Shown: piece after piece, positions 1-64,000 of the stretch
Position numbering within the stretch: position 1 is the first letter of the stretch
Layout of the letters: each line of letters begins with the position of its first letter
DNA from: Balneolales bacterium
GTDB lineage: Bacteria; Bacteroidota; Rhodothermia; Balneolales; HLUCCA01
Direction: 5' to 3'
Assembly (NCBI GenBank): GCA_041749075.1
Contig: JBGTBY010000031.1
Span: 20,342 to 84,341 of the forward strand
Length of the DNA stretch: 64,000 nucleotides
Program-made: the position numbers and the translations under genes
Notes under the pieces: model-generated
What the model saw: the letters and a program-made list of their open reading frames with translations, nothing else
The model's database searches: none
What the model was told of the DNA's origin: nothing

Positions 1-1087
1 CGTACAATCCGATCGGAATCATGATGGCGGCCGATGCGAGGTACATCCCCGTGTATTCGATTGTGAGAATTCCGGCCAGACCCATCGCCAACAGGGTGAA
101 TGTGAAATCGTACACCAACATGGGCCAAAGGGTCGCCCACCAAGCCCGACCCAATTCCTTCGCCCGCCCGTTTAACAATTCATGGGATATCCATGTCTCT
201 CGGAAAAAACCGGCCAAATTGTTCTGAACATAGGTGAATGGTGTGATGGGGAGCATCAGAAATCCGGCATACAAGACGGTCCAGTGTTGTTCGTCCACGA
301 ATATGCGTCCACCCATCAGATAGCCATACAGAATGGCTAATATCTTGATGAGGGGCAAGATCAGCACCAAAGGCCGAACGGATTTGCGACGTAAGAACAG
401 ACGTTGCTCGAAACCCAGAATCTGCCATTTTCCTTCATTTCGAGCCGTCGCGTTTTTCTTGGTCTTTGGCTGAATGATTTGCGCATCGAGATAGACATAC
501 ACCACCCAGGCAACGAGCGTCCAAGCTGTGGACAGCGCGAGGCGTGTCCAAGCATCCGATTCCAACCAAAATCCGATGAAGAAATACGCCGCCATCGTGA
601 AGGGAAGCACCGCCCACAAGGTCAGATTGTGAAACACATCCTTCATTTCCTGTTCGATGAACAACTTGGCCGCGCGCTCGGTTAGAACGGCACCAATAAA
701 ACCAACGAGAATCGCCAATGCCGACTTGTAATCGTAATACGCGCTCATGAACCACACCGAAAAAATGAACACGAAGGTGTACAGATAGAACAGATGCAAC
801 AGATCGTGAACTGTATTGGAGATGAGCCGGAATGGACGGTTGATGGGATAGGTTTCGCGGATGAAGCGCCCCGACGGTCGATACCCCGGGAAATAATTCA
901 CAAAAATGACCATGCTCAAAACCAGCGTCTGAAGCAAGAGGTCGGCTTGGGTGAATGAGATGTCGACACGAAACGAATCGACCATGGCATCCAGCAGATA
1001 TCCATAATACGCGCCATAGGCCACCACGAAAATCAGAGCGCCGGATCGGATGATGTTCAGCCAAATAGCATCATCCCCCAAGAACAT
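1..1087 (-). CDS. Polytopic membrane protein, probable permease partner of the adjacent ABC ATPase; C-terminus lies beyond the left window edge
   Basis: Own translation of the minus strand from ATG 1087-1085. The frame stays open to base 1 (no TTA/CTA/TCA in the corresponding plus-strand phase): MFLGDDAIWLNIIRSGALIFVVAYGAYYGYLLD...VLILPLIKILAILYGYLMGG... Several hydrophobic helices; starts 42 nt after the ATPase stop. Missing from the ORF track because no stop lies in the window. Confidence 0.65.
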   Translation of the reverse strand, partial: MFLGDDAIWLNIIRSGALIFVVAYGAYYGYLLDAMVDSFRVDISFTQADLLLQTLVLSMVIFVNYFPGYRPSGRFIRETYPINRPFRLISNTVHDLLHLFYLYTFVFIFSVWFMSAYYDYKSALAILVGFIGAVLTERAAKLFIEQEMKDVFHNLTLWAVLPFTMAAYFFIGFWLESDAWTRLALSTAWTLVAWVVYVYLDAQIIQPKTKKNATARNEGKWQILGFEQRLFLRRKSVRPLVLILPLIKILAILYGYLMGGRIFVDEQHWTVLYAGFLMLPITPFTYVQNNLAGFFRETWISHELLNGRAKELGRAWWATLWPMLVYDFTFTLLAMGLAGILTIEYTGMYLASAAIMIPIGLY

Positions 1088-1128
1088 CGCCCGTAATTTC
1101 ACCTTCGATAGAAATCGTACCGTTTCTC

Positions 1129-1884
1129 CTAATCCAGAAGCCATTGCAACGACTCCTGAGATTTGGGTTCCGATTTCAGAAGAGCGAATAAGGTCTTGTC
1201 GATCAACCCCGATCCGCTTTCTAAAAACGTAGGCAAGGTATCGTAAAACGCCAGCTGGCGCTGATGGATGACGGCCACGTGGCTCGCCATCTGTTCCACA
1301 TAGTTCAGATTGTGCGACGACACCAAAATCGCTCGACTCGGATTCAACCACAACGACAGAAACTGAATCAATACTTGGGATGCGGCCGGATCCAGCCCCG
1401 AAAAGGGCTCATCCAAAATCAATAGATCCGGTTTATGGAGCAGGGAAATGATCATCCCCAGCTTTTTCCGCATCCCTGCCGAATAGGTGCCGCAAGGCTT
1501 AGTCAGCTCCGAGGCATCATCAAAAAAGTATTCGAACAAGGTGCGGATGCGATGCTCTCGTTCCGTTTTCGGAATCCCATATAACATGCAAGCGAATTCC
1601 AGCTGTTCTTTGCCTGTCAACTCGTCGTGGATAAGTTCTTCCTCAGGCATCACGCCGATGCGTTTACGGATGTCGACCGTATCGGCAGGGTATCCCATAC
1701 CGAACAGTCTCACATCCCCTTTGGTTTTGGGAATCAAATCCAGCAGGATGTGGATGAGGGTCGATTTTCCAGCCCCATTGTTGCCAAGCAGACCGACACA
1801 AGTGCCGGGATGGATGGTCATCGACAAGTCTTCCAAAACCTGCTTCTTTCCATAGTTTTTGTAAACGTGTGAAACCGTGACCAT
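1129..1884 (-). CDS. ABC transporter ATP-binding protein
   Basis: Walker A GNNGAGKST, signature-like YSAGMRKKL, Walker B LLILDEPFSGLD, H-loop SSHN. Confidence 0.9.
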   Translation of the reverse strand: MVTVSHVYKNYGKKQVLEDLSMTIHPGTCVGLLGNNGAGKSTLIHILLDLIPKTKGDVRLFGMGYPADTVDIRKRIGVMPEEELIHDELTGKEQLEFACMLYGIPKTEREHRIRTLFEYFFDDASELTKPCGTYSAGMRKKLGMIISLLHKPDLLILDEPFSGLDPAASQVLIQFLSLWLNPSRAILVSSHNLNYVEQMASHVAVIHQRQLAFYDTLPTFLESGSGLIDKTLFALLKSEPKSQESLQWLLD

Positions 1885-1907
1885 ACTTATTCTGATTCCT
1901 TCTTAAG

Positions 1908-2426
1908 TTGTCCATTATGACCAAACGCTACGAAGATACCCCGCCTGTATCCACTTCCGCTAAGGATAAAACCGTGGCGGCATCCCGCATCCGCACCAAT
2001 GAATTGGTGTTGCCGAATGATACCAATCCGCTTGGTAACATGATGGGAGGGCGTTTGCTGCATCTGATGGATATCTGCTCTGCGATTTCGGCACAACGGC
2101 ATTGCAATCGCAGTGTGGTGACGGTCTCGGTAGACAGTGTCGAGTTCAGACATCCGATCAAACTAGGTGAAGTGGTGGTGATTGAGGGTGAAGTGACCCG
2201 TGCGTTCAAATCGTCGATGGAAGTGGCGCTTCAGGTCTGGGCCGAAAACCTGCGAGCCGGAACGCGCAAGTTGTGCACCACATCCTATTATACATTTGTG
2301 GCGGTAGACTCGGATGGAAAGCCCATTCCCGTTCCGCCGGTGATTCCGGAGACCGAGTTCGAAAAGCGTCGATATGATGAAGCCGAGAAGCGTCGCGCCG
2401 ACCGCCTCTCTACTTCAAGAGCGTGA
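1908..2426 (+). CDS. Acyl-CoA thioesterase (hotdog fold, YciA/BFIT-like)
   Basis: NELVLPNDTNPLGNMMGGRLLHLMD...VVTVSVDSVEFRHPIKLGEVV pattern typical of acyl-CoA hydrolases; 172 aa. Confidence 0.8.
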   Translation: MSIMTKRYEDTPPVSTSAKDKTVAASRIRTNELVLPNDTNPLGNMMGGRLLHLMDICSAISAQRHCNRSVVTVSVDSVEFRHPIKLGEVVVIEGEVTRAFKSSMEVALQVWAENLRAGTRKLCTTSYYTFVAVDSDGKPIPVPPVIPETEFEKRRYDEAEKRRADRLSTSRA

Positions 2427-5313
2427 TGATCCGAGTTACGACGACATCATCTGTGGTGAGTCGTACGACATAAGCACCCGTGGCCAGTCCCGACGCATCA
2501 AATTCAATGCGATGTTCTCCTGCCCCAAACGTTCTGTTGGCCAACTCGGTCACGTGCCTTCCTAGCATGTCGAACACATCCACCTTCACTGTTGAAAAGC
2601 GGGTGTTCGTGAATCGGATGGTCGTGCCCGGATTGAACGGGTTCGGATAATTAGGCAACAAGGCCACTTCGGTCGGACTATCGATCCATGGCGGACCCGA
2701 AACACCGAATCCGACCGTCGATACCTCGAACACACGTTTGGCTCGCGCAGCGGCGATCTGGGCACGCAGAATGGGCAGTGTCTCCCCGAAAGCGATCACA
2801 AATCCGACAATCATCTCCTGTTGCGGCGCCAGCATGAATGATCCAGATGCTGTAGCCATCGCCACATCCGTGTTCGAAACGCTTGTATTCATGGTACCCG
2901 CTCTCAACGACCATAATTTTTCTTGTCTGGTGTAGCCGTCTTGACTCGCATTGTTGCTCGCGAAATAGGTCCCGAAATTCAAGCTATCCACAACGCCATC
3001 ATAGGCGTTATCAATCGCAAGTGCGCTGGTGATCGGTCCCAAATGAGCGATGGCGACATATGGATAAGTGTCCGTCTGATCCGGCGAATACGCATACAGG
3101 ATGGAATCTTCGGCAGAATACGCGACCGTATTATCCTCAAAATCTCCGATATCCCAATCGGCAAACAATCCGGCACGAACATTTCGCATCAATTCGGACG
3201 AGGTGTTTCGAATGGAATATTTCACGAAAACAGAACGATTTACCGCGGCTTCCTTGAACGCATACACTTCCTGAATCACTTCAAGTGATGGGGAAGCCGG
3301 GAAACCCGCGGATGTGAATATCGCCACGCCATCCGCATCTGAAATCAATCCAGGTTCCTTCACGGTGAAGGCCGCTTTCGGACGGAAATGGTTGTCGGAT
3401 ACGTTTGTGCTTCGTACCTGATTCACCATGAACACACCACGTTCGGATGTCATTGAAATCATCAATCCGGCTTCATATAGAATGCTTTCCAGCTGCAAAA
3501 GCCCATTGGAGGTTTCCACAATAGGTTGAAATCCAATGCCACCAGATCCGGATGTCGCGCTCTCATATCCGATGGTTCCATTTGTTGCGAATGACGTCAC
3601 CGCACGGTTCACATCAATCACATCGTAGAGGAAATCCTCAAAGGCGACAACCTCGAAATCGGTATACGTTGTGCCCGTGTCGCTCATCATCAGGCGGACC
3701 GTAGGCGTTTCGGTGAAATTGAAATTTTCTTGTATGAAGATCGGGATGTCGATTTGCACTGAACCCCCAGTTTGAATGACCCCGACTGCGATTGCCGACC
3801 CCGATCCCACTGTCATATTGTTGTTCAAGGCCACGGGTTGAATCGAAAACGATCCGCTCGTTGGTGCGCCATGATTGATGAGTGTCAATCGGATATTGCC
3901 ATCTTCGCCGAAACTCAGTTTGCTTCCATCATCCGCCAAAAATCGCACATTTGTGACCTCGACGCCGGGTAATGGGGTTGTCACGGCACGGCTCGCATCC
4001 ACCTTTCCTTTGCCCAGCTTAAAGGCCACATTCAGACTGTTCCCGCCATAAACCGCATTGTTGGCTGAGGATCGAATTTGTTGACGCACACGATCTGGCG
4101 ACCAGCTAGGATGCTGATGCCGCACCAGGGCCGCGATTCCAGCCACAATCGGACTTGCCATGGACGTGCCTGAGTTCAACGCATATCCATTGCCAAGAAC
4201 GGTGCTCAACACACTAGTGCCACGCGCCATCACATCCAGATCAAAGCCAAATGAGGAGAAGGTGGATCGGATGTCGTTCGATTGGATGGCACCGACCGAT
4301 AGCACTTCGGGATAGGATGCGGGATAAAAACTGGTCTCCGTATTCGTGTTCCCTGCCGCGCCTACAATCAGCGAACCCAGCGAATGGGCGAACGTCACCA
4401 CATCTTGGCCGAATGCGGAAACATTGGTTCCACCGAAGCTGCAATTGATCACATCCGCACCATATAGGGCGGCATAGAGGATGCCTTGATACCCATAACC
4501 GATGCTGGTAGGCTCGGCCACCGTACCGCCTACTCTCACAATCATGTACGTGCTGTTGAAGCCGGTTCCTGCGATGCCAATGCCATTATTGGTGTTGGCC
4601 GCGGCTAGCCCGCCCACATGGGTGCCGTGGTCGGAGCCGTTCGGTCTCGGATCGGCGTTCTGTTCCGGATTGTTGATCGGTCCGCTGTTCCAAAAATTCC
4701 ACCCGATCGTGTCGTTCGCGATATGTGAGAAAATCGGTGATAAGGTCGCAATCAATCCCGGATTCGGATTTCGCCAGTGCTTGCCTGCCAAATCCGGATG
4801 CAAGTAATCCGTTCCGCTATCCACGATGGCGATGATGATGTCGGATGAACTTTGTGTGACATCCCAAGCCGAAAACACACCGTGATTGGCGAAATAATCA
4901 TGTCCGTTTTGGCCGATGCGCGGATCGTTCGGAATCAGTTGCGTATGCAACACATATTGAGGCTCGGCATACGCCACACCTGGAAGTTGTGCCAGTTTGG
5001 ATGCCACAAACGCCGGGTCCAGATCGCTCGCATACCGGATCTCATAAGTACGCTCCAGATCATCCGGCACATCCAATCCTTTCATCCGGCGGGACTCGCC
5101 AGGCTGTAAAACCGGTGTCATGTCCGTCATCCCATACAAACGAAGAACGGACAAAACGCGATCGCTAGGGTCGGATGACCCAGGAGTAGCCTTTCGAGCC
5201 GCATCAACCGTTTCAAATTTAAGATAGAGTCGACCAGGCACGGCTTCTTGTGCCATCAGGGGAAACGTGCCTAAACAGACACTTAGGAGTAGGAATATGC
5301 GCACAATCATCAT
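2410..5313 (-). CDS. S8 (subtilisin-family) serine peptidase with T9SS type-A C-terminal sorting domain
   Basis: Signal peptide. Catalytic triad motifs AIVDSGTD (Asp), DHGTHVGG (His), SGTSMASP (Ser). C-terminus LLPNYPNPFNPGTTIRF...VFDMLGRHV... Confidence 0.9.
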   Translation of the reverse strand: MMIVRIFLLLSVCLGTFPLMAQEAVPGRLYLKFETVDAARKATPGSSDPSDRVLSVLRLYGMTDMTPVLQPGESRRMKGLDVPDDLERTYEIRYASDLDPAFVASKLAQLPGVAYAEPQYVLHTQLIPNDPRIGQNGHDYFANHGVFSAWDVTQSSSDIIIAIVDSGTDYLHPDLAGKHWRNPNPGLIATLSPIFSHIANDTIGWNFWNSGPINNPEQNADPRPNGSDHGTHVGGLAAANTNNGIGIAGTGFNSTYMIVRVGGTVAEPTSIGYGYQGILYAALYGADVINCSFGGTNVSAFGQDVVTFAHSLGSLIVGAAGNTNTETSFYPASYPEVLSVGAIQSNDIRSTFSSFGFDLDVMARGTSVLSTVLGNGYALNSGTSMASPIVAGIAALVRHQHPSWSPDRVRQQIRSSANNAVYGGNSLNVAFKLGKGKVDASRAVTTPLPGVEVTNVRFLADDGSKLSFGEDGNIRLTLINHGAPTSGSFSIQPVALNNNMTVGSGSAIAVGVIQTGGSVQIDIPIFIQENFNFTETPTVRLMMSDTGTTYTDFEVVAFEDFLYDVIDVNRAVTSFATNGTIGYESATSGSGGIGFQPIVETSNGLLQLESILYEAGLMISMTSERGVFMVNQVRSTNVSDNHFRPKAAFTVKEPGLISDADGVAIFTSAGFPASPSLEVIQEVYAFKEAAVNRSVFVKYSIRNTSSELMRNVRAGLFADWDIGDFEDNTVAYSAEDSILYAYSPDQTDTYPYVAIAHLGPITSALAIDNAYDGVVDSLNFGTYFASNNASQDGYTRQEKLWSLRAGTMNTSVSNTDVAMATASGSFMLAPQQEMIVGFVIAFGETLPILRAQIAAARAKRVFEVSTVGFGVSGPPWIDSPTEVALLPNYPNPFNPGTTIRFTNTRFSTVKVDVFDMLGRHVTELANRTFGAGEHRIEFDASGLATGAYVVRLTTDDVVVTRIITLLK

Positions 5314-5347
5314 GTATGGAATCTACCGTTAACAATTCAATTTCGAG

Positions 5348-5355
5348 TATATTTG
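5348..5355 (+). promoter_or_regulatory. Candidate Bacteroidetes-type -7 promoter box (TAnnTTTG) upstream of ppx
   Basis: TATATTTG lies 35 nt upstream of the 5390 start codon, in the divergent intergenic region. Confidence 0.3.
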
Positions 5356-5389
5356 TTCCGGACCCAATCATCACCACCTTCCACTCCGC

Positions 5390-6970
5390 ATGCTTGAAAG
5401 CCAGGAATCCATTGCCCGGACGCGTCGCATAGCGGCAATTGACCTAGGTACAAACTCGTTTCACGCCGTAATCGTTGACATTTCTCCAGACGGCCGCTAT
5501 TCCACCATCGATTCATTAAAAGAAATGGTGTTGCTCGGGAAGGATGGATTGGGTCAGAGTTTGTCGGATGAGGCCATTGAGACAGGTTTGGAAGCTCTGC
5601 AAAAAATCAAAACTCTGTGCGACAGCTACAAAGTGGAAGTGATTCAGGCCTATGCCACATCCGCCATCCGCGAAGCATCCAACGGCGGCGATTTCATCCA
5701 ACGGGCGATTGATGAAGTTGGAATCAAGATTATGGCGATTCCCGGCCAAACCGAAGCGGAACTGATCGCCCTTGCGGTGCAACACGGACTGGTGTTGGGG
5801 GAGGATCCCGTATTGATCATGGATATCGGAGGCGGGAGCACGGAATTCATCATTGGAAATCAGCGGGATGTGTTTTTTTTGGATTCAAAAAAACTCGGTG
5901 TTTCGAGGATACACAGTGAGTTTGTGACATCCGATCCGCTCAGCAAGAAAGACATCCGCCATCTCGAATCGTTTTATGTGACCAAATTGGGTGAGTTGAT
6001 GGAAGCGATAGAGGAATACCCCGTTGAAACCTTGGTCGGGACGTCCGGGACCATGCAGAACATCGCGATGATGATGGCGCATCTGAAGAAAGCGGATACA
6101 TCGGCGACATTGAACGAATTTGTTTACTCTGCCGACGAATTCAAGCTGTTCTATAAGAAATTCATGGATATGACCTCGCGTCAGCGAGCGTTGTTGCAAG
6201 GGTTGGATCCGAAGCGGGTGGATCTGGTGGTTCCGGGGATGGTGTTGTTGAATACGATCATTACGGTGCTCGGAATCAAGAAAATCCGGACGTGTACCAT
6301 GGCGATGAGGGAAGGAATTATTCTGAGGTACATCCGCCGGGAATACAAAGAACTGAAATTGTTGGTGGAATTTCCGGATCCGCGCCGGCGAAGCATCCAT
6401 GAGTTGTTGAGAAAGTGCAATTGGCACGAACAGCATTCGAGCCATGTAACCCTCCTCGCCCTGCAACTCTTCGATGCCTTGAAAGCCTGGCATCCTCTCA
6501 CAACAGCGGACCGCGAACTCCTGGAATTCGCCGCGCTCACCCACGATATCGGCTACCATATTTCCCATCACAAACATCATAAACACGCGCTTTACATCAT
6601 CCTGAACGCCGATCTGAAAGGCTTCACGCAGGACGAGATCGACATCATCGCACATGTGGCTCGTTACCACCGACGCAGCGTTCCCAAATCATCGCATAAA
6701 CAATTCGACCTGCTTAGCCCGGACCAAAAACGTCGCGTACGCGCGCTTTCCGGGTTATTGCGTGTCGCCGACGGTCTCGATCGCTCCCACTTCCAAAATG
6801 TGCAAGATTTGACCGTGAGCGTCGGGGCGGCACATGTGACCTTGCTCATCAAAACCATGATCGATCCTCAATTGGAGATCTGGGGAGCCATGCGGAAGCG
6901 CGAATTGTTCGAAAAGTTGTTCGGTCGCGAACTTCGGATCGAACGCATCGAAACGTTTGACGCCGGGTGA
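5390..6970 (+). CDS. ppx: Ppx/GppA-family exopolyphosphatase / pppGpp phosphohydrolase with C-terminal HD domain
   Basis: ASKHA N-terminus IAAIDLGTNSFHAVIV and DIGGGSTEF; HD region LTHDIGYHISHHKHHKH. Confidence 0.85.
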   Translation: MLESQESIARTRRIAAIDLGTNSFHAVIVDISPDGRYSTIDSLKEMVLLGKDGLGQSLSDEAIETGLEALQKIKTLCDSYKVEVIQAYATSAIREASNGGDFIQRAIDEVGIKIMAIPGQTEAELIALAVQHGLVLGEDPVLIMDIGGGSTEFIIGNQRDVFFLDSKKLGVSRIHSEFVTSDPLSKKDIRHLESFYVTKLGELMEAIEEYPVETLVGTSGTMQNIAMMMAHLKKADTSATLNEFVYSADEFKLFYKKFMDMTSRQRALLQGLDPKRVDLVVPGMVLLNTIITVLGIKKIRTCTMAMREGIILRYIRREYKELKLLVEFPDPRRRSIHELLRKCNWHEQHSSHVTLLALQLFDALKAWHPLTTADRELLEFAALTHDIGYHISHHKHHKHALYIILNADLKGFTQDEIDIIAHVARYHRRSVPKSSHKQFDLLSPDQKRRVRALSGLLRVADGLDRSHFQNVQDLTVSVGAAHVTLLIKTMIDPQLEIWGAMRKRELFEKLFGRELRIERIETFDAG

Positions 6971-7004
6971 CGCAATCTGTCACTCCTAGGATGTACTTTC
7001 TGTC

Positions 7005-9791
7005 ATGTCGTTCCAATTCATCACATCCCCCCGCACCCAAGACCTGGCTTTCGAGCTGGAAAATGGCGTAAAATCCGATCATCTGATCCTTGTCGGGTCG
7101 CAGTTGATGGAACGGATGTTGCGCCGCCGACTTCAGCAAGTACTTAAAGGTCCTGCCCCCGCCATTCGCGTGTTGGAAAACTGGCTCGAAGAGCAAGCCA
7201 TGATTTGGGATGAGGGCGAACAGCGGATTGTGGTGAGTCCGAAAGAAGTGGAATTGTTGTTCGACTATTGGTTGGAACACCACGATACATCAGGCCTATC
7301 GTTACGGTTTCCGGACATGGTAGCCGCTCTCGCATTGTGGTTGGTTCAGATGGCTCGTGGCGGGCTCGATCCGCGTGAAATTGGCATCAGCGGCAGTCCG
7401 ATTCTAAAGGTGATGGCAGATTTCTCGGGATGGATGTCGTCCAAATCCTATCGCATCCGCGAATCCTTGCCCGGCGCGGCGGACACATCCCGATACAAAC
7501 GGGTGTGGCTGTACCAGGTGGATCATCTGTTTCCGGTGCAATTTCAAGCGCTCAGCCGGTTTCAGGAAAAACTCACAGTTTTGTTATGCACTCCGGAAAC
7601 GGCGAGTCCGAACTATGTGTCATCTCATTTAAGGCACTGGAATCAGTCGCAGGCGACCCCAACCCCCGCCGCCCCGCCCAGAGTTCGAATGCAGTCGTTC
7701 CCCACGCCACACGACGAAGTGAGCGCCGTGATCGAACGACTCTTCGATGCTTTGGCTGCAGATCCAAGCTTCTCTCTGAGCGATGTCGTGGTTCTGGTGT
7801 CGGACTTGGCGCTGTATCGCCCCCACATCGAAACCCTGGGCCGTTTGTATTCCATGCCCGTGCAATGCTCTCAAGGCGATACACTGCGCTCGAACCCCAT
7901 CCTGAACCGGTTCGCCAAATTGCTGCGTCTGCGGCTGAACGGATTTCACATGACCGACATCATGGAAGTGTTTGGCGACAAACTCATTCTATTTCCCGGA
8001 GCGACATCCCGGGATGTTCGACACGTCTATCAAAATTGTGTGAAGCGGAACAAACAGACACTGCGAGATGCTGGACCGGATGTGTTGCCGGGTCTGACGG
8101 TCCTGTTCGGGAATGACAAGCCGCGTCCGTTATCGAAATGGTGTGTCGCGCAGATCGATTTGCTAGGTCGATTCAAGACCGAAGCCGATAAGGAAACCCG
8201 GACGCGGAAAGAACAATTCGTGGAACTGGTAAAGGAGTTCGGTGCGACCTATGAAAAGCTAGGATTGGACCCCATGCTTTCCGAATCGGCCTTTTTTCAT
8301 GCGTTTGATGCCTTTTTGAGCGGAAAGCCGGAACGGACAGAAGACAAGCCGGGTGCGCTGCTTTTCACCGAAATCCATCACTTTCCGGATGTGCATGGAA
8401 AGTTGGCGATCGTGATTGGCCTGACCGACAAACTCCACCCCGGCCGCGCCGAACATCCTATCCTCATGCGGTTAGGAGCCGAGTTGGGCAAGCTCGTGGA
8501 AGATCACACACCCGATCCCTTCCTCGAAGCCCGGCATCACCTCGAACGCATTTTTCAATCGGCAAAAGACATCTGGATGAGTTACCCCGAATCCATCAAC
8601 GATGCCAAAACCACACCCGGCATGTTATGGACCGACGCCGCGTCCCGTTTCCCTAGCTCCATTCCCTGGCCGGCCGCGTCGGGCAAGGTCTGGGACCTCA
8701 CCTCCGCCCGAGTCCTTAGCGGTGATCCGTTGGCCCAGCTTCTCGCGATCATCGGCGCCGAGCGGCGCATGGCTGAGCCGCTTGGCGTCTACGACGGAAT
8801 CCTGTCCACTCCGTATGTGAAAGCCCTCGCTTGGAACCGCATCACCGTCGACGGCGTGCTACCATTATCCAATTCCCGCCTCGACACCTATTCATCCTCT
8901 CCCTTCGATTTCCTGTTCCACTATGTGTTGCGGATCGGCGAAGACGAACGCTTCCGAGACGATGCCGATGTCCGCGTGAAAGGCACGGTTCTGCATCAGA
9001 TCTTGCAAGAATTTCATTCATTGGGCATCTGGCCGGATGAATCCCGATTCGATGAGGCCCTTCGTGCGATTCGCACCATCGCCGATCGTGTAATGGACCA
9101 ACATGCGGATGATCTCGGCTCGCCAGATTCTCCGTTTCCAAGCATGTTCTGTCGACAAGTGATGGCGCTGCTTCCATGGATCCTGAAAGGGGAGACCGAA
9201 CGAATGCCGGTTATCGCACTCGACGGCTTCCGCCCGAAACATCTCGAAATGAAATGGGAAGAGGATTGCGAGATCGCTGGCACGCCCGTCCGATTTAATG
9301 GCATCATCGATCGGGTGGATGTCGCCGAGAATAGTGAGGAAGCCCTCATCATCGATTACAAAACCGGAAGCTCAAAACAACCCGACAGCAAGGATATCGA
9401 AGCGGGTCAGGCGTTTCAGATGGCGTTGTATTGGTGGATTTTGAGAGAACGAGGACTGCGTCCAATCGCATCCGCCTATTGGAAACTTCCAATCCATAAA
9501 GGTCGCGCGGGTATGGAATGGCAAGAGGTTTTGCTAGCGGAAGAAAAATGCTCGAACACGAGAAGACGGAAGAGTATCCGTCCGTTGGATGAGAACGACG
9601 AGATCGTGGACCGTGTGATTGATGAGCATATTCCGCAAATCATCCTCGGAATTCGAAACGGTCATTTTCCGCTTCCGATACAAAGAGAGACCTATCCGAG
9701 TCCATATGTCATCGCTCGTCGTTGGAACGAAGCGGTTCAGGTTGCACGAGGTGCCGAAAGCACAGATGAGGAGGATTCTGATGATGAATGA
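7005..9791 (+). CDS. AddB-like PD-(D/E)XK nuclease subunit of a helicase-nuclease (no Walker A seen)
   Basis: 928 aa. C-terminal nuclease motif GIIDRVD...ALIIDYKTG. Overlaps the downstream UvrD-family gene by 11 nt. No GxGKT motif. Confidence 0.7.
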   Translation: MSFQFITSPRTQDLAFELENGVKSDHLILVGSQLMERMLRRRLQQVLKGPAPAIRVLENWLEEQAMIWDEGEQRIVVSPKEVELLFDYWLEHHDTSGLSLRFPDMVAALALWLVQMARGGLDPREIGISGSPILKVMADFSGWMSSKSYRIRESLPGAADTSRYKRVWLYQVDHLFPVQFQALSRFQEKLTVLLCTPETASPNYVSSHLRHWNQSQATPTPAAPPRVRMQSFPTPHDEVSAVIERLFDALAADPSFSLSDVVVLVSDLALYRPHIETLGRLYSMPVQCSQGDTLRSNPILNRFAKLLRLRLNGFHMTDIMEVFGDKLILFPGATSRDVRHVYQNCVKRNKQTLRDAGPDVLPGLTVLFGNDKPRPLSKWCVAQIDLLGRFKTEADKETRTRKEQFVELVKEFGATYEKLGLDPMLSESAFFHAFDAFLSGKPERTEDKPGALLFTEIHHFPDVHGKLAIVIGLTDKLHPGRAEHPILMRLGAELGKLVEDHTPDPFLEARHHLERIFQSAKDIWMSYPESINDAKTTPGMLWTDAASRFPSSIPWPAASGKVWDLTSARVLSGDPLAQLLAIIGAERRMAEPLGVYDGILSTPYVKALAWNRITVDGVLPLSNSRLDTYSSSPFDFLFHYVLRIGEDERFRDDADVRVKGTVLHQILQEFHSLGIWPDESRFDEALRAIRTIADRVMDQHADDLGSPDSPFPSMFCRQVMALLPWILKGETERMPVIALDGFRPKHLEMKWEEDCEIAGTPVRFNGIIDRVDVAENSEEALIIDYKTGSSKQPDSKDIEAGQAFQMALYWWILRERGLRPIASAYWKLPIHKGRAGMEWQEVLLAEEKCSNTRRRKSIRPLDENDEIVDRVIDEHIPQIILGIRNGHFPLPIQRETYPSPYVIARRWNEAVQVARGAESTDEEDSDDE

Positions 9792-12700
9792 TCTCCTCAG
9801 TACGAAGGGACCGATTCTGATCCGCGCATCCGCCGGAACCGGAAAAACCTACACCCTCACTCAGAAAGTGATCCATCTGATCGTGAATGAGCAAATGGAT
9901 GTGGACCAGATTCTTGCCGTGACCTTCACGGAATTCGCATCCGCCGAAATGCGGGATCGGATTTATTCAGCCATCAATGATGCCTTGAAATCAGAATCGG
10001 ATCCTCGGAAAGTGGCACACCTCGAACGTCAGCGTGTGCGATTCTATCGGAATCAGATTTCCACGTTTCATGGATTCTGCATGAATCTGATCCAGAGCTA
10101 TCCGGACGTGGCCGGACTGGAAACCGAAATTCGGGTGATGGATGCATTTGAGGAGGCGCAGTTCAACCAGCAGCTCCGCACGAAATTCTATCAATCGCAT
10201 AAAGCGCATGCGCCATTGGTGAGGGTGCTGATGCGGTACGGTCAGCGCGAAGTGGAACAGTTGTGCGAGCAACTGGGGGATGTGTCCGAAGCGCGGCTCC
10301 GGGAGATGAATGGGATCACGGCCGACGTTTGGCTCAAGATGATGCGGACGCTGCATACCGAGATGATTACGAATCGGAATAAGGCCTATGCGAGGTTGAA
10401 GGAGTTCGTAGCGGATCACCCCGGACTGATGAGCGTTTTGCTTCCTGATGAGTTTCCATTGAATGTTGACGCCTACTTCACGCTGAAAGGGGGCTTGAAC
10501 AAGACCAAAACCTTGGCGAAATCCGCCGATGCCGAGTTGAAAGAAGAAGCCGTCCGCCTTTCCACGGAGATGAACGCCACACGCAATCAGATCCTGAATC
10601 TGGGCGATTGGCTGATGTGTGATGAAGCCGAACTCATCCGCGACCTGAACAATCCCGAGACCCAATCCCTTGCTGCCGACACGATTTCCTACCACGCGAT
10701 GCGGGACCTGTGTGATGTGGTTCTGCGCTGGCGCCGGTTTTTCCGTGATGAACGCATCCGTACAGGAAAACTCATCTTCGATGATTTGATTCACATCGCT
10801 CGAACGATGATCCAGGAACATCCGGACTGGGTGGGGCAGATCCGATCGAAGTACCGATATATCGTTGTGGATGAATTTCAGGATACGGATGCGGCCCAAT
10901 GGGATATTCTGTCCGCGATCATGAGTGGTCCTACGGCAGATATCCTACTTGTGGGCGATGTGAAGCAATCCATTTATGAGTTCCGTGGTGGGAATGTGTC
11001 GGTGATGCAGCAAGTGGCGAGAGATCTGGCTCATACCGAGTTCAATCTCACGTATTCTTGGCGTAGCGCGAGAGAACTTGTGGTGGGACTGAACCGGATA
11101 TTCAGGCAAGTGTTGCCGGCAGAAACTGAGAAATTGTATGAAGCGGTCGCACAGGATTTGGATCATCCTGGTGATGACAAGAATGCGAACCAAAGTATTG
11201 GCAGCCTGGCGCAGTATCAATTACCCGACCAACTAAATGATAAGGGCAAGCGTGTCGCCTGGAAAGCCGCTGCCCGATCGGATGCCGAAGCACGGAGTCT
11301 CGCACATTTTTTAAGCAACATTCGTGATGGCGGGAAGCCGGAGTATGAGGATATCCGCCAAAAAATGATAGCTGGCGAGAAAGCAGTAGGGATACTACTG
11401 CCAAGCCGAAAAGACCAATGGAAATTTGAGCAATGTTTGCGAGATGCGGGCTTGCCATATTCTTCGTTTTCCGGCGTGCAGTTTTATGAAACTCAGATCG
11501 TGTGGGACGCCCTTGCCCTCATCCGCTTTCTAGCCGATGCCTATCAGGATTTGGCCTGTGCCGCGGTGTTCCGGTCGCCGTTCGTCGGCTTTTCGGATGA
11601 GGCCTTGGTATTGATGCGGGATGTTGGCGCGGCATCCAGATTGTACAATGCCGTTCGCGATTGGCGCGAAACGCCGCACCTTCATCTGAGCCCGGCCGAC
11701 CAATTGGTGCTCACCCATGCCGTACCGTGGCTCGAGGCGCTGCGTCGGAAGGTGAAGACCGATCGTTTGTCGGATATCCTGACCGAAGCGTTTTTCACCA
11801 GGCCGTATTTGGTTGCGGTGCTTGATAGGGATCAATCGGTGGCGAACATCCACAAGCTGATTCGGATCGTGCGGGATTTGGAGCGGCAAGGCACCGGAAG
11901 TCTGATCGACGTGGAGCAGTTCCTCACGCGGCAGATCGAGGATGAGGTTCGTGAGCAGGAAGGGGTTGTGGCGGATGGGGGCTCGATCCAGTTCATGACC
12001 ATTCATGGCTCAAAAGGATTGGAGTTTCCGATGGTGATCTTGCCTGGATTGGGATCGGGCAAAGGCGGAGATCGTGGCGTGGCGGTCCGTTCACCTCGCG
12101 ATTTGCCAGAGTATCGCACATGGGTGGTACCCAAGGGACTGAATAGCGAAGTAGTCGACGAGTACAAAGGCGCGCTGTATCATCATGTCCGCCAACAAGT
12201 GAAGCGTCGCGAAGACGCCGAGCAAAAACGACTTTTCTATGTGGCTTGCACCCGAGCAGAGAACCATCTCGTTTTTTGGGGCTCCGAATCGGTCGAGAAA
12301 AAAGGCAGTCTCGGACGACTCTTACCCGAACATCTTCCCTTCGAGCCGATCATGATTTCATTTGAGTGGCTGGACGCACCGTGCATTCGCCGCGTCGAGA
12401 CACAAATCCCATCCATAGGGGATCGCGAAACCATCCAAGAACGGCTCATTGCGTCGAACCGAGAAGTGATGCGACCTTCGCAGGTGGAGTCGGAGGATAA
12501 AACGACGACTCGAGCCGCATCCCAGTGGAGGTCGGTGGAAGCGAGCTCCGCAGGAGACGTGATTCACAAGGTATTGGAACACTTGGATTGGTCCTCGAGT
12601 CCTCGCCAACTCATCGTAGGTCTGGTTACGCGGTGCTGGCCCTCATCCGACCCGCATCCGGAGGATGTCGAACGGGCGGCGGATCATGTGGAACGAAGCA

Positions 12701-13008
12701 TCCGGGCCTTGCGTGAGCGGTTTCCGGACGCGAAACAATCGCGGCGCGAAGTGGCGTTCGAGGCCGATGTGCCCGATGAGGGATGGATGAAAGGCGTGAT
12801 CGATCTGTTGATCCAGGACGCGGCCGGCGATTGGCATGTGGTCGATTACAAAACCGGCGATGCCGAGGCGCAGTTGGAGGTATATGCGCGGCAGTTGCAG
12901 TTGTATGGAAAAGCCTTGGAGGCGATCAGCGGAGGCGGCATCCGCATCAAAAAAGAGAAGTTGCTGCTTCTGACTACGGAGACGGGGATTTTTTTACCGG
13001 TAGTTTAA
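9781..13008 (+). CDS. UvrD/AddA-like ATP-dependent helicase with C-terminal PD-(D/E)XK nuclease
   Basis: Walker A ASAGTGKTY, motif II VVDEFQDTD, LVGDVKQSIYEFRG, C-terminal GVIDLLIQD...HVVDYKTG. Start moved from the ORF-track 9619 to the in-frame ATGATG at 9781, which gives the usual N-terminus just before the P-loop. Confidence 0.85.
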   Translation: MMNDLLSTKGPILIRASAGTGKTYTLTQKVIHLIVNEQMDVDQILAVTFTEFASAEMRDRIYSAINDALKSESDPRKVAHLERQRVRFYRNQISTFHGFCMNLIQSYPDVAGLETEIRVMDAFEEAQFNQQLRTKFYQSHKAHAPLVRVLMRYGQREVEQLCEQLGDVSEARLREMNGITADVWLKMMRTLHTEMITNRNKAYARLKEFVADHPGLMSVLLPDEFPLNVDAYFTLKGGLNKTKTLAKSADAELKEEAVRLSTEMNATRNQILNLGDWLMCDEAELIRDLNNPETQSLAADTISYHAMRDLCDVVLRWRRFFRDERIRTGKLIFDDLIHIARTMIQEHPDWVGQIRSKYRYIVVDEFQDTDAAQWDILSAIMSGPTADILLVGDVKQSIYEFRGGNVSVMQQVARDLAHTEFNLTYSWRSARELVVGLNRIFRQVLPAETEKLYEAVAQDLDHPGDDKNANQSIGSLAQYQLPDQLNDKGKRVAWKAAARSDAEARSLAHFLSNIRDGGKPEYEDIRQKMIAGEKAVGILLPSRKDQWKFEQCLRDAGLPYSSFSGVQFYETQIVWDALALIRFLADAYQDLACAAVFRSPFVGFSDEALVLMRDVGAASRLYNAVRDWRETPHLHLSPADQLVLTHAVPWLEALRRKVKTDRLSDILTEAFFTRPYLVAVLDRDQSVANIHKLIRIVRDLERQGTGSLIDVEQFLTRQIEDEVREQEGVVADGGSIQFMTIHGSKGLEFPMVILPGLGSGKGGDRGVAVRSPRDLPEYRTWVVPKGLNSEVVDEYKGALYHHVRQQVKRREDAEQKRLFYVACTRAENHLVFWGSESVEKKGSLGRLLPEHLPFEPIMISFEWLDAPCIRRVETQIPSIGDRETIQERLIASNREVMRPSQVESEDKTTTRAASQWRSVEASSAGDVIHKVLEHLDWSSSPRQLIVGLVTRCWPSSDPHPEDVERAADHVERSIRALRERFPDAKQSRREVAFEADVPDEGWMKGVIDLLIQDAAGDWHVVDYKTGDAEAQLEVYARQLQLYGKALEAISGGGIRIKKEKLLLLTTETGIFLPVV

Positions 13009-13097
13009 GTGTGGATAGATGTGGTTTGGGATTAATTCAAGACAACCATCTCACTTAGCCACCCTTAGCCTCCCAGTTAAATCTTCTTCTTAAATCG

Positions 13098-14138
13098 TTA
13101 TTCCAAAGTATAGTTTGTTCCCGGCCCAACACCATGCTTCATAAGTAGATTCTTTTCCACCAACTCAGACAACAATCGTTTGACGGAAGGACTTGGAATG
13201 TTCAGTTGGGCACTGATTTCCCCAGACTTGCAACTTGGATGGCTTTCCACAAATAGGAGAATCGCTGTATGTCTCGGAGACATTGACGCATCGGCCTCCT
13301 GCAATGAAATCTTCCGCATCAATTGTTCTTGGATGTTTCCCAGCGCATCGAAAAAAAACACGATCCAATCGGTGATGTCTTCATGTGGCCTATTGGCTTG
13401 AGAACGTCTTAGTACTCGGTAGTACTCGGTTTTGCGACTCTCGATTTCATGCTCAAAACTCACATACTCGATCCAACCGTACCCATGTTTGAGCAAGAGC
13501 AACGTTGTTAATAGGCGACTCAATCTTCCATTCCCATCCTGAAACGGATGTATGGTTACAAATTCATAGCAAAAGAGAGCGCATTTGACCAAAGGATGTG
13601 TTTGGTCATCACGATGATACCAATCCAATAATCCTTGCATCGCTTCTTGGGTAGGGAACCCTGGATCGGTTGTTTGAAAGATGATTTGCCGATTTCCGTC
13701 GGGCATTCTGGCTTCGACCGCATTGCTCTGCTGTTTGTAGTCTCCCCTATGCCAATCATCTTTTCTGCTATGTTTGAGAAGTACCTGATGCAAATATTTC
13801 AGGTTGTTTTCAGAGAGTTCGATATCCATTCCGCTCTCTGAAATCAAATCCAATGCGTCAAAATATCCTACCACTTCCTGAGAGTCTCGGTCCTCTAATT
13901 TTGAAATATCGATTTGGCTCAGGAGAGACTCCACATCGGCATCACTTAGTTGAGAGCCTTCAATCCGAGTCGATGCCCCGACACTTCGCACGGTAGCAAT
14001 GGATTTCAATTGCCTAAGTTGGTGACCTTCTTTTTTTAAGATGGATGACCAAGTCGCATCAAAACGGTCTATCTGACTGATGAGGCGAATCAGCCCCCAG
14101 TTCAGATTCATCGTCATATTGTAGACCGTCGTTTGCAT
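13098..14138 (-). CDS. fic: Fic-family protein (AMPylase-type Fido domain) with N-terminal inhibitory helix and C-terminal winged-HTH-like tail
   Basis: Fic motif HPFQDGNGRLSR. N-terminal inhibitory motif [ST]xxxE[GN] = STRIEG. The C-terminal ~70 aa (AILLFVESHPSCKSGEISAQLNIPSPSVKRLLSELVEKNLL) looks wHTH-like. Confidence 0.9.
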   Translation of the reverse strand: MQTTVYNMTMNLNWGLIRLISQIDRFDATWSSILKKEGHQLRQLKSIATVRSVGASTRIEGSQLSDADVESLLSQIDISKLEDRDSQEVVGYFDALDLISESGMDIELSENNLKYLHQVLLKHSRKDDWHRGDYKQQSNAVEARMPDGNRQIIFQTTDPGFPTQEAMQGLLDWYHRDDQTHPLVKCALFCYEFVTIHPFQDGNGRLSRLLTTLLLLKHGYGWIEYVSFEHEIESRKTEYYRVLRRSQANRPHEDITDWIVFFFDALGNIQEQLMRKISLQEADASMSPRHTAILLFVESHPSCKSGEISAQLNIPSPSVKRLLSELVEKNLLMKHGVGPGTNYTLE

Positions 14139-14152
14139 ATATCGCCCTACTG

Positions 14153-14193
14153 GTGATACGATATGATACGAAAATATACGATAATGATACGAT
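14153..14193. promoter_or_regulatory. Four helically phased direct repeats (T)GATACGA upstream of fic; candidate operator
   Basis: GATACGA at 14155, 14165 and 14186, plus TATACGA at 14175. Spacing is 10/10/11 bp; the array begins 17 nt upstream of the fic start codon (14138). Confidence 0.45.
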
Positions 14194-14288
14194 TACAAGG
14201 TGTTGTTTACCTAAGTCGGACGTATAAGGGTAAAAACACGAGAATTTTACTCTTATAATATCCCGCCGCAAATACGGCCACGATGATA

Positions 14289-14609
14289 TCAATCAGCCAG
14301 CGTGAGCTTATCTGTGATATACTCATTGAGGCTTTTGCCTTCTTTCCGGGCATTCAGATAGGCTTGGCGATGAATCTCGGTTGGCAAACGCAGCATGAAT
14401 CGACCTGAAAACGGCTTATCCGGATCTTCCCCGCGCGACGCACAGAAGTCGAGATAATCGTCGATGGAGTCTTGAAAAGCTTGGGTTAATTCATCCACAC
14501 TTTTCCCTTGAAACGTGATCACATCACGCAGATCAAGTATCTCGCCGTGAAACAACCCGGCTTCTTCATCAAACTCAACCCGACCGTGATATCCTTTGTA
14601 GTGTAACAT
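14289..14609 (-). CDS. hicB: HicB-family antitoxin
   Basis: MLHYKGYHGRVEFDEEAGLFHGEI...DELTQAFQDSIDDYLDFC... followed by an RHH-like tail RLPTEIHRQAYLNARKEGKSLNEYI; 3 nt downstream of hicA. Confidence 0.85.
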   Translation of the reverse strand: MLHYKGYHGRVEFDEEAGLFHGEILDLRDVITFQGKSVDELTQAFQDSIDDYLDFCASRGEDPDKPFSGRFMLRLPTEIHRQAYLNARKEGKSLNEYITDKLTLAD

Positions 14610-14611
14610 GG

Positions 14612-14890
14612 TTATTCTGATTTATAGTCCATTGGATCAATGCCGGCTTCTTGTAGAAACCGTCGCATGGATTTTAAAGCGCCTTTGTCCGTCTCTTTTT
14701 GAGGGTGAGGTCTGTGGAAAACAGCTCGCACGTCGTTGAGCACAATGCGTATCCGTGAGCCACGACCTTCACTAAGTTCCCCACCTAACGCCACCAACAA
14801 CGATTCAATCTTGCTCCATTCGACATCGGAACGGACTGGATTATCGAAAATCGTGATCAAGGTTTTCTGATGTTTCGAACTTAATGGCAT
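14612..14890 (-). CDS. hicA: HicA-family mRNA-interferase toxin
   Basis: 92 aa. SKHQKTL...DVEWSKIESLL..LGGELSEGRGSRIRI...FHRPHP pattern typical of HicA/YcfA. Confidence 0.85.
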   Translation of the reverse strand: MPLSSKHQKTLITIFDNPVRSDVEWSKIESLLVALGGELSEGRGSRIRIVLNDVRAVFHRPHPQKETDKGALKSMRRFLQEAGIDPMDYKSE

Positions 14891-14891
14891 G

Positions 14892-14908
14892 GTGTCATTT
14901 TACGACAC
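14892..14908. promoter_or_regulatory. Inverted repeat GTGTC-N7-GACAC abutting the hicA start; candidate HicB operator
   Basis: GTGTCATTTTACGACAC starts 2 nt upstream of the hicA start codon. Two TTGCAA hexamers follow at 14920 and 14947. Confidence 0.3.
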
Positions 14909-14995
14909 TATTATGTGATTTGCAAGTTATCCCCCCAAGCAACTTTTTGCAAACTCCTGCGCCAAGCCTCACTAACTTCCCCACTTCACCTAGTC

Positions 14996-17527
14996 ATGGA
15001 TTTTATGAAACGTCTATTCTCTGTCTGCATCTTTTTGGTCATCAGCGCCCCATTATTGGCGCAAACCCTGCAATCGCCCGCCGAGTTTCTCGGTTACGAC
15101 ATGGGCGAGCGCTTCACCTATCACCATCGCGCGGTCGCTTATGTGGAGCACGTGGCGTCTGTGAATTCGAATGTGACGATCGAGCGCTATGGCGAAACCT
15201 ATGAGGGTCGCCCGTTGATGGTGGCCTTTGTCTCGTCTCAGGAAAACATGGACAAGCTCGAGCAGATCCGCGAAAACAACCTGCGTCGGGTCGGTTTGAT
15301 GGAAGGTACTCCGGTGGATGATGGCATCACGATCGTCTGGTTGAGCCACAACATCCACGGAAATGAATCTGTGAGTTTGGAAGCGGCCCTGATGACGCTC
15401 TGGAAGCTGGCTGACAAATCGAACGCCGAATCCCAGGAATGGCTGAAAAACACCGTAGTGGTGATTGATCCAACCATCAACCCCGACGGCCGCGACCGTT
15501 ATGCGGTTTGGTATCAGCAGTCCGTCGGGAAAAATATGGATGTGAACCGCTATGCGCGCGAGCATTACGAGCCATGGCCAGGTGGACGCGCCAACCATTA
15601 TCTGTTTGACCTGAACCGTGATTGGGCATGGCAGTCGCAGCAAGAATCGCAGGTCCGCGCCAAATTGTATCACAAATGGTATCCGCATGTGCATGCCGAT
15701 TTCCATGAAATGGGTGCCGAGAGCCCCTATTATTTCGCGCCGGCCGCCGCTCCTTACCATGAGGCGCTCACCAAATTTCAACGCGAATTCCAGTTCGAAA
15801 TCGGTCGCAACCATGCGCGTTATTTCGACAAGGATTTCCGTCTCTACTACACCCGCGAGGTGTTCGACCTGTTCTATCCGAGTTATGGCGACACCTGGCC
15901 CACCTACCAAGGCGCCATCGGCATGACGTATGAGCAAGGTGGCGGCGGTTACGCCGGTTTGGGCGTCATCATTTCCACGGGCGATACCCTCACGCTGAAG
16001 AAACGCATCGAAAACCAGCACAATGTTGGGATTTCGACGGTCGAAGTCTCATCCAAGAATGCCGCGGCCATTTCACGGGAATTCAGCAATTATTTCAACA
16101 CGTCGCGCAACTCACCTGCAGGCTCGTACAAAACGTATGTGCTGAAAGACAATGGAAATCCCGACAACCTTCGCGAATTCCTGGATTTGTTGGACAATCA
16201 GCAGATCCGCTATGGCCTAGCCCCGGCCCGTCGTACGGTGAACGGCTTCGATTACACCACAGGTCGAAATGGGTCTGTCACCGTCGAAACCACCGACATC
16301 CTCGTGAGTCTGTATCAGTCGAAATCCGTCCTGGCCAATGTCTTGTTGGAGCCGCGCACCACCATCGTGGATTCGCTCACCTACGACATCACGGCTTGGT
16401 CGCTACCCTATGCCTACAACCTGAAAGCCTACGCCCTCACCGAGCGCATCAACCCGAATTACACGGATGTCCGCAAGCGGTTTGAGTATGTCGCACCGGA
16501 AGCCGGCATTACCGCGCTTCCATATGCCTATGTGGCCGATTGGAAAGGTTTGGATGATGTCCGTTTCCTGGCTCAACTGCAGCGCAATGGCGTGAAAGTC
16601 CGCTCCACGGAAAAAGCCTTCACCATGGGCGAAAAAACCTATGCGCCGGGAACCTTGGTCATCGCCCGCACCAGTAATGAAGGGTTGGGCACGGATTTCG
16701 ACCGCATCGTAAAGGAAGCCGCAACCGACCATCAGCGCAACATCAATCCGGTGTTCACTGGTTTTGTGGACACAGGCGTGGATTTCGGCTCGGGCAGCGT
16801 CCGTTTCTTGAACGCGCCGAAAGTGGCCGTCTTAGCAGGTGATGGCGTCAGTTCACTGGCGTATGGCGAAGTTTGGCATTATTTCGATCAACAGATCGAT
16901 TATCCACTCACATCCATCTGGCTTCAAAACTTCGGAAATGTGGATTTGAGCCAGTTCAATGTGCTCATCCTCGCATCTGGAAATTATCGCTCGATTCTGA
17001 GCGGTGGAAACTTGGACAAACTGACCGCTTGGGTCCGTGCCGGTGGAAAACTGATTGCGATGGAAGGCGTTGTGGGTCAGTTGGCCGCAATCGACGGCTT
17101 CGACATGCTTTCACAAAAAAAATCAGATGAGAAACCTTCCGGCGAGGAACTTCTACGTGTCTATGGCAACCAAGAGCGCGAAAGCATGCGCGAATCGCTG
17201 GCCGGTGCCATCTACAAAGTGAACATCGATGCCACGCATCCTCTCGGGTTTGGCTTCCCTGGCGTGTATTACACCATGAAGCGCGGCTCCTCGGCGTTCG
17301 AGTACCTGACATCAGGCTGGAATGTCGGAACCATCCCAGCAGATGGATTTGTGAGTGGCTTCGTCGGGCATAAGCTCAAGCCCAACCTCACCGAAACCCT
17401 CGTGTTCGGTGAAATCCCGATGGGACGTGGAAAAGTTGTTGTGATGGTGGACAATCCCCTGTTCCGTGCGTTCTGGCACAGCGGCAAGATGATCTTTGGC
17501 AATGCCGTATTCCAAGTCGGGAACTGA
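14996..17527 (+). CDS. M14-family zinc carboxypeptidase, secreted
   Basis: Zinc ligand motifs HNIHGNES and ADFHEMG. Signal peptide MKRLFSVCIFLVISAPLLAQ favours a start at 14996/15005 over the ORF-track 14915. Confidence 0.85.
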   Translation: MDFMKRLFSVCIFLVISAPLLAQTLQSPAEFLGYDMGERFTYHHRAVAYVEHVASVNSNVTIERYGETYEGRPLMVAFVSSQENMDKLEQIRENNLRRVGLMEGTPVDDGITIVWLSHNIHGNESVSLEAALMTLWKLADKSNAESQEWLKNTVVVIDPTINPDGRDRYAVWYQQSVGKNMDVNRYAREHYEPWPGGRANHYLFDLNRDWAWQSQQESQVRAKLYHKWYPHVHADFHEMGAESPYYFAPAAAPYHEALTKFQREFQFEIGRNHARYFDKDFRLYYTREVFDLFYPSYGDTWPTYQGAIGMTYEQGGGGYAGLGVIISTGDTLTLKKRIENQHNVGISTVEVSSKNAAAISREFSNYFNTSRNSPAGSYKTYVLKDNGNPDNLREFLDLLDNQQIRYGLAPARRTVNGFDYTTGRNGSVTVETTDILVSLYQSKSVLANVLLEPRTTIVDSLTYDITAWSLPYAYNLKAYALTERINPNYTDVRKRFEYVAPEAGITALPYAYVADWKGLDDVRFLAQLQRNGVKVRSTEKAFTMGEKTYAPGTLVIARTSNEGLGTDFDRIVKEAATDHQRNINPVFTGFVDTGVDFGSGSVRFLNAPKVAVLAGDGVSSLAYGEVWHYFDQQIDYPLTSIWLQNFGNVDLSQFNVLILASGNYRSILSGGNLDKLTAWVRAGGKLIAMEGVVGQLAAIDGFDMLSQKKSDEKPSGEELLRVYGNQERESMRESLAGAIYKVNIDATHPLGFGFPGVYYTMKRGSSAFEYLTSGWNVGTIPADGFVSGFVGHKLKPNLTETLVFGEIPMGRGKVVVMVDNPLFRAFWHSGKMIFGNAVFQVGN

Positions 17528-18440
17528 GTATAAACGGGTCCTTTTAACTGGACCCACGGCCGTTGGTAAGACCGAACTCTCTCTGCGCATAGCCGAGAGG
17601 TTCGGTTTTTCCATTATTTCCGCCGATTCGCGACAGTGCTATCGCCGGATGGATATCGGAACCGGCAAAGTCTCTCCATTCGACCGCGCCCGCATCCCGC
17701 ATTATAATATTGATGTGTTGGATATCGAGGATGCCGATTCTGCCGCCGCGTTTGTCAAGCGGGCGAAGGTCTGGGAATCGCATGTCGACTGTCCCTTTTA
17801 TGTGGGCGGAAGCACCCTTCACATTCAAGGGGTGATTTGGCCATTGGACAACATGCCGACCGCGAATCTGGATCATCACACCGAAATCGAAGCTTTGGAA
17901 ACCTCGGGCGGATCACAAGCGGTGATGGAGAAATTGCATCAGGTCGATCCGGTGTATGCCGCGTCGATGCAAGGCTATAACCGCCAACGGGCATTCCGCG
18001 CATTGGATGTATGGATGCAGACCGGAAAGCCGTTCAGTTCCTTTCATCAGCATGCCGGATATGTGGTTCCGGATGACACCCTGCTCATCGTACTGACCGC
18101 ATCCAAAGAAACATTACTAAAGCGCATCGACGCACGGGTGACGGACATGATGGATGCCGGACTCTTGGCAGAAGTGGACTCCATCTTGGAATCCGGTGCG
18201 GATGTGAGCCTTCAATCGCTGCATACCGTCGGATATCGCGAATTGATCGAATACCGAAGCGGGAACATCACCTTGGAGCAGGCTGAGCGGGATATTCGGA
18301 CCAACACGTGGCGCTATGCGAAACGGCAACTGACCTGGTTCCGTCGCTGGTCCGGCGCGATGTGGATTCATCGCGATGAGCATGACGAAACCTCCTTGTT
18401 TGATGCGTTATCGGAAGCGATTCATCCTATAAAACCGTAA
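17496..18440 (+). CDS. miaA: tRNA dimethylallyltransferase
   Basis: P-loop GPTAVGKT, DSRQCYRRMDIGTGK, YAKRQLTWFR. Confidence 0.9.
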   Translation: MAMPYSKSGTEYKRVLLTGPTAVGKTELSLRIAERFGFSIISADSRQCYRRMDIGTGKVSPFDRARIPHYNIDVLDIEDADSAAAFVKRAKVWESHVDCPFYVGGSTLHIQGVIWPLDNMPTANLDHHTEIEALETSGGSQAVMEKLHQVDPVYAASMQGYNRQRAFRALDVWMQTGKPFSSFHQHAGYVVPDDTLLIVLTASKETLLKRIDARVTDMMDAGLLAEVDSILESGADVSLQSLHTVGYRELIEYRSGNITLEQAERDIRTNTWRYAKRQLTWFRRWSGAMWIHRDEHDETSLFDALSEAIHPIKP

Positions 18441-18448
18441 ATTCGGCC

Positions 18449-18697
18449 ATGTTCACAGCACACATCAACATCACCCTGCGTCCATCCATCTTGGACCCTA
18501 AAGGGAAAGCCGCCGGCGAAGCCCTGTCGCACCTCGGGTACGACGCCATCCGCTCCGTCCGTATCGGCAAATTCATTCAACTGACCATCGATGCCACATC
18601 GACGGAACAAGCCCATCAATTGGCCAAAGAAGCCTGCGAAAAGCTGCTTGCCAACGAAGTGATGGAAGATTTCACCATCGAAATCGAGGCCCGCTGA
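18449..18697 (+). CDS. purS: Phosphoribosylformylglycinamidine synthase subunit PurS
   Basis: 82 aa. [22 protein letters not shown] pattern; directly upstream of purQ. Confidence 0.9.
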
Positions 18698-18698
18698 T

Positions 18699-19406
18699 AT
18701 GTCCCGATTTTCCATCCTCGTGTTTCCCGGTTCCAATTGCGACCACGACGCCTATCATGCCGTGAAGCATGTGATGGGTGAGGAGGCGAATTTCATCTGG
18801 CATAAGGAAACCGATCTTCAAAAACCGGATGTGGTGATTGTCCCTGGCGGATTCAGCTATGGCGATTACCTGCGTTGCGGCGCCATCGCCCGGTTTTCTC
18901 CGGTAATGAATTCCGTGATCGAGTTCGCCAACAAAGGCGGCTTGGTGATCGGAATTTGCAATGGATTTCAGATTCTGCTCGAAAGCGGATTGCTGCCCGG
19001 AGCCATGTTGCACAATGCGCAACTCAAATTCGCATGCAAACAGGTCTATCTGCGCACCGAAAGCACCGATTCTCCGTTCACGAATGAGATGGTGGCCGGA
19101 CAAGTGCTACAAGTCCCGATCGCGCATGGCGAAGGAAATTATGTGACGGATGCCGACGGCCTAAAAGCACTCGAAGACAACGACCGCATTCTGTTCCGCT
19201 ATTGTGATGCGGATGGAAACATCACTACGGATGCAAACCCGAATGGTGCCATCTCGAACATCGCCGGAATCTGCAATGACCGACGTAACGTGATGGGGCT
19301 GATGCCGCATCCGGAGCGGGCCATGGAATCGCAGATTGGCTCGACCGATGGGCGTCTCGTCTTCGCGTCGATCCTCAACGCCTTGGGGCAAACGCACGAG
19401 GCATGA
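18699..19406 (+). CDS. purQ: Phosphoribosylformylglycinamidine synthase glutaminase subunit PurQ
   Basis: [16 protein letters not shown], nucleophile [14 protein letters not shown]. Confidence 0.92.
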
Positions 19407-20131
19407 CACTTCAGGGGCGCCATCTCGTGAAGCGCTACAAGAAGCGCACGGTTGTGAACGAGGTGTCGATTGACGTGAAACGTGGTGAAATCGTGGGCTT
19501 GCTGGGTCCGAACGGCGCCGGAAAAACCACGACATTCTATATGTTCGTGGGTGTGATCAAGCCGGAAGGCGGGTCCATTTTCTTGGATGACCTCGATATC
19601 ACGTCGAAACCGATGTATCAGCGGGCGCGCATGGGTATCGGATATTTGTCACAAGAAGCGAGTGTCTTCCGGAATCTCACAGTCAGAGAGAACTTGGAAT
19701 CGGTTTTGGAGTTTTTCCCGATCCCGAAGGCGGAAATCCGCGAACGGGCGGATGTTCTGTTGGAAGAATTCGGACTCACAAAAGTGATGCAGACCAAAGG
19801 GTATAGTTTGTCGGGAGGAGAGCGGCGTCGGACGGAGATCGCCCGCGCCATGATCACAAGACCCTCATTTCTGCTATTGGATGAACCCTTTGCCGGCGTC
19901 GATCCGATCGCGGTGGAAGACATCCAGAACATCGTTCAAATCCTACGCGACAAAGGAATCGGCATCCTCATCACCGATCACAATGTGCATGAGACGCTGG
20001 CCATCACGAATCGAGCGTATCTCATGTTCGAAGGCCGCATCCTGAAAGAAGGAAACACTCAGTACTTATCTGAGGACCCCGAAGCGCGTCGCCTCTATCT
20101 CGGCAACACCTTTAAACTGGACCGTTACTAA
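19403..20131 (+). CDS. lptB: LPS export ABC transporter ATP-binding protein
   Basis: [58 protein letters not shown]. Confidence 0.88.
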
Positions 20132-20143
20132 AATCCTACAGTC

Positions 20144-20470
20144 ATGATCAACGAAATCAATGTCAACGACCTGAAAGAACGCCTCGATAACGGCGAAAAG
20201 ATTTTCATCCTAGATGTGCGTGAACCGCATGAGAATGAGGCGGCCTCGATTCCCGGCACCACACTCATCCCGCTTGGAACATTACCCGATCGAATCGGCG
20301 AATTGTCACAATACAAAGATGTGGAATTTGTGGTTCATTGCCGAAGTGGTGCTCGTAGCGCACGTGCGTGCCAATTCCTGATGGAGAACGGCTTTAAACA
20401 GCCGGTGAACTTGGAAGGTGGAATCATGGCGTGGGCCCGATTCATCGACCCCAGCCTGACAGTAATCTAA
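20144..20470 (+). CDS. Rhodanese-like sulfurtransferase domain protein
   Basis: 108 aa; active-site loop HCRSGARSARA. Confidence 0.85.
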   Translation: MINEINVNDLKERLDNGEKIFILDVREPHENEAASIPGTTLIPLGTLPDRIGELSQYKDVEFVVHCRSGARSARACQFLMENGFKQPVNLEGGIMAWARFIDPSLTVI

Positions 20471-21687
20471 GCGATCGCGCCGATCTGATTGAGCAGTTCG
20501 TCGTTGCTCTTGGTGCGCTTGAGCACCTGGAGCAGACTGCTCATGGATTCTTTGGGTGATTTGCGAAGCAGATACCGGCGAACCATGTTCCGTTCCTCAA
20601 TCGCGTCTTCGATGAACTTGTGCTCGTTACGAGTGCCGGACGCGGCGATGTTGATGGCAGGAAATACGCGGTCGTTCGCCAATTCGCGATCCAAGACCAG
20701 CTCCATGTTTCCGGTTCCTTTGAACTCCTCGAAAATGAGGTCGTCCATACGGGAATTCGTTTCGATGAGGGCTGTAGCGATGATCGTGAGCGATCCACCG
20801 CCTTCGATTTTCCGAGCAGAACCGAATATTTTCTTGGGGATTTCAAGAGCGCGGATGTCGAGACCGCCAGACATCGTGCGTCCGCCTCCGGTCTGAGCGG
20901 CGTTGTACGCACGTCCCATCCGCGTCAGCGAATCAATCAATAAGACGCAATCTTCGCCCATTTCCGCTAGGCGTTTCATGTAGCCGATGGCCAGCTCCGA
21001 CACACGGGTATGGTTTTGAGTTGTTTTATCGTTTGATGACGCGAAGACTTTTCCTTTCGTCGTGCGCATGAAATCGGTCACTTCCTCGGGACGTTCATCC
21101 ACCAAAAGCACACCCAGATGGATATCCGGATAATGCTCATCGATCGCGTGTGCGATTTTCTTGAGGATCACCGTCTTTCCGGTACGAGGCGGAGCCACAA
21201 TCAAAGCCCGTTGTCCACGACCAACTGGAGAGATGAGATCCATCACGCGAAGCTCGACATCTTCCGGTTTGAAGGCCAGTTGAAGGTATTCGATCGGCAT
21301 GATGGGGGTTTGCAATTCGAAGCGCCGAGCCTTGGCCCATCGTTCAAACGGACCGACATTTAGCATGTCGACCGTTGTGACGTGTAGGTTGCCTTTCTGA
21401 TCCCGTTCCATCTCGCCCGACACATACAAGCCGGTCTTTAGATTCATGAACCGGACTTGGTCAGGAAACAAGAAGGGGTCGTTCAGGGTCTTGGTGAATT
21501 CGTGATCGAACTTCCGGATGAAGCCGTAGCCCTTTTCATTCACTTCAATCACACCTGAGTACTCACCCGCAGGTTGAATCACGCCATTCGCAACGAACTC
21601 GGGAATAAAGACCTGTTTGCCTGAGGGGCCGCCAGGTCCTTTTTTCTTATTCTTATTAAATGGGCGTTTTCTGCGGTCGTTTCTCAT
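20467..21687 (-). CDS. rho: Transcription termination factor Rho
   Basis: CSD-like GVIEVNEKGYGFIR, Walker A APPRTGKT, LLVDERPEEVT, LLIDSLTR, TALIETNSRMDD. Confidence 0.92.
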   Translation of the reverse strand: MRNDRRKRPFNKNKKKGPGGPSGKQVFIPEFVANGVIQPAGEYSGVIEVNEKGYGFIRKFDHEFTKTLNDPFLFPDQVRFMNLKTGLYVSGEMERDQKGNLHVTTVDMLNVGPFERWAKARRFELQTPIMPIEYLQLAFKPEDVELRVMDLISPVGRGQRALIVAPPRTGKTVILKKIAHAIDEHYPDIHLGVLLVDERPEEVTDFMRTTKGKVFASSNDKTTQNHTRVSELAIGYMKRLAEMGEDCVLLIDSLTRMGRAYNAAQTGGGRTMSGGLDIRALEIPKKIFGSARKIEGGGSLTIIATALIETNSRMDDLIFEEFKGTGNMELVLDRELANDRVFPAINIAASGTRNEHKFIEDAIEERNMVRRYLLRKSPKESMSSLLQVLKRTKSNDELLNQIGAIA

Positions 21688-21693
21688 GTGGGA

Positions 21694-23046
21694 TTATCTC
21701 ACGCGGGTCGATTCGTTGATCCAAGCGTAACATTCGCGGAGGGAACCGTTCACCTGCAGGCGATCGCCAACAGTCCAGTTCTGGTAGAATTTTTCTTCGA
21801 CAGAAGGGGCCGAACGCTCATACTGAGGATAGGACCGCTCCACGGCATTCCGGACAGATGCATCTGCCCGTGCTTTGTCAAGATAATCGAGAATCAACCA
21901 ATACACCACTTTGTCGAGGCGGGTTAATTGTCCACCCGCACAATCGGTTACGGCTTGAGCATAGATCTGGGCAATAGCCAGATTCGGCTCGCCCCAAGCT
22001 GGGTCGTAAGATGAAGCACGGCGAGCATATTCGCGTGCACGTTGCAGGTTGTCGAGGTTGCGGAACAAGTTCGCCAAATCCAAAGCCACGATTTTGAGTT
22101 CGGTAGGGTCTTGCGATTTGCCCAAAGCCTCCTCCATGTATTTGATGCCGAGACGGTAATCTGCGTTCGAAGACGCCATCACGCCCATGCGACGGGTGTT
22201 GGCATAGTTCGCATCCGCTTTGTACAATTCTTCAGCGAATTTCTGTGAGTTCACTCGGTCTCCGGTTCTCACATACAGGTCGTACAGTTGACCCATGATG
22301 TCGATAGGGCACACGCCATTTGGGCACTGGGTAAGCAGGAACGCGATACGATCTTCCGGATTGCGGAACAGACGGTCACGGATGCCATTGAACGCGTCGA
22401 CCGTTGCGGCATCCGCATGAGGTTGCGCCGCTTCCATGAACGCGATCACCTCATCGTTTCGGCTCTCTGTTACCATGAAATTGGCAAGGAACTGGGCATA
22501 AAATCCATCCGCATCCGTAACAAGGCGCTTAGGATCTTTGCCGTACAGAATCATGTACTGGTCGAAGGCCAACTTCTGGTTGTTCGCAATATCGGAGTTG
22601 CCCAACAGAAAACGTCCGTACTCATATCTCCAGCGGAATTCATCGATTTCCTCAGGCGTGAAGATGGTCAAGACACGATCGTACAAGGTTTTTGCAGAAT
22701 CCAAATAGGTTGATTTGAGAATCGGATCGGCCGGGATCTTCGACATTTCAGCGTAGACGTTGATCATGCGGTCGAAATTCCGATCGCCACGGACTTCCTG
22801 TCTACCAATGGTCAATGATTTCGGATGAGCGATGATCAGCCAGCGACCATACATCAGAAGAAGTTCAAAATCTTCCAACGTGCGGTTCGGATTCGGACGC
22901 ATCACATTGGTGTATTCACTTTGGAAGATGCCATACACCTCAGGTGCGGCAAGTCCATATGGCGCAGGAGGAGTTGGCGTGGTTTGTGCTTGCACATGAT
23001 GAGCCCCGAATGCGACAAATGAGAGGATAAGCAGGAGTGATTTCAT
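21694..23046 (-). CDS. Secreted helical-repeat (TPR-like?) protein, function unknown
   Basis: Signal peptide MKSLLLILSFVAFGAHHVQAQ. 450 aa, no catalytic motif recognised. Tightly packed between the barrel-like gene and rho. Confidence 0.65.
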   Translation of the reverse strand: MKSLLLILSFVAFGAHHVQAQTTPTPPAPYGLAAPEVYGIFQSEYTNVMRPNPNRTLEDFELLLMYGRWLIIAHPKSLTIGRQEVRGDRNFDRMINVYAEMSKIPADPILKSTYLDSAKTLYDRVLTIFTPEEIDEFRWRYEYGRFLLGNSDIANNQKLAFDQYMILYGKDPKRLVTDADGFYAQFLANFMVTESRNDEVIAFMEAAQPHADAATVDAFNGIRDRLFRNPEDRIAFLLTQCPNGVCPIDIMGQLYDLYVRTGDRVNSQKFAEELYKADANYANTRRMGVMASSNADYRLGIKYMEEALGKSQDPTELKIVALDLANLFRNLDNLQRAREYARRASSYDPAWGEPNLAIAQIYAQAVTDCAGGQLTRLDKVVYWLILDYLDKARADASVRNAVERSYPQYERSAPSVEEKFYQNWTVGDRLQVNGSLRECYAWINESTRVR

Positions 23047-23068
23047 TGTAATGACCTTCTGTGACAGA

Positions 23069-24343
23069 TTAATCGATCTTCCTTTGGAGGAACATCAGTT
23101 CTGATAGATTGAACGATACCCTAAATGTGAATATTTGCTCTCTAACCAAATCATGCGATGTGGTGCCTCGCAGTCCGTAATCGACACTCAAGTCGATACT
23201 GGAACCGGCTGCCCGTGATGGAATCCCTAGACCCGCGCTAAAAACCAACGTCGAAATAGATGTGTCGGAAAACTGCAGATGACCGGTATCGTAAGAAACG
23301 CCACCACGATATAAGAATCGGTTGAAGAACGTGTTGTCGGAACGACCGTCGGGAATATACTGAATCCCACCGCCGATTTTGGATCTTGATTTCATATGAT
23401 CCGGTGTGATACCGTCATAATCTGTGTAAGAGCCCCAATCTTGAACCATCCATTCAATGGTTCCCAACCAAGACCGATTGGTGTTGTAAGCGACACCTAA
23501 GACAAACTCGGCGGGTAGTTGATTGTCGCCGCGGGCAAATTTGGTGTCTTCGATTTGTGTGGTTCCATTAATAGTTTGACGGTCACGCTCCAATAAGTCC
23601 GAGTTCAGATCTACAGGCAAACTATATGTGGCTCCGATATGCAATCCATCGTTGGTAGAAAGCAACTTCGAAAAGGTGCTGAACACACCGAATTTGTTGC
23701 CGAATCCGATATTGCTCAAAATGCGTTGGCGATCCAGGTTCTGATAACCGATCACTTGGAATTCAATGGACTCATTGTTGCGCAAGGTGCCAAACACGAG
23801 GGATGGGGAATATCCTATAGACAGCCAATCGGTAACGGCAACACCCATACCGAACTCCATCCGGTTGAGTCCGCCCGTTCCGGTTAGAGTCGACATATAA
23901 CGTAAGGTGTCGGTTCCTGCTGCCGTTTCGATCAGATTGCTCGACCGATAACTGTTTTCTGTGATCGGAAGCATGCCGAAGCTAAAACCGACTTTCTCGC
24001 GCACAATAGGAAATGTGATTTGCAAGGCAAGGGCATCGGCTTGGCTGTTCGACGATGTGCCGGTTCTGTCGGTCGCATTCAGATTGCGATACCCGAATCC
24101 ACCACCTGCTGTTGTGAAATACGCACTGCTGTATAATGCCGGATTAGCGAAACTGGTACCGATGCGGTTCGTGAGCGCGACTCCGGTCACTCCCATCGAA
24201 CTTCCGAATGAGGACCGGTAGTCCATCGGCATCCCCAATCCGAGATACGAATACATCGACGTTCCTTGCAATTCGCTGCTCTGCGCATACAAGCCGGATG
24301 TGGCAGTCAAGACCAACCCAAGGGTGAGTAAAATTGTTCTCAT
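23069..24343 (-). CDS. Probable outer-membrane beta-barrel protein, function unknown
   Basis: Signal peptide ...SGLYAQ. Gly/Ser/Thr/Tyr-rich alternating pattern typical of barrels. 1-nt gap from the upstream lipoprotein gene. Confidence 0.65.
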   Translation of the reverse strand: MRTILLTLGLVLTATSGLYAQSSELQGTSMYSYLGLGMPMDYRSSFGSSMGVTGVALTNRIGTSFANPALYSSAYFTTAGGGFGYRNLNATDRTGTSSNSQADALALQITFPIVREKVGFSFGMLPITENSYRSSNLIETAAGTDTLRYMSTLTGTGGLNRMEFGMGVAVTDWLSIGYSPSLVFGTLRNNESIEFQVIGYQNLDRQRILSNIGFGNKFGVFSTFSKLLSTNDGLHIGATYSLPVDLNSDLLERDRQTINGTTQIEDTKFARGDNQLPAEFVLGVAYNTNRSWLGTIEWMVQDWGSYTDYDGITPDHMKSRSKIGGGIQYIPDGRSDNTFFNRFLYRGGVSYDTGHLQFSDTSISTLVFSAGLGIPSRAAGSSIDLSVDYGLRGTTSHDLVREQIFTFRVSFNLSELMFLQRKID

Positions 24344-24344
24344 A

Positions 24345-25544
24345 TCAATTTTCCTCGGACGGATTGGTGAATGTGGTCGTGATCAGAACCGGTTTGCGGT
24401 CGGCAGAAAGATGGTTGAAGAACAATTTCGGGCTAACCGCGCCATTGAATCGGTTGGCAAGGAAATACAAATCCCCAAGATTCTGATCTGTGGTGATCAC
24501 GCTGTTGTAATAGGTAGTCATGTTGCTGCGGAAGGTGCCGGCATCCGAGCGGTTGACAAACAGGTTCGGGTTGTTGAATATGGCGAAATTCGTCTCATAG
24601 TCTTCCAATATGTAGATTGGAATCTGCGCCGGATCGAACCAGGCATGACCCATAGGCAATTGCGATTGCATGGTGAGGGTGTCCACATACATCACCAATT
24701 CCACTCGGGAAGGGAACCGCGCTCCGATGAAATCTTCCGAAAAGGGGATGTCCAGTATTCCGACGGTATTGAAATTGTTTTCCACGATGGTTACGTCGTT
24801 TGGAAGCACCATGGCGGATGGGGTACGTTGCAGGCTGTTGGCCGTCTGACGGAATGTGATCGCGCGTCGTGTCAACGTTGTATCATTTTGCTGCACGAAA
24901 ATGGCAGAAGTGAGCGCATCGATGGCGATGATCTTATCGGTGTTCACACCACGCACGGCAAACCCATAGATCGTGTTCAAAAAGGTGGAATCGCGGGACG
25001 AACTGCTGTCATTCTTGCGTTCCAAATACCGATTGTACCATCCGGCTGGCAAATTGAATTTCACGGAATCTTCATTCGTGACGGTGAACGTGTGAAGAAC
25101 GGCCAGATCGGTGAGGGGAAGGGAATCGAGCGTCCAAGATTGTGCTCTCCAACGACGTGTGATCTCAAGCAGTTCATATGTGCTGGTGGATGTGGTGTCG
25201 CCAGTGATCCCATCGATGAACAACGTCATCACGAAGGTCGCATTCGCACCGATCGAGTCGTTTCGGGAGATCAGCGTGGGCTGCATCAATCCGACGGCTT
25301 CATATCGTCCAAACAGGGCATGATCGTAGATTCCAGCCGATACAAACGACTGGTTTCCTGAATAGGCCTTCAGTTGGGTGGTTGAAATGCTGGGCACCGG
25401 AATGGTGTCGCGTTTCAGTTGTGGGTATTCCGGGCCGAAGGATCGGCCGACGGAACCGGGGTTCTCACAATTCTGCAAGACCAGCAAGGAGCCAGTGATG
25501 ATGAGAAGAATTGAGAAGCGGGAGAAGCGGGATGAAGAAGCCAA
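24345..25544 (-). CDS. Lipoprotein, tentatively DUF4270-like
   Basis: Lipobox-like LLVLQNC. Sits directly downstream of a half-size glycogen synthase gene, a synteny I recall from Bacteroidota. Family assignment not verifiable here. Confidence 0.6.
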   Translation of the reverse strand: MASSSRFSRFSILLIITGSLLVLQNCENPGSVGRSFGPEYPQLKRDTIPVPSISTTQLKAYSGNQSFVSAGIYDHALFGRYEAVGLMQPTLISRNDSIGANATFVMTLFIDGITGDTTSTSTYELLEITRRWRAQSWTLDSLPLTDLAVLHTFTVTNEDSVKFNLPAGWYNRYLERKNDSSSSRDSTFLNTIYGFAVRGVNTDKIIAIDALTSAIFVQQNDTTLTRRAITFRQTANSLQRTPSAMVLPNDVTIVENNFNTVGILDIPFSEDFIGARFPSRVELVMYVDTLTMQSQLPMGHAWFDPAQIPIYILEDYETNFAIFNNPNLFVNRSDAGTFRSNMTTYYNSVITTDQNLGDLYFLANRFNGAVSPKLFFNHLSADRKPVLITTTFTNPSEEN

Positions 25545-25563
25545 GCGTATTCGGGATAATCAG

Positions 25564-26364
25564 TCAAAGAGCCGCAATTCTGCGATAGTATTCGGCGAAT
25601 TTTGTGGACACATCGGTAGGAGCGCCCTGGATTTTTTCGAGCGGATAAGTGAGGTCGGGATAGAGGTTTTCAGGCTCTCCGGGTTTGATATCGTTTCCCG
25701 TCACCACATAATCCGCATAGGCCAAACCGGCACGTAGCGGATCCACTCTGCCATCGGTCTCGATCGTGCTGCGATCGAAATCGTCCGGTAGATCCAAGTA
25801 CCGATAAATCTCTTGGTCGAACGTTCCAGGGTTGTACATGCTGTGAAGATTGAAAACGACCTTTGTGTTGGCGAAATTGCTCTCGTTCTTGTACGTCGTT
25901 TTCACGAGCATGGGCACCAATCCACCGGCCCAATCGTGGCAATGGATGATGTCGGGCATCCATCCAAGACGCTTCACCGTCTCCAAGATGCCTTTGTTGT
26001 AAAAGGCAAGGCGGGCGTCATTGTCAGCATAAAAGGCATTTGTTTTAGGATCGTGAAACAGAGCCTTGCGCTTGTAATAGGTGTCGTTGTCCAAAAAGTA
26101 CACCTGAAGCTTCGCGTTGGGGATGCTGGCGACCTTGATCTTCAGCGACTCCACGGTTCCTTCCATGTTCACTTCGATACCAGCCAAACGGATCACTTCG
26201 TGCAAGCGGTTGCGGCGATCGTTGATCGAACCGTATTTGGGTAGCAAGATCCGGATTTCAAATCCTTTGTCTTGCAAGGATGCTGGCAAAAACCGCAGAA
26301 GGTCTGCGGTATTGGTCATCTTTGCAAATGGGGAAATTTCGGCTGCAGCGTAAAGTATTTTCAT
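25564..26364 (-). CDS. Short glycogen/starch synthase-like protein (GT5 N-terminal half only)
   Basis: MKILYAAAEISPFAKMTNTADLLRFLPASLQDKGFEIRILLPKYG matches GlgA N-termini. It is only 266 aa; the C-terminal Rossmann half is absent. Confidence 0.8.
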   Translation of the reverse strand: MKILYAAAEISPFAKMTNTADLLRFLPASLQDKGFEIRILLPKYGSINDRRNRLHEVIRLAGIEVNMEGTVESLKIKVASIPNAKLQVYFLDNDTYYKRKALFHDPKTNAFYADNDARLAFYNKGILETVKRLGWMPDIIHCHDWAGGLVPMLVKTTYKNESNFANTKVVFNLHSMYNPGTFDQEIYRYLDLPDDFDRSTIETDGRVDPLRAGLAYADYVVTGNDIKPGEPENLYPDLTYPLEKIQGAPTDVSTKFAEYYRRIAAL

Positions 26365-26428
26365 GTCGACAAAGGGTTTTAACCTTTAAAAATAAGACTT
26401 TTCGCTGTTTTTTTTATTACCGAATCAC

Positions 26429-27976
26429 TCATGCCTCTTCAGCATGGATATTCACGAGGTTCGAATCGGTCATGTTCAACCGTGGATTTCGGTTGGAGAT
26501 GCCAACCAGATAGCGCAAATAGTCCCCATCCGCCTGATTGAGCATCTCAGGAGTGTATCGCCATAGCCAATTGTTGGAAGTGGTGCCCGGAAAATTCATC
26601 CGGTGTTCGGTTCCCAACCCCATCAGATCCTGCAATGGAAAGATGGCTTGGTCGGCCACACTCATCATTCCGGCACGGATCAGCTCCCAATGGATTGCAT
26701 TGCCATCGCTGCGTGTGTACTCGCGGGCGCGGTGACGCTCCGCATCCGGCGCAGACTCATACCAGCCAATCGTGGTGTCGTTGTCGTGGGTTCCGGTATA
26801 GACCACACAATTCGCTGTGGTATAGTTATGCGGGAGGAAAGCGTTCGCCTGATTGTCGGTGAAGGAAAATTGAAGAATTTTCATGCCCGGAAAGTGGAAG
26901 GAGTCGCGCAGATCCACTACGGATGGTGTGATCACGCCCAAATCTTCAGCGATGATGGGCACGTCGCCCAGTTGGGTACGGATCGTCTCGAACAAGTCTT
27001 TCCCCGGACCTTTCACCCAGCGGCCGTATTCAGCCGTTTTGGCGCTCGCATCCACTTCCCAATAGGCGTCGAATCCACGGAAATGATCCACACGGATCAG
27101 ATCGAACATCCGGAACATCTGTTTGAAGCGCTCCATCCACCAAGAATAGCCATCTTTGGCCATCACCTTCCATTTGTACAGCGGGTTTCCCCACAATTGA
27201 CCTGTAGCCGAGAAATAATCCGGCGGCACGCCCGCTACTTTGATGCGGTTTCCCTTGGCGTCGACTTCGAAATACTGCGGGTTCGACCACACGTCGCTGC
27301 TATTGTGATCCACGAAAATCGGAATATCGCCTACAACCCGGATGCCACGCTCGTTCGCATACGATTTGAGCGCCATCCATTGATTGAAGAACTCATACTG
27401 AAGGAAATAATGCAGATCGATTTCGTTTTTAAGGCGCTTACGAGCCTCGGTCATCGCTTTTGGTTTGCGCTGCGCAAGACCCGCATCCCACGTATTCCAA
27501 GATTGGCGTCCGTTTTCGATAGACAGCGCCATGAACAGCACATACTCATCAATCCAGTACGCGTTGTCTTTGCGGAAGGAATCGTATCCGACTTTGATGC
27601 CGGCATCATCGGACGCATGAAATCGTGCCGCGGCTTTTGCGAATAGGGCATCTTTGATGACAAATGCCGCATCATAATCGGCTTTGGTGCCGGATGGGAG
27701 CTTCGCAGCATCCGCTTCCGCCCGACTCAGCAATCCTTTTTGAACCAACACATCCGGACTGATCAAATAGGTATTTCCAGCAAATGCGGAATAACTCGCG
27801 TAGGGGGAATTGCCATATCCCGTCGGTCCCAATGGAAGAATCTGCCAAATCGATTGATGAGTGCTCTCAAGAAACTGGATGAATGTGTAGGCGGATGGTC
27901 CTAAATCACCGATTCCATATTGGGATGGAAAGGATGTGGGGTGGACTAGAACCCCACTGGAACGCTGGAAACGCAT
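26429..27976 (-). CDS. malQ: 4-alpha-glucanotransferase (GH77 amylomaltase)
   Basis: SGVLVHPTSFPSQYGIGDLG, RVDHFRGF, IIAEDLG, YTGTHDNDT. Confidence 0.92.
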   Translation of the reverse strand: MRFQRSSGVLVHPTSFPSQYGIGDLGPSAYTFIQFLESTHQSIWQILPLGPTGYGNSPYASYSAFAGNTYLISPDVLVQKGLLSRAEADAAKLPSGTKADYDAAFVIKDALFAKAAARFHASDDAGIKVGYDSFRKDNAYWIDEYVLFMALSIENGRQSWNTWDAGLAQRKPKAMTEARKRLKNEIDLHYFLQYEFFNQWMALKSYANERGIRVVGDIPIFVDHNSSDVWSNPQYFEVDAKGNRIKVAGVPPDYFSATGQLWGNPLYKWKVMAKDGYSWWMERFKQMFRMFDLIRVDHFRGFDAYWEVDASAKTAEYGRWVKGPGKDLFETIRTQLGDVPIIAEDLGVITPSVVDLRDSFHFPGMKILQFSFTDNQANAFLPHNYTTANCVVYTGTHDNDTTIGWYESAPDAERHRAREYTRSDGNAIHWELIRAGMMSVADQAIFPLQDLMGLGTEHRMNFPGTTSNNWLWRYTPEMLNQADGDYLRYLVGISNRNPRLNMTDSNLVNIHAEEA

Positions 27977-27980
27977 AATG

Positions 27981-30188
27981 TCAGGCTTTTTTAGGCTTCA
28001 GATAGATGGCACCGAGTGGAGGAACCGAAACTGAGACGTGAGCCGGAAATCCATGCCATTCTCCTGGATGCGCTTGCAAGGCAGGCAGTCCAACGTTGCT
28101 CCCTCCGTAATAATGCGAGTCGCTGTTGAAGATGATGTCATAGGTACCGGGCTCAGGAACACCGATCGTGTAGGCTTCCCTCACCACGGGGGTAAAGTTA
28201 AACAGACAAACGATGTAATCAGATGGATCTTCTGCAAATCGCACAAAACTGATGGTGCTATTTTCATAATCAGACGGATTGATCCATTTGAATCCTTTCC
28301 AATCGAAATCCACTTCATGCAAGGCTTTTTCGCGACCATAAAGACCGTTCAAATCTTTGACCAAACTGGTGATGCCCCGATGCGACTCGAAGTCCAATAG
28401 CGACCAATCCAATTCCTTCTGGCTGTTCCATTCGCTCCATTGACCGAACTCGCTTCCCATGAAGCCCAATTTCTTACCTGGATGCGCATACATGTAGCTA
28501 TACAAGAGCCTCAGGTTGGCGAATTTTTGCCACAGGTCGCCGGGCATCTTGTCGAGCATGGAGCGCTTGAGATGCACCACTTCATCATGTGAAAACGGAA
28601 GCACGAAATTCTCGCTAAACGCATAGATCATCGAAAACGTAAGCTGATTGTGATGATAGCGACGGAACAGCGGATCCACCTCGATGTATTTCAGGGTGTC
28701 GTTCATCCAACCCATGTTCCATTTGTAATCGAAGCCAAGTCCGCCCAAGTACGTCGGACGCGATACCATCGGCCAGCTCGTCGATTCTTCGGCCATCGTC
28801 ATCACACCCGTGAAACGGTCATGCACCACTTCATTGAACCGCTTGATGAATTGAATGGCTTCGAGGTTTTCGCGGCCACCATATTTATTTGGCACCCATT
28901 CACCTTCGTTGCGCGAGTAATCGAGATACAGCATGGATGCGACCGCATCCACACGCAATCCATCGATATGGAACCGATCGAGCCAATACACCGCGTTCGA
29001 GATGAGGAAGTTCATCACCTCACTGCGACCGAAGTTGAAAATGTTCGTGCCCCAATCTTTGTGCTCGCCTTGCCGCGGATCGGCATGCTCGTAAAAATGC
29101 GTTCCGTCGAAAAAGCGCAACCCGTGATCGTCTTTGGTGAAGTGGGCCGGCACCCAATCCACGATCACACCGATGCCGTTGCGATGGCATTCATCCACAA
29201 AAAACATGAAATCATCCGGTGTGCCGAAGCGGCTGGTTGGTGCGAAATAACCGGTCACCTGATAACCCCACGACGGATCGTATGGATGTTCGGCTACGGG
29301 CAGCAACTCGATGTGCGTGAACCCGAGTTCCTTCACATAACCGACCAATTGCTCCGCCGCGTCGCGATAGGTCAGGAATTGGCTTTTGTCCTCACCCTTC
29401 TTGCGCCACGATCCGAGGTGGATTTCATAAATGGAAACGGGTTCATTGAAGCGGGATGTGCGCTTTTTCATCCACTTTGCGTCTTTCCACTTGTATTGCT
29501 CGGTATTGTAGACGATGGATGCGGTGCCAGGACGCAATTCAGCGAATGTGGCGTACGGATCAGCTTTCGTCATCGGTAAGTTGCCGGTATGCGTGGCGAT
29601 CTCGAATTTATAGGCTGCACCTTGCGTCACGCCCGGCACGAAAATCTCCCATATCCCTTGGTTGAAATGACGGCGCATCACATGCACGCGCCCGTCCCAG
29701 CCATTGAACGCGCCTACGACGCTCACGCGCTTCGCTGCCGGAGCGCAAACCACGAAACGAGTTCCAGAAACCCCATCCAATTCCATCAGATGAGCACCCA
29801 TGAACGTATGGGCATCGTGATGATTGCCTTCACCCCATAGTTGAAGATCGAAATCGGTGATGGTGCTTCCGAATGAATAGGGGTCGGATTGAGACTTCAC
29901 ATCTCCCGAACCGGTCATAATCGAGTAGGTGTAAGGAAAGGCCTTTTTGAGGGATGGAATCACCGCTTCATACAATCCGGCATCGTGGATGCGGGTCATC
30001 TCGATGGTTTTATCTGTTCCGGAGTGGACGATGGCTACGGAGGTCACATATGGAATGAAAGTGCGGACCACCAAACCCGATTTCCCACCTTCCGAAAACG
30101 TGTGCATGCCGAGTACGGCGAACGGATTGTCGTGCAGACCTCGCACAATCGCATCTATTTGATCAGAATCTAAATGGAATGACTTCAT
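27981..30188 (-). CDS. glgB: 1,4-alpha-glucan branching enzyme
   Basis: GH13 motifs [38 protein letters not shown]; 735 aa. Confidence 0.95.
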
Positions 30189-30204
30189 AACCTAGCGAAT
30201 ATAG

Positions 30205-30212
30205 TATTTTTG
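30205..30212 (+). promoter_or_regulatory. Candidate TAnnTTTG -7 box immediately upstream of the LolC/E-like gene
   Basis: TATTTTTG ends 5 nt before the GTG start at 30217, which would imply a leaderless or very short-leader mRNA. Confidence 0.25.
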
Positions 30213-30216
30213 GCAG

Positions 30217-31449
30217 GTGAACCCGATACAACGAATCGCGACCCGATACCTGTTTTCCCGCCAGCAATTCACGCTGGTTGGGGCATTGACTTTGATCAGC
30301 ATTTCCGGCGTCACCATCGGCACCGCGCTGCTGATCATCGTGTTGTCGGTATTCAATGGGTTCTTCGATCTCATCATGGGCTTGCTTCGTTCATACGACC
30401 CCGATATCCGCATCGAATCGGCTGAAGGGGCGACGTTCACCTGGTCCGACTCGACGCTTCAGAATCTGAGGGATATCCCCGAAGTTCGCATCGTTTCGCC
30501 GTTTCTGGAGGGCAAAGCTATGCTGGCTTACCAGGGTGGTCGAGACAAGGTAGTGATTGTAAGGGGCATTGTACCACAGACCTTTTTCCAGATGGTGGAG
30601 GTGGATGCCGAACCGACCCAATCGGTATTGGATCTGGCTGTGAGGAACCGGATGCCCGGTGTTCTGATCGGCGATCAACTTCGCGGACAGTTAAATCTAG
30701 GTATTGGCGATCAGGTTTCGTTGCTCAGCGCAGTGGGCGTTCAGCGAAGCCTCACATCCTTCACCGGTCCGCGCTATTACACGTTCGACATCCGTGGCTT
30801 TTTCTATTTGCAACAATTGTTCGAAGGTTCGATCGCGTTCGTTGAGTTGGAAGCGGCCCAGCGCTTGTTCCTGCAACGGGACCAACTATCGGGCATCGAA
30901 ATCTCATTAAAAGATCCCGATACCGCATTCGATGTGCGAGATCGGATTCAAACCAAGCTTGGACCGAGTTACGTTGTGAATACCTGGTACGACTTGCAGA
31001 AAAACCTCTATGATGTGATGTACCTCGAAAAGTGGGTGGCCTATTTCATCCTGATGCTCATCGTGATCGTGGCTATTTTGAACATTATCGGGTCGATGAC
31101 GATGATCGTGATCCAAAAACGTCGTGATATCGGCGCGTTGATGGCGATGGGCTATACGACATCCCACATCCGCTACATCTTCCTCACACAAGGCGTGATG
31201 ATCGGGATGATCGGATGCGTGTTGGGCGGAAGTATCGGGCTCTCGCTGTCGTGGCTACAAAAAACGTATGGACTTGTAAAGTTGGCCGGAGCGGAAAATT
31301 TCATCATTCAAGCGTATCCGATTTCCATCCAACCGCTGGATGTGATCAGTGTCTTGTTCGTGAGCCTGTTCTTATGCATCGGTGCGAGCGCCTGGCCCGC
31401 CAGCGAAGCCGCGAAAGTGCTTCCAGCGGATGCGGTGAGGAATGAATAA
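30217..31449 (+). CDS. LolC/LolE-like ABC transporter permease (MacB/FtsX fold)
   Basis: N-terminus RIATRYLFSRQ...ISISGVTIGTALLIIVLSVFNGF, periplasmic domain, C-terminal FtsX-type 3-TM bundle; GTG start. Confidence 0.85.
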   Translation: MNPIQRIATRYLFSRQQFTLVGALTLISISGVTIGTALLIIVLSVFNGFFDLIMGLLRSYDPDIRIESAEGATFTWSDSTLQNLRDIPEVRIVSPFLEGKAMLAYQGGRDKVVIVRGIVPQTFFQMVEVDAEPTQSVLDLAVRNRMPGVLIGDQLRGQLNLGIGDQVSLLSAVGVQRSLTSFTGPRYYTFDIRGFFYLQQLFEGSIAFVELEAAQRLFLQRDQLSGIEISLKDPDTAFDVRDRIQTKLGPSYVVNTWYDLQKNLYDVMYLEKWVAYFILMLIVIVAILNIIGSMTMIVIQKRRDIGALMAMGYTTSHIRYIFLTQGVMIGMIGCVLGGSIGLSLSWLQKTYGLVKLAGAENFIIQAYPISIQPLDVISVLFVSLFLCIGASAWPASEAAKVLPADAVRNE

Positions 31450-31450
31450 G

Positions 31451-31545
31451 GAAAATTTTAAATTTTAAAGTATTCAATTTTAAATGTAGAGGCTTTAATC
31501 ATGTATAATCAAGCACTTAACATTTAAAATTTATCATTTAAAATT
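31451..31545. repeat. AT-rich intergenic hairpin element, diverged copy without the GC hairpin
   Basis: Lies between convergent gene ends. Perfect 12-bp inverted repeat AATTTTAAATGT (31476-31487) / ACATTTAAAATT (31520-31531). Shares blocks AATTTTAAAT, CACTTAAnATTTAAAATT and TCATTTAAAATT with the four copies at 52.9-59.0 kb. Confidence 0.6.
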
Positions 31546-31546
31546 A

Positions 31547-33178
31547 TCAATACAGATCCGGCAAATCATTCTCATACAGCACCACATCCCCGTCTTGCAG
31601 ATAGCCGCGTAAGAACTCATTCGCGGTGAAGAGGGTCGCTTCCACGCGAACGTTCTCCATCGAATAGCCAGTCGATAGCACGCCTTCCAAAATCGGTTTG
31701 CTGCGTTCTGCGCCCACGAGAATCACCAGATCCAAGGCTGCGTTTCCGATCACCTCGCCAAATCGACGGTTCTCGGCTTCTTCAATGTCGCCGAGTTCGA
31801 CCATGCCCGGGGTGACGATGATGCGGCGTCCGGTGTTGAACTGAGCCAGTACCTCTACGGCGTTCGCGGCACCTACCGGATTCGAATTGAACGCGTCATC
31901 AATCATCACCGCATTTCCGATGCGTTTCAGCTCCAATCGATGCTCTACCGGTTCGATGCGGGATGCGGCTAAGGCCATGGTCTGCAACCGCAATCCGAAA
32001 TGCAAGCCGACACCGAATCCGATCAGGATGTTATGAACATTATGCGCCCCAAGGAGTTTTGTAGATACTTCGGCTCGCTCCACTCCATCCAGAACCGCTG
32101 TAAAATGACATCCGGATGCGTCGTATCGGATGTGTTCGGCTTGGAGCCGGCCGGAGTGCAAGCCCACGGGTATCACCGAAATATCGTTGCGAGTCACTTG
32201 CGACATCACCCGATGATCGTCGCTGTTTACCACCGCAGTGCCGTTTTGGGGCAGATGACGAATGATCGCGCCCTTGGTATGCGCCACGTTCTCCACCGAT
32301 CCGAAGGTCTCCATATGCGCCAGACCCACATTCGTGAACACGCTCACGTCCGGACGGGCGATCTCGCACAGCTCATCGATATTGCCCGCATACCTCGCGC
32401 CCATCTCGAGAATCAGAATCTGATGCGAGGCATCGAGATCGTTATTGATCACCATCGTGATGCCCATCGGAGTATTGTAACTGCCCGGCGTGAAGCACAC
32501 ATTGTACCGCTCCGCGAGCAAGGTTTTGATCACGAATTTGGTGGATGTTTTTCCATAACTGCCCGTGATCGCCACGATCTTGAGATCGGGCATCGTGGCC
32601 AGTTTTTCTTTCGCTTTGCGGATGAAGCCTTTTTGGATGAGGCTCTCCACCGGCTTCATCACCCATCCCGCTACAAACAGAAAAAACGGTTGAAGCAGCG
32701 ATGCCGAAGCCAGTAGAAATGCCAAGATGTACGGATCCGGGAAGGCGGATGGAATCCGGTTTACCGTGATGAACGCCAGTACGGGCAATGCGGCGAACAG
32801 TAGGAGCGCAGGAATCAGGAGGCGCTTCACGCGAGCCGTGAAGGACAGTGGTTTTTTGGGTCGCGCCGTGTAGACCGAAATCGGTCCGAACCAGACGATC
32901 GCGAATAAGGACAGGATCCACACCGAAGAGGTTTCATTCAAGGTGGTTCTGCCTAGGAACATCATCGCCAGCAAGACCACATTGTAGAGCGCGAACGTGG
33001 GGGTAAGCACATACTCATTCCAATTCTGCTTGAGCCAGCTCCAGTACTCATTCAGTTTGTAGCCACTTTGCTGAAAACGATGCAAGAAAAAACGTCCGCG
33101 ATAGAGCCCATGGCGGATCAAAACCAACGCCATGAGCCATATCATGCCATGGACGATGAGTAGGTAGGTAGTGTACAT
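31547..33178 (-). CDS. MurF-like Mur ligase with an N-terminal ~180-aa polytopic membrane domain
   Basis: About 5 hydrophobic helices, then ITGSYGKTSTK (Mur P-loop), ILEMGA, GAHNVHN, DDAFNSNPVGA and TPGMVELG, collinear with MurF domains 2-3. The soluble MurF N-terminal domain is replaced. Confidence 0.8.
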   Translation of the reverse strand: MYTTYLLIVHGMIWLMALVLIRHGLYRGRFFLHRFQQSGYKLNEYWSWLKQNWNEYVLTPTFALYNVVLLAMMFLGRTTLNETSSVWILSLFAIVWFGPISVYTARPKKPLSFTARVKRLLIPALLLFAALPVLAFITVNRIPSAFPDPYILAFLLASASLLQPFFLFVAGWVMKPVESLIQKGFIRKAKEKLATMPDLKIVAITGSYGKTSTKFVIKTLLAERYNVCFTPGSYNTPMGITMVINNDLDASHQILILEMGARYAGNIDELCEIARPDVSVFTNVGLAHMETFGSVENVAHTKGAIIRHLPQNGTAVVNSDDHRVMSQVTRNDISVIPVGLHSGRLQAEHIRYDASGCHFTAVLDGVERAEVSTKLLGAHNVHNILIGFGVGLHFGLRLQTMALAASRIEPVEHRLELKRIGNAVMIDDAFNSNPVGAANAVEVLAQFNTGRRIIVTPGMVELGDIEEAENRRFGEVIGNAALDLVILVGAERSKPILEGVLSTGYSMENVRVEATLFTANEFLRGYLQDGDVVLYENDLPDLY

Positions 33179-33198
33179 GGGGGAAAATACGGATTAAA

Positions 33199-33261
33199 GA
33201 AGCTGGATGCGGGACGCTTGATGCTAGATGCGGGAAGCCAGATGCTGGATGCGGGAAGAAT
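33199..33261. repeat. Three tandem 21-bp repeats, core GCTGGATGCGGGA(AG)
   Basis: Cores at 33202, 33223 (GCTAGATGCGGGAAG) and 33244, exactly 21 bp apart, in the divergent intergenic region 33179-33334. Confidence 0.7.
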
Positions 33262-33299
33262 AGGTTTCACAACTTATGCGTAACTTTTCGACGAATAAT

Positions 33300-33324
33300 C
33301 ATCCAGCATTCATCATCCAGCATC
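33300..33324. promoter_or_regulatory. Two inverted copies (CATCCAGCAT) of the upstream repeat core, just before the 33335 start codon
   Basis: CATCCAGCAT at 33300-33309 and CATCCAGCATC at 33314-33324 are complementary to GATGCTGGATG of the tandem repeats. The second copy ends 10 nt before the ATG. Confidence 0.45.
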
Positions 33325-33334
33325 CCGCTTCTTT

Positions 33335-34336
33335 ATGAAACTCATCATCCCAATGGCCGGCAAGGGCACACGTTTGCGTCCGCATTCCCACACCACACCC
33401 AAACCATTGCTTCCTGTTGCGGGCATTTCCATCGTGGAGCGCATTGTGCTCACGTTCGGCCGCACCATCAATCGAAAAGTGGATGAGATCGCGTTCGTGT
33501 TGGGTGATTTCGGCGATGATGTGAAAAAAAGCCTGACGGAGATGGCCGAGCGCCAAGGTGCCACCGCATCCTTTTATGTCCAAAAAGAAGCCCGCGGAAC
33601 GGCACATGCCATTCATTGCGCGAAAGAATCGTTGGATGGGGAAGTGATCGTGGTATTCGCCGATACCTTGTTCGACACGAAGGAAATGGTGAATGTGGAT
33701 GGAGCCGACAGCGTGATCTGGCTCAAGCATGTGGAAGACCCATCGCGCTTTGGTGTGGCGGTTCATGATGCCGATGGACGCATCACCAGTTTCGTTGAAA
33801 AACCAAAAGAACTGATTTCAAACCTGGCCATCATCGGCGTGTATTATTTCAAAGACGGCGCCGGTTTGCGTCGCGAGATCCAGTATTTGCTGGATCACAA
33901 CATCACGGGTCATGGCAATGAGTATCAATTGACGGATGCGATCGACGCGTTGCTCAAACAAGGAAAAGTGTTCAAAGCGGCTACGGTGGATGAGTGGTTG
34001 GATTGCGGCACCGTTCCGGCTTGGTTGGAAACCACATCCACCATCATCGCGAAGGAATTCGGAAACTCGATGCCGGGTCCGTTTCCACGTACCGTGATCC
34101 ATCCGCCGGTGTACATCGGCGAGGGAGCAGTGATCGAGGGAAGTGAGATCGGTCCGAACGCGAGCATCGGCGCGGGATGTGTAATCCGCAACAGCCGCAT
34201 TTCAGACGCGATCGTGCTCGACAAATCGGTTGTGGAGCAATCCAAGCTCACTCAATCCACGATCGGAACGCATGCTCATGTGAATGGCTTCACGGGTAGT
34301 GTGAACATCAGCGACCACAGCGTGGTCAAGGGTTGA
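33335..34336 (+). CDS. Sugar-1-phosphate nucleotidyltransferase with C-terminal left-handed beta-helix
   Basis: N-terminal IIPMAGKGTRLRPHSHTTPKPLLPV (GxGTRxxP motif). C-terminal hexapeptide-like repeats (IGEGAVIEGSEIGPNASIGAGCVI). Confidence 0.8.
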   Translation: MKLIIPMAGKGTRLRPHSHTTPKPLLPVAGISIVERIVLTFGRTINRKVDEIAFVLGDFGDDVKKSLTEMAERQGATASFYVQKEARGTAHAIHCAKESLDGEVIVVFADTLFDTKEMVNVDGADSVIWLKHVEDPSRFGVAVHDADGRITSFVEKPKELISNLAIIGVYYFKDGAGLRREIQYLLDHNITGHGNEYQLTDAIDALLKQGKVFKAATVDEWLDCGTVPAWLETTSTIIAKEFGNSMPGPFPRTVIHPPVYIGEGAVIEGSEIGPNASIGAGCVIRNSRISDAIVLDKSVVEQSKLTQSTIGTHAHVNGFTGSVNISDHSVVKG

Positions 34337-35315
34337 TCGCGGCTTGAGATTTATCGACGATGTCGCGGATGATGGCATCGATTTCGTTTGTCGAATCCAA
34401 CACGGCTTTAAGGATGTCCTCACGCTCATTGTCTGAGACGATATCCTGTTCCAGCATGTTCACCAGCCCGATAAGCCGGGCGACCGGTGCGCGAACCACA
34501 TGCGATTGGGTCCAGGCGATGTCGCGAAGTTTCTTGTTCTGCTCTTCAATGGCATGCAGATACGCGATTTTCTCGGTCATGTCTGTCACTAGAACCAAGC
34601 GGGCCGCTACATTGTTGTAGTTGATAGTCGCAGTTTGGATTTCGACATAAATGAGATCCCCGTTTTTCTTGAGATGCCGAACGGTGTCGGTGTACGTTTC
34701 TTCGTGGCTGCGTGTCAATAGCTTGGGTATGTCGTCGCGATGGCGGATGTCGCCAACCGTCAAATTCAGAAATTCGTCTCGGGCATAGCCGTAATGCGCG
34801 ATGGCCGCATTGTTCACATCTAAAAAGCGGTTCGTCTCGATTTCATACACCCACATCGGAGCCGGACTCAGATGGAACAAATCCATGTACCGTTTTTCTG
34901 ATTCGATGAGCGATTGCAAATAGCGGAACCGTTCGATCGAATAAATCACGCTCTTGTACAGAATGAGAGAGGTGATGGTGTCTTTTACCAGATAATCGGA
35001 AACCCCTTGTGCGAGGGATTTCGTGGCGAAATCCAAGTCCGGATATCCGGTCAGAATCACGATCGGATAGCGTTGACTCAAGATTTTCGCCTCCTCGATC
35101 AGCTGTTCACGACTGATGTCGGGCAAGGATAGGTCCAATAACACAATGTCAAAACCACTGGTGCCAAGAAGCAAGGTCTTGGCCACTTTGAAACGTGTGA
35201 CATGTGTCAGTTTCGGGCTCTGGATATGTTCCAACAGGTAGTCTTCAACCAGAAGGTAATCGCCCGGGTTGTCTTCCACCACCAATATGGAATATGGGGT
35301 TTTATCCAGTTTCAT
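34326..35315 (-). CDS. Response regulator receiver - PAS - DHp/H-box protein lacking an ATPase domain
   Basis: REC (ILVVEDNPGD...IVLLDLSLPD), PAS (APMWVYEIETNRFLDVNNAAIAHYGY), then the H-box-like SHVVRAPVARLIGL. The protein ends about 50 aa later with no N/G boxes. Confidence 0.8.
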   Translation of the reverse strand: MKLDKTPYSILVVEDNPGDYLLVEDYLLEHIQSPKLTHVTRFKVAKTLLLGTSGFDIVLLDLSLPDISREQLIEEAKILSQRYPIVILTGYPDLDFATKSLAQGVSDYLVKDTITSLILYKSVIYSIERFRYLQSLIESEKRYMDLFHLSPAPMWVYEIETNRFLDVNNAAIAHYGYARDEFLNLTVGDIRHRDDIPKLLTRSHEETYTDTVRHLKKNGDLIYVEIQTATINYNNVAARLVLVTDMTEKIAYLHAIEEQNKKLRDIAWTQSHVVRAPVARLIGLVNMLEQDIVSDNEREDILKAVLDSTNEIDAIIRDIVDKSQAAINP

Positions 35316-35755
35316 GACGAAGGCGTTTTGGGCAACTTGACGAGTTGGATCCAGAAATCCTCAATTGAATAAACCGCTGTCAAGAATGCGTCCATCTCCA
35401 CTGGTTTGGTGATGTAGCAATTGGCGTGATTTCGGTAGGATAAATCAATATCGCGTTCGGATGAGGACGTGGTGAGCATGATGACGGGTATCTTTTTCGT
35501 CCGCTCATCATTTTTGATGATTTGCAAGACTTCATGCCCGTTCTTCAGAGGCAGATTCACATCCAGCAATATCAGATCGGGTAGACTCTCATGGGCGAAT
35601 TTGCCCTGTTGGAACACAAAATCCAGCGCTTCTTTGCCGTTTTTGGCAATGCTGATTCGGTTGATGAATTTGCGTTCTTGAAGGGCTTCCGTTGTGAGCA
35701 GGATATCGCCTTCATTGTCTTCGACGAGTAGGATATGTGCGCTTTTCATATGCAT
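35312..35755 (-). CDS. Single-domain CheY-like response regulator
   Basis: ILLVEDNEGD...LILLDVNLP...KPV. Start placed at 35755 (MHMKSAH...) to avoid the upstream kinase stop at 35763. The stop overlaps the next start by 4 nt. Confidence 0.85.
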   Translation of the reverse strand: MHMKSAHILLVEDNEGDILLTTEALQERKFINRISIAKNGKEALDFVFQQGKFAHESLPDLILLDVNLPLKNGHEVLQIIKNDERTKKIPVIMLTTSSSERDIDLSYRNHANCYITKPVEMDAFLTAVYSIEDFWIQLVKLPKTPSS

Positions 35756-35762
35756 AAGGTAT

Positions 35763-37052
35763 TCACGATTTCGGCAAGGTAAAATAAAATCGGCTGCCTT
35801 CGTCGACAACCGATTCAACCCTCACGTTACCACCCAGCAGGTCCACTGTTTTTTTGACGATGGCCAATCCGATTCCAGTGCCCGAATACTCGTTCCGGGC
35901 ATGAAGGCGTTGGAAGATCTCGAAAATCTTGTCGAAATAGTTCGATTCGATGCCGATACCGTTGTCTTCGACGCAGAGTTCCCAATGGGTTTTCTTTTCC
36001 TTCGCATGGATCCGAATCACCGGCTTCACACCGTCGCGGGAGTACTTGATCGCGTTCTCAAGCAGATTGTGGATTACCTGGGTGATCGAGGTTCTGCTGA
36101 CTCTGAGCTTGGGCAACTGGTCGCTCGTCAGATCCAGACCGATGGCGTTGAGGTGCTTTCTCCTGGTTTGTGTGAATTCATCCACCACCTCGTTTAGATC
36201 CACCCATTCCGTCGATGTCGATTCCTGGTCGGTTCGAGCATAGTCCAACAGATCTTGGATGATGTGCTTCATACGGTCGGCTCCGTCCACCGCGAAGTGG
36301 ATGTATTGATGCGCTCTCGCGTCGAGTTGGTCACGGTATTTCTTGTCGAGTTGGCTCATGAAGCTGGAGATCATCCGCAACGGTTCCTGCAGATCGTGGG
36401 AGGCCACGAAAGCGAAGCGCTCCAATTCGGTGTTCTTGTTCTCGAGTTTGTCGACGGTCTCTGCAAGGCCGTCGAACAGTTTGGGGATGAGGGCGGAGCA
36501 CAACAGGCTGAGGAACATCAGATTAGAGCTGATGAGCAGCCAGATCCCAGCATCAAATTGATTCACCTTCTCAACCGGCCCCAAATCAAAATGAAGCATT
36601 CCCGCAAAGCCCAAGCAAATGACGATGTTCAGCCATGACCAGTGATAGGAATACGCTCTTGGAAGAATCAATAAGGCGAATACCGTGGCGGCGTAAATGA
36701 ACAGCAAGCCCGGACCTTCAGGACCCACGTGAATCAACATCACCAAAGCAACGGCATAGGTGCTGAGAATGAAGATGAGTTTTCGAAGCTGAACGGTCAT
36801 GCCGGGAATGAACGCAAGGTACAGGCAGAGTCCGAACGCCACGAAATCAATCCCCGCAAGAAGGTATAAGCCGTTGTTCAGGCAGAACACGATGCTTGGA
36901 AGCAGGGCGATCAGACTGAACGGAATCACATAGACCAAGGTGTTGGCGAATAGAAGATTTCGCCAATAGGTGACACTTCCGGATACGGCTTCCGATTCCA
37001 CCAGATTATGTCGGTAAATGGCGTTCCGATAGGCTTCGAATAATGCGCTCAT
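35763..37052 (-). CDS. Membrane-bound sensor histidine kinase (about 6 TM + HisKA + HATPase_c)
   Basis: H-box FVASHDLQEPLRMISSF, N box NLLENAIKY, G1 DNGIGI, G2 GTGIGLA; hydrophobic N-terminal 200 aa. Confidence 0.9.
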   Translation of the reverse strand: MSALFEAYRNAIYRHNLVESEAVSGSVTYWRNLLFANTLVYVIPFSLIALLPSIVFCLNNGLYLLAGIDFVAFGLCLYLAFIPGMTVQLRKLIFILSTYAVALVMLIHVGPEGPGLLFIYAATVFALLILPRAYSYHWSWLNIVICLGFAGMLHFDLGPVEKVNQFDAGIWLLISSNLMFLSLLCSALIPKLFDGLAETVDKLENKNTELERFAFVASHDLQEPLRMISSFMSQLDKKYRDQLDARAHQYIHFAVDGADRMKHIIQDLLDYARTDQESTSTEWVDLNEVVDEFTQTRRKHLNAIGLDLTSDQLPKLRVSRTSITQVIHNLLENAIKYSRDGVKPVIRIHAKEKKTHWELCVEDNGIGIESNYFDKIFEIFQRLHARNEYSGTGIGLAIVKKTVDLLGGNVRVESVVDEGSRFYFTLPKS

Positions 37053-40000
37053 TCAGCCGGGATGGTAAAGGTGAATGTGCTTCCTTTGCCTTCAACAGAA
37101 TGGACCCAAATGGATCCGCCTAGGTTGTCCACGATTTTTTTCACGATCGCCAGCCCGATACCGGACCCCGTGTATTCGGTTTTGTCGTGCAGCCGTTGAA
37201 AGATGATGAAGATCTTATCATAATAGTCTTCCGATATGCCGATGCCGTTGTCGCTCACGGAGATTTCCCAAAAGCCGCCATTCTTTTTGGACTGTATCCG
37301 GATTTCCGGTTTCACACCGGTTTTGGCGTATTTGATGGCGTTATCCAGCAGGTTGTTCATCACTTGAGCCACTTGCGAGCGGTACGTGTTGAGCACCGGG
37401 AGTTTGCCGCAAATCACAAGAGCTGATTTTTCCTGAATCAGTTTCGCTCTCAACAATTGATATTCATCCACGAGGACTTTGAATTCGAATGTCACTTTGT
37501 CGGACGACAACCGACCGACGCGTGAAAACTCCAAGAGATCCAAGATGATGCCGCGCATCCGGTTGGCGCCATCTACAGCGAAATGGATGTATTGATGCGC
37601 TTTGGGATCGAGGCGGTCGCTATATTTCTTCTCGAGTTGAGACAGAAAGCTGGTGATCATCCGTAATGGCTCTTGCAAGTCGTGTGAGGCCACATAGGCG
37701 AATTGCTCGAGTTCGGCGTTCGACATCTCCAGTTCCTTGGTATGCTTCTGAAGTTGGTAATTCAGCTTCTTGAGCGAATCTTCATGGGTGCGGCGATAGG
37801 TGATGTCGGTCATGGCGCCCACCACTCGAATGACACGCCCTTTCGCATCCCGGATGAAGACGGCCCGGTCCATGACCGTCGCATAGGTTCCATCCGCTTT
37901 TAAGAACCGATACTCTTCAAACCAGTTTTTCGAATCGTGGTTTCCGAAGAAGTGCTCGATCTTCAAAACAATCCGCTCCCGGTCTTCGGGGTGAATCAGG
38001 CTGATCAACCGATCGAACGTCGGTTTTTCCATGTCCACATCGTATCCGAACTGGGTCCGGAACCCCTTCCCCCAAAACAATTCGTTTTTCGTGATCTCAT
38101 AATCCCAAATCGCATCGTTTGTGGCTTCGGTGACGATGTGGAATCGCTCGTTGGTTTCCCGGATTAACTCTTCAGACTTTTTACGCTGATGGATGTCTTG
38201 GAAACTTCCGTAGATGCGAACGCATGTACCGTCTCTGAATTCTGGCTTTCCGATCGTCCGGATCCAACGCTCATTTCCTTTGGCCGTGATGATCGGCAGT
38301 TCCAGATCCCAATTTTCATGATTCTGGATGGCCGTATTCACCGCGACCTCTATGATCGGTCTCATATCCGGACGATAAAAATCCAGACCCTTGCTCAGGT
38401 CGGGTACAAAGTCTTTGTCTACTTCGTGAATGTCTCGGGTGATGTCGGACCAAAACACCGTTCCTTTCACAAGATCCACTTCCCAGCTACCGATAATGGC
38501 CAGTTTGGCGGCGTTATCGAACAATTCCTGAAGTCGGATCATATCAGTCATATTCCGACCATAGGCATAAATAAACCCATCTTCGCCGAACACAACCGAT
38601 GAATTCCACGAAATCCAAATCACATCACCCGTTTTGCTGATGTATCGGTTGATGACGTTATTGGCAGAGGGTTTTCCCAGATCGTCTGGGTGCATGAATG
38701 TCTCGAAAGGTTGCGTGGTGAGTTCCTCTTCGGAATAACCGGTTAGAGCGCAGAACACCGGGTTCACTTTCACGAAATGCCCTTTTGGGGATGCGATGGC
38801 GAGGATGTCGGGCGAGCTGCTGAAAAAGTGATGTAGCTCGTTTTCCTGCTGCTTGCGTTTGATTTCGGCCCCGAGAATGGATTCAAGTGGAGTGAACACA
38901 TCAAACTGACCGTTCATTTCCTGCTGAATCAGAGTCGATCCGAACATCAACACACCAATGCATTCCTCATTATGACGCAAAGGAATGGCGAAAGCCGATT
39001 TCAGCCCTGCGATTTTAGCCGCATCTCGCCGCAAAAACTCTGTCTTAGTATCGATATCGGTCCAAATATGCCGTTTGGGATTCTTCCATACGGTTCCAGG
39101 TAGACCCTCTCCCATTTTGAACTGACGTATGGATTTAGATTGCTTGAAATAGGTCTTGCCTTGTTTGGATGTCTGGTAGATCGACATCAGGTTCAGTACC
39201 GTGCTGTCGTAGTTCTTCAACCAGATTTCACCGGTTTCAAATCCTCCGAATTTGGACAGATATGCCAGGACGTTGGTCAATGTGGAGTCCAGATCCGTAT
39301 TTTCTTTGAAGAGTTCGGCCAATTCTCGCTGGACAGACAATTGGATTTTTTTTAGTTGCTCGTTCGACACATCGCGTAAGACGCCGATCATTCGAATCGG
39401 AGCGCCTTTTGCGTCGCGGATCATGTATCCGATCTCATCCACATAGGCATAAGACCCATCCGACCGTCTGAAACGGAAGGAATTGGTCCAATTCTGTTTC
39501 TGCCGATCGTTGAAGAAATCAAGCCAAGGCGACTCGTGTTCTGTTGAATCTTCGGGATGAGTGAGGGCGATCCAATCATTCAATCGGAACGGGCTTTCCG
39601 ATTTCGGATGACCGAATAGGCGATGGAACCCATCACCCCAAGAAAAGTCATCGTTCACCACATCCCAATCGTAGATCGCGTCGGATGTGGCTTTGGTCAC
39701 ATATTCGAACCGTTCGTTGCTGTCATAGAGGGCTTGACTACGATGATGGCTTTCCATGATCACGCCTAAGAGCGAAGCGGATCGAAGGAACAATTCCAAC
39801 TCTTTCTCGCTGGGCGCTTTCTTCTGATGGAAATAATAGGCAAAGGTGGCCATGACCCGACCCTTCGAATCGAAAATCGGTTGAGACCAACACGCTTTGA
39901 TGCCGTGCGACAGGGCGTCTTTCCGGAAGGATTTCCACTTCGGATCCGTTGCGATGTCGCTGACGATCACCGGTTTGCCGGTGTACGCGGCGGTTCCGCA

Positions 40001-43000
40001 AGAGCCGTGGTTGGGACCGATCGGCTTTTTGTCGAACGAATTCCACAATTCCGGTGCCAAAGACGGTGCGGTGCGTGTGAGCACCATTCCATCCTTCACC
40101 GTCATGATGGTGCAATGCATGTGAGGAAAGTTGGATTCGATGCCACGCAAATACACGGTTAGAATGGCATCGAGATCGGCGCCCTCTTTGATGGAATCCT
40201 CCATCATCACCCTCTCGAGCTGTTCCAATCGGGATGTGAGAACGCTGTCGGTCACATCCCGGAAATTGTCGATGATTCCCATGATGTTCGGATCGTCGAG
40301 CAGATTCGTGATGGTGGCCTCAAGCCATCTCCATGTGCCGTCTTTGTGCTTTGTGCGGGAGGTGTAGCCCTTGGTTGGTACGCCGGGATTTGCCAAGGCA
40401 ATCTGCATTTTCTCCACAACACCATTCACATCGTCAGGATGGATGATCGTGAACAGATTCAAGTCCAGCGCTTCTTTTTCGGTATAGCCGAGTACGTTTG
40501 TGATGGATGGCGACACATAGGTAGGGCGCCCGTCCGCTCCGATGATGGCGATGGCATCGCCGCCGTTTTCCACCAAGCTTCTGTATCGCTGTTCGGCACG
40601 GTTTCGGTCGGTCACGTTTTGCGCTGTGCCGAACAATCTCACAACCCGACCCGACTCATCCATCTCCGTATAGCCGAACTCTTCGATGAGGCGATGTTCA
40701 CCTGTCGGCGTGGTGATCCGGTACGTGATATTGAATGGTTCGCCGGTTTCCTGTGAACGCTTACTGGTTTGTTCGGCGTAATCGCGATCATCGGGATGAA
40801 TGAGGTCCAAGAACGATTTGTGGGTTTCCTTAAACGTCTCTCGATCGGCGCCGAACACATCGTACAAGGCATCGGTCCAAGTGAGGCTGTCTGTGCGGAA
40901 ATCGAAGTTCCAACTGCCCATTTGGGCAAACCGTTGCGCTTCGGCCATGATGGCCTCGCTTTGCGTGATCTTGACCTGGCTTTTGAGGAGCTCGGCCTGC
41001 GAACGTTTGAACTCCGTCACATCTTCAATGGTGGTGACTTTGTAACGCTTGCCATCCGGATCGATCAGCAATTCCGCAGAAACCTTGACGGTGAGCGGGT
41101 TGCCCATTTTGTCAACGACCTCGAACTCACCGGGAGGCTCGTGCCCGTTCAGAATGAAGTCATCATGGGCCTTCCGCATGAACGCTTCGTGCTCGGGTGC
41201 CACCATTCTCGAAAATTGAGTGCCGATGAGCTCTTCTTTGGCGTACCCGTAAATGGTGCAATAGTTGTCGTTCATATCCACGAACAGACCGTTCTCATCG
41301 GTGATGCAGATTCCGTTCGACGTGGCGTTGAACACCGCGTTGACCAGGCGTTCTCTGGAGTTCAATGTGGAGAGCGCGACCTTGAGATCCGTTACGTCCA
41401 ACACACCGATCGATACATTATGGATGGCTCCCGTTCGATCGGCGGCAGGTGAGAAATGCATGGCGAACCAACGTTGCTGATCCTGCACATCCGTCACTTC
41501 CAATTCGATGGACGCCGGTTTTCCGTTCAACGCCGTCTTGAAATGCCGCATGAACCGCTCCACTTGACCCGACGGAAGCAGGTCGATGATGGAATCGTCA
41601 ACCGCGATGGTTCGCCCGTGGAGTTGACGGAATGTGTGGTCTGCCTTGTGATTGAATCGCTGCACCTTGTAGGCAGAATCGACCATCACGAACGCCTGAA
41701 GGTCATTGTTCAAAAGAGCGTGGGCGTTGGCCTGGCTCAATTCAAGTGCGAGTTCGCGTGCCTCCAATTCCTCATGAGCCACTTTCAGCTCGGAATAGGT
41801 GATCTGGATTTCCTCGTTCGCGCTTTGAAGCTCTTCATTGCTGGTCTCCAGCTCTTCATTGCTCGACTGGAATTCCTCATTCATGCCCTGCAACTCTTCA
41901 TTGAGCGATTGTAGCTCCTCGTTGCTGTTTTCGATCACTTCGATATAGGTCTCTAGCTGCAATTTGGTGGATGCCAACTCCTGTTCCAGCTCGTGCACCC
42001 TTCCCTGGGTTCGAGGTTTCGCTTCCGAAGACACCACATCCTTCAAATCGATCGTTTCGAAAATGACCATGATCGTTGTTTGGGAATCGGTCTGGCTCAA
42101 GACCGGGAGGGCGCTGATCCGAACATATTGAAGTGGGCCAAACGGCTCAAAACGCCGGATACGCCCCTTTATGCCTGTTCGATTTTTTTGGACTTGTGTC
42201 AGAACCGACCGCACATCGAGATGAAGGTCCTGATGCACCATCTTCAGCAGATTCGTCTGGATTTGACCCGCTGCCAGCGTCACAATCAATCTCACATCTC
42301 CATTCACTTCCAGAACGTCGAACGACTCGTTCACCACCACATAGGGATGTTCATAGGCGCTGAACAGGGTTTCCCGAACCCTATCATGAAGGGTCGGCTT
42401 TTGAGGTCGCGTTTCGGCCGACGAGGGTGTGGACGTCGACGTGCTCAATGTTTTAGCGGTCGGATACTTCAACGCACCCATCGCGCCGGGTTTGCGTCGG
42501 TAGAGCTTGTTCCTGGCATTGACCGAACCGAACAAGTCAGTGAAGTTACCGATGGTTTCCGATTTTCCAAGAAACAGGATACCACCTGCTTTCAACGCAT
42601 TCTGAAATACAGGGAACACACGTTGCTGAAGAGTGGCATTGAAATAAATGAGTAGGTTTCGGCACGAAACCAGATCCAATTTCAAAAACGGAGGATTCTG
42701 GGTCAGGTCGTGTTTGGAAAAAAGCACACGTGAGCGAATCGATTTCGACAGTTCGATCTGTTCTCCGACCCGGTTGATGGCCTCTCGATGATAGAGTTCG
42801 GGAATCGAGTCGAGTTCGTTGGCCGGGTATAAGCCTCGGCGTGCGATGGCGATGGCGCGGTCGTCGATGTCGGTCGCAAAAATCTGAAACGTGAATGTGG
42901 ATTTCTGTTCTCTCAGGATCTGGTTGAGCATCATGGCGATCGAATACGCCTCTTGCCCGGTCGAACATCCCGGCACCCACACCCGAATGGGTTCCACGTC

Positions 43001-43912
43001 GCGTTTATCCACAATCAGGGACTGAATCAGCTTCCGAAGCTCGGAGAATGCGGCCGGGTCGCGGAAAAACGTCGTTACGCCGATCAAGATCGTGTTGAAC
43101 ATTTCATCCGCTTCGCTCGGATCCCGCTCGATCAGCGACACATAGTCGTCGATATCACTGATTCCCAATTGGGAAAGGCGTTTTTCCAACCGACGTCCCA
43201 CGGTGCCGGATTTGTAATTGGAGAAATCCGCACCCGTCCGCTTTCCGAGCAGATAGAAAATCCGGGACATCGAATCCGTCATGACATCCATGGCATCTGC
43301 CTCGATGTCTCGTGTTTTTCCGAGGAGATGGGCTTGGATGCTTGCCCCGATCTCATTCACCGACACAATCTCATCCACAACTCCGGTTTGGATTGCGGCT
43401 TTCGGCATGCTGTCAAATTTCGCGGTTTCTGGCGATTGGACGATCACATAGCCCCCCGCTTCATGCAAGGCCACAACACCCTGCGCGCCGTCCGATCCGG
43501 TTCCGGATAAGATTACGCCAACCACCCGATGAGTGGTCTGTTTGGCAAGCGAGTTGAATAGCACATTCACAGACGGCTTGGGTCCGGCCACTGTAGGCTC
43601 CTTCCGAAGCACGATCTTGCCTTTTTCAACCGAAATCTCCCGATCAGGAGGTGTGATGTAGACCATTCCCGCTTTCAGGGTCGTTTTAGAGGTCGCCTCC
43701 ACCACAGTCAGTTCCGTTTCACGGTCGAGCAATTGGGTGAGGATGCTTTTATGCGACGGACTAAGATGCTGCGCCACAATGAGACAGGCGTTTTCGAGCG
43801 GTGCCAGATGGGACAACAGATGCTGAAGAGCATCCAACCCACCGGCTGAAGCACCAATTGCAACGATAGTAAGAGTGGGACTTTTCAGGTGCGTCTCTCC
43901 GCCAAGTGTCAA
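37049..43912 (-). CDS. 2287-aa CheB methylesterase - CheR methyltransferase - coiled coil - multi PAS/GAF - histidine kinase fusion
   Basis: N-terminus IVAIGASAGGLDAL (CheB). VWVPGCSTGQEAYSIA (CheR SAM site). NEELQSLNEELQGMNEEFQSSNEELETSNEELQSANEE coiled coil. Many PAS S-boxes, two GAF-like segments. H-box YVASHDLQEPLRMITSF, N/G boxes NLLDNAIKY, DNGIGI, GSGIGLA. Confidence 0.9.
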   Translation of the reverse strand: MTLGGETHLKSPTLTIVAIGASAGGLDALQHLLSHLAPLENACLIVAQHLSPSHKSILTQLLDRETELTVVEATSKTTLKAGMVYITPPDREISVEKGKIVLRKEPTVAGPKPSVNVLFNSLAKQTTHRVVGVILSGTGSDGAQGVVALHEAGGYVIVQSPETAKFDSMPKAAIQTGVVDEIVSVNEIGASIQAHLLGKTRDIEADAMDVMTDSMSRIFYLLGKRTGADFSNYKSGTVGRRLEKRLSQLGISDIDDYVSLIERDPSEADEMFNTILIGVTTFFRDPAAFSELRKLIQSLIVDKRDVEPIRVWVPGCSTGQEAYSIAMMLNQILREQKSTFTFQIFATDIDDRAIAIARRGLYPANELDSIPELYHREAINRVGEQIELSKSIRSRVLFSKHDLTQNPPFLKLDLVSCRNLLIYFNATLQQRVFPVFQNALKAGGILFLGKSETIGNFTDLFGSVNARNKLYRRKPGAMGALKYPTAKTLSTSTSTPSSAETRPQKPTLHDRVRETLFSAYEHPYVVVNESFDVLEVNGDVRLIVTLAAGQIQTNLLKMVHQDLHLDVRSVLTQVQKNRTGIKGRIRRFEPFGPLQYVRISALPVLSQTDSQTTIMVIFETIDLKDVVSSEAKPRTQGRVHELEQELASTKLQLETYIEVIENSNEELQSLNEELQGMNEEFQSSNEELETSNEELQSANEEIQITYSELKVAHEELEARELALELSQANAHALLNNDLQAFVMVDSAYKVQRFNHKADHTFRQLHGRTIAVDDSIIDLLPSGQVERFMRHFKTALNGKPASIELEVTDVQDQQRWFAMHFSPAADRTGAIHNVSIGVLDVTDLKVALSTLNSRERLVNAVFNATSNGICITDENGLFVDMNDNYCTIYGYAKEELIGTQFSRMVAPEHEAFMRKAHDDFILNGHEPPGEFEVVDKMGNPLTVKVSAELLIDPDGKRYKVTTIEDVTEFKRSQAELLKSQVKITQSEAIMAEAQRFAQMGSWNFDFRTDSLTWTDALYDVFGADRETFKETHKSFLDLIHPDDRDYAEQTSKRSQETGEPFNITYRITTPTGEHRLIEEFGYTEMDESGRVVRLFGTAQNVTDRNRAEQRYRSLVENGGDAIAIIGADGRPTYVSPSITNVLGYTEKEALDLNLFTIIHPDDVNGVVEKMQIALANPGVPTKGYTSRTKHKDGTWRWLEATITNLLDDPNIMGIIDNFRDVTDSVLTSRLEQLERVMMEDSIKEGADLDAILTVYLRGIESNFPHMHCTIMTVKDGMVLTRTAPSLAPELWNSFDKKPIGPNHGSCGTAAYTGKPVIVSDIATDPKWKSFRKDALSHGIKACWSQPIFDSKGRVMATFAYYFHQKKAPSEKELELFLRSASLLGVIMESHHRSQALYDSNERFEYVTKATSDAIYDWDVVNDDFSWGDGFHRLFGHPKSESPFRLNDWIALTHPEDSTEHESPWLDFFNDRQKQNWTNSFRFRRSDGSYAYVDEIGYMIRDAKGAPIRMIGVLRDVSNEQLKKIQLSVQRELAELFKENTDLDSTLTNVLAYLSKFGGFETGEIWLKNYDSTVLNLMSIYQTSKQGKTYFKQSKSIRQFKMGEGLPGTVWKNPKRHIWTDIDTKTEFLRRDAAKIAGLKSAFAIPLRHNEECIGVLMFGSTLIQQEMNGQFDVFTPLESILGAEIKRKQQENELHHFFSSSPDILAIASPKGHFVKVNPVFCALTGYSEEELTTQPFETFMHPDDLGKPSANNVINRYISKTGDVIWISWNSSVVFGEDGFIYAYGRNMTDMIRLQELFDNAAKLAIIGSWEVDLVKGTVFWSDITRDIHEVDKDFVPDLSKGLDFYRPDMRPIIEVAVNTAIQNHENWDLELPIITAKGNERWIRTIGKPEFRDGTCVRIYGSFQDIHQRKKSEELIRETNERFHIVTEATNDAIWDYEITKNELFWGKGFRTQFGYDVDMEKPTFDRLISLIHPEDRERIVLKIEHFFGNHDSKNWFEEYRFLKADGTYATVMDRAVFIRDAKGRVIRVVGAMTDITYRRTHEDSLKKLNYQLQKHTKELEMSNAELEQFAYVASHDLQEPLRMITSFLSQLEKKYSDRLDPKAHQYIHFAVDGANRMRGIILDLLEFSRVGRLSSDKVTFEFKVLVDEYQLLRAKLIQEKSALVICGKLPVLNTYRSQVAQVMNNLLDNAIKYAKTGVKPEIRIQSKKNGGFWEISVSDNGIGISEDYYDKIFIIFQRLHDKTEYTGSGIGLAIVKKIVDNLGGSIWVHSVEGKGSTFTFTIPAE

Positions 43913-43982
43913 ATTATATTACAATATACCATTACGGTATTGTTGGGATTGTAAGTTTATTGCATGGCGGAAAAGCCGAGTT

Positions 43983-44507
43983 TTAGGGCTCGATCACCAA
44001 TTTCAGGTTCATCCCCAATCCCGCTTCCACAATCTTTTTGAAGGTAGATAACTCGATATCGGTCTTGTTATTCTCCACACGTGAGATATAAAAGCGGGAT
44101 GTGCCGCTTCGATGCGCGACTTCTTCTTGCGTCAAGCCTGCCTTGATCCGCGCGGTTCGAATCAGTTTTCCAAAGCGATGGTTTGTCTCGCCACTCATTT
44201 CCGAACTCAAATCATATAAGACATCCGGACCGATTTCGTAAGGATGTCTTTCGTCTACTCCCTCATCATTTTTCAATGTGATGGTGATGTTGGGCCAGGA
44301 AAGTGTCTGGTTGCGCAATTCCACCTTCTGAAATTCCTTGATGTCGAGAAGCGGATTCTCGATATCGGTCTTCATCACGTTCCAGGATTCGAAAATCTGT
44401 TTGAAATCCAAGATTCGGCTTTCGCTGTTATTGAACATGACCTGAACGGTAAACCCGTCAATACGCTCAATCTTGAGGATGCGGGGGATTTTGATGTGCT
44501 TTCTCAT
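43983..44507 (-). CDS. DUF2442-like domain fused to XRE-type HTH (putative antitoxin/regulator)
   Basis: N-terminus ILKIERIDGFTVQVMFNNSESRILDF...TLSWPN...IGPDVLYDLS (DUF2442 pattern). C-terminus AGLTQEEVAHRSGTSRFYISRVENNKTD (XRE HTH). 4-nt overlap with the upstream gene. Confidence 0.75.
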   Translation of the reverse strand: MRKHIKIPRILKIERIDGFTVQVMFNNSESRILDFKQIFESWNVMKTDIENPLLDIKEFQKVELRNQTLSWPNITITLKNDEGVDERHPYEIGPDVLYDLSSEMSGETNHRFGKLIRTARIKAGLTQEEVAHRSGTSRFYISRVENNKTDIELSTFKKIVEAGLGMNLKLVIEP

Positions 44508-44737
44508 CGGCGTGGGTTCAACTTGTTATATGTGTCCATCAGATACGATATGTTCTGTTCAGCCCAAGAAATCACTTTCGTTCGTTGGGCTTTTGGTATG
44601 CTTCCAGCATAAGTCGCCAATGATTCGATTTCGATCAATTCTTCATATTCCGCATACAACACATGGAAATGCGGAGGGGGATGTTCTCTTGAGTAAACGT
44701 CAATCTTGATCGAATCAATGAGCTTGATCGTCGGCAT
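44504..44737 (-). CDS. DUF4160-family small protein
   Basis: 77 aa. IKIDVYSREHPPPHFHVLYAEYE is the characteristic DUF4160 motif. Confidence 0.8.
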   Translation of the reverse strand: MPTIKLIDSIKIDVYSREHPPPHFHVLYAEYEELIEIESLATYAGSIPKAQRTKVISWAEQNISYLMDTYNKLNPRR

Positions 44738-44740
44738 ACG

Positions 44741-44762
44741 ATGTTGTCTATGTAGATAACAT
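44741..44762. promoter_or_regulatory. 22-bp near-perfect palindrome 4 nt upstream of the DUF4160 start; candidate operator
   Basis: ATGTTGTCTA-TG-TAGATAACAT: 9 of 10 arm positions are complementary. Confidence 0.45.
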
Positions 44763-44835
44763 GATAGTGAGAGATAAAAGTATTTCCAATTGGGATTTTG
44801 GCTAAAAGTTGACCTGCGTTAAGAGCGCATAACGA

Positions 44836-45333
44836 CTATGCTGAATTCGCAGCTTGTCGCTCGATTTCGGCGCGTATCAGCTTTAAGTCGGATTGAAATT
44901 CCCTGTCGACTCGATTGCTATCAGATAATATATAAGCTGGTTTTCTATAAACATCAATTGGGAATGCATTTTGCCACGACGCCTTGTCTTTAGTTACTTC
45001 CACAGCTTGTTTCGATCCGAAAACAGTATCAGTTACTTCTATACTTGAGTTGAACTGGTCGGCAGTAATGTCAACTAAATACTCGTCGATCTCAATCCAA
45101 ACATGTCTTTGTAGACCAGAAAATCCTCCATTGACAATCTCAATTGATTTATAGCCTAGTTCAAGTAAGTACGAACCGAGTATTGTCGACGTTCTTTCAC
45201 AAGATCCGCCAGGGAAATTGGTAAATAGAAGAGATTTGATATCTAGGATAGATAGGTTCGATTTAACCCTTTCAACCGCATTTCTGAACGACTTACAATC
45301 TTCAAAAAGCTTTAATTCGAAGTTTTGCTCCAT
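44836..45333 (-). CDS. Hypothetical cytosolic protein with papain/transglutaminase-like Cys...His...Asp pattern
   Basis: 165 aa, no signal peptide. FPGGSCERTSTILGSYL (Cys at a predicted helix start) and RHVWIEIDEYLVDITADQF (His then Asp in a strand-like segment). AT-rich codon usage. Confidence 0.6.
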   Translation of the reverse strand: MEQNFELKLFEDCKSFRNAVERVKSNLSILDIKSLLFTNFPGGSCERTSTILGSYLLELGYKSIEIVNGGFSGLQRHVWIEIDEYLVDITADQFNSSIEVTDTVFGSKQAVEVTKDKASWQNAFPIDVYRKPAYILSDSNRVDREFQSDLKLIRAEIERQAANSA

Positions 45334-46082
45334 GAATTGTTTCTGAAGTATTGGTAATTAAACAGTTCAAAATCATCACTGTATATGATGTTGCTTTCAA
45401 TAAGAAAATCAAAAAAAAGTCGTCGACTTTCAATTTTAGAAACTAATACAGAATCAAACCGACTGAATTCGGGAATGTCGCTGGCTTTTCCCAAGACTAA
45501 ATCATACAAGTCACGAGTGTTGGTTTCGTCAGTTATCAACCCACCATACTTGTTTAGCAATACTAGGTTATTGTCGATGTATCGGATCACATCGTTGCTC
45601 GGGAAGATTTCAAAATTGTAGCTTCGAGTTCTTCCATCAATTACATAAATAAAGCTTGTCACATAGTGACCATCAGAAACCCGAACCTGTTTCCAACCTT
45701 CAATTTTCAGGACACCTTTCAGTGACTTCAAGTCATCTTGGATCAACGTCTCATTGTTTTTTATGGGCTTGACGGATCGAATCTCAGATAGCAAAAAAGA
45801 CCTTCTAACTTTATCTATTGCTTGCTGATCCAATGATGTTGCTATTTTATGCTCTTCGTGTGACGAACTAAGAATGGGTGTTTCTCTACCAGAGCTCAAA
45901 ATCCAGACATCACCTGTGCGCTTGTCGATTTTATAAGAAACGTGGTCTGATACTTTCTGAAGTTCAAATCGATCAGAACGATACTGGTAGACAATAATCG
46001 TGATCAGAATCAGGCTGACTACAAGCAGTAATGTTGTCCATGATGACAGGTAGAGCCTGTTTTTAACTTCTGGATTCGTCAT
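45312..46082 (-). CDS. Hypothetical membrane-anchored protein (single N-terminal TM)
   Basis: 256 aa. TM WTTLLLVVSLILITIIVY. No recognised motif. AT-rich. 22-nt overlap with the downstream gene. Confidence 0.6.
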   Translation of the reverse strand: MTNPEVKNRLYLSSWTTLLLVVSLILITIIVYQYRSDRFELQKVSDHVSYKIDKRTGDVWILSSGRETPILSSSHEEHKIATSLDQQAIDKVRRSFLLSEIRSVKPIKNNETLIQDDLKSLKGVLKIEGWKQVRVSDGHYVTSFIYVIDGRTRSYNFEIFPSNDVIRYIDNNLVLLNKYGGLITDETNTRDLYDLVLGKASDIPEFSRFDSVLVSKIESRRLFFDFLIESNIIYSDDFELFNYQYFRNNSWSKTSN

Positions 46083-46107
46083 AAACCACGATTCTCCATT
46101 TCAAAAA

Positions 46108-46536
46108 CTATTTAATAATCGTGATCACGCAATTCAGGTGATGCAGGATGTAATTCGTGACGCCGCCCGATAGCAGATCCGTGATCTTCCACTGATAGTC
46201 ACCGCCACCCATGATCACATGATCGATGCTGGCCTTGCGTGCGGTATCCACGATGGTCTCGCGGGGCTCGCCGATGGCCACCATGGTTGAGACCGAGTCC
46301 GCATCCCCCGCTTCCATCTGAAAAAAGTCCTTCGCCTCACGCAGCACGATCTTGCTTTTGTCGCGATTCAGGTCGTTCTCTTTTTCTTTCCGATCGCGCG
46401 GATCCGGAATCACGGTCATGATCAGTACGATGGGTTTGGGATCCATCAATTTGTACAGCCGAGCGGCATATTGAACCGATAAGGTGGCGTATTTCGAGCC
46501 ATCGGTGGCCAATAACCAGCGTTGGGGCAGACTCAT
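46108..46536 (-). CDS. Universal stress protein family
   Basis: WLLATDGSKYA...HVIMGG...GGVTNYILHHLNCVITII; 142 aa. Confidence 0.8.
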   Translation of the reverse strand: MSLPQRWLLATDGSKYATLSVQYAARLYKLMDPKPIVLIMTVIPDPRDRKEKENDLNRDKSKIVLREAKDFFQMEAGDADSVSTMVAIGEPRETIVDTARKASIDHVIMGGGDYQWKITDLLSGGVTNYILHHLNCVITIIK

Positions 46537-47501
46537 GTGTGTGTTCCTCCGTCGTTATGATCCAGATCTTGGCGCTCGTTCAATCCGGCCAATACTTTGT
46601 GTGCGGTTTCGTGCTCGTGCTCGGGTTCCATGTGTAAGGTAACCACGGCATCGCCATTCACCGACTTCATGATGCGTTTTTCCAATATGGTGCTGATCTG
46701 ATGTGCTTCTTTCAGCGTGAGGTTGTCATCCATCAACACATGAAGTTCGATCCAGGTGGTGTGTCCGGTCGTGCGATGGCGCAACTTATGCCACGATCGG
46801 ATCTGTTCCGGCAGTTTCGTTTCCAATACGGTTCGGATGCGCTTGTCCTGGGCTTCATCCACCGTGTCCATGATGCCTCGGATGGCGAACCGCATCAGTT
46901 TTCCGCCCTCGAACATGATATAAATGGCCACGCCAACGGCCACGATCACATCCAGAATGGTGAGCCCGCTGAAATGGATGAGGATGAGCGTGACCACGAC
47001 GCCCGCGCTGGTCCACACATCCGTCATCGTATGTTTTCCATTGCCGATGAGGATATTGTTCTGCTCCTGCTTGCCCACCCGGATCAGATAACTTCCCAAG
47101 GCCAGATTCATGATGCCCGCACCGCCGACCACGATCATGCCTTCAGTCAGATGATCGGGTTGGAGACCCAGAATGAGGTGGATCGCCGATTGATACAAGA
47201 TTCCGATGCCGGCGAAGAAAATGACAGTTCCTTCCACGCCTACGGATAGGAATTCGATGCGCTCGTGACCGTACGTATGGGTCGCATCCGCTGGTTTCAT
47301 GCTGAGCCAAACGCCATAGAAGGAAAAGGAGACGGCCAACAGATGCACGAGCGATTCGGCCGCATCCGACAGTACCGTGTTCGATCCGGTGATCCAATAC
47401 CCCGTGCCTTTGATGAGCAACGACGCGACCGAAACCATCAGGCTGATGGCGATAGCCCGTTTCACACGAGCGTTCGAAGCGGTCAGTTCAAGTCGGTGCA
47501 T
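46533..47501 (-). CDS. Cation diffusion facilitator family transporter
   Basis: Six TM. SDAAESLVHLLAV..., THTYGHERIEF, C-terminal cytoplasmic domain with a His-rich tail (HMEPEHEHETAH). Confidence 0.85.
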   Translation of the reverse strand: MHRLELTASNARVKRAIAISLMVSVASLLIKGTGYWITGSNTVLSDAAESLVHLLAVSFSFYGVWLSMKPADATHTYGHERIEFLSVGVEGTVIFFAGIGILYQSAIHLILGLQPDHLTEGMIVVGGAGIMNLALGSYLIRVGKQEQNNILIGNGKHTMTDVWTSAGVVVTLILIHFSGLTILDVIVAVGVAIYIMFEGGKLMRFAIRGIMDTVDEAQDKRIRTVLETKLPEQIRSWHKLRHRTTGHTTWIELHVLMDDNLTLKEAHQISTILEKRIMKSVNGDAVVTLHMEPEHEHETAHKVLAGLNERQDLDHNDGGTHT

Positions 47502-47550
47502 AGCTGAAATTTGGGTATTTTAGGCACACTATCAACGATAATTTACGGTT

Positions 47551-48960
47551 TTGACCGGACTCGACCCCACCCATATCACCCTGTTTCAGACCGTATCGGA
47601 TGTGGCCCAGAAATTGGGTCAGCCCGTGTATGTGGTCGGCGGATATGTGAGGGATTATTACTTGAATCGGCTTCGTCCGGACAAAGAGCCCGATATCGAT
47701 TTTGTGACCATTGGCTCGGGCATCGCCTTCGCCGAAGCCTTGGCCACAGAGCTGAAAACCACCCAAGTCGCCGTGTTCAAGCAATTCGGAACCGCGCAAG
47801 TGGGATGGAAGGGGATGCACCTCGAATTCGTTGGTGCGAGAAAGGAAAGCTATCGCATCGAGTCGCGCAAGCCGATCGTGGAAGACGGAACCCTGGAAGA
47901 CGACCAGAAACGTCGTGATTTCACCATCAACGCGCTGAGCTGGTCGCTGAACAAAGAGGATTTCGGAACGTTGCTTGATCCCTTTGGCGGCATCCGGGAT
48001 CTGCAGGATCGGGTGATCCGAACCCCGCTCGAACCCGACATCACATTCAGTGACGATCCGCTCCGCATGCTGCGCGCCGTGCGCTTCGCGTCGCAGCTTA
48101 GTTTCGATATCGATCCGGTCACATTCGAGGGCATCAAAGTGATGTCGAATCGCCTCGACATCATTTCCAAAGAGCGCATCCTCGACGAGCTGAACAAGAT
48201 CATCCTGTCGCCGATTCCATCCACAGGATTTGCATTGTTGTTCGAAAGTGGCTTGCTAGGCACGTTTTTCCCGGAAATGGTGAAGCTTCACGGTGTTCAA
48301 GAAGTGGAGAATTACCGGCATAAGGATAATTTCTGGCACACATTACAGGTATTGGACAATGTGGCGATGGTGAGTGACGATCTCTGGCTCCGCTGGGCCG
48401 CCATCCTGCATGATATCGCCAAGCCGAACACCCAGAAGTTTGTGGATGGCATCGGTTGGACGTTCCACGGACACGATGCCGTGGGCGCGAACATGACCAA
48501 GCGCATCTTCACCCGATTGGGATTGCCGCTCGATGAGCGGATGCGGTTCGTGCAGAATCTGGTGAGGCTGCATCTGCGTCCGATTGCGCTGGTGAAGGAA
48601 GAGGTGACCGAATCCGCCCTCAGAAGACTATTATTTGATGCGGGCGAAGACCTTGAAGCGCTCATGATGCTCTGTCGGGCCGACATCACCAGTAAGAACG
48701 ACCGCAAAGTTCAGAAATATCTGGCCAACTTCGCTTCGGTGGAAGAACGCCTCGTCGAGGTGGAGGAGAAGGACAAGCTGCGGAACTGGCGTCCACCAAT
48801 TTCGGGTGAAGACATCATGAAAGCGCTGAATCTGCCACCGGGACCTGAAGTCGGGAAGATCAAGAAGCAGATTGAAGAGGCGATCCTCGAGGGAGAAATT
48901 GCGAATGAATACGATGCCGCGTATTCCTTCATGTTGCGAGTGGCGGGAAGGGATAAGTAG
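47551..48960 (+). CDS. cca: CCA tRNA nucleotidyltransferase / poly(A) polymerase-family protein with HD domain
   Basis: VYVVGGYVRDYYL, DIDFVT, RRDFTINAL, LRAVRFA, HD motif LHDIAKP. Confidence 0.8.
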   Translation: MTGLDPTHITLFQTVSDVAQKLGQPVYVVGGYVRDYYLNRLRPDKEPDIDFVTIGSGIAFAEALATELKTTQVAVFKQFGTAQVGWKGMHLEFVGARKESYRIESRKPIVEDGTLEDDQKRRDFTINALSWSLNKEDFGTLLDPFGGIRDLQDRVIRTPLEPDITFSDDPLRMLRAVRFASQLSFDIDPVTFEGIKVMSNRLDIISKERILDELNKIILSPIPSTGFALLFESGLLGTFFPEMVKLHGVQEVENYRHKDNFWHTLQVLDNVAMVSDDLWLRWAAILHDIAKPNTQKFVDGIGWTFHGHDAVGANMTKRIFTRLGLPLDERMRFVQNLVRLHLRPIALVKEEVTESALRRLLFDAGEDLEALMMLCRADITSKNDRKVQKYLANFASVEERLVEVEEKDKLRNWRPPISGEDIMKALNLPPGPEVGKIKKQIEEAILEGEIANEYDAAYSFMLRVAGRDK

Positions 48961-48971
48961 GAAGTAGGAAG

Positions 48972-48995
48972 GGTGAAGATCTTAAATCTTCCACC
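48972..48995 (+). terminator. Hairpin downstream of cca
   Basis: GGTGAAGAT-CTTAA-ATCTTCCACC (9 bp, one bulge) followed by TTCTCT; begins 12 nt after the stop. Confidence 0.35.
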
Positions 48996-49192
48996 TTCTC
49001 TGTCCGCAAGTATCACTTAATAACGACGTTATGTGCCGTTTTTAAGCAATTAGTTGTGCCTGATTACGTAATGATTTCGAATCGTATGTATATTGATAAC
49101 AATCAATTACGACGATTTGACAGGGCAATAAGTAACACTGTCCGCAAGTCAACATATATCCATAGCAAATCCTAGCTTTCTTTGCCGACTTC

Positions 49193-49360
49193 TCACCGGC
49201 CGTAGCCTTCTGTGATATTGGAGGAAATGGATAGAGCCGATCGCTTCATCTGTCTTTGGTAATCAAAGTCTTTGATGGTTTTGATAACTTGGTATGCTTG
49301 GTTGTTCACTTGTTTTGCGCGATTCCAAACGGTCAAATCCTCGAGTTTTCGTATAGGCAT
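49193..49360 (-). pseudogene. Truncated four-helix-bundle protein gene (23S rRNA IVS protein / Avd-like family), N-terminal half only
   Basis: Own translation: MPIRKLEDLTVWNRAKQVNNQAYQVIKTIKDFDYQRQMKRSALSISSNITEGYGR*. This matches the family pattern (DL.VW..A......Y......Q..R...SI..NI.EG.GR) but stops at 55 aa, where family members, as I recall, run to roughly 115-125 aa. Below the ORF-track cutoff. Confidence 0.5.
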
Positions 49361-49491
49361 GGGGGTCTGATTTAGGTTAATAAATGCTCAAAACGAACGT
49401 CAAATAAGCATTGTTTTGAATCAGGCACAGATTCCGTAACGATTGTTCTTCCCTCTTCCAACTTCCTACTTCAACCTTCCACCTCTTCACG

Positions 49492-50352
49492 ATGCTCATC
49501 GCAAAATCCTACGCCAAACTCAACCTCGGTCTCCGTGTTTTGCGGCGCAGGGATGACGGTTATCATGATATCCAGACGGGTTTTGTGTTCATCAATTGGT
49601 ACGACAAGCTCGAAATCGCTCCTGCGGCGGAGACTCATTTTCGTTGCAATCGGCCGGATGTGCCCACCGACGACACGAATCTCATCCTCAAAGCGCTGAA
49701 GCTGCTGCGCACAGATTCCGGAAAGAAGCTGAACGTCCGCATTCAGCTCAGCAAATCCATTCCCATGGGCGCCGGACTCGGCGGTGGTAGCTCGAACGCC
49801 GCCCTGATGCTCCGCATGCTCAACCAGTTGGAGAACCTGGGCTACTCTGATGACGATCTCGCCGCTCTCGGGTCCCGGCTGGGCGCCGATGTGCCTGTCT
49901 TCATTCACGGCAATACCGCCATTGGGTCGGGCATCGGCGACGCCCTCATCCCGGCCGACATCCAACCCGACGCTTGGATTGTCACCGTCTTTCCCAATCA
50001 ACATAGTTCCACCGCCGACGCGTATCGCTTCTGCTCCCCATACGAAGACGAATCCCTCGACGTGGGAAGCACATTGCGAGAATTCCCCATCGATCAATGG
50101 CCCACATTTCTTGTGAACGACCTTGAACCACCGGTCATGGAAATCCTGCCTGTGATCGGCGACTTGAAAGATCAGTTTGTTGATTTAGGTGCGTCGTATG
50201 CGGCCATGAGCGGTTCCGGGTCGAGCGTATTCGGCATCTTCGAAATGGAACATCTCGCCTTCGAGGCCTTCGAATACCTCAAGCAAGAAGGCTACGTGGC
50301 CAATCTCACCTTGCCCAATTTCGTGCCGGACAAGCTCATCCATCAGAGATAG
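49492..50352 (+). CDS. ispE: 4-diphosphocytidyl-2-C-methyl-D-erythritol kinase
   Basis: AKLNLGLRVLRRRDDGYHDI and GHMP motif PMGAGLGGGSSNAA. Confidence 0.9.
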   Translation: MLIAKSYAKLNLGLRVLRRRDDGYHDIQTGFVFINWYDKLEIAPAAETHFRCNRPDVPTDDTNLILKALKLLRTDSGKKLNVRIQLSKSIPMGAGLGGGSSNAALMLRMLNQLENLGYSDDDLAALGSRLGADVPVFIHGNTAIGSGIGDALIPADIQPDAWIVTVFPNQHSSTADAYRFCSPYEDESLDVGSTLREFPIDQWPTFLVNDLEPPVMEILPVIGDLKDQFVDLGASYAAMSGSGSSVFGIFEMEHLAFEAFEYLKQEGYVANLTLPNFVPDKLIHQR

Positions 50353-50406
50353 ACGCCTTTTTTGTATTTTGCCCGCTTCGTTAGGGACTCATCTATATCA
50401 TTTTTC

Positions 50407-52860
50407 ATGGCTAAAACGCATACAATCGACGCGCGTCGCGCATTGGACACCAAATCCATTCAAGAGGGAATCCAAGAACATCTTCGCTTCACGTTGGCGA
50501 AAGACGAATATTCTGCAACCGATTGGGATGTGTATCGCAGCATCGTGCTCGCCGTGATGGACCGTCTGCATGAGCGCTGGATCAACACCCAGCAAACCTA
50601 TTATAAAGAAGACCGCAAGCGCGTCTATTACCTGTCGATGGAGTTTCTCATCGGCCGGTTGCTGGATAATGCCGTCATCAACCTTGGAATTCAAGATGAA
50701 GTGCGCGAAGCGGTCACGAAATTGGGCTATGATTATGACAAACTTCGCGACGAAGAATTGGATGCGGCGCTAGGGAATGGCGGATTGGGTCGCTTGGCGG
50801 CTTGTTTCCTCGATTCGATGGCCACGCTCGGAATCGCCGGTTATGGATATGGCATCCGATATGATTTCGGGATCTTCCATCAGCAGATTGAACAAGGATT
50901 TCAGGTAGAGCGTCCGGATACGTGGTTGCGGTTTGGAAATCCATGGGATGTCGTTCGCCCGAAAGTCTTCTATCCGGTGTACTTCTATGGCGAATCCGTG
51001 CCGTACACCGATGAAAAAGGTGTGCTGCGTTTCAAATGGCAGAACGGACAAAAAGTGATGGCGTTGGCGCACGACATGCCGATTCCGGGATATAAGAACG
51101 AGACGGTGAACAACTTGCGTCTGTGGAAGGCCACATCCCCGAAATCGTTGGATCTGCGCAGTTTCAATCAGGGAGAATATATCGACGCCATCCGCGACAT
51201 CCAGCTCACGGAAAACATTTCGCGCGTTCTGTATCCGAACGATAAAGTGTTTGTGGGACAAGAACTTCGCCTGAAGCAAGAGTATTTCTTGGTGTCGGCT
51301 ACGCTTCAGGACATCATTCGTCGATTCAAGAAAATCCACGGAAATAACTTCTCGGTGCTTCCTGATAAAGTCGCCATCCAGTGCAACGACACCCATCCGA
51401 ACTTGGCGGTTCCCGAACTGATGCGGATTCTGATGGATGAGGAAGGCTTGGATTGGGATGAATCCTGGGGCATTGTGACGAAAACGATCGCTTACACGAA
51501 CCATACGATTTTGCCGGAAGCGCTCGAAAAATGGCCTGTATCGCTGATGCGCAACATGTTGCCGCGTCACCTTCAGATTATTTATGAGATCAACAAACGA
51601 TTCCTGAACACGGTTCATGATACCTTTGGCGATGATGTGAATCGGATTCGTCGCATGAGCATCATCAGCGAAGGCGAACATCCATCCGTCCAGATGGCGA
51701 CACTCGGAATTGTTGGCTCGCATAAGGTGAATGGAGTGGCCGCGCTGCATTCGGACCTCATCAAGAAGACGATCTTCAAAGATTTTGTGGAGCTATGGCC
51801 CGAGAAATTCACGAACAAGACGAATGGCATTACTCCGCGGCGCTGGCTGCGTCAGTGCAACCGGGAATTGGCGGATTTGATCACATCCAAAATCGGTGAA
51901 AGCTGGGTGACCCACCTCGACGATCTGAAAAAGATCGATCATTTGTCCACAGACAAGGCGTTTGTGAAGGAATTCGCGGCGATCAAGCGTAGGAATAAGG
52001 AAAAACTTGCGGCGTACATCTTGGAGAAGATGGACGTGAAAGTGAGTCCGGATGCGATGTTCGACATCCAGATCAAGCGGATCCACGAGTATAAGCGCCA
52101 GTTGATGGCGGCAATGCATACGGCGGTGTTGTACAACCGCATCAAGGCGAATCCGTCGGCGAAGTTTCAGCCGAGAGTTGTGCTATTTGGTGGAAAAGCG
52201 GCGCCAGGATATTACATGGCGAAGATGCACATCAAGTTGATCAATAACATTGCGGAGCGAGTAAACAACGATCCGCAAGTGGGCGATAAGTTGAAATGTT
52301 TGTTCCTGCCGAATTACAGTGTGAGTCTGGCGGAAAAAATGATTCCCGCAGCGGATTTGTCCGAGCAGATTTCGACCGCGGGGATGGAAGCATCCGGAAC
52401 CGGAAACATGAAATTCGCGCTGAACGGAGCCATTACCATTGGAACGTTGGATGGAGCGAATGTCGAGATCTTGGAAGAAGTGGGTGAAGAAAACATCTAC
52501 ATCTTCGGACTGAAAGTGGATGAGATCGATCAAGTCCGCAAAAATGGATATGACAACTGGTCGTATTACACCAAGAATGCGGAATTGAAGCAGGTGATCG
52601 ACCAATTGCGTGATGGATTCTTCTCACCCGAAGAGCCGAACCTGTTCCATCCTATCGTGAATGCGCTCCTCGAAAGCGGCGATTATTATATGATTTTGGC
52701 CGATTTCGAAGCGTACTGCAACACTCAGAAAGAGATTGATGCGTTGTATGCGAAGCCCGCAGAGTGGTATAAGAAGGCGATTCACAATGTGGCCCGAGTC
52801 GGGAAATTCAGCTCAGATCGAACCATTCGCGATTACGCGGATGAGATTTGGGGGGTCTGA
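50407..52860 (+). CDS. glgP: Glycogen/maltodextrin phosphorylase (GT35)
   Basis: LGNGGLGRLAACFLDS, PLP site EASGTGNMKFALNGA. Start moved to MAKTHTID (50407). Confidence 0.93.
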   Translation: MAKTHTIDARRALDTKSIQEGIQEHLRFTLAKDEYSATDWDVYRSIVLAVMDRLHERWINTQQTYYKEDRKRVYYLSMEFLIGRLLDNAVINLGIQDEVREAVTKLGYDYDKLRDEELDAALGNGGLGRLAACFLDSMATLGIAGYGYGIRYDFGIFHQQIEQGFQVERPDTWLRFGNPWDVVRPKVFYPVYFYGESVPYTDEKGVLRFKWQNGQKVMALAHDMPIPGYKNETVNNLRLWKATSPKSLDLRSFNQGEYIDAIRDIQLTENISRVLYPNDKVFVGQELRLKQEYFLVSATLQDIIRRFKKIHGNNFSVLPDKVAIQCNDTHPNLAVPELMRILMDEEGLDWDESWGIVTKTIAYTNHTILPEALEKWPVSLMRNMLPRHLQIIYEINKRFLNTVHDTFGDDVNRIRRMSIISEGEHPSVQMATLGIVGSHKVNGVAALHSDLIKKTIFKDFVELWPEKFTNKTNGITPRRWLRQCNRELADLITSKIGESWVTHLDDLKKIDHLSTDKAFVKEFAAIKRRNKEKLAAYILEKMDVKVSPDAMFDIQIKRIHEYKRQLMAAMHTAVLYNRIKANPSAKFQPRVVLFGGKAAPGYYMAKMHIKLINNIAERVNNDPQVGDKLKCLFLPNYSVSLAEKMIPAADLSEQISTAGMEASGTGNMKFALNGAITIGTLDGANVEILEEVGEENIYIFGLKVDEIDQVRKNGYDNWSYYTKNAELKQVIDQLRDGFFSPEEPNLFHPIVNALLESGDYYMILADFEAYCNTQKEIDALYAKPAEWYKKAIHNVARVGKFSSDRTIRDYADEIWGV

Positions 52861-52861
52861 A

Positions 52862-52979
52862 GAAATGTTGAATGCTGAAATAAGAGAATTTTAAATGAAA
52901 AATTTTAAATGAAGAGGGGCCCATCTTCACTTAAAATTTAAAATTTGCCTGCCGGAAGGCAGGCTTTCATTTAAAATTG
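52862..52979. repeat. AT-rich double-hairpin intergenic element, copy A
   Basis: AAATGTTGAATGCTGAAATAAGAGAATTTTAAATGAAAAATTTTAAATGAAGAGGGGCCCATCTTCACTTAAAATTTAAAATT-GCCTGCCGGAAGGCAGGC-TTTCATTTAAAATT; between convergent glgP and 52982 gene ends. Confidence 0.8.
52947..52964. terminator. GC hairpin GCCTGCC-GGAA-GGCAGGC, probable bidirectional terminator
   Basis: 7-bp GC stem flanked by A/T runs on both strands; between convergent genes. Confidence 0.6.
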
Positions 52980-52981
52980 AT

Positions 52982-53635
52982 CTACATCCCCACCCCGAAC
53001 GCGATCGAGGTCATGGGTCCTTCTGAGAGCCCGATTCCTTGTCGAGTGATTGATATGTATCTACCCTGAGCGATATTGAATCGAGCCTTGATGTTCCTGA
53101 TTCTCATGTTCGGTTCCCTTTGGGTCACGAATCCGAATGCCATTCCTTGCGCGCGCTCGTTCACCTCAATGGTGAGCAAAGGAAATGCGAGTTGGCCGGT
53201 CAATCCGGAACCCACGATACCGCGATTCGGATTCACATAAATTCCGATAGGCTCCCATGTTAGGGAGGCATCGACCATCTCATGTGCCCTGTAGGAGACT
53301 CCCGCCGTGATGAATTCTTCAAGAGTGATGATGCCATGTCCACCATATCCGATGGCGTTTCCCCATACGCTATGATAGTATGGTTCTCCAACCAATCGAT
53401 CGTCATCATCCCCGATGAAATTCAGATCAAAGCGGATGACCGGTAATCCGTACTTCGCTCCTTCTACGGATGGGAAATAATCCAATTCCCAAATCGTGTG
53501 GATGGTGCGTGGGTTTAACCCATCGATGTGATCGATGAATTTGTCGACAATTTGCGCGGATGTGGTTGATGGCGAGAGAGATACAAGAATAAACGGTAAC
53601 AATAAAACGGCGTAATGACGACAACGACGACTCAT
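52982..53635 (-). CDS. Small secreted/outer-membrane-like protein, function unknown
   Basis: Signal peptide ...SPSTTSAQ. 217 aa with Gly/aromatic-rich alternating segments. Bracketed by repeat copies A and B. Confidence 0.65.
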   Translation of the reverse strand: MSRRCRHYAVLLLPFILVSLSPSTTSAQIVDKFIDHIDGLNPRTIHTIWELDYFPSVEGAKYGLPVIRFDLNFIGDDDDRLVGEPYYHSVWGNAIGYGGHGIITLEEFITAGVSYRAHEMVDASLTWEPIGIYVNPNRGIVGSGLTGQLAFPLLTIEVNERAQGMAFGFVTQREPNMRIRNIKARFNIAQGRYISITRQGIGLSEGPMTSIAFGVGM

Positions 53636-53724
53636 ATAAGATTCCCCTAAGGTGCTGAATTACAGGTGTTTGACAACTCGGGAGAATGTATGAGGAACGG
53701 GAATGCTAAGTCAAGTGGGTCAAT

Positions 53725-53845
53725 AGAAATGTTGAATGTTGTACTAAGAGAATTTTAAATGAAAAATTTTAAATGAAGAGGGGGCTCATCTTCACTTAAA
53801 ATTTAAAATTTGCCTGCCGAGAGGCAGGCCTTTCATTTATAATTA
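53725..53845. repeat. AT-rich double-hairpin intergenic element, copy B
   Basis: Near-identical to copy A (AAATGTTGAATGTTGTACTAAGAGAATTTTAAATGAAAAATTTTAAATGAAGAGGGGGCTCATCTTCACTTAAAATTTAAAATT-GCCTGCCGAGAGGCAGGC-CTTTCATTTATAATT). Confidence 0.8.
53812..53829. terminator. GC hairpin GCCTGCC-GAGA-GGCAGGC
   Basis: Lies 22 nt downstream (minus strand) of the stop of the 53851-58440 gene. Confidence 0.6.
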
Positions 53846-53850
53846 CAACA

Positions 53851-55245
53851 TTATTTTATCAGAACCATCTTCCTCGTCAGCACACCCTGTGCCGATTGGA
53901 GGCGATAGATGTACACGCCGCTGGATAGATTCGACGCATCGAATGTGACGCGATGCGCGCCGGCCGGCATCGGCCCATCGATCAATACCGCGACTTCGCG
54001 ACCCAGCATATCATACACAGTGAGGCGTAGGGACGCAAGATCTTGTGTCCCTACTTGAAATGCGATCACCGTGCTCGGATTAAACGGATTCGGATAATTC
54101 TGCGACAATCCGAATTCGACCGGAATCTGGGTGTCGATATCGGTCGTTTCGCCATATTCCACGATAAGCGTGAAACGAGGTCCATCGGTCGATTGAGTCT
54201 CAATGACCGGCGTGGTTTGCTTGTCAACGACCGATTTCTTCGCACGACGTTCCGGTGTGAATGCAACGATATCTCCTGATGTGTAAGATGTGCCCGACAC
54301 ATTGTCGCGCAAGGTCGCTTTCCAACCCATAGGCAGTAGATCGATATTGAACATCAGCTGATGTTCCTCGGAAAAGGTGCTGATCACATCCACAGGGATT
54401 TCCATCACGTCGAAGTCCAACGGAAGGTGATTAATGTCGAGCAGCTTCCCGTATTCCGAACTGAAGCTGGCCACCTGTACATACTCCGGTGAAAGGGGGA
54501 CGAGCTTGATCGCATCCATCCGGTCTTTTCCGTACAATCCGTTGGCCGTGAACTGGATCCAGCTTGAATTCGTGAGTCCGCCTTTGTTTTGGATGGTCAA
54601 CTCAATCGTAGCGATCGGGTTCGACTCTTCTTTTCCAAGGAACACGGAGTTTCCTTCCACACGGGCGGATGTGGGAACAGTCAGCGTTGGGTCCGCATCC
54701 ATGGTTTCGACGAAGAAGCCGTTGAACGGACCGATGTGGCCGTTCGCCAATCCACCAGTTGTTCCATTCCACGCGCGCCACTGCGAGGTGGAATTATCCC
54801 AGACATAGACCGAGCCGGATAGATTGGCTTTGCTGAGCTGATTCCAGTTTATGTTGGTGGTGAAGGGGTTTCCAATCAGGCTCCATCCGCCCACATTCGG
54901 ATTCAGTTTGGCGCTCAGGTTCACATCGGCGCTGAGCGTGAATCCATCGGCGCGGAGCGATTTCGGGAAGCCGACATCAGTCCCATTTCCAGGTCCGTCG
55001 TCGTCGCTGAATATGTAGGCGAGAACAGCGTTTCCTTGTGGGAAGACGGCCGATGCGTCTGTTAATGCTGTCCATTGGGTGGAGTCGCGGCTAGAGCCAC
55101 TCAAAGGCCAGGTATACACGTTCGGAGCGCCGTGCTCGACGGAGGCGCCGGTGAAGCCTTGGGTCCAGAGTCCGCGGAAGAAGGAGGCGTAGCTGGAGTC
55201 CGCGACAGGGGTGGATAACAGTCTCCAGCCTTGGGTGCCTGTGAG
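53851..55245 (-). repeat. Shared C-terminal module, copy 1 (paralogous to 59054-60448)
   Basis: 464 codons from LTGTQGWRLLST... to the stop align without gaps to the other giant protein. Some stretches are identical over >100 nt (e.g. about 54540-54650 vs 59745-59855). Confidence 0.9.
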
Positions 55246-58200
55246 TTGCGCCGATTCATCCCGGTAGTTTTGAATCCCATATTTGCTGAACAGATGGGTT
55301 TCGACGGTGTTTCGGTCGGCTTCGCTCAGCACTCCGTTATAGATGATGACCTCAGCGATGTCTCCGGCGAAGTGATATTGTGGGGAATAACCAAGTCCGA
55401 TGCCCAAATTCAGGTTTCCGGCATAAGAACTCTGTCCATTTACATTTTGGGTGGAACCGGTTCTGTTCACCGCTACGCGGAGTTGACTGGCATTTGCGCT
55501 GGCGTTGAATAGATGCGCTGTTGCGTCGGTGAAGGTGCCGTCGGTGCCCCGATCTTCCCAAACACCTCCTCTGGGATTATAGCGCAAACCGACCCCGATG
55601 TTCATTTTCAGCTCGAACTCCGACACCGCGCCACCCAACAAAAACATGGGATTGGTGTTGCTGGTAGCCGATTTGGCCACGATGAACACTTCGTAGTCGT
55701 TGTTTTGAATCCCTAAATCGGCGGTGGTGGGAAGCGTGAAATAGCTGTTGGTGCCGTTGAACCGCAGTGCCGGACGATGATTGATGACCGAATCGGCGCG
55801 TAACGGACGAAAGCTTAGAGCCGGATGGACAGCATTGTGACCGGATCCAGTCAAATTGCGCCAACTGCTCACCGAATCGTTGGAGGTCACAAAACCTCGA
55901 CTCGCATCCAGATGCAAGGCCAATAGGGTAGTGGGGATAGGGGACATGTAGGTAGTGAAATCGCTTATGAGACCTGGAATCCGTTGGTCGGTGTAATCAT
56001 CAGATGAATTCCCCTCGTTCGAATGGCCGATTCCCAACGCGCCGTAACACCCGAGGTTGGGATTGGTGCCGCACATACCGAAACTCAGTACCCTGCCCTC
56101 ATCCAGTAATGCCAAGCTGTGGTCTTGCTGAGTCACCGCCGAAACCACGCGGCGCCCATTTAAACTTGTGCCGAGGACCAACGTGGGGATGGTGTTATCG
56201 AAAACGGAGGAGGTCTCGAACCCTACCAAGCGTGCGAAACCCCAGCTGTAGATCTTGCCGGATGCGGTGCGCAGCATGGAAGTCCGGTAGCCGGCTTCCA
56301 CCTCCACGATGGTTTCGCCCGGGAGATTGGTGAGAAGAACGGGGGTCGGGACGTAAGTATCGGTCTTGTTATTCACCCCCACCCCCAGCTGTCCATCCCC
56401 ATTATCGCCGAAGGCATACAGCAGCCCGTCCTCAGTCAGCACCAGGTAGTGTGGTTGGGATCCGGTTGTGGAGGTGCTGGCGAAACCGATGGCCCCGGCG
56501 GTGACCTTTTTCCCTTCCACCTGGGCGTGGGTAGCCAAGGTAGGCACATTCAAATCATCCGAATGGCCAAAGCCCATTTCCCCGAGTCCCCCCTCACCCC
56601 ACAGGAAAACGGTTCCGTCCGAGGCGATGGCCATGCTGTTTTGTCCGGCCACCGCAATCTGAACGATGGTTTTTCCATCCAGATTGGTGGTTACCGGCGT
56701 CGGGACAAAACGATTCACAAAATCGCCCACACCCAATTGACCGGAATGATTGCTTCCCATGGCAAAAAGAGTTCCGTCGTCGGCCAATAAAAGGGCATGG
56801 GATCTGGTCTCCGACGTTGTAGATCGGTTCCAATTCACCGCGATATCCACGATGTTCTTCCCATCCAAGTTGGGATGGGTGATCAAGGTGGGCACATACA
56901 CATCCAAACTATCGCCGTTCCCAAGCGTTCCGTTTGCCCCGAAACCAAAACTGAATACCCGGCCTTCCGAAGTCAACAGGTAGGTATTGCGCCCGCCGGC
57001 TTTCACATCGGTGATGGTGTGCCCGGATAGATTGCTATGCGAGAGCAAGGTGGGGGAGGATGTGCTGAAACTCACTTCTCGGGTCTGATACCGGGTGCCG
57101 TTGATCAAGTCTATTTGACTGATGATGGGATCCATTATGAACACCGTTCCGTCGGAGGCAAGCAGCGCACCGTAATAATGATTTGTAGTCAACCTACTGA
57201 TCGTTTTGCCTTGCAAGTAGGTGGTAATGATGGGCAAAGGTCTGGGAGTATTGCCACTGTATCCGGTTCCAGCGTTATGGCCGGCGCCGTACAGGCTTCC
57301 ATCAGTTGCACGAAACAGCGACATTTGGCTACCGATCACCGCTTCCACGATCGGTTTGTTGTCGAAATAGGCGGAGGGTATTTTGGTCCAGGAGGTATCG
57401 CTGCGCATAAACGTTCCATTGCCCGATTGCCCGGCTGGATTGTCTCCAACCGCATACACCGAACCGTCGGTAGCCACGAGCAGGGCTCCTTCAAATTGTA
57501 CTGGAATGGAAGAGATGCTTGCGATGGCTTTCCCTTCCAAACTGGGATGGGTGACGGGGGTGGGATTCCAGAGATCCACCGATTGCGGACCTTGCCCCAA
57601 GCTGTACCTGTGATTTCCCCAACTGAACACGGTTCCATCGGTGGCGAGCACCATGCTTGCCCCGTTCATTGCAGCCACCTGCTGGATGGTTTTGTCTGAA
57701 AACTGGCTGCCCGGAATGAGGACGGGAGAAATGGTGGATAACGAGCCGCCATTTCCAAACTGACCGTTGGCATTAGAGCCCACCGCATACACCTTGTTGG
57801 AAGCGGTCAGCAGCAGGGTATGACTTCCGCTAGTGCTTATCTGCACCACCTTTTCCCCGGCCATATTGGATCGGTCCATCGGGGTCGGATCGAGGATGGG
57901 GTTCGTCGTGCTCCCGATGCCTACATACCCGTTGCTGTTCACACCCATCACGAATACGGTGCCTTTGTCCGACAGCAGCATGCTGTAATGCCCGCCGCCG
58001 GCGCCCAAACTACCTGTTGCCACCTGCACGATGGTGGCCGTGTCGAGGGCGGCGTGGGTGATGAGTACGGGGTTCGTATAGTGGTTGCCGTTGTTCAGGG
58101 TTCGATTCGCAGACCCGAATTCGTAGTTGTACCCGTTTCCCAGACCATACACCTCGCCTTGCGATGTCAGGAAGAGGGCATGCTGGTAGCTAAGGGAGAT

Positions 58201-58440
58201 ATCCGTGATTGTTTTTCCGGCGAAGGTGGGATGGTCGAGCGCGCGGGGGATGTCCATGCGTGTATCACCGCCTTGGCCGAGTACGCCGTTACCTCCGAAA
58301 CCGAATGTAAACACCTGGCCGTTTTCGTTGAGCACCACACTGTGATAAGCACCCACGGCAATTTTAGCTGGGTTGGATTGCGCCTGAAGCGACATCGCGC
58401 ACAAGCTGATGAATAGAGTTGCAGATAGTCGGTTTTTCAT
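53851..58440 (-). CDS. Giant T9SS cargo: tandem RCC1-repeat beta-propellers + LamG-like domain + shared 464-aa C-terminal module with type-A CTD
   Basis: Signal peptide MKNRLSATLFISLCAMSLQAQ (start 58440, not 58494). About 14-16 RCC1-type repeats (GAYHSVVLNENGQVFTFGFGGNGVLGQG..., roughly 55950-58360). LamG (ALRFNGTNSYF...GDIAEVIIYNGVLSEADRNTVETHLFSKYGI, roughly 55246-55940). C-terminus LSQNYPNPFNPSTVIAF...VYDMLGREV. Confidence 0.9.
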   Translation of the reverse strand: MKNRLSATLFISLCAMSLQAQSNPAKIAVGAYHSVVLNENGQVFTFGFGGNGVLGQGGDTRMDIPRALDHPTFAGKTITDISLSYQHALFLTSQGEVYGLGNGYNYEFGSANRTLNNGNHYTNPVLITHAALDTATIVQVATGSLGAGGGHYSMLLSDKGTVFVMGVNSNGYVGIGSTTNPILDPTPMDRSNMAGEKVVQISTSGSHTLLLTASNKVYAVGSNANGQFGNGGSLSTISPVLIPGSQFSDKTIQQVAAMNGASMVLATDGTVFSWGNHRYSLGQGPQSVDLWNPTPVTHPSLEGKAIASISSIPVQFEGALLVATDGSVYAVGDNPAGQSGNGTFMRSDTSWTKIPSAYFDNKPIVEAVIGSQMSLFRATDGSLYGAGHNAGTGYSGNTPRPLPIITTYLQGKTISRLTTNHYYGALLASDGTVFIMDPIISQIDLINGTRYQTREVSFSTSSPTLLSHSNLSGHTITDVKAGGRNTYLLTSEGRVFSFGFGANGTLGNGDSLDVYVPTLITHPNLDGKNIVDIAVNWNRSTTSETRSHALLLADDGTLFAMGSNHSGQLGVGDFVNRFVPTPVTTNLDGKTIVQIAVAGQNSMAIASDGTVFLWGEGGLGEMGFGHSDDLNVPTLATHAQVEGKKVTAGAIGFASTSTTGSQPHYLVLTEDGLLYAFGDNGDGQLGVGVNNKTDTYVPTPVLLTNLPGETIVEVEAGYRTSMLRTASGKIYSWGFARLVGFETSSVFDNTIPTLVLGTSLNGRRVVSAVTQQDHSLALLDEGRVLSFGMCGTNPNLGCYGALGIGHSNEGNSSDDYTDQRIPGLISDFTTYMSPIPTTLLALHLDASRGFVTSNDSVSSWRNLTGSGHNAVHPALSFRPLRADSVINHRPALRFNGTNSYFTLPTTADLGIQNNDYEVFIVAKSATSNTNPMFLLGGAVSEFELKMNIGVGLRYNPRGGVWEDRGTDGTFTDATAHLFNASANASQLRVAVNRTGSTQNVNGQSSYAGNLNLGIGLGYSPQYHFAGDIAEVIIYNGVLSEADRNTVETHLFSKYGIQNYRDESAQLTGTQGWRLLSTPVADSSYASFFRGLWTQGFTGASVEHGAPNVYTWPLSGSSRDSTQWTALTDASAVFPQGNAVLAYIFSDDDGPGNGTDVGFPKSLRADGFTLSADVNLSAKLNPNVGGWSLIGNPFTTNINWNQLSKANLSGSVYVWDNSTSQWRAWNGTTGGLANGHIGPFNGFFVETMDADPTLTVPTSARVEGNSVFLGKEESNPIATIELTIQNKGGLTNSSWIQFTANGLYGKDRMDAIKLVPLSPEYVQVASFSSEYGKLLDINHLPLDFDVMEIPVDVISTFSEEHQLMFNIDLLPMGWKATLRDNVSGTSYTSGDIVAFTPERRAKKSVVDKQTTPVIETQSTDGPRFTLIVEYGETTDIDTQIPVEFGLSQNYPNPFNPSTVIAFQVGTQDLASLRLTVYDMLGREVAVLIDGPMPAGAHRVTFDASNLSSGVYIYRLQSAQGVLTRKMVLIK
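54027..54054. repeat. 28-bp palindrome inside the CTD coding sequence (one mismatch)
   Basis: GTAGGGACGCAAGATCTTGTGTCCCTAC; encodes part of QVGTQDLASLRL. Confidence 0.9.
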
Positions 58441-58567
58441 AACATCTGGGACTAAGTTGACAACGGCTTCTGTTTTAATGTAGTAAAAAATCATACTAGA
58501 ATCGTGTCATTTTGCGTGCGCGGTTGTGTCAAGCTGGATTCAGCCTTAGATCTTCACAAGAGACAAG

Positions 58568-58663
58568 AAGAATTTTAAATGATAAATTTTAAATGAAGAG
58601 GGGGCATTACTACACTTAAAATTTAAAATTGGCCTGCCGAGAGGCAGGCTTTCATTTAAAATT
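58568..58663. repeat. AT-rich double-hairpin intergenic element, copy C (left part shorter, first hairpin degraded)
   Basis: GAATTTTAAATGATAAATTTTAAATGAAGAGGGGGCATTACTACACTTAAAATTTAAAATT-GGCCTGCCGAGAGGCAGGC-TTTCATTTAAAATT; overlaps the stop codon of the mini-gene. Confidence 0.75.
58632..58649. terminator. GC hairpin GCCTGCC-GAGA-GGCAGGC
   Basis: Immediately downstream (minus strand) of the 58662 stop. Confidence 0.55.
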
Positions 58664-58850
58664 AAAGAGAGGCTTTCTTCCTCAGCTTCTTCCACGCATA
58701 CGCCCCGCCTGCGGCAGCAAGAAGCCCGAGTCCGCCGTCGATAGGAGCTTGACTAGGAGCCGCGGGTAACCCCGGTGGTTGTGCCAAAAGAATGGTGGTT
58801 GTGATCAGGATGATCGCGAATGCGAAGAAAAGGATGATGACGGTTTTCAT
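58662..58850 (-). CDS. 62-aa mini-protein: signal peptide + short Pro-rich linker + C-terminal 'PID-GG'/TM/basic sorting-signal-like tail
   Basis: MKTVIILFFAFAIILITTTILLAQ | PPGLPAAPSQA | PIDGGLGLLAAAGGAYAW | KKLRKKASL. Start placed at 58850; the ORF-track N-extension MSFFKLLKFQIP would bury the signal peptide. Confidence 0.6.
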   Translation of the reverse strand: MKTVIILFFAFAIILITTTILLAQPPGLPAAPSQAPIDGGLGLLAAAGGAYAWKKLRKKASL

Positions 58851-58893
58851 GGGGATTTGAAATTTAAGAAGTTTGAAAAAAGACAATTTTTAA

Positions 58894-59025
58894 AAATGTT
58901 GAATGTTGAAATAAGAGAATTTTAAATGTTGAATTTTAAATGTTGAATTTTAAATGAAGAGGGGGCCCATCTTCACTTAGAATTTAAAATTGGCCTGCCG
59001 AGAGGCAGGCCTTTCATTTATAATT
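58894..59025. repeat. AT-rich double-hairpin intergenic element, copy D (internal ATGTTGAATTTTAA unit triplicated)
   Basis: AAATGTTGAATGTTGAAATAAGAGAATTTTAAATGTTGAATTTTAAATGTTGAATTTTAAATGAAGAGGGGGCCCATCTTCACTTAGAATTTAAAATT-GGCCTGCCGAGAGGCAGGC-CTTTCATTTATAATT. Confidence 0.8.
58993..59010. terminator. GC hairpin GCCTGCC-GAGA-GGCAGGC
   Basis: Lies 44 nt downstream (minus strand) of the 59054 stop. Confidence 0.55.
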
Positions 59026-59053
59026 GAAAGCAATGAGTTCATTGTCAGCCCCA

Positions 59054-60448
59054 TCACTTAAGAAGCACCATCTTCCTCGTGAGCACACCCTGCGCCGTTT
59101 GGAGACGATAGATGTACACGCCGCTTGAGAGATTCGACGCATCGAAGGTGATGCGGTGCGCGCCGGCCGGCATGGGTCCATCGATTAGAACCGAGACCTC
59201 ACGACCTAACAGATCATACACGGTGAGGCGTAGGGACGCAAGATCTTGCGTCCCTACTTGAAATGCGATTACCGTGCTCGGATTAAACGGATTCGGATAA
59301 TTTTGCGACAATCCGAATTCAACAGGTGTCTGCGGATCGAGATCGGCCGTTTCGCCATATTCCACGATAAGCGTGAACCGATGTCCATCGGTGGATTGTG
59401 CCTCGATTACAGGACTTGAATCCGCTCCTGGCGCCGCTTTCTTCGCACGATGTTCTAGTGTGAACGCAACGACATCACCTGATGCATAGGTTTTGCCCGT
59501 CTCATTGTCGCGCAACGTCGCTTTCCAGCCCATTGGCAGTAGATCGGTATTGAACATCAACTGATGTTCCTCGGCGAACGTGCTAATCACATCCACCGGA
59601 ATTTCCATGACGTCGAAGTCCAATGGGAGATGATTGATGTCGAGCAGCTTTCCATATTCCGAACTGAAACTGGCCACTTGAACATAATCCGGGGAAAGCG
59701 GGACGAGCTTGATCGCATCCATCCGGTCTTTTCCGTCCAATCCGTTGGCCGTGAACTGGATCCAGCTTGAATTCGTGAGTCCGCCTTTGTTTTGGATGGT
59801 CAACTCAATCGTAGCGATCGGGTTCGACTCTTCTTTCCCAAGGAACACGGAATTTCCATCCACTCGGGCGGATGTGGGAATGGTCAGGGTTGGGGACGCA
59901 TCAAAAGTTTCCACGAAAAAGCCGTTGAACGGACCGATGTGGCCGTTGGAGAGTCCTCCCGTAGTGCCATTCCATGTTTTCCATGAAGAGGCGTTGTTAT
60001 CCCAGACATAAACAGAGTTTGATAGACCGTTTTTGCTGAACTCATCCCAAGCCACGTTCGTGATGTACGGGTTTCCGATGAGGCTCCATCCGCCCACATT
60101 CGGGTTGAGTTTGGCGCTTAAGTCCGAATCCGAATTCCACGTGAATCCTTCACGGAGGAAGGTTTTCGGGAATCCGGCGTTGTTGTCGTTGCCCGGACCA
60201 TTATCATCGCTGAAGATGTACGCCAGAACGGCGGTTCCTTGTGAGAAGACGGTCGAAGCGTCTGTTAGCGCCGACCATTGAGTGGAATCGCGGTTGGCGC
60301 CGTTGATGGGCCACGTGTAGACGTTCGGAGCGCCGTGTTCGACGGAAGCGCCGGTGAAGCCTTGGGTCCAGAGTCCGCTGAAGAAAGACGCATAACTCGA
60401 ATCGGCGATCGAAGTGGATAACAATCTCCATCCCTGCGTGCCAGTCAG
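59054..60448 (-). repeat. Shared C-terminal module, copy 2
   Basis: See 53851-55245. The duplication appears to include the downstream repeat element (copies B and D both end ...GGCAGGCCTTTCATTTATAATT). Confidence 0.9.
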
Positions 60449-63400
60449 CGTTGGTGCGCCGATGCGATGCGTTCCGGAATTGGTGCGCAGCCATGGGAAG
60501 GATGCGCCACTGGTGATCTGCCAGACCTCGGCGAAATCCCAGCTTGTGTAATTGGCACTGGTATTCATCTGAGCCGTTGTCAACCCGGTTCCCGCGGCGG
60601 ATGTGGCTTGGCCGCTGGTTTCGGTGTTCCAGTAGGAGTTGGTGACGGTGCCAGAATTGGAACCTATGAAACCTCCAACCGCCGTTCCACCCCCGGTCAC
60701 TGCGCCGATGCTGTAAGAATTGGTGATGGTGGAGCTTGATATAATCCGCCCGACGAATCCGCCAATATGAATATTATTTTCGGTTGATGGCACAGTTACG
60801 GATCCTGTGGAGTACGAATTTGAAATATCAGTGATGAAATTATCCTCACCGATGAAGCCACCAATACGGGATGCATCGCCCTGTATCAACATATGTCCCG
60901 TCGAGTAGGATGATGTGATATTGATTTCGCCTGAGTAGTTTTGTCCAATAAAACCACCCAAATGACTGCCATTGCCAAGAGCAGTCACGTTGCCTGATGA
61001 GGACGAATTCGAGATGGTTACAGAGCCTTCTCCGAGGTATCCGATCAGGCCTCCCATATTGCTGGCATTTCCACTACCGGACAAATTCCCAGTGGATGTT
61101 ACATGACTGATTGTGACATCACCGTTTACTTGACCGACGGCCCCTCCAATGTATTCGGGGCCATTCATTCCTAACGCAATCGATACATCAACAGTTGATT
61201 GCTCGATTATTGAATTGCCCGTCAGTTCGCCAACAAGTCCACCAATGAAAGTGATTTCGCCATTTCCACCGGCATTGATAGATCCCGAAGACACAATGCC
61301 AGTGAGTACACCATTTTCCAAAGACCCTGCAATACTACCAACATAAGACACAGGATCATCACCAAACGTGAAGTTGACGTTCACCAGCTCAATGTCATAT
61401 GCCGTTCCTCTCATGTAACCAAACAGGCCCGTGAGAGAAGCTTGTCTGTGGTATATGAAGAGATTACTGATCGAATTGTTGTTTCCATTGAAATTGCCTG
61501 TAAAGGGATAACCGAAGTCTCCAATCGGCACCCATCCCTCACCGGTATTGTATGGAGCCACATCCAGATCAAGGTCGTTGTTCAAGATGAAGTGCGCATT
61601 CAGGAAGTAGCGCACAGAGTCTAACTGAGACACGGATGTGATTTGGTAGGGATTTCCCTCAACACCCGTTCCGCCCGCGAAGGGTAAATTCAATGTGGAG
61701 GCAGAGTGTCTTGCCGGATCGGCGGTGAGATAGGCTTGACGACCCGGGATGCCATTGAATTCATACACAGCCACATGGTAGGTGGCATTTTGAGCGAGTC
61801 CGGTCACGTCTACCGATGTTCCGGTTCCGACGTAGACCACCTTATTGCCATTGCCAAGGTCTGTAGCGGAAGAAAAGTCGGGATCGCCCGTGTAGGTCGT
61901 CCAATCGACAGGAGCCGCATCCACTGCGCTACCTTGTTTGACCACAATCATTCTGTAATCACCGTCACCAGGGACAGCCGAGAGGGTCATGCTGGTGCGA
62001 TCGATATTGCTGCTTGCGATAGTACCTGATGCGGTGGGTGGGCTCACCGTCAGATATTTTCCGGTCAAGTACGCTTCAACGGAGTCACGGGCTTCCGGAC
62101 TCAGCACAGCATTATAGATGATGATTTCAGCGATGTCGCCGTAAAACCAGTTGCTACCACCTGATTTGGTTCCAACCGACAAGCCGTTGCCGTATGCACT
62201 CCGTGAATTCACTTCATTTTCTGCAACATGGACACCGTTCACAGCTAAGACGCCCTCTGTGTTCGATGCTCTCATATTGAACAGATGAGGCTGCGTGTCT
62301 GTGAACTGACCTGGGGTGCCTACATGTGAGGATGAGGTGCCATCATTTGTTAAGAATCGAGCTCCACCCGTGTCGTTGGTCCAAAGTTCAAAGTCGCCAT
62401 TTGAGACCAATGCCGTCGTCAGGATGTAATGGTTGTTGGTGTGTGAGGTAGCGGATCGGGCGAGAATGAAGATCTCATAGTCGCTATTTTGGATGCCCAG
62501 GGCTGCAGTGGATGGCAACAGAAAATAGTTCGTGCCGGCATCGTCGAAGCGGACAACCGGTTGCCCGTTCATCGCATTTTCGACAACGGATGGTTGGAAG
62601 GCAACTGGAGCGTCATGGGATGCATCATTCCCATTTTCGGATTGATCGGCCCAGGAGCTGAGTCTGCCCGCTTCTATGCCCGTTCCATAATCCGCGCTGA
62701 GGAACAATCGCAAGTTGGCGTAGGGGATGGGGGTGCGGGTGAGCACGCTGTCTCTTGCCGGATTGACCGACATATAGAGTTCATCACCAACATCACCATT
62801 GTATTCGAACACCGCGAAATGATAGGTGGTGCGTTCATCCAAACCGGTGATGGTCACGTCCATGCCATCGCCTACATAGACCACATGGTTCCCGGTTCCC
62901 ATTGTGGTGTTTCCGGTATATGTTGTCCCATCCACGGGCTCAAAATCTACGGCAGAACCGCTTTTCGCCACGACCATCCGACGATCCCCATTCCCTGGTG
63001 TTAAGCTTATTCGTGCGCTCGTGGTGGTGATGTCCGAAAAGGTGATGTCGGTTGCGGCAAGTGTCGGAGGAATCGAAAGCCCATATTTTGCAGACAAATA
63101 CGCTTCTACGGAGTCTCTTTGCAATGCCGACAAAATCTGATTGTAGATGATGATTTCGGCGATGTCACCATTCATCGCAAAGCTGTCATCTGCTCGAAGC
63201 CCTAATCTCAAATTTCCAGCGAATGAACTTCGGGAATTCTTTTCTCGGTATACCGAGGCCTTTCCGTTCACCGTGATTTGACTGAAGGTATCGGTGGCTT
63301 GCATGCGGATAAGTTGAGGCTGGGTATTGGTATAAGCACCTGTCGTACCCACATCCAAATACTGTCCGTCCGTCAGGTTATTATTGGGCGCACCTATATT

Positions 63401-64000
63401 ATTTGGTATGTACCGAAAACCTCCATTTCCAGCTCCGTTGGTATGAAGTTCGTTTCGTCCTAAGTCACCCGCTATCAGAAATTGGATGTCGTTCGTAGTG
63501 CTGTAAACCGCCGTCGATCGATACACAATGAAGATGTCGGAGTCTTTATCGGTGATATCGAGGCTGCTGGCTGTAGGAAGATTCAAAAATTGCCCACCCG
63601 TAAAGCGAATGATGGGCTTCCCGTTGATCACATCTGAAACCAGCATCGGACGCGTCACTGCAGAAGGTGCCTCCGCGTCGATGAGCGCATTACCGGATTG
63701 GTCGGACCAAGCCGTGAGTGTATCGCCGGACAAACTTGTACCCAGACCCGCGCTGAGTAGCAGACGCAGATTGGCATAGGGGATGGGAGCGATTGTCGCA
63801 ACACTGTCACGTGCCGGTGTGGTCAACAAGTAGGTCTCCACCTCTTCAACCACATCGAATTCAAAGATCGCGAAGTGGTATTCCGTTAATGCATCCAGAC
63901 CGGTGATGTTCACGCTATTGCCATTCCCAGCATACACCGCATAGGTGCCGTCGCCCAGATCGGCATTTGCGCTGTAGGCAACTCCATCCACAGGTTCAAC
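59054..64000 (-). CDS. Giant T9SS cargo (N-terminus beyond window): [FN3-like + LamG] repeats + GLUG-motif beta-helix + shared 464-aa C-terminal module with type-A CTD
   Basis: The frame continues upstream of the ORF-track GTG at 63991 (VEPVDG... is mid-repeat). Repeat marker PIPYANLRL recurs at a 352-aa period. LamG tails GDIAEIIIYN..L....RDSVEAYL..KY. GLUG-like GGLVG/GGLIG/GGFIG/GGFVG repeats roughly 60482-61684. C-terminus identical in type to 53851-55245. Confidence 0.9.
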   Translation of the reverse strand, partial: VEPVDGVAYSANADLGDGTYAVYAGNGNSVNITGLDALTEYHFAIFEFDVVEEVETYLLTTPARDSVATIAPIPYANLRLLLSAGLGTSLSGDTLTAWSDQSGNALIDAEAPSAVTRPMLVSDVINGKPIIRFTGGQFLNLPTASSLDITDKDSDIFIVYRSTAVYSTTNDIQFLIAGDLGRNELHTNGAGNGGFRYIPNNIGAPNNNLTDGQYLDVGTTGAYTNTQPQLIRMQATDTFSQITVNGKASVYREKNSRSSFAGNLRLGLRADDSFAMNGDIAEIIIYNQILSALQRDSVEAYLSAKYGLSIPPTLAATDITFSDITTTSARISLTPGNGDRRMVVAKSGSAVDFEPVDGTTYTGNTTMGTGNHVVYVGDGMDVTITGLDERTTYHFAVFEYNGDVGDELYMSVNPARDSVLTRTPIPYANLRLFLSADYGTGIEAGRLSSWADQSENGNDASHDAPVAFQPSVVENAMNGQPVVRFDDAGTNYFLLPSTAALGIQNSDYEIFILARSATSHTNNHYILTTALVSNGDFELWTNDTGGARFLTNDGTSSSHVGTPGQFTDTQPHLFNMRASNTEGVLAVNGVHVAENEVNSRSAYGNGLSVGTKSGGSNWFYGDIAEIIIYNAVLSPEARDSVEAYLTGKYLTVSPPTASGTIASSNIDRTSMTLSAVPGDGDYRMIVVKQGSAVDAAPVDWTTYTGDPDFSSATDLGNGNKVVYVGTGTSVDVTGLAQNATYHVAVYEFNGIPGRQAYLTADPARHSASTLNLPFAGGTGVEGNPYQITSVSQLDSVRYFLNAHFILNNDLDLDVAPYNTGEGWVPIGDFGYPFTGNFNGNNNSISNLFIYHRQASLTGLFGYMRGTAYDIELVNVNFTFGDDPVSYVGSIAGSLENGVLTGIVSSGSINAGGNGEITFIGGLVGELTGNSIIEQSTVDVSIALGMNGPEYIGGAVGQVNGDVTISHVTSTGNLSGSGNASNMGGLIGYLGEGSVTISNSSSSGNVTALGNGSHLGGFIGQNYSGEINITSSYSTGHMLIQGDASRIGGFIGEDNFITDISNSYSTGSVTVPSTENNIHIGGFVGRIISSSTITNSYSIGAVTGGGTAVGGFIGSNSGTVTNSYWNTETSGQATSAAGTGLTTAQMNTSANYTSWDFAEVWQITSGASFPWLRTNSGTHRIGAPTLTGTQGWRLLSTSIADSSYASFFSGLWTQGFTGASVEHGAPNVYTWPINGANRDSTQWSALTDASTVFSQGTAVLAYIFSDDNGPGNDNNAGFPKTFLREGFTWNSDSDLSAKLNPNVGGWSLIGNPYITNVAWDEFSKNGLSNSVYVWDNNASSWKTWNGTTGGLSNGHIGPFNGFFVETFDASPTLTIPTSARVDGNSVFLGKEESNPIATIELTIQNKGGLTNSSWIQFTANGLDGKDRMDAIKLVPLSPDYVQVASFSSEYGKLLDINHLPLDFDVMEIPVDVISTFAEEHQLMFNTDLLPMGWKATLRDNETGKTYASGDVVAFTLEHRAKKAAPGADSSPVIEAQSTDGHRFTLIVEYGETADLDPQTPVEFGLSQNYPNPFNPSTVIAFQVGTQDLASLRLTVYDLLGREVSVLIDGPMPAGAHRITFDASNLSSGVYIYRLQTAQGVLTRKMVLLK
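59230..59257. repeat. Perfect 28-bp palindrome inside the CTD coding sequence
   Basis: GTAGGGACGCAAGATCTTGCGTCCCTAC equals its own reverse complement. Confidence 0.95.

What the first reader, a model, noticed from the sequence alone, without database searches (positions are those of the whole stretch)
53725..60448. Two giant T9SS cargo proteins carry unrelated heads on a near-identical 464-aa C-terminal module that was duplicated together with its downstream repeat element
Seen directly: the last 464 codons of the 53851-58440 and 59054->64000 genes align gap-free, from LTGTQGWRLLST... to the stop. From the aligned stretches I inspected by eye, identity is roughly 90%, with blocks identical over >100 nt next to blocks that look nearer 85%. 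This patchy pattern suggests ongoing gene conversion. Upstream of that point the proteins are unrelated: one has tandem RCC1 propellers + LamG, the other has [FN3+LamG] repeats + a GLUG beta-helix. The repeat elements directly downstream (copies B and D) share variants (…GGCAGGCCTTTCATTTATAATT) not found in copies A and C, so the duplicated unit looks like [module + element]. Only the last ~80 aa is the known T9SS sorting domain. I do not recognise the ~380 aa before it (GWRLLS..., NPNVGGWSLIGNP, GHIGPFNGFFVE). It may be a conserved stalk or anchor onto which different binding heads are swapped. I infer a modular head-swapping surface-protein system.
Basis: partly seen in the sequence, partly recalled or inferred. 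Interest (0 to 1): 0.72.

Follow-up and report, generated by a model that had tools for sequence, protein, structure and literature searches.

The report
Shared tail on two secreted giants
Two neighbouring giant surface-protein genes share an 83%-identical 464-residue tail, made of a widespread but uncatalogued two-domain module plus the standard type IX secretion signal, and the copies are kept alike by gene conversion; this is a fairly ordinary pattern for such proteins.

Summary
The core observation holds. The last 464 codons of the minus-strand genes 53851-58440 and 59054->64000 align without gaps. Identity is 83% (amino acid and nucleotide), not about 90%, and local identity ranges from 60% to 100%.

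Only the last ~80 residues are a type A T9SS sorting domain. The ~365 residues before it match no Pfam or NCBIfam model, but they are not rare. A profile finds 14,490 cluster representatives, almost always directly upstream of a sorting domain and behind very different heads. The module is homologous to the pre-CTD region of Flavobacterium johnsoniae RemZ (hhalign probability 99.6%).

The tandem gene pair is ancestral. A related MAG has the same pair, with modules only 53% identical. In this genome the tails were homogenised by 3'-biased gene conversion, and synonymous divergence falls in steps (dS 1.0, 0.48, 0.09). The related MAG shows an independent conversion tract over its sorting domain.

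The proposed duplication unit [module + downstream repeat] is not supported. The repeat is a dispersed terminator-like palindrome, and copy B is closest to copy A.

One unexpected result: in Balneolales, module genes are very often followed by a tiny PID-CTERM gene.

The stalk or anchor role remains an inference.

The parts
53851..58440 (-). Gene A: 1529-aa T9SS cargo. Order: signal peptide, RCC1 propellers, LamG, module, type A CTD. An alternative upstream ATG lies at 58494.
   Evidence: ORF and translation. Pfam WD40_RLD 380 bits, RCC1 246 bits, Laminin_G_3 20 bits (below cutoff), Por_Secre_tail 34.9 bits. The N-terminus MKNRLSATLFISLCAMSLQAQ was read directly.
59054..64000 (-). Gene B, 3' 1648 codons only (5' end beyond the window). 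Order: FN3-like/LamG repeats, GLUG region, module, type A CTD. The full protein is 3033 aa.
   Evidence: Translation. Pfam Glug 49 bits, fn3 34 bits, Por_Secre_tail 34.5 bits. P0009 (3033 aa) ends with all 1648 residues, identical.
54154..55245 (-). Module copy A, tail residues 1-364. Beta domain 1 is about residues 1-200, beta domain 2 about 210-330. A variable linker spans 331-356, followed by the closing strand RFTLIVEY.
   Evidence: HMM hit 395 bits. AlphaFold model pLDDT 86.6, two beta-rich domains. No Pfam or NCBIfam model.
59357..60448 (-). Module copy B, tail residues 1-364.
   Evidence: HMM hit 394 bits. 81% aa identity to copy A over the module.
53854..54099 (-). Type A T9SS C-terminal sorting domain of gene A.
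   Evidence: TIGR04183 46.1 bits (cutoff 23); PF18962 37 bits (cutoff 27); residues 384-461 of the tail.
59057..59302 (-). Type A T9SS C-terminal sorting domain of gene B.
   Evidence: TIGR04183 44.6 bits.
54497..54654 (-). Lowest-divergence tract, copy A (tail codons 198-250). Candidate for the most recent conversion.
   Evidence: 158 nt with 3 differences, including a 99-nt identical run. Permutation p<5e-5 on all sites and on third positions. dS 0.09 against 0.48-1.0 elsewhere.
59700..59857 (-). Lowest-divergence tract, copy B.
   Evidence: Same as copy A.
52861..52978 (-). Intergenic palindromic element, copy A, downstream of the 217-aa ORF.
   Evidence: Repeat family D1/D7; alignment A2; nested-hairpin fold, z -6.4.
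53725..53844 (-). Element copy B, starting 6 nt after the gene A stop codon.
   Evidence: Fold z -7.2. GC hairpin scored as terminator-like.
58571..58663 (-). Element copy C. It overlaps the stop codon of the PID-CTERM mini-gene, and its 3' tail has diverged.
   Evidence: Fold z -8.5.
58894..59025 (-). Element copy D, starting 28 nt after the gene B stop codon. It carries an extra 14-nt unit.
58662..58850 (-). 62-aa PID-CTERM mini-protein gene between gene B and gene A.
   Evidence: NF046080 PID_CTERM 45 bits (cutoff 26). The same gene pair is conserved in L074 and L001 and across Balneolales loci.

Best explanation
The shared 464-residue tail has two parts. The first is a ~365-residue, two-domain, all-beta 'pre-CTD' module. 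The second is a ~80-residue type A T9SS sorting domain.

The module belongs to a large uncurated family. This family sits directly upstream of the sorting domain in T9SS cargo of Balneolales, Fidelibacterota/Marinimicrobia and Flavobacterium. The pre-CTD region of F. johnsoniae RemZ is its characterised relative.

Genes A and B are an old tandem pair, and each already carried its own copy of the module. In this lineage, non-reciprocal recombination (gene conversion) repeatedly overwrote one 3' end with the other. The tracts are biased towards the 3' end, which produces the stepped mosaic.

These steps are shown: homology, position, head diversity, ancestral synteny and the conversion signature.

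This step is inferred. After export and removal of the sorting domain by the PorU-type sortase, the module would be the cell-proximal end of the mature protein. It would then serve as a common base that presents different binding or enzymatic heads. Homogenisation would keep the tails matched to the shared secretion and attachment machinery.
For: Tail anatomy:
- Por_Secre_tail / TIGR04183 matches only residues 384-461.
- The AlphaFold model has pLDDT 86.6 and two beta domains.

Family size and position:
- 14,490 representatives at E<=1e-3 and 1,874 at E<=1e-30.
- In 150 of 155 checked proteins the module is followed by an NYPNPF-type sorting domain about 100 aa from the C-terminus. Heads range from 0 to 2763 aa.
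- 51 of 52 sampled proteins carry Por_Secre_tail, and their heads are diverse.

RemZ link:
- The PDB profile search hits only RemZ chain 8gl8_D, E 1.5e-14, residues 709-1011.
- hhalign against the Flavobacterium family gives probability 99.56%, E 1.3e-23, over 292 columns.

Ancestral pair:
- MAG M1805 (L001) has giant gene a, then a PID-CTERM mini-gene, then RCC1 gene b. Modules a and b are only 53% identical.

Homogenisation:
- A-B tails are 83% identical, against 67% to P0011 and 58% / 53% (gene A tail / gene B tail) to the RCC1 orthologue in M1805.
- Three-way informative sites with the syntenic orthologue P0001: A=B 108, A=P 43, B=P 36.
- dS is 1.0 for codons 1-195, 0.48 for codons 196-464 and 0.09 for codons 198-250. 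Species-level dS in the flanking genes is 0.46-0.62.
- M1805 a/b have an independent 269-nt tract over the sorting domain at 89% identity, with a 92-99% core, on a 52-73% background.
Against: - No T9SS machinery gene was looked for or found in the window.
- The module's function is untested. Foldseek against PDB found no fold relative (best E 0.19), and only RemZ's CTD is resolved experimentally.
- Whole-tail dS is 0.66, so most homogenisation is old rather than ongoing.
- The 158-nt tract also has reduced dS against P0001 (0.29, versus 0.66-0.80 for the tail). Part of its low divergence may therefore be a locally slow synonymous rate.
- The direction of conversion, and conversion versus module replacement by illegitimate recombination, cannot be distinguished.
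- Heads include enzymes (subtilase, amylase), so a 'base for binding heads' role is not general.
Confidence: 0.6

Rival explanations
1. A recent segmental duplication copied one unit, [module + sorting domain + downstream repeat element], onto a second gene.
For: Element copies B and D share two variants absent from A and C. Homology starts sharply at LTGTQGW in both genes.
Against: - Homology breaks at the stop codon: the spacers are 6 nt and 28 nt and unrelated.
- B is closest to A (94.9%), not D (93.0%). C and D share another variant.
- The elements (88-95% identical) are less diverged than the tails (83%).
- The element also follows two unrelated genes, and a related copy lies at 31450-31550.
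- Both genes already had modules in the ancestor shared with M1805.
Confidence: 0.07
2. There was no gene conversion. The tails descend from one old duplication and look similar only because of strong purifying selection.
For: dN/dS is about 0.15 over the tail. Codons 256-300 show zero or one (≤1) non-synonymous change per 30-codon window despite dS of about 1.4-1.6.
Against: - Selection on the protein does not explain dS stepping from 1.0 to 0.48 to 0.09.
- It does not explain a run of 45 identical third positions.
- It does not explain the excess of A=B sites over B=orthologue sites, 108 against 36.
- It does not explain the contrast with M1805, where the same pair is 53% identical.
Confidence: 0.08
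3. The module is not a passive stalk. It is a second secretion-related unit, for example a docking or folding element for periplasmic translocon partners (SprE, Skp) or for the PorV shuttle. It would be needed to export very large passengers.
For: - It is invariably adjacent to the sorting domain.
- RemZ, which carries the homologous region, was the substrate trapped in the F. johnsoniae Extended Translocon containing SprE and SkpA (PMC10994853).
- It occurs with enzymatic as well as adhesive heads.
Against: - Type A CTDs alone suffice to export sfGFP in F. johnsoniae (PMC12618676).
- Most T9SS cargo lacks the module.
- No interaction data exist.
Confidence: 0.15
4. In Balneolales the module works together with the adjacent PID-CTERM mini-protein. 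The mini-protein or its processed peptide would provide the anchor or acceptor for the secreted protein.
For: - 68 of 73 PID-CTERM mini-genes lie within 450 nt downstream of a module gene on the same strand (median 94.5 nt). Four of the other five sit immediately upstream of a module gene (L014 x2, L016, L017); the fifth (L114) was not checked.
- The pairing holds in 15 of 40 module clusters defined at 50% identity.
- 10 of 10 sampled mini-proteins pass the NF046080 cutoff.
Against: - Gene A and about half of the Balneolales module genes lack the mini-gene.
- Fidelibacterota and Flavobacterium module genes have none.
- A Sec-inserted C-terminal helix would sit in the inner membrane, not at the cell surface.
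- The loci were selected for module genes, so genome-wide specificity is unknown.
Confidence: 0.12

Closest known systems
[quoted passage not shown]
   Same: - The ~300-residue region directly upstream of the sorting domain is homologous: E 1.5e-14 and hhalign probability 99.6% over 292 columns.
- The closing strand motif matches (RFTLIV here, RFVLRY there).
- Both are T9SS type A substrates.
- Tandem genes with different heads on the same tail also occur in Flavobacterium (L134).
   Different: - Sequence identity is only about 16%.
- Flavobacterium tails end in a sorting domain that NCBI scores as type C (NF033708). The window tails do not match that model.
- The heads differ.
- There is no PID-CTERM mini-gene in the Flavobacterium locus.
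- Whether RemA itself carries the module was not tested.
Porphyromonas gingivalis RgpA / Kgp / HagA modular adhesin regions (CAD and DUF2436 domains) upstream of the CTD
   Same: Different T9SS cargo proteins share highly similar C-terminal modules in front of a conserved ~80-aa CTD. Combinatorial modularity and recombination among these genes are documented (PMC5266723).
   Different: The domain families are unrelated: no CAD or DUF2436 Pfam match was found here. The gingipain modules are tandemly repeated and >90% identical. Here there is a single two-domain module at 83% identity.
Type A T9SS C-terminal sorting domain (TIGR04183 / PF18962)
   Same: The last ~80 residues of both tails score above the curated cutoffs and lie at the extreme C-terminus.
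   Different: This domain accounts for only 18% of the shared tail.
REP/BIME-like intergenic palindromic repeats that double as intrinsic terminators
   Same: The ~120-nt element has nested inverted repeats and a GC-rich hairpin followed by a T-rich run. It sits just after stop codons, and one related copy lies between convergent genes.
   Different: The sequence family is specific to this lineage. It is absent from the 73 related loci held when the search was run. There is no Rfam family above threshold; RAGATH-32 scores 29.2 bits against a cutoff of 41.8.
PID-CTERM protein-sorting domain (NCBIfam NF046080, Pfam PF28310)
   Same: The 62-aa ORF between the two genes matches at 45 bits against a cutoff of 26.
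   Different: Here the 'protein' is almost nothing but a signal peptide plus the sorting signal. It is systematically paired with module-bearing T9SS genes. No paper in the searched library mentions the domain.

Membership tests
T9SS type A cargo | C-terminal Por_Secre_tail / TIGR04183 domain above the curated cutoff, at the extreme C-terminus | tested here: met
   TIGR04183 46.1 and 44.6 bits (cutoff 23). PF18962 37 bits on the isolated gene A tail and 34.5 bits on gene B (cutoff 27). Residues 384-461 of 464.
T9SS type A cargo | N-terminal Sec signal peptide | tested here: inconclusive
   Read by eye only. Gene A starts MKNRLSATLFISLCAMSLQAQ. Full-length gene B (P0009) starts MHIKSLLVLAITLFVMTGQQAFGQ. 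No signal-peptide predictor was available.
T9SS type A cargo | Host genome encodes the T9SS machinery (SprA/Sov, PorV, PorU, GldKLMN) | not tested
   The other genes in the window were not screened for these, and the rest of the genome is not available.
RemZ-like pre-CTD module family | Profile-level homology to the region upstream of the RemZ CTD | tested here: met
   hmmsearch of profile A3 against PDB: RemZ residues 709-1011, E 1.5e-14. hhalign A3 against A5: probability 99.56%, E 1.3e-23.
RemZ-like pre-CTD module family | Module lies immediately N-terminal to the sorting domain | tested here: met
   The median distance from module end to C-terminus is 101 aa. 150 of 155 proteins are followed by an NYPNPF motif. 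The window tails have the same layout.
RemZ-like pre-CTD module family | Type C (ChiA-type, NF033708) sorting domain, as in the Flavobacterium members | tested here: not met
   The window tails match only TIGR04183 and not NF033708, even at E<=10. This is a feature of the Flavobacterium branch, not of the module.
RemA-type mobile gliding adhesin | Cell-surface movement driven by the gliding machinery; lectin domain | not testable with these tools
   No lectin domain was found in either head. Motility cannot be assessed from sequence.
Concerted evolution by gene conversion | Paralogues within a genome are closer to each other than to their orthologues | tested here: met
   A-B 83%, against 67% (P0011) and 58% / 53% (gene A / gene B tail to the RCC1 orthologue in M1805). 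Site patterns 108: 43: 36.
Concerted evolution by gene conversion | Discrete tracts of sharply lower synonymous divergence | tested here: met
   dS 1.0, 0.48 and 0.09 in successive parts. Run tests give p<5e-5. Caveat: the tract also has lowered dS against P0001 (0.29).
Concerted evolution by gene conversion | Independent recurrence in a related genome | tested here: met
   M1805 genes a/b have a 269-nt tract at 89% identity (92-99% core) over the CTD, on a 52-73% background.
   Stop codons are TAA and TGA. Spacers are 6 nt and 28 nt and do not align.
   A-B 94.9%, B-D 93.0%, A-D 91.8%.
Gingipain-type CAD/DUF2436 adhesin modules | Pfam match to the cleaved-adhesin or DUF2436 domains | tested here: not met
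   No such hit in either protein or in 30 module homologues at E<=1.

The most novel reading that the evidence does not exclude
The RemZ-like pre-CTD module defines a distinct subclass of type A T9SS substrates. It would carry its own machinery contact, either a surface attachment or track-coupling unit or a translocon-docking unit. In Balneolales it would have a dedicated partner: the PID-CTERM mini-protein encoded immediately downstream. That partner would supply the anchor or acceptor. Tails would then be exchangeable chassis, kept uniform within a genome by gene conversion.
Probability: 0.15. Interest if true: 0.7.

Novelty: new member of a known kind. Interest (0 to 1): 0.42.

Why it matters
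A ~365-residue, two-domain region occurs in more than 10,000 protein clusters. It always sits next to the T9SS sorting signal, yet it has no Pfam or NCBIfam model and no solved structure. Its only characterised relative, RemZ, is the substrate seen trapped in the F. johnsoniae translocon, and there the region was unresolved.

Defining this domain would improve annotation of T9SS cargo in marine Balneolales, Marinimicrobia and Flavobacteria. It would also give experimentalists a concrete region to test for surface retention or translocon engagement.

The gene-conversion pattern itself is ordinary biology. The tight pairing with PID-CTERM mini-genes is the least expected result and links two sorting systems that have not been connected before.

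Tried and rejected
- A single-sequence word-indexed search returned only 8 homologues and wrongly suggested rarity. The exhaustive profile search overturned this.
- Exact look-ups of gene A's product failed with either start codon.
- The metagenome scan for close relatives found nothing above 52% identity, so no same-species locus could be compared.
- The Fidelibacterota MAG with 14 modules at 87-95% identity looked like a second case of 'different heads, same tail'. Its heads are also paralogous, so it is mostly a recent family expansion.
- Short 'module-only' proteins turned out to be fragments or miscalled starts.
- The element was not found in the 73 related loci held at that point. Rfam gave only a sub-threshold RAGATH-32 hit. 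A MITE reading was rejected: the conserved sequence runs beyond the inverted repeats and no target-site duplication is visible.
- The Shrivastava 2012 RemA paper is not held, and RemA's sequence could not be fetched. RemA membership is therefore untested.
Full report
**1. Observation**

Both genes are on the minus strand.
- Gene A is 53851-58440. An upstream ATG at 58494 is less likely, because MKNRLSATLF... reads as a signal peptide.
- Gene B runs from 59054 past the window end.
- The last 464 codons start at LTGTQGW (55245 and 60448) and align without a gap. Identity is 83.4% at amino-acid level and 82.7% at nucleotide level.
- 60-nt windows range from 60% to 100% identity.
- Gene B's full product is 3033 aa, because P0009 ends with all 1648 window residues unchanged.
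- Sequence just upstream of the junction is unrelated. The heads do share a LamG-type domain, 42% identical over 230 aa.

**2. Anatomy of the tail**

- Pfam and NCBIfam recognise only tail residues 384-461, as Por_Secre_tail / TIGR04183, a type A T9SS sorting domain.
- No model covers residues 1-365, in the window proteins or in 30 diverse homologues. Precomputed Pfam annotations of about 200 homologues show nothing there either.
- With a 30-sequence alignment, AlphaFold gives pLDDT 86.6. The model has two beta-rich domains (about residues 1-200 and 210-330), a variable low-confidence linker (331-356) and a closing strand RFTLIVEY.
- Foldseek against PDB found no relative (best E 0.19, TM <= 0.15). 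Other structure libraries were unavailable.

**3. How common the module is**

- The word-indexed search found 8 relatives. An exhaustive profile search found 14,490 cluster representatives at E <= 1e-3 and 1,874 at E <= 1e-30.
- In the best 155 proteins the module ends a median of 101 residues from the C-terminus. 150 of them are followed by an NYPNPF-type sorting domain. Heads range from 0 to 2763 residues.
- Among 52 sampled full proteins, 51 carry Por_Secre_tail. Their heads include LamG (7), DUF285 (4), LTD (4), RCC1 (3), FG-GAP (2), Glug (2) and fn3 (2). Single cases include a DUF5122 propeller, a subtilase, an alpha-amylase, NHL and Big domains.
- Genome hits come from Balneolales (Balneola, Gracilimonas, Fodinibius, Rhodohalobacter) and Fidelibacterota/Marinimicrobia, often as tandem arrays of 2-5 genes.

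**4. Closest characterised relative**

- A profile search of all PDB sequences hits a single protein: RemZ of Flavobacterium johnsoniae (8gl8_D), residues 709-1011 of 1114, E 1.5e-14.
[quoted passage not shown] It was trapped in the Extended Translocon, and only its CTD was resolved (PMC10994853).
- The RemZ fragment retrieves 445 Flavobacterium proteins. A profile-profile comparison with the Balneolales module gives probability 99.56%, E 1.3e-23, over 292 columns.
- NCBI names the Flavobacterium proteins after NF033708 (type C sorting signal), which covers only their last 55 residues. The window tails do not match that model.
- A Flavobacterium locus (L134) also has three tandem genes with different heads on this tail.

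**5. Evolution of the pair**

*The pair is ancestral.*
- Gene A's RCC1 head has full-length orthologues: L001 gene b at 50.5%, P0018 at 52% and L002 at 45%. Gene B's head matches P0011 at 52% over 1535 aa.
- MAG M1805 (L001) carries the same arrangement: giant LamG/FN3 gene a, a PID-CTERM mini-gene, RCC1 gene b, then gene c.
- In M1805 the a and b modules are only 53% identical.

*The window tails are more alike than their orthologues.*
- A and B tails are 83% identical, against 67% to P0011 and 58% / 53% (gene A tail / gene B tail) to M1805 b.
- Contig L074 comes from a relative whose flanks are 86% identical to the window. It carries the positional orthologue of gene B (P0001), followed by the PID-CTERM gene.
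- Over 801 shared sites the patterns are A=B 108, A=P 43 and B=P 36.

*Synonymous divergence is stepped.*

| Comparison | dS |
|---|---|
| A vs B, codons 1-195 | 1.0 |
| A vs B, codons 196-464 | 0.48 |
| A vs B, codons 198-250 | 0.09 |
| Window vs L074, flanking genes | 0.46-0.62 |

- The 198-250 tract is 158 nt with 3 differences, and it includes 45 consecutive identical third positions. Permutation gives p < 5e-5.
- Caveat: this tract also has lowered dS against P0001 (0.29), so part of the effect may be a locally slow rate.

*Independent support.*
- M1805 a/b share a 269-nt tract over the sorting domain at 89% identity (92-99% core), on a 52-73% background.
- Among RCC1 orthologues, head and tail identities are partly incongruent. 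For example, P0018 and L001 b are 69% identical in the head but 49% in the tail.

Together these results indicate repeated, 3'-biased gene conversion between old tandem paralogues. They do not indicate a recent duplication.

**6. The downstream element**

- Four copies of a ~120-nt element lie just after four consecutive minus-strand genes. These genes are the 217-aa ORF, gene A, the PID-CTERM mini-gene and gene B.
- A related fifth copy lies at 31450-31550 between convergent genes.
- The element folds into nested hairpins (z -6.4 to -8.5). Its GC hairpin scores as terminator-like on both strands.

| Element pair | Identity |
|---|---|
| A-B | 94.9% |
| B-D | 93.0% |
| A-D | 91.8% |
| B-C | 89.9% |
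| C-D | 87.9% |
| A-C | 87.8% |

- B and D do share two private variants. However, B is closest to A, C and D share another variant, and the stop-to-element spacers (6 nt and 28 nt) are unrelated.
- The element is absent from the 73 related loci held at that point. It has no Rfam family above threshold.
- It is best read as a lineage-specific dispersed intergenic palindrome that probably acts as a terminator. It was not co-duplicated with the module.

**7. Unexpected association**

- The 62-aa ORF at 58662-58850 consists of a signal peptide, the peptide QPPGLPAAPSQA and a PID-CTERM sorting signal (NF046080, 45 bits).
- Across all fetched loci, 68 of 73 such mini-genes lie within 450 nt downstream of a module gene on the same strand (median 94.5 nt). 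Four of the other five sit immediately upstream of a module gene (L014 x2, L016, L017); the fifth (L114) was not checked.
- The pairing spans 15 of 40 module clusters defined at 50% identity. It is absent from Fidelibacterota and from the Flavobacterium locus.
- 10 of 10 sampled mini-proteins pass the curated cutoff.
- No paper in the searched library mentions PID-CTERM.
- Because the loci were chosen for module genes, genome-wide specificity remains to be shown.

**8. Mechanism and rivals**

*Shown:* the tail is a RemZ-like module plus a type A CTD. The module is a mobile evolutionary unit joined to many heads. The two window copies were homogenised by gene conversion.

*Inferred from established T9SS biology* (type A CTDs are removed by PorU, and the new C-terminus is attached to a surface glycolipid; my own knowledge, consistent with PMC11969387): the module would be the cell-proximal part of the mature protein and would act as a common base.

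*Rivals:*
- A secretion or translocon-docking role.
- A partnership with the PID-CTERM mini-protein.
- Selection without conversion, contradicted by the synonymous-site data.

**9. Verdict**

Modularity and gene conversion hold. Rarity, near-identity and element co-duplication do not.
- Shared C-terminal modules and recombination among T9SS cargo genes are already known from the gingipain/HagA family (PMC5266723). This is therefore a new member of a known kind.
- The added value is a large uncurated domain family linked to RemZ, plus an unexplained PID-CTERM gene pairing.

Noticed in passing
window 58662-58850 (-); L001 4353-4523 and 14357-14563; L074 1002-1184; many loci L004-L128: A 56-80-aa PID-CTERM mini-protein gene (signal peptide, short Pro-rich peptide, PIDGG...KKLRKK) sits immediately downstream of module-bearing T9SS genes. 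This holds for 68 of 73 mini-genes, with a median gap of 94.5 nt. The pairing is Balneolales-specific and is not mentioned in any searched paper.
   Followed up: partly
window 52861-52978, 53725-53844, 58571-58663, 58894-59025, and 31450-31550: A lineage-specific ~120-nt nested-palindrome element built around AATTTTAAAT repeats and a GC hairpin. It occurs after stop codons and between convergent genes. Copy A gives a sub-threshold Rfam RAGATH-32 hit (29.2 bits against a cutoff of 41.8).
   Followed up: partly
L074 1180-2662 versus window 53718-58672: In a relative with 86%-identical flanks, cNMP-binding and short-chain dehydrogenase genes occupy the position held in the window by element C, gene A and element B. 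The more distant M1805 has the RCC1 gene at this position, so the L074 lineage probably lost or replaced it.
   Followed up: partly
L001 3988-4256 versus 9117-9385: The orthologous tandem pair in MAG M1805 has nearly identical sorting domains (one amino-acid difference) on otherwise 53%-identical tails. This is an independent 3' conversion tract.
   Followed up: yes
L045-L061 (Fidelibacterota MAG OZ252221.1): At least 14 genes carry modules 87-95% identical to each other, against about 65% to any other genome. Most heads are also paralogous, except in L059, whose head is unrelated.
   Followed up: partly
L134 1-10406 (Flavobacterium sp. CP130045.1): Three tandem genes with different heads (Ig-like, G8-like, DUF5122 propeller) all end in the RemZ-like module plus sorting domain. 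The middle gene appears split by a frameshift (3512-5044 and 5001-6317).
   Followed up: partly
window 55279-55366, 62054-62141, 63083-63170: 60-70% nucleotide similarity marks the conserved C-terminal end of LamG-type domains (GDIAEVIIYN...). It occurs once in gene A and at least twice in gene B, so the heads are not wholly unrelated.
   Followed up: partly
window 37049-43912 (-) and 35763-37052 (-): A 2287-aa hybrid signalling protein (CheB-like, CheR-like, multiple PAS, histidine kinase) is followed by a 429-aa histidine kinase. The 214-nt repeat at 36235-36448 and 37521-37734 (74% identical) falls in their kinase regions.
   Followed up: no
window 44001-46000: GC content drops to 0.407, against about 0.51 for the rest of the window.
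   Followed up: no
window 54434-54808 (+) and 59709-60011 (+): Antisense ORFs end in the same register in both module copies (54808 and 60011, offset 5203). They are most likely by-products of the shared sequence rather than genes.
   Followed up: no

Follow-up and report, generated by a model that had tools for sequence, protein, structure and literature searches.

The window analysed here is a 64-kb stretch of DNA in which two genes on the minus strand, called A and B, encode proteins that end in a T9SS sorting domain of type A (CTD). The host is a relative of the Balneolales. The CTD of an S8 protease, also encoded in the window, lacks the element described below and serves as an internal control.

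59054..63991, minus strand: gene B, with a GLUG/fn3 passenger followed by a CTD; it runs off the window, and its full product (P0130) has 3033 aa.
53851..58494, minus strand: gene A (1547 aa), with RCC1 repeats, LamG and a CTD.
59054..59308, minus strand: T9SS type A CTD of gene B (TIGR04183, E 5e-13).
53851..54105, minus strand: CTD of gene A (TIGR04183, E 2.7e-13).
2410..2658, minus strand: CTD of the S8 protease, free of the element; its best 28-nt window pairs at 8 of 14 positions.

The CTDs of genes A and B reach 48.8 and 49.7 bits with TIGR04183 (cut-off 23) and 34.5 and 34.9 bits with PF18962 (cut-off 27). Both end at the stop codon, that is, at the extreme C-terminus, and both belong to these two families. 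The last 471 residues of the gene A product share 82% identity with that of gene B, and the DNA identity across the final 850 nt is 93%. Exact look-ups of gene A, of its 217-aa neighbour and of P0130 matched no record.

Within each of these two domains lies a palindromic sequence, called here the cassette:

59230..59257, no strand: perfect 28-bp palindrome GTAGGGACGCAAGATCTTGCGTCCCTAC in gene B, coding for VGTQDLASL and the first base of an Arg codon.
54027..54054, no strand: copy in the paralogue, gene A; a single base differs, synonymously, and 13 of 14 pairs remain.

As described in the first-pass annotation, GTAGGGACGCAAGATCTTGCGTCCCTAC is identical to its own reverse complement, the copy in gene A differs from it by one base, and both copies are in frame within the CTD. 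The reading is on the minus strand, inside the Por_Secre_tail / TIGR04183 domains, and proceeds through the codons GTA, GGG, ACG, CAA, GAT, CTT, GCG, TCC and CTA to a final C. The change in gene A is, on this coding strand, ACG>ACA, which specifies Thr either way and produces an A.C mismatch in the mRNA hairpin. With the base composition of the window, 2.4e-4 palindromes with arms of at least 14 are expected per 64 kb; the runner-up among the perfect palindromes of the window has an arm of 9. Both copies in the window are located in CTDs and none is extragenic. Since these two copies belong to recent paralogues, the second one does not constitute independent evidence. The assertion that the palindrome is not due to chance is established by its recurrence in other genomes, and not by the copies of the window.

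The search of other genomes for the 28-mer, as had been proposed, retrieved exact copies or near-identical variants, read as DNA, in 14 further CTD genes, in the same loop and in the same frame. When the cases identified only by the peptide are added, at least 28 distinct CTDs carry the cassette, and their passengers, which include CotH, ice-binding and reprolysin proteins, are mutually unrelated. Six homologues were picked by protein, and thus codon choice could not bias the DNA comparison; four of them possess the exact 28-mer and the other two show one or two synonymous changes. The peptide VGTQDLAS is present in 7 of the 120 best CTD homologues and in 10 of the 150 best representatives. 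The flanks of the cassette copies are only about 60-70% identical, cassette-bearing CTDs have a mean mutual protein identity of 67%, and the nearest neighbours of several of them are non-palindromic CTDs (89-96% identical). Roughly 90% of the most similar CTDs are devoid of the cassette. The T9SS signal is therefore independent of it, as had been suggested from the S8 protease CTD, since most CTDs, including that of the closest orthologue of the window genes, do without it.

With regard to the number of copies per genome, all of them lie in CTD loops: two of two in the window, five of five plus a variant in G04_MAG_00058, and two of two in the SRP319275 MAG. In the covered parts of three genomes that have CTD copies, none of the nine exact-core copies was extragenic. 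The viral contigs scanned gave no matches, and a 45-aa query centred on the cassette peptide was uninformative, since nothing but short proteins came back. A chance coincidence, or an artefact of assembly or sequencing, deserves hardly any credit. Although a single event of 2.4e-4 per window could be met by chance in a large scan, and although all the sequences derive from metagenome assemblies, this explanation is refuted by recurrence, since independent assemblies (JGI, ENA, NCBI and Logan) again have the 28-mer in frame and at the same loop. Moreover, the sequence on either side is not a fold-back copy but uninterrupted coding sequence of a functional CTD.

The cassette is a discrete unit with sharp ends at the nucleotide level. 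Where the amino acid is the same, the codon is also the same at 92% of the cassette positions, against 46% of the flank positions; the synonymous sites of the flanks are saturated, whereas the cassette is invariant. Codon bias was ruled out as the source of the identical spelling: several of the codons are rare (GTA 10%, GGG 13%, CTT 11%, CTA 6%), and the probability of this spelling under the codon usage of the window is 7e-7. The residue that follows ASL can be R, H, Q or P, yet its codon is always CNN, so the 28th base of the cassette is retained. To judge from this spelling, VGTQDLAS is a DNA signature and not a protein motif. A screen for "palindrome-compatible" CTD loops based on the peptide and on codon degeneracy was useless, because controls reached 12-13 of 14 pairs equally often. 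That all CTD loops share a hairpin was also ruled out, since cassette-free CTDs pair at most at 8 of 14 positions there.

In an AlphaFold2 model of the gene B CTD (pLDDT 80), the palindrome falls in the loop that joins the first two long strands (strand 25-32, loop 33-39, strand 40-45), the peptide extending from V32 to L40. The segment that holds the cassette varies between 21 and 31 residues among CTDs and, according to the model, this loop is permissive, variable and surface-exposed. No frame of the cassette contains a stop codon, and the reading is identical in either orientation, which would explain why the loop tolerates it. The cassette swaps out loop codons, with a net change in length of +0, +2, +4 or +8 aa. 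Neither a target-site duplication nor a fixed insertion target was found at the cassette junctions, and for a 5-bp repeat in locus L019 the better explanation is that 12 nt of the left arm were duplicated in tandem.

Some features of the junctions would agree with a single origin in situ in one CTD, for instance by template switching that perfected a quasi-palindrome, followed by plain inheritance with a CTD subfamily that was shuffled onto many passengers. The left junction is constant, one codon past a conserved Phe/Tyr; standard CTDs ordinarily read S-L-[KR]-V-Y-D at the place where the +0 class has, in the same register, its right arm (TCC CTA C); the +0, +2 and +4 forms are interconvertible by small in-frame indels; the VGT...SL codons are partly self-complementary; and quasi-palindrome correction is an established mutational process (PMC7202029). 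However, cassette CTDs do not cluster by their flanks, several of them being closest to cassette-free CTDs, and the invariance of the cassette between saturated flanks, the two direct cases of patchwise presence or absence in near-identical genes and the different cassette at the same site, both described below, are also contrary to it. This origin is quite improbable as a full explanation; it could account for how the cassette arose but not for its distribution.

The gain and loss of the cassette can be followed in two sets of closely related genes. Over about 560 nt, the DNA of loci L001 and L037 is about 96-98% identical, and the exception is an 88-column patch with the cassette at its centre. 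Genes A and B differ from a syntenic orthologue, L031, in a diverged patch of 100-150 nt, the synteny being based on the 217-aa ORF and a glycogen phosphorylase gene:

about 59129..59279, minus strand: diverged patch of gene B against L031, containing the palindrome; identity falls from about 85-100% to 33-70% (alignment columns about 585-735).
53926..54076, minus strand: the same patch in gene A.

L031, the closest orthologue of the window genes, has neither the peptide nor the palindrome. The possibility that the palindrome is strain-specific and not conserved, raised in the first-pass annotation, is thus correct in part: within this gene it is lineage-specific, but elsewhere the peptide is always written in the same palindromic codons. 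Since the loop without the palindrome is also that of more distant relatives, a gain is favoured over a loss. The patch in gene B is a putative gene-conversion tract. Diverged patches measure about 90-150 nt overall, with borders about 20-60 nt outside the palindrome on either side, which is in line with ordinary gene conversion of short tracts from one CTD paralogue to another.

A second cassette exists at an orthologous site. Reprolysin-CTD orthologues that are 88% identical carry either the main cassette or GTAGGGGCAATTCATGAATTTCCCCTAC, a palindrome that shares with it the register, the length (28 bp) and the ends (GTAGGG...CCCTAC). In this second stem family, represented by L034, GTAGGGGCAATTCA and TGAATTTCCCCTAC occupy the orthologous site and 7 of the 8 inner pairs covary. 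The orthologues differ in the interior of the cassette; the ends GTAGGG and CCCTAC and the flanks are unchanged.

This exchange of the interior between constant ends could be the work of an enzyme if the palindrome were the core at which a site-specific recombinase (of the tyrosine or serine type) or a hairpin-resolving enzyme swaps CTD tails, or inverts segments, between cargo genes. The perfect 11-6-11 layout is that expected of a symmetric core, and the cassette is always inside recombination patches. We consider this explanation improbable. The borders of the patches flank the palindrome instead of coinciding with it, which makes a site-specific recombination site unlikely; exchange within the site, as at a Xer/dif-like 11-6-11 core, was not seen. 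On either flank of the site the identity between genes A and B is 93-100%, with no breakpoint, and no Pfam recombinase or transposase domain was found among the 22 large ORFs of the window that were scanned. Full symmetry would also make unproductive inversions as frequent as productive swaps. For the same reasons, a recombination site that drives module exchange, as proposed initially, is unsupported in that form, and the 28-mer does not mark the border of identity blocks, since the identity between A and B runs through it. Among the three options put forward at that stage, an in-frame inserted element fits best, in view of the sharp ends, the unrelated backgrounds, the alleles in which the cassette is absent and its replacement by another palindrome.

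Folded as DNA, the cassette forms a stem of 12 bp closed by a 4-nt loop (-14.1 kcal/mol, z -8.3), and in its RNA context the fold has a z of -4.3. No Rfam family matched at the palindrome. An intrinsic terminator was ruled out: the consensus scan made no call, there is no T-run and the stem is followed by GCCTCACC. The cassette lies about 190 nt ahead of the stop codon, and true terminator-like hairpins are found 22-43 nt past the stop codon of each of the genes A and B.

A role as an mRNA stem is possible. The cassette could be a functional cis-element of some T9SS cargo genes, either an mRNA stem with a GAUC loop, acting on stability, processing or translational pausing ahead of the CTD or as the target of an RNA-binding protein, or, as DNA, an operator bound by a dimeric regulator. 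In either case the exact sequence would be preserved by selection, and new genes would join the regulon through recombination. Apart from the great stability of the hairpin, this possibility draws on the fact that the sequence, and not merely the structure, is kept in the 28 or more CTDs, positions 10-19 being invariant. The orthologous set L002, L004, L011 and L033 shows 0-2 cassette changes where about 4-6 are predicted from the divergence of the flanks, which could reflect functional constraint rather than neutrality. The arms covary in the second cassette and also in L018 and L019, where the outer pair GTG...CAC keeps pairing at the price of a Leu>Pro change. In the mRNA, G.U pairing accommodates the variants of L033 and, if the ACG>ATG deduced from its peptide is correct, of P0269.

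However, such a cis-element would be dispensable, since it is absent from near-identical alleles, from the syntenic orthologue and from the great majority of the most similar CTDs. The copies of gene A and L002 are decaying through mismatching synonymous changes (A.C and U.U, respectively), and the orthologue with a quite different stem argues against a sequence-specific reader. The lack of a T-run and of an Rfam family, the odd position for an operator or stabiliser so far ahead of the stop codon, and the presence of a terminator hairpin downstream of each gene also speak against it. On balance, a cis-element is possible but rather unlikely.

The explanation that we favour, with modest confidence, is that of an intragenic, GTAG-tagged, REP-like hairpin cassette that is tolerated in a CTD loop and is spread by short-patch gene conversion, without being needed for secretion. 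Its design, in which a GTAG head is followed by 8-12 bp of G+C-rich stem and a loop of 4 nt, all mirrored, would make both strands alike, and the CTD would bear the nine extra or replaced residues in its variable loop. The cassette would be inherited independently of the domain and would move between CTD-coding sequences, donors and recipients being paralogues in one genome as well as genes of related Balneolales-like Bacteroidota. Transfer would occur by homologous gene conversion in patches of about 90-150 nt, by means of the conserved CTD flanks, and repeated transfers would leave the hairpin alone as common to all the copies. The hairpin itself probably upholds the symmetry, either because one arm serves as template for correcting the other or because mismatch repair deals poorly with hairpin heterologies, or for both reasons; alternatively, an enzyme that recognises GTAG hairpins could keep it, and RAYT-type mobilisation may also be envisaged. 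The cassette most probably plays no part in secretion and would be tolerated selfish DNA.

Several observations count against this REP-like reading. In the genomes that have CTD copies, the cassette was seen only in the CTD loop, unlike classical REPs or random insertions; the GTAG tag is paired with its own mirror; and there is no simple insertion footprint. In addition, an identity block that ends exactly at the ends of the palindrome would need drive or selection beyond gene conversion.

Sequences related to the core of the cassette were also observed outside the CTDs. Intergenic hairpins with the 22-mer core occur in Fibrobacterota, Endomicrobiales and Cyclobacteriaceae, and a Peregrinibacteria LTD protein contains eight in-frame GTAG-headed hairpins, one with the identical 22-mer core and the others with covarying arms. 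The cross-phylum intergenic cores were not counted as the same element: only 4^11 palindromes of 22 bp are possible, the loci fetched contain about one unrelated perfect palindrome with arms of at least 11 per 90 kb, and convergence could explain a few identical hits in 596 Gb. Some of these cores are plain terminator-like hairpins, for instance 4-8 nt past tRNA-Leu(CAG). The Peregrinibacteria hairpins and the intergenic cores are leads to a wider and doubtful reading, in which GTAG-headed hairpins would be protein-coding palindromic elements found across phyla, actively propagated by a hairpin-specific, RAYT-like enzyme or by hairpin-biased gene conversion. Secreted or surface proteins would receive them in permissive loops and linkers, always in one frame (V-G-T....S), and the hairpins would speed up the shuffling of these proteins as portable in-frame homology or recombination cassettes.

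Translated palindromic repeats were already known in Rickettsia (RPEs), as were scattered intragenic REPs. In the literature searches carried out, no description was found of a hairpin cassette tied to one loop of a secretion-signal domain that ranks among the most abundant of Bacteroidota. A genome has hundreds of CTD paralogues, and the cassette naturally marks ectopic gene conversion between them, in tracts of only about 90-150 nt; the first inter-strand loop of the CTD, which takes 9-13 foreign residues, would be usable for tagging T9SS cargo. It is also a test case for the upkeep of perfect DNA symmetry within a reading frame and bears on whether REP-type hairpins can hitch-hike on a repeated protein domain and so spread without transposition. 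For annotation, caution is advisable, since the invariant peptide VGTQDLAS would reflect a DNA signature.

The cassette can be compared with several known systems. It differs from MITEs, which have terminal inverted repeats and a target-site duplication, because no constant duplication is found and the registers of the junctions vary. Quasi-palindrome template-switch mutagenesis, which turns imperfect inverted repeats into perfect ones, could hold the arms identical without selection (PMC7202029); this process would explain the symmetry but not the presence of the same sequence across many genes and genomes. PARCELs are tandem arrays of 25-residue amphipathic repeats whose DNA has dyad symmetry. 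They share with the cassette dyad-symmetric coding DNA, surface or secreted proteins, a patchy distribution, and inferred horizontal transfer and intragenomic shuffling (2010, PMC2996958). The cassette does not belong to this group: each protein has a single unit of nine residues, in a loop of the beta-sandwich. RPEs (Ogata et al. 2000 Science; 2002 Genome Res), as summarised in PMC10969869, have about 100-150 bp and occur in unrelated housekeeping genes, in Rickettsia only. In the same account, they also are palindromic selfish DNA that has inserted in frame into coding genes and is translated and tolerated at surface-exposed positions. The cassette, with its 28 bp and its location only in the CTD loop of T9SS cargo in Bacteroidota, is an analogue and not a member of this family.

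The closest resemblance in design is to the GTAG-tagged REPs (Di Nocera et al. 2013, PMC3733652; Nunvar et al. 2010, PMC2817692). Published GTAG REPs are stem-loops of 20-40 bp with G+C-rich stems of 6-13 bp, loops of 2-4 nt and GTAG or GTGG tags; their sub-families have complementary stem changes, and translated intragenic copies, thought to be neutral, have been documented in loops and linkers (PMC3733652). They differ from the cassette in that the REP tag is described as unpaired and at one end, whereas the GTAG of the cassette is at both ends and paired with its mirror CTAC. REPs are many per genome and mostly extragenic, near the 3' ends of ORFs, which is not the case for the cassette in the parts of the genomes covered; all the intragenic cassette copies are at one structural position of one protein domain, and their movement is seen as homologous patch conversion only, not as insertion. 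A REP would also have a cognate RAYT (Y1 transposase) gene bordered by its own hairpins; no Pfam transposase family was matched by the 22 ORFs scanned in the window. Nevertheless, the composition of the cassette (GTAG + GGACGCAA + GATC + TTGCGTCC + CTAC), with its 12-bp stem and 4-nt loop, fits the stem-loop dimensions of a GTAG REP. Among the cassettes, tag variants occur as GTGG in L018 and L019 and as TTAG and ATAG in L009 and L015, and the second stem family of L034 and the GTG/CAC outer pair of L018 and L019 are alternative complementary stems of the kind described for the REP sub-families.

The sequence at 59230–59257, GTAGGGACGCAAGATCTTGCGTCCCTAC, is identical to its own reverse complement, and the site at 54027–54054 matches it except at one base, as the first-pass annotation had reported. 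Both sites lie on the coding strand of genes that end in a T9SS type A C-terminal sorting domain (CTD):

53851–58494, minus strand: gene A, with RCC1 repeats, LamG and Por_Secre_tail
59054 to past the window end, minus strand: gene B, with GLUG, fn3 and Por_Secre_tail; full product of 3033 aa

This 28-bp cassette is read in frame in both CTDs, in agreement with the earlier description, as GTA GGG ACG CAA GAT CTT GCG TCC CTA C, that is, VGTQDLASL plus the first base of an Arg codon; the sole change in gene A (ACG>ACA) is synonymous. The third CTD of the window, in an S8 protease, indeed lacks the cassette sequence. The copies of genes A and B are not independent, because the gene ends share 93% DNA identity (last 850 nt) and 82% protein identity (over 471 aa). 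The second longest palindrome of the window, a perfect 18-bp one, also lies in gene A (54349–54366); in gene B, a single mismatch breaks the symmetry of the paralogous site. The window carries rho, glgB, malQ, glgP and cca, and is chromosomal DNA of an uncultured Balneolales relative.

Given the base composition of the window, 2.4e-4 palindromes with arms of at least 14 are expected per 64 kb, and the runner-up perfect arm has 9. The same DNA also recurs in many other CTDs, so the original view that chance is not involved is upheld, and chance or artefact as the source is excluded. Of the top 120 homologues to the C-terminal 298 aa, 7 have VGTQDLAS in the same CTD loop, and so do 10 of the 150 best matches out of 1.84 billion representatives. 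Their passengers are unrelated (CotH, ice-binding, reprolysin and others). DNA was fetched for six homologues chosen by protein search, a set that codon choice cannot bias because retrieval was by protein. Four carry the exact 28-mer; the other two loci show one (L033) and two (L002) synonymous changes. A scan with the 22-mer core across 185,579 species-representative genomes yielded nine CTD copies. Eight have full CTD sequence, five of them in Bacteroidota G04_MAG_00058 and the remaining three divided between two 'Chitinophagales' MAGs.

Among 16 palindromic domains the CTD flanks are 63–72% identical. Where the amino acid is identical, the codon is also identical in 46% of cases in the flanks vs 92% in the cassette. 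Several cassette codons are rare within their families (GTA 10%, GGG 13%, CTT 11%, CTA 6%), and the spelling of all nine has a probability of 7e-7 under window codon usage. Adjacent codons differ in nearly all pairs, including the five copies of one genome. ASL is followed by R, H, Q or P, always encoded by CNN; therefore, the 28th base is kept though the protein varies. In two loci (L018 and L019) the outer pair GTA...TAC is replaced by GTG...CAC, a compensatory change at the cost of Leu>Pro. In CTDs without the cassette, this loop forms no hairpin. The cassette is conserved as nucleotides, with conservation ending exactly at the palindrome ends, and identity that stops exactly at the hairpin requires drive or selection acting on the hairpin itself.

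Folded as a single strand, whether of DNA or RNA, the 28-mer gives a 12-bp stem closed by a 4-nt loop (-14.1 kcal/mol and z -8.3 for DNA; z -4.3 in the mRNA context). No T-run follows it, it matches no Rfam family, and genes A and B each have their own terminator-like hairpin 22–43 nt past the stop codon. The 22-mer core is stop-free in all three frames and, being palindromic, reads the same in either orientation. In the CTD as modelled by AlphaFold2 (pLDDT 80), V32-L40 runs from the end of one strand through the loop into the beginning of the following strand; the cassette-bearing segment varies from 21 to 31 residues among CTDs. The left junction is fixed one codon past a conserved Phe/Tyr, and the right junction adds a net 0, 2, 4 or 8 residues, states that can be related through small in-frame indels. 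One cassette region (L019) contains a 12-nt duplication; no target-site duplication was present at the CTD junctions compared.

Outside the loop, palindromic CTDs share a mean 67% protein identity, and the nearest neighbours of several are cassette-free at 89–96% identity. Cassette gain and loss are independent of the host domain, and simple vertical descent of the palindrome is very improbable. Presence and absence can be read as DNA in two cases. Locus L001 has the cassette and L037 lacks it in the same gene, ~96–98% identical over ~560 nt outside one patch of 88 columns, in which the palindrome is central and is flanked on both sides by ~30 nt of diverged CTD DNA. The cassette-free loop of L037 also occurs in a more distant relative, and gain is therefore favoured. 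The window genes are ~85–100% identical to L031, a syntenic, cassette-free orthologue that shares the 217-aa ORF and glycogen phosphorylase, outside one 100–150 nt patch holding the palindrome; L031 has FQLSVDGRTSLKVYD at that position. Small PID_CTERM (PF28310) genes adjoin the cargo genes in L031 (1002–1184) and L037 (284–499), and none is present at the corresponding place of the window.

Both patches bear the marks of ectopic gene conversion in short tracts, with CTD paralogues as the partners. The first-pass annotation had listed, as one possibility, a recombination site that drives module exchange. However, the palindrome lies in the interior of both diverged patches, tract borders fall elsewhere, and gene A/B identity is continuous across it, which argues against a site-specific recombination site and leaves that alternative improbable.

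Two orthologous reprolysin-CTD proteins (850 aa, 88% identical) have ...YRVGTQDLASLHQVRLSVYD in one and ...YRVGAIHEFPLH-VKLSVYD in the other. The palindromic nature of this second cassette was predicted from the peptide before its DNA was read. The DNA, GTAGGGGCAATTCATGAATTTCCCCTAC (G04_MAG_00058 and two Logan assemblies), is 28 bp with 13/14 pairs and has the same register and GTAGGG/CCCTAC ends; its inner eight positions differ from the first cassette, and seven covary. A second covarying palindrome with the same ends indicates a family of such cassettes, whose preserved feature is the hairpin with GTAG ends. With modest confidence we favour a REP-like hairpin cassette that a variable CTD loop tolerates as a passenger; it would have no secretion role, and short-patch gene conversion would carry it among CTD-coding sequences. 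The main rival, a functional RNA or DNA cis-element, is rather unlikely in our view.

The 22-mer core also occurs outside CTDs: in intergenic hairpins of Endomicrobiales; in soil contigs, where outer arms lengthen the palindrome up to 50 bp; in multi-copy intergenic hairpins of Fibrobacterota inside a longer repeat; and in Cyclobacteriaceae, 4–8 nt past tRNA-Leu(CAG). In the Fibrobacterota MAG/metagenome loci (L008, L010, L023, L024, L027) the core is the tip of the repeat (...ggaacgacgaaGGGACGC...GTCCCttcg..., then gggaccgggctgcctgccaagcctcggc...), with several copies per genome. The Cyclobacteriaceae/Bacteroidetes hairpins (L013 7895–7924, L017 7655–7676, L022 4953–4982, L028 7656–7685) follow a tRNA-Leu(GAG)/tRNA-Leu(CAG) pair; a shorter second copy, GGACGCAAGATCTTGCGTCC, lies ~3 kb away (L022 1919–1938, L028 10700–10719), and L017 has four tandem tRNA-like genes with a 2-nt anticodon by ARAGORN. 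A Peregrinibacteria LTD/nuclease protein of 1541 aa (L016 3106–7731, minus strand, PFOK01000098.1; same locus as L025) contains eight in-frame GTAG-headed linker hairpins in the frame of the CTD cassette (VGTQDLAS, VGTRDLAS, VGTQDLVS, VGTPHVVS, GTTRELS and three VETQNIAS), one with the identical core and the others with covarying arms. The linkers are acidic; every hairpin is read as V-[GE]-T-x-x-x-x-S, and five of the hairpins are perfect palindromes of 20–24 bp with covarying arms. The frame and head that non-CTD copies share with the CTD cassette are striking. They are not counted as the same element; convergence is possible because there are just 4^11 distinct 22-bp palindromes and the genomes are rich in perfect palindromes.

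A ~95-nt composite intergenic repeat (AT-rich hairpin AATTTTAAATGAAGAGGGGGC.CATCTTCACTTAAAATT, G+C hairpin GGCCTGCCGAGAGGCAGGCC, T-rich tail) has four window copies, ~90% identical mutually (52870–52975, 53735–53840, 58555–58660, ~58945–59015), three just 3' of gene ends (glgP/217-aa ORF, gene A, gene B); that at 58555–58660 is ~60 nt upstream of the gene A start. Rfam RAGATH-32 matches 52927–52993 (minus strand) below threshold (29.2 bits vs 41.8). Cassette-bearing genomes hold other perfect 22–26 bp intergenic palindromes (L018 1688–1713 and 2342–2367, L007 1150–1171: TAGCCGGGGGCTTAAGCCCCCGGCTA, CAGGGTGGGGCTTAAGCCCCACCCTG, GAGGCGTAAGATCTTACGCCTC), and GAGGCGTAAGATCTTACGCCTC is the tip of a terminator-like hairpin. 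In L001 (648–690 and 805–840) a GTAG-rich tract, GTAGGTCCGTAGACCGTAGACGGTAGGTCGTAGGCCGTAGGCGG, directly follows the stop codon of the cassette-bearing gene, then a terminator-like hairpin and, further on, a CTAC-rich tract; L019 (5709–5732) has an intergenic TAGGG...CCCTA hairpin followed by a similar ctacgg-rich run.

A literature search found nothing on the cassette sequence, its peptide or palindromes in T9SS CTDs. GTAG-tagged REPs combine a GT[AG]G tag with a 6–13 bp stem and a 2–4 nt loop; their sub-families differ by complementary stem changes, and some copies are intragenic, thought to be neutral in loops or linkers (PMC3733652; PMC2817692). The cassette matches this anatomy, but its tag is paired with its own mirror image, and, unlike REPs, it showed no extragenic copies in the scanned parts of the genomes that have CTD copies. 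Rickettsia palindromic elements (RPEs) and PARCELs are analogues of the cassette, not relatives.
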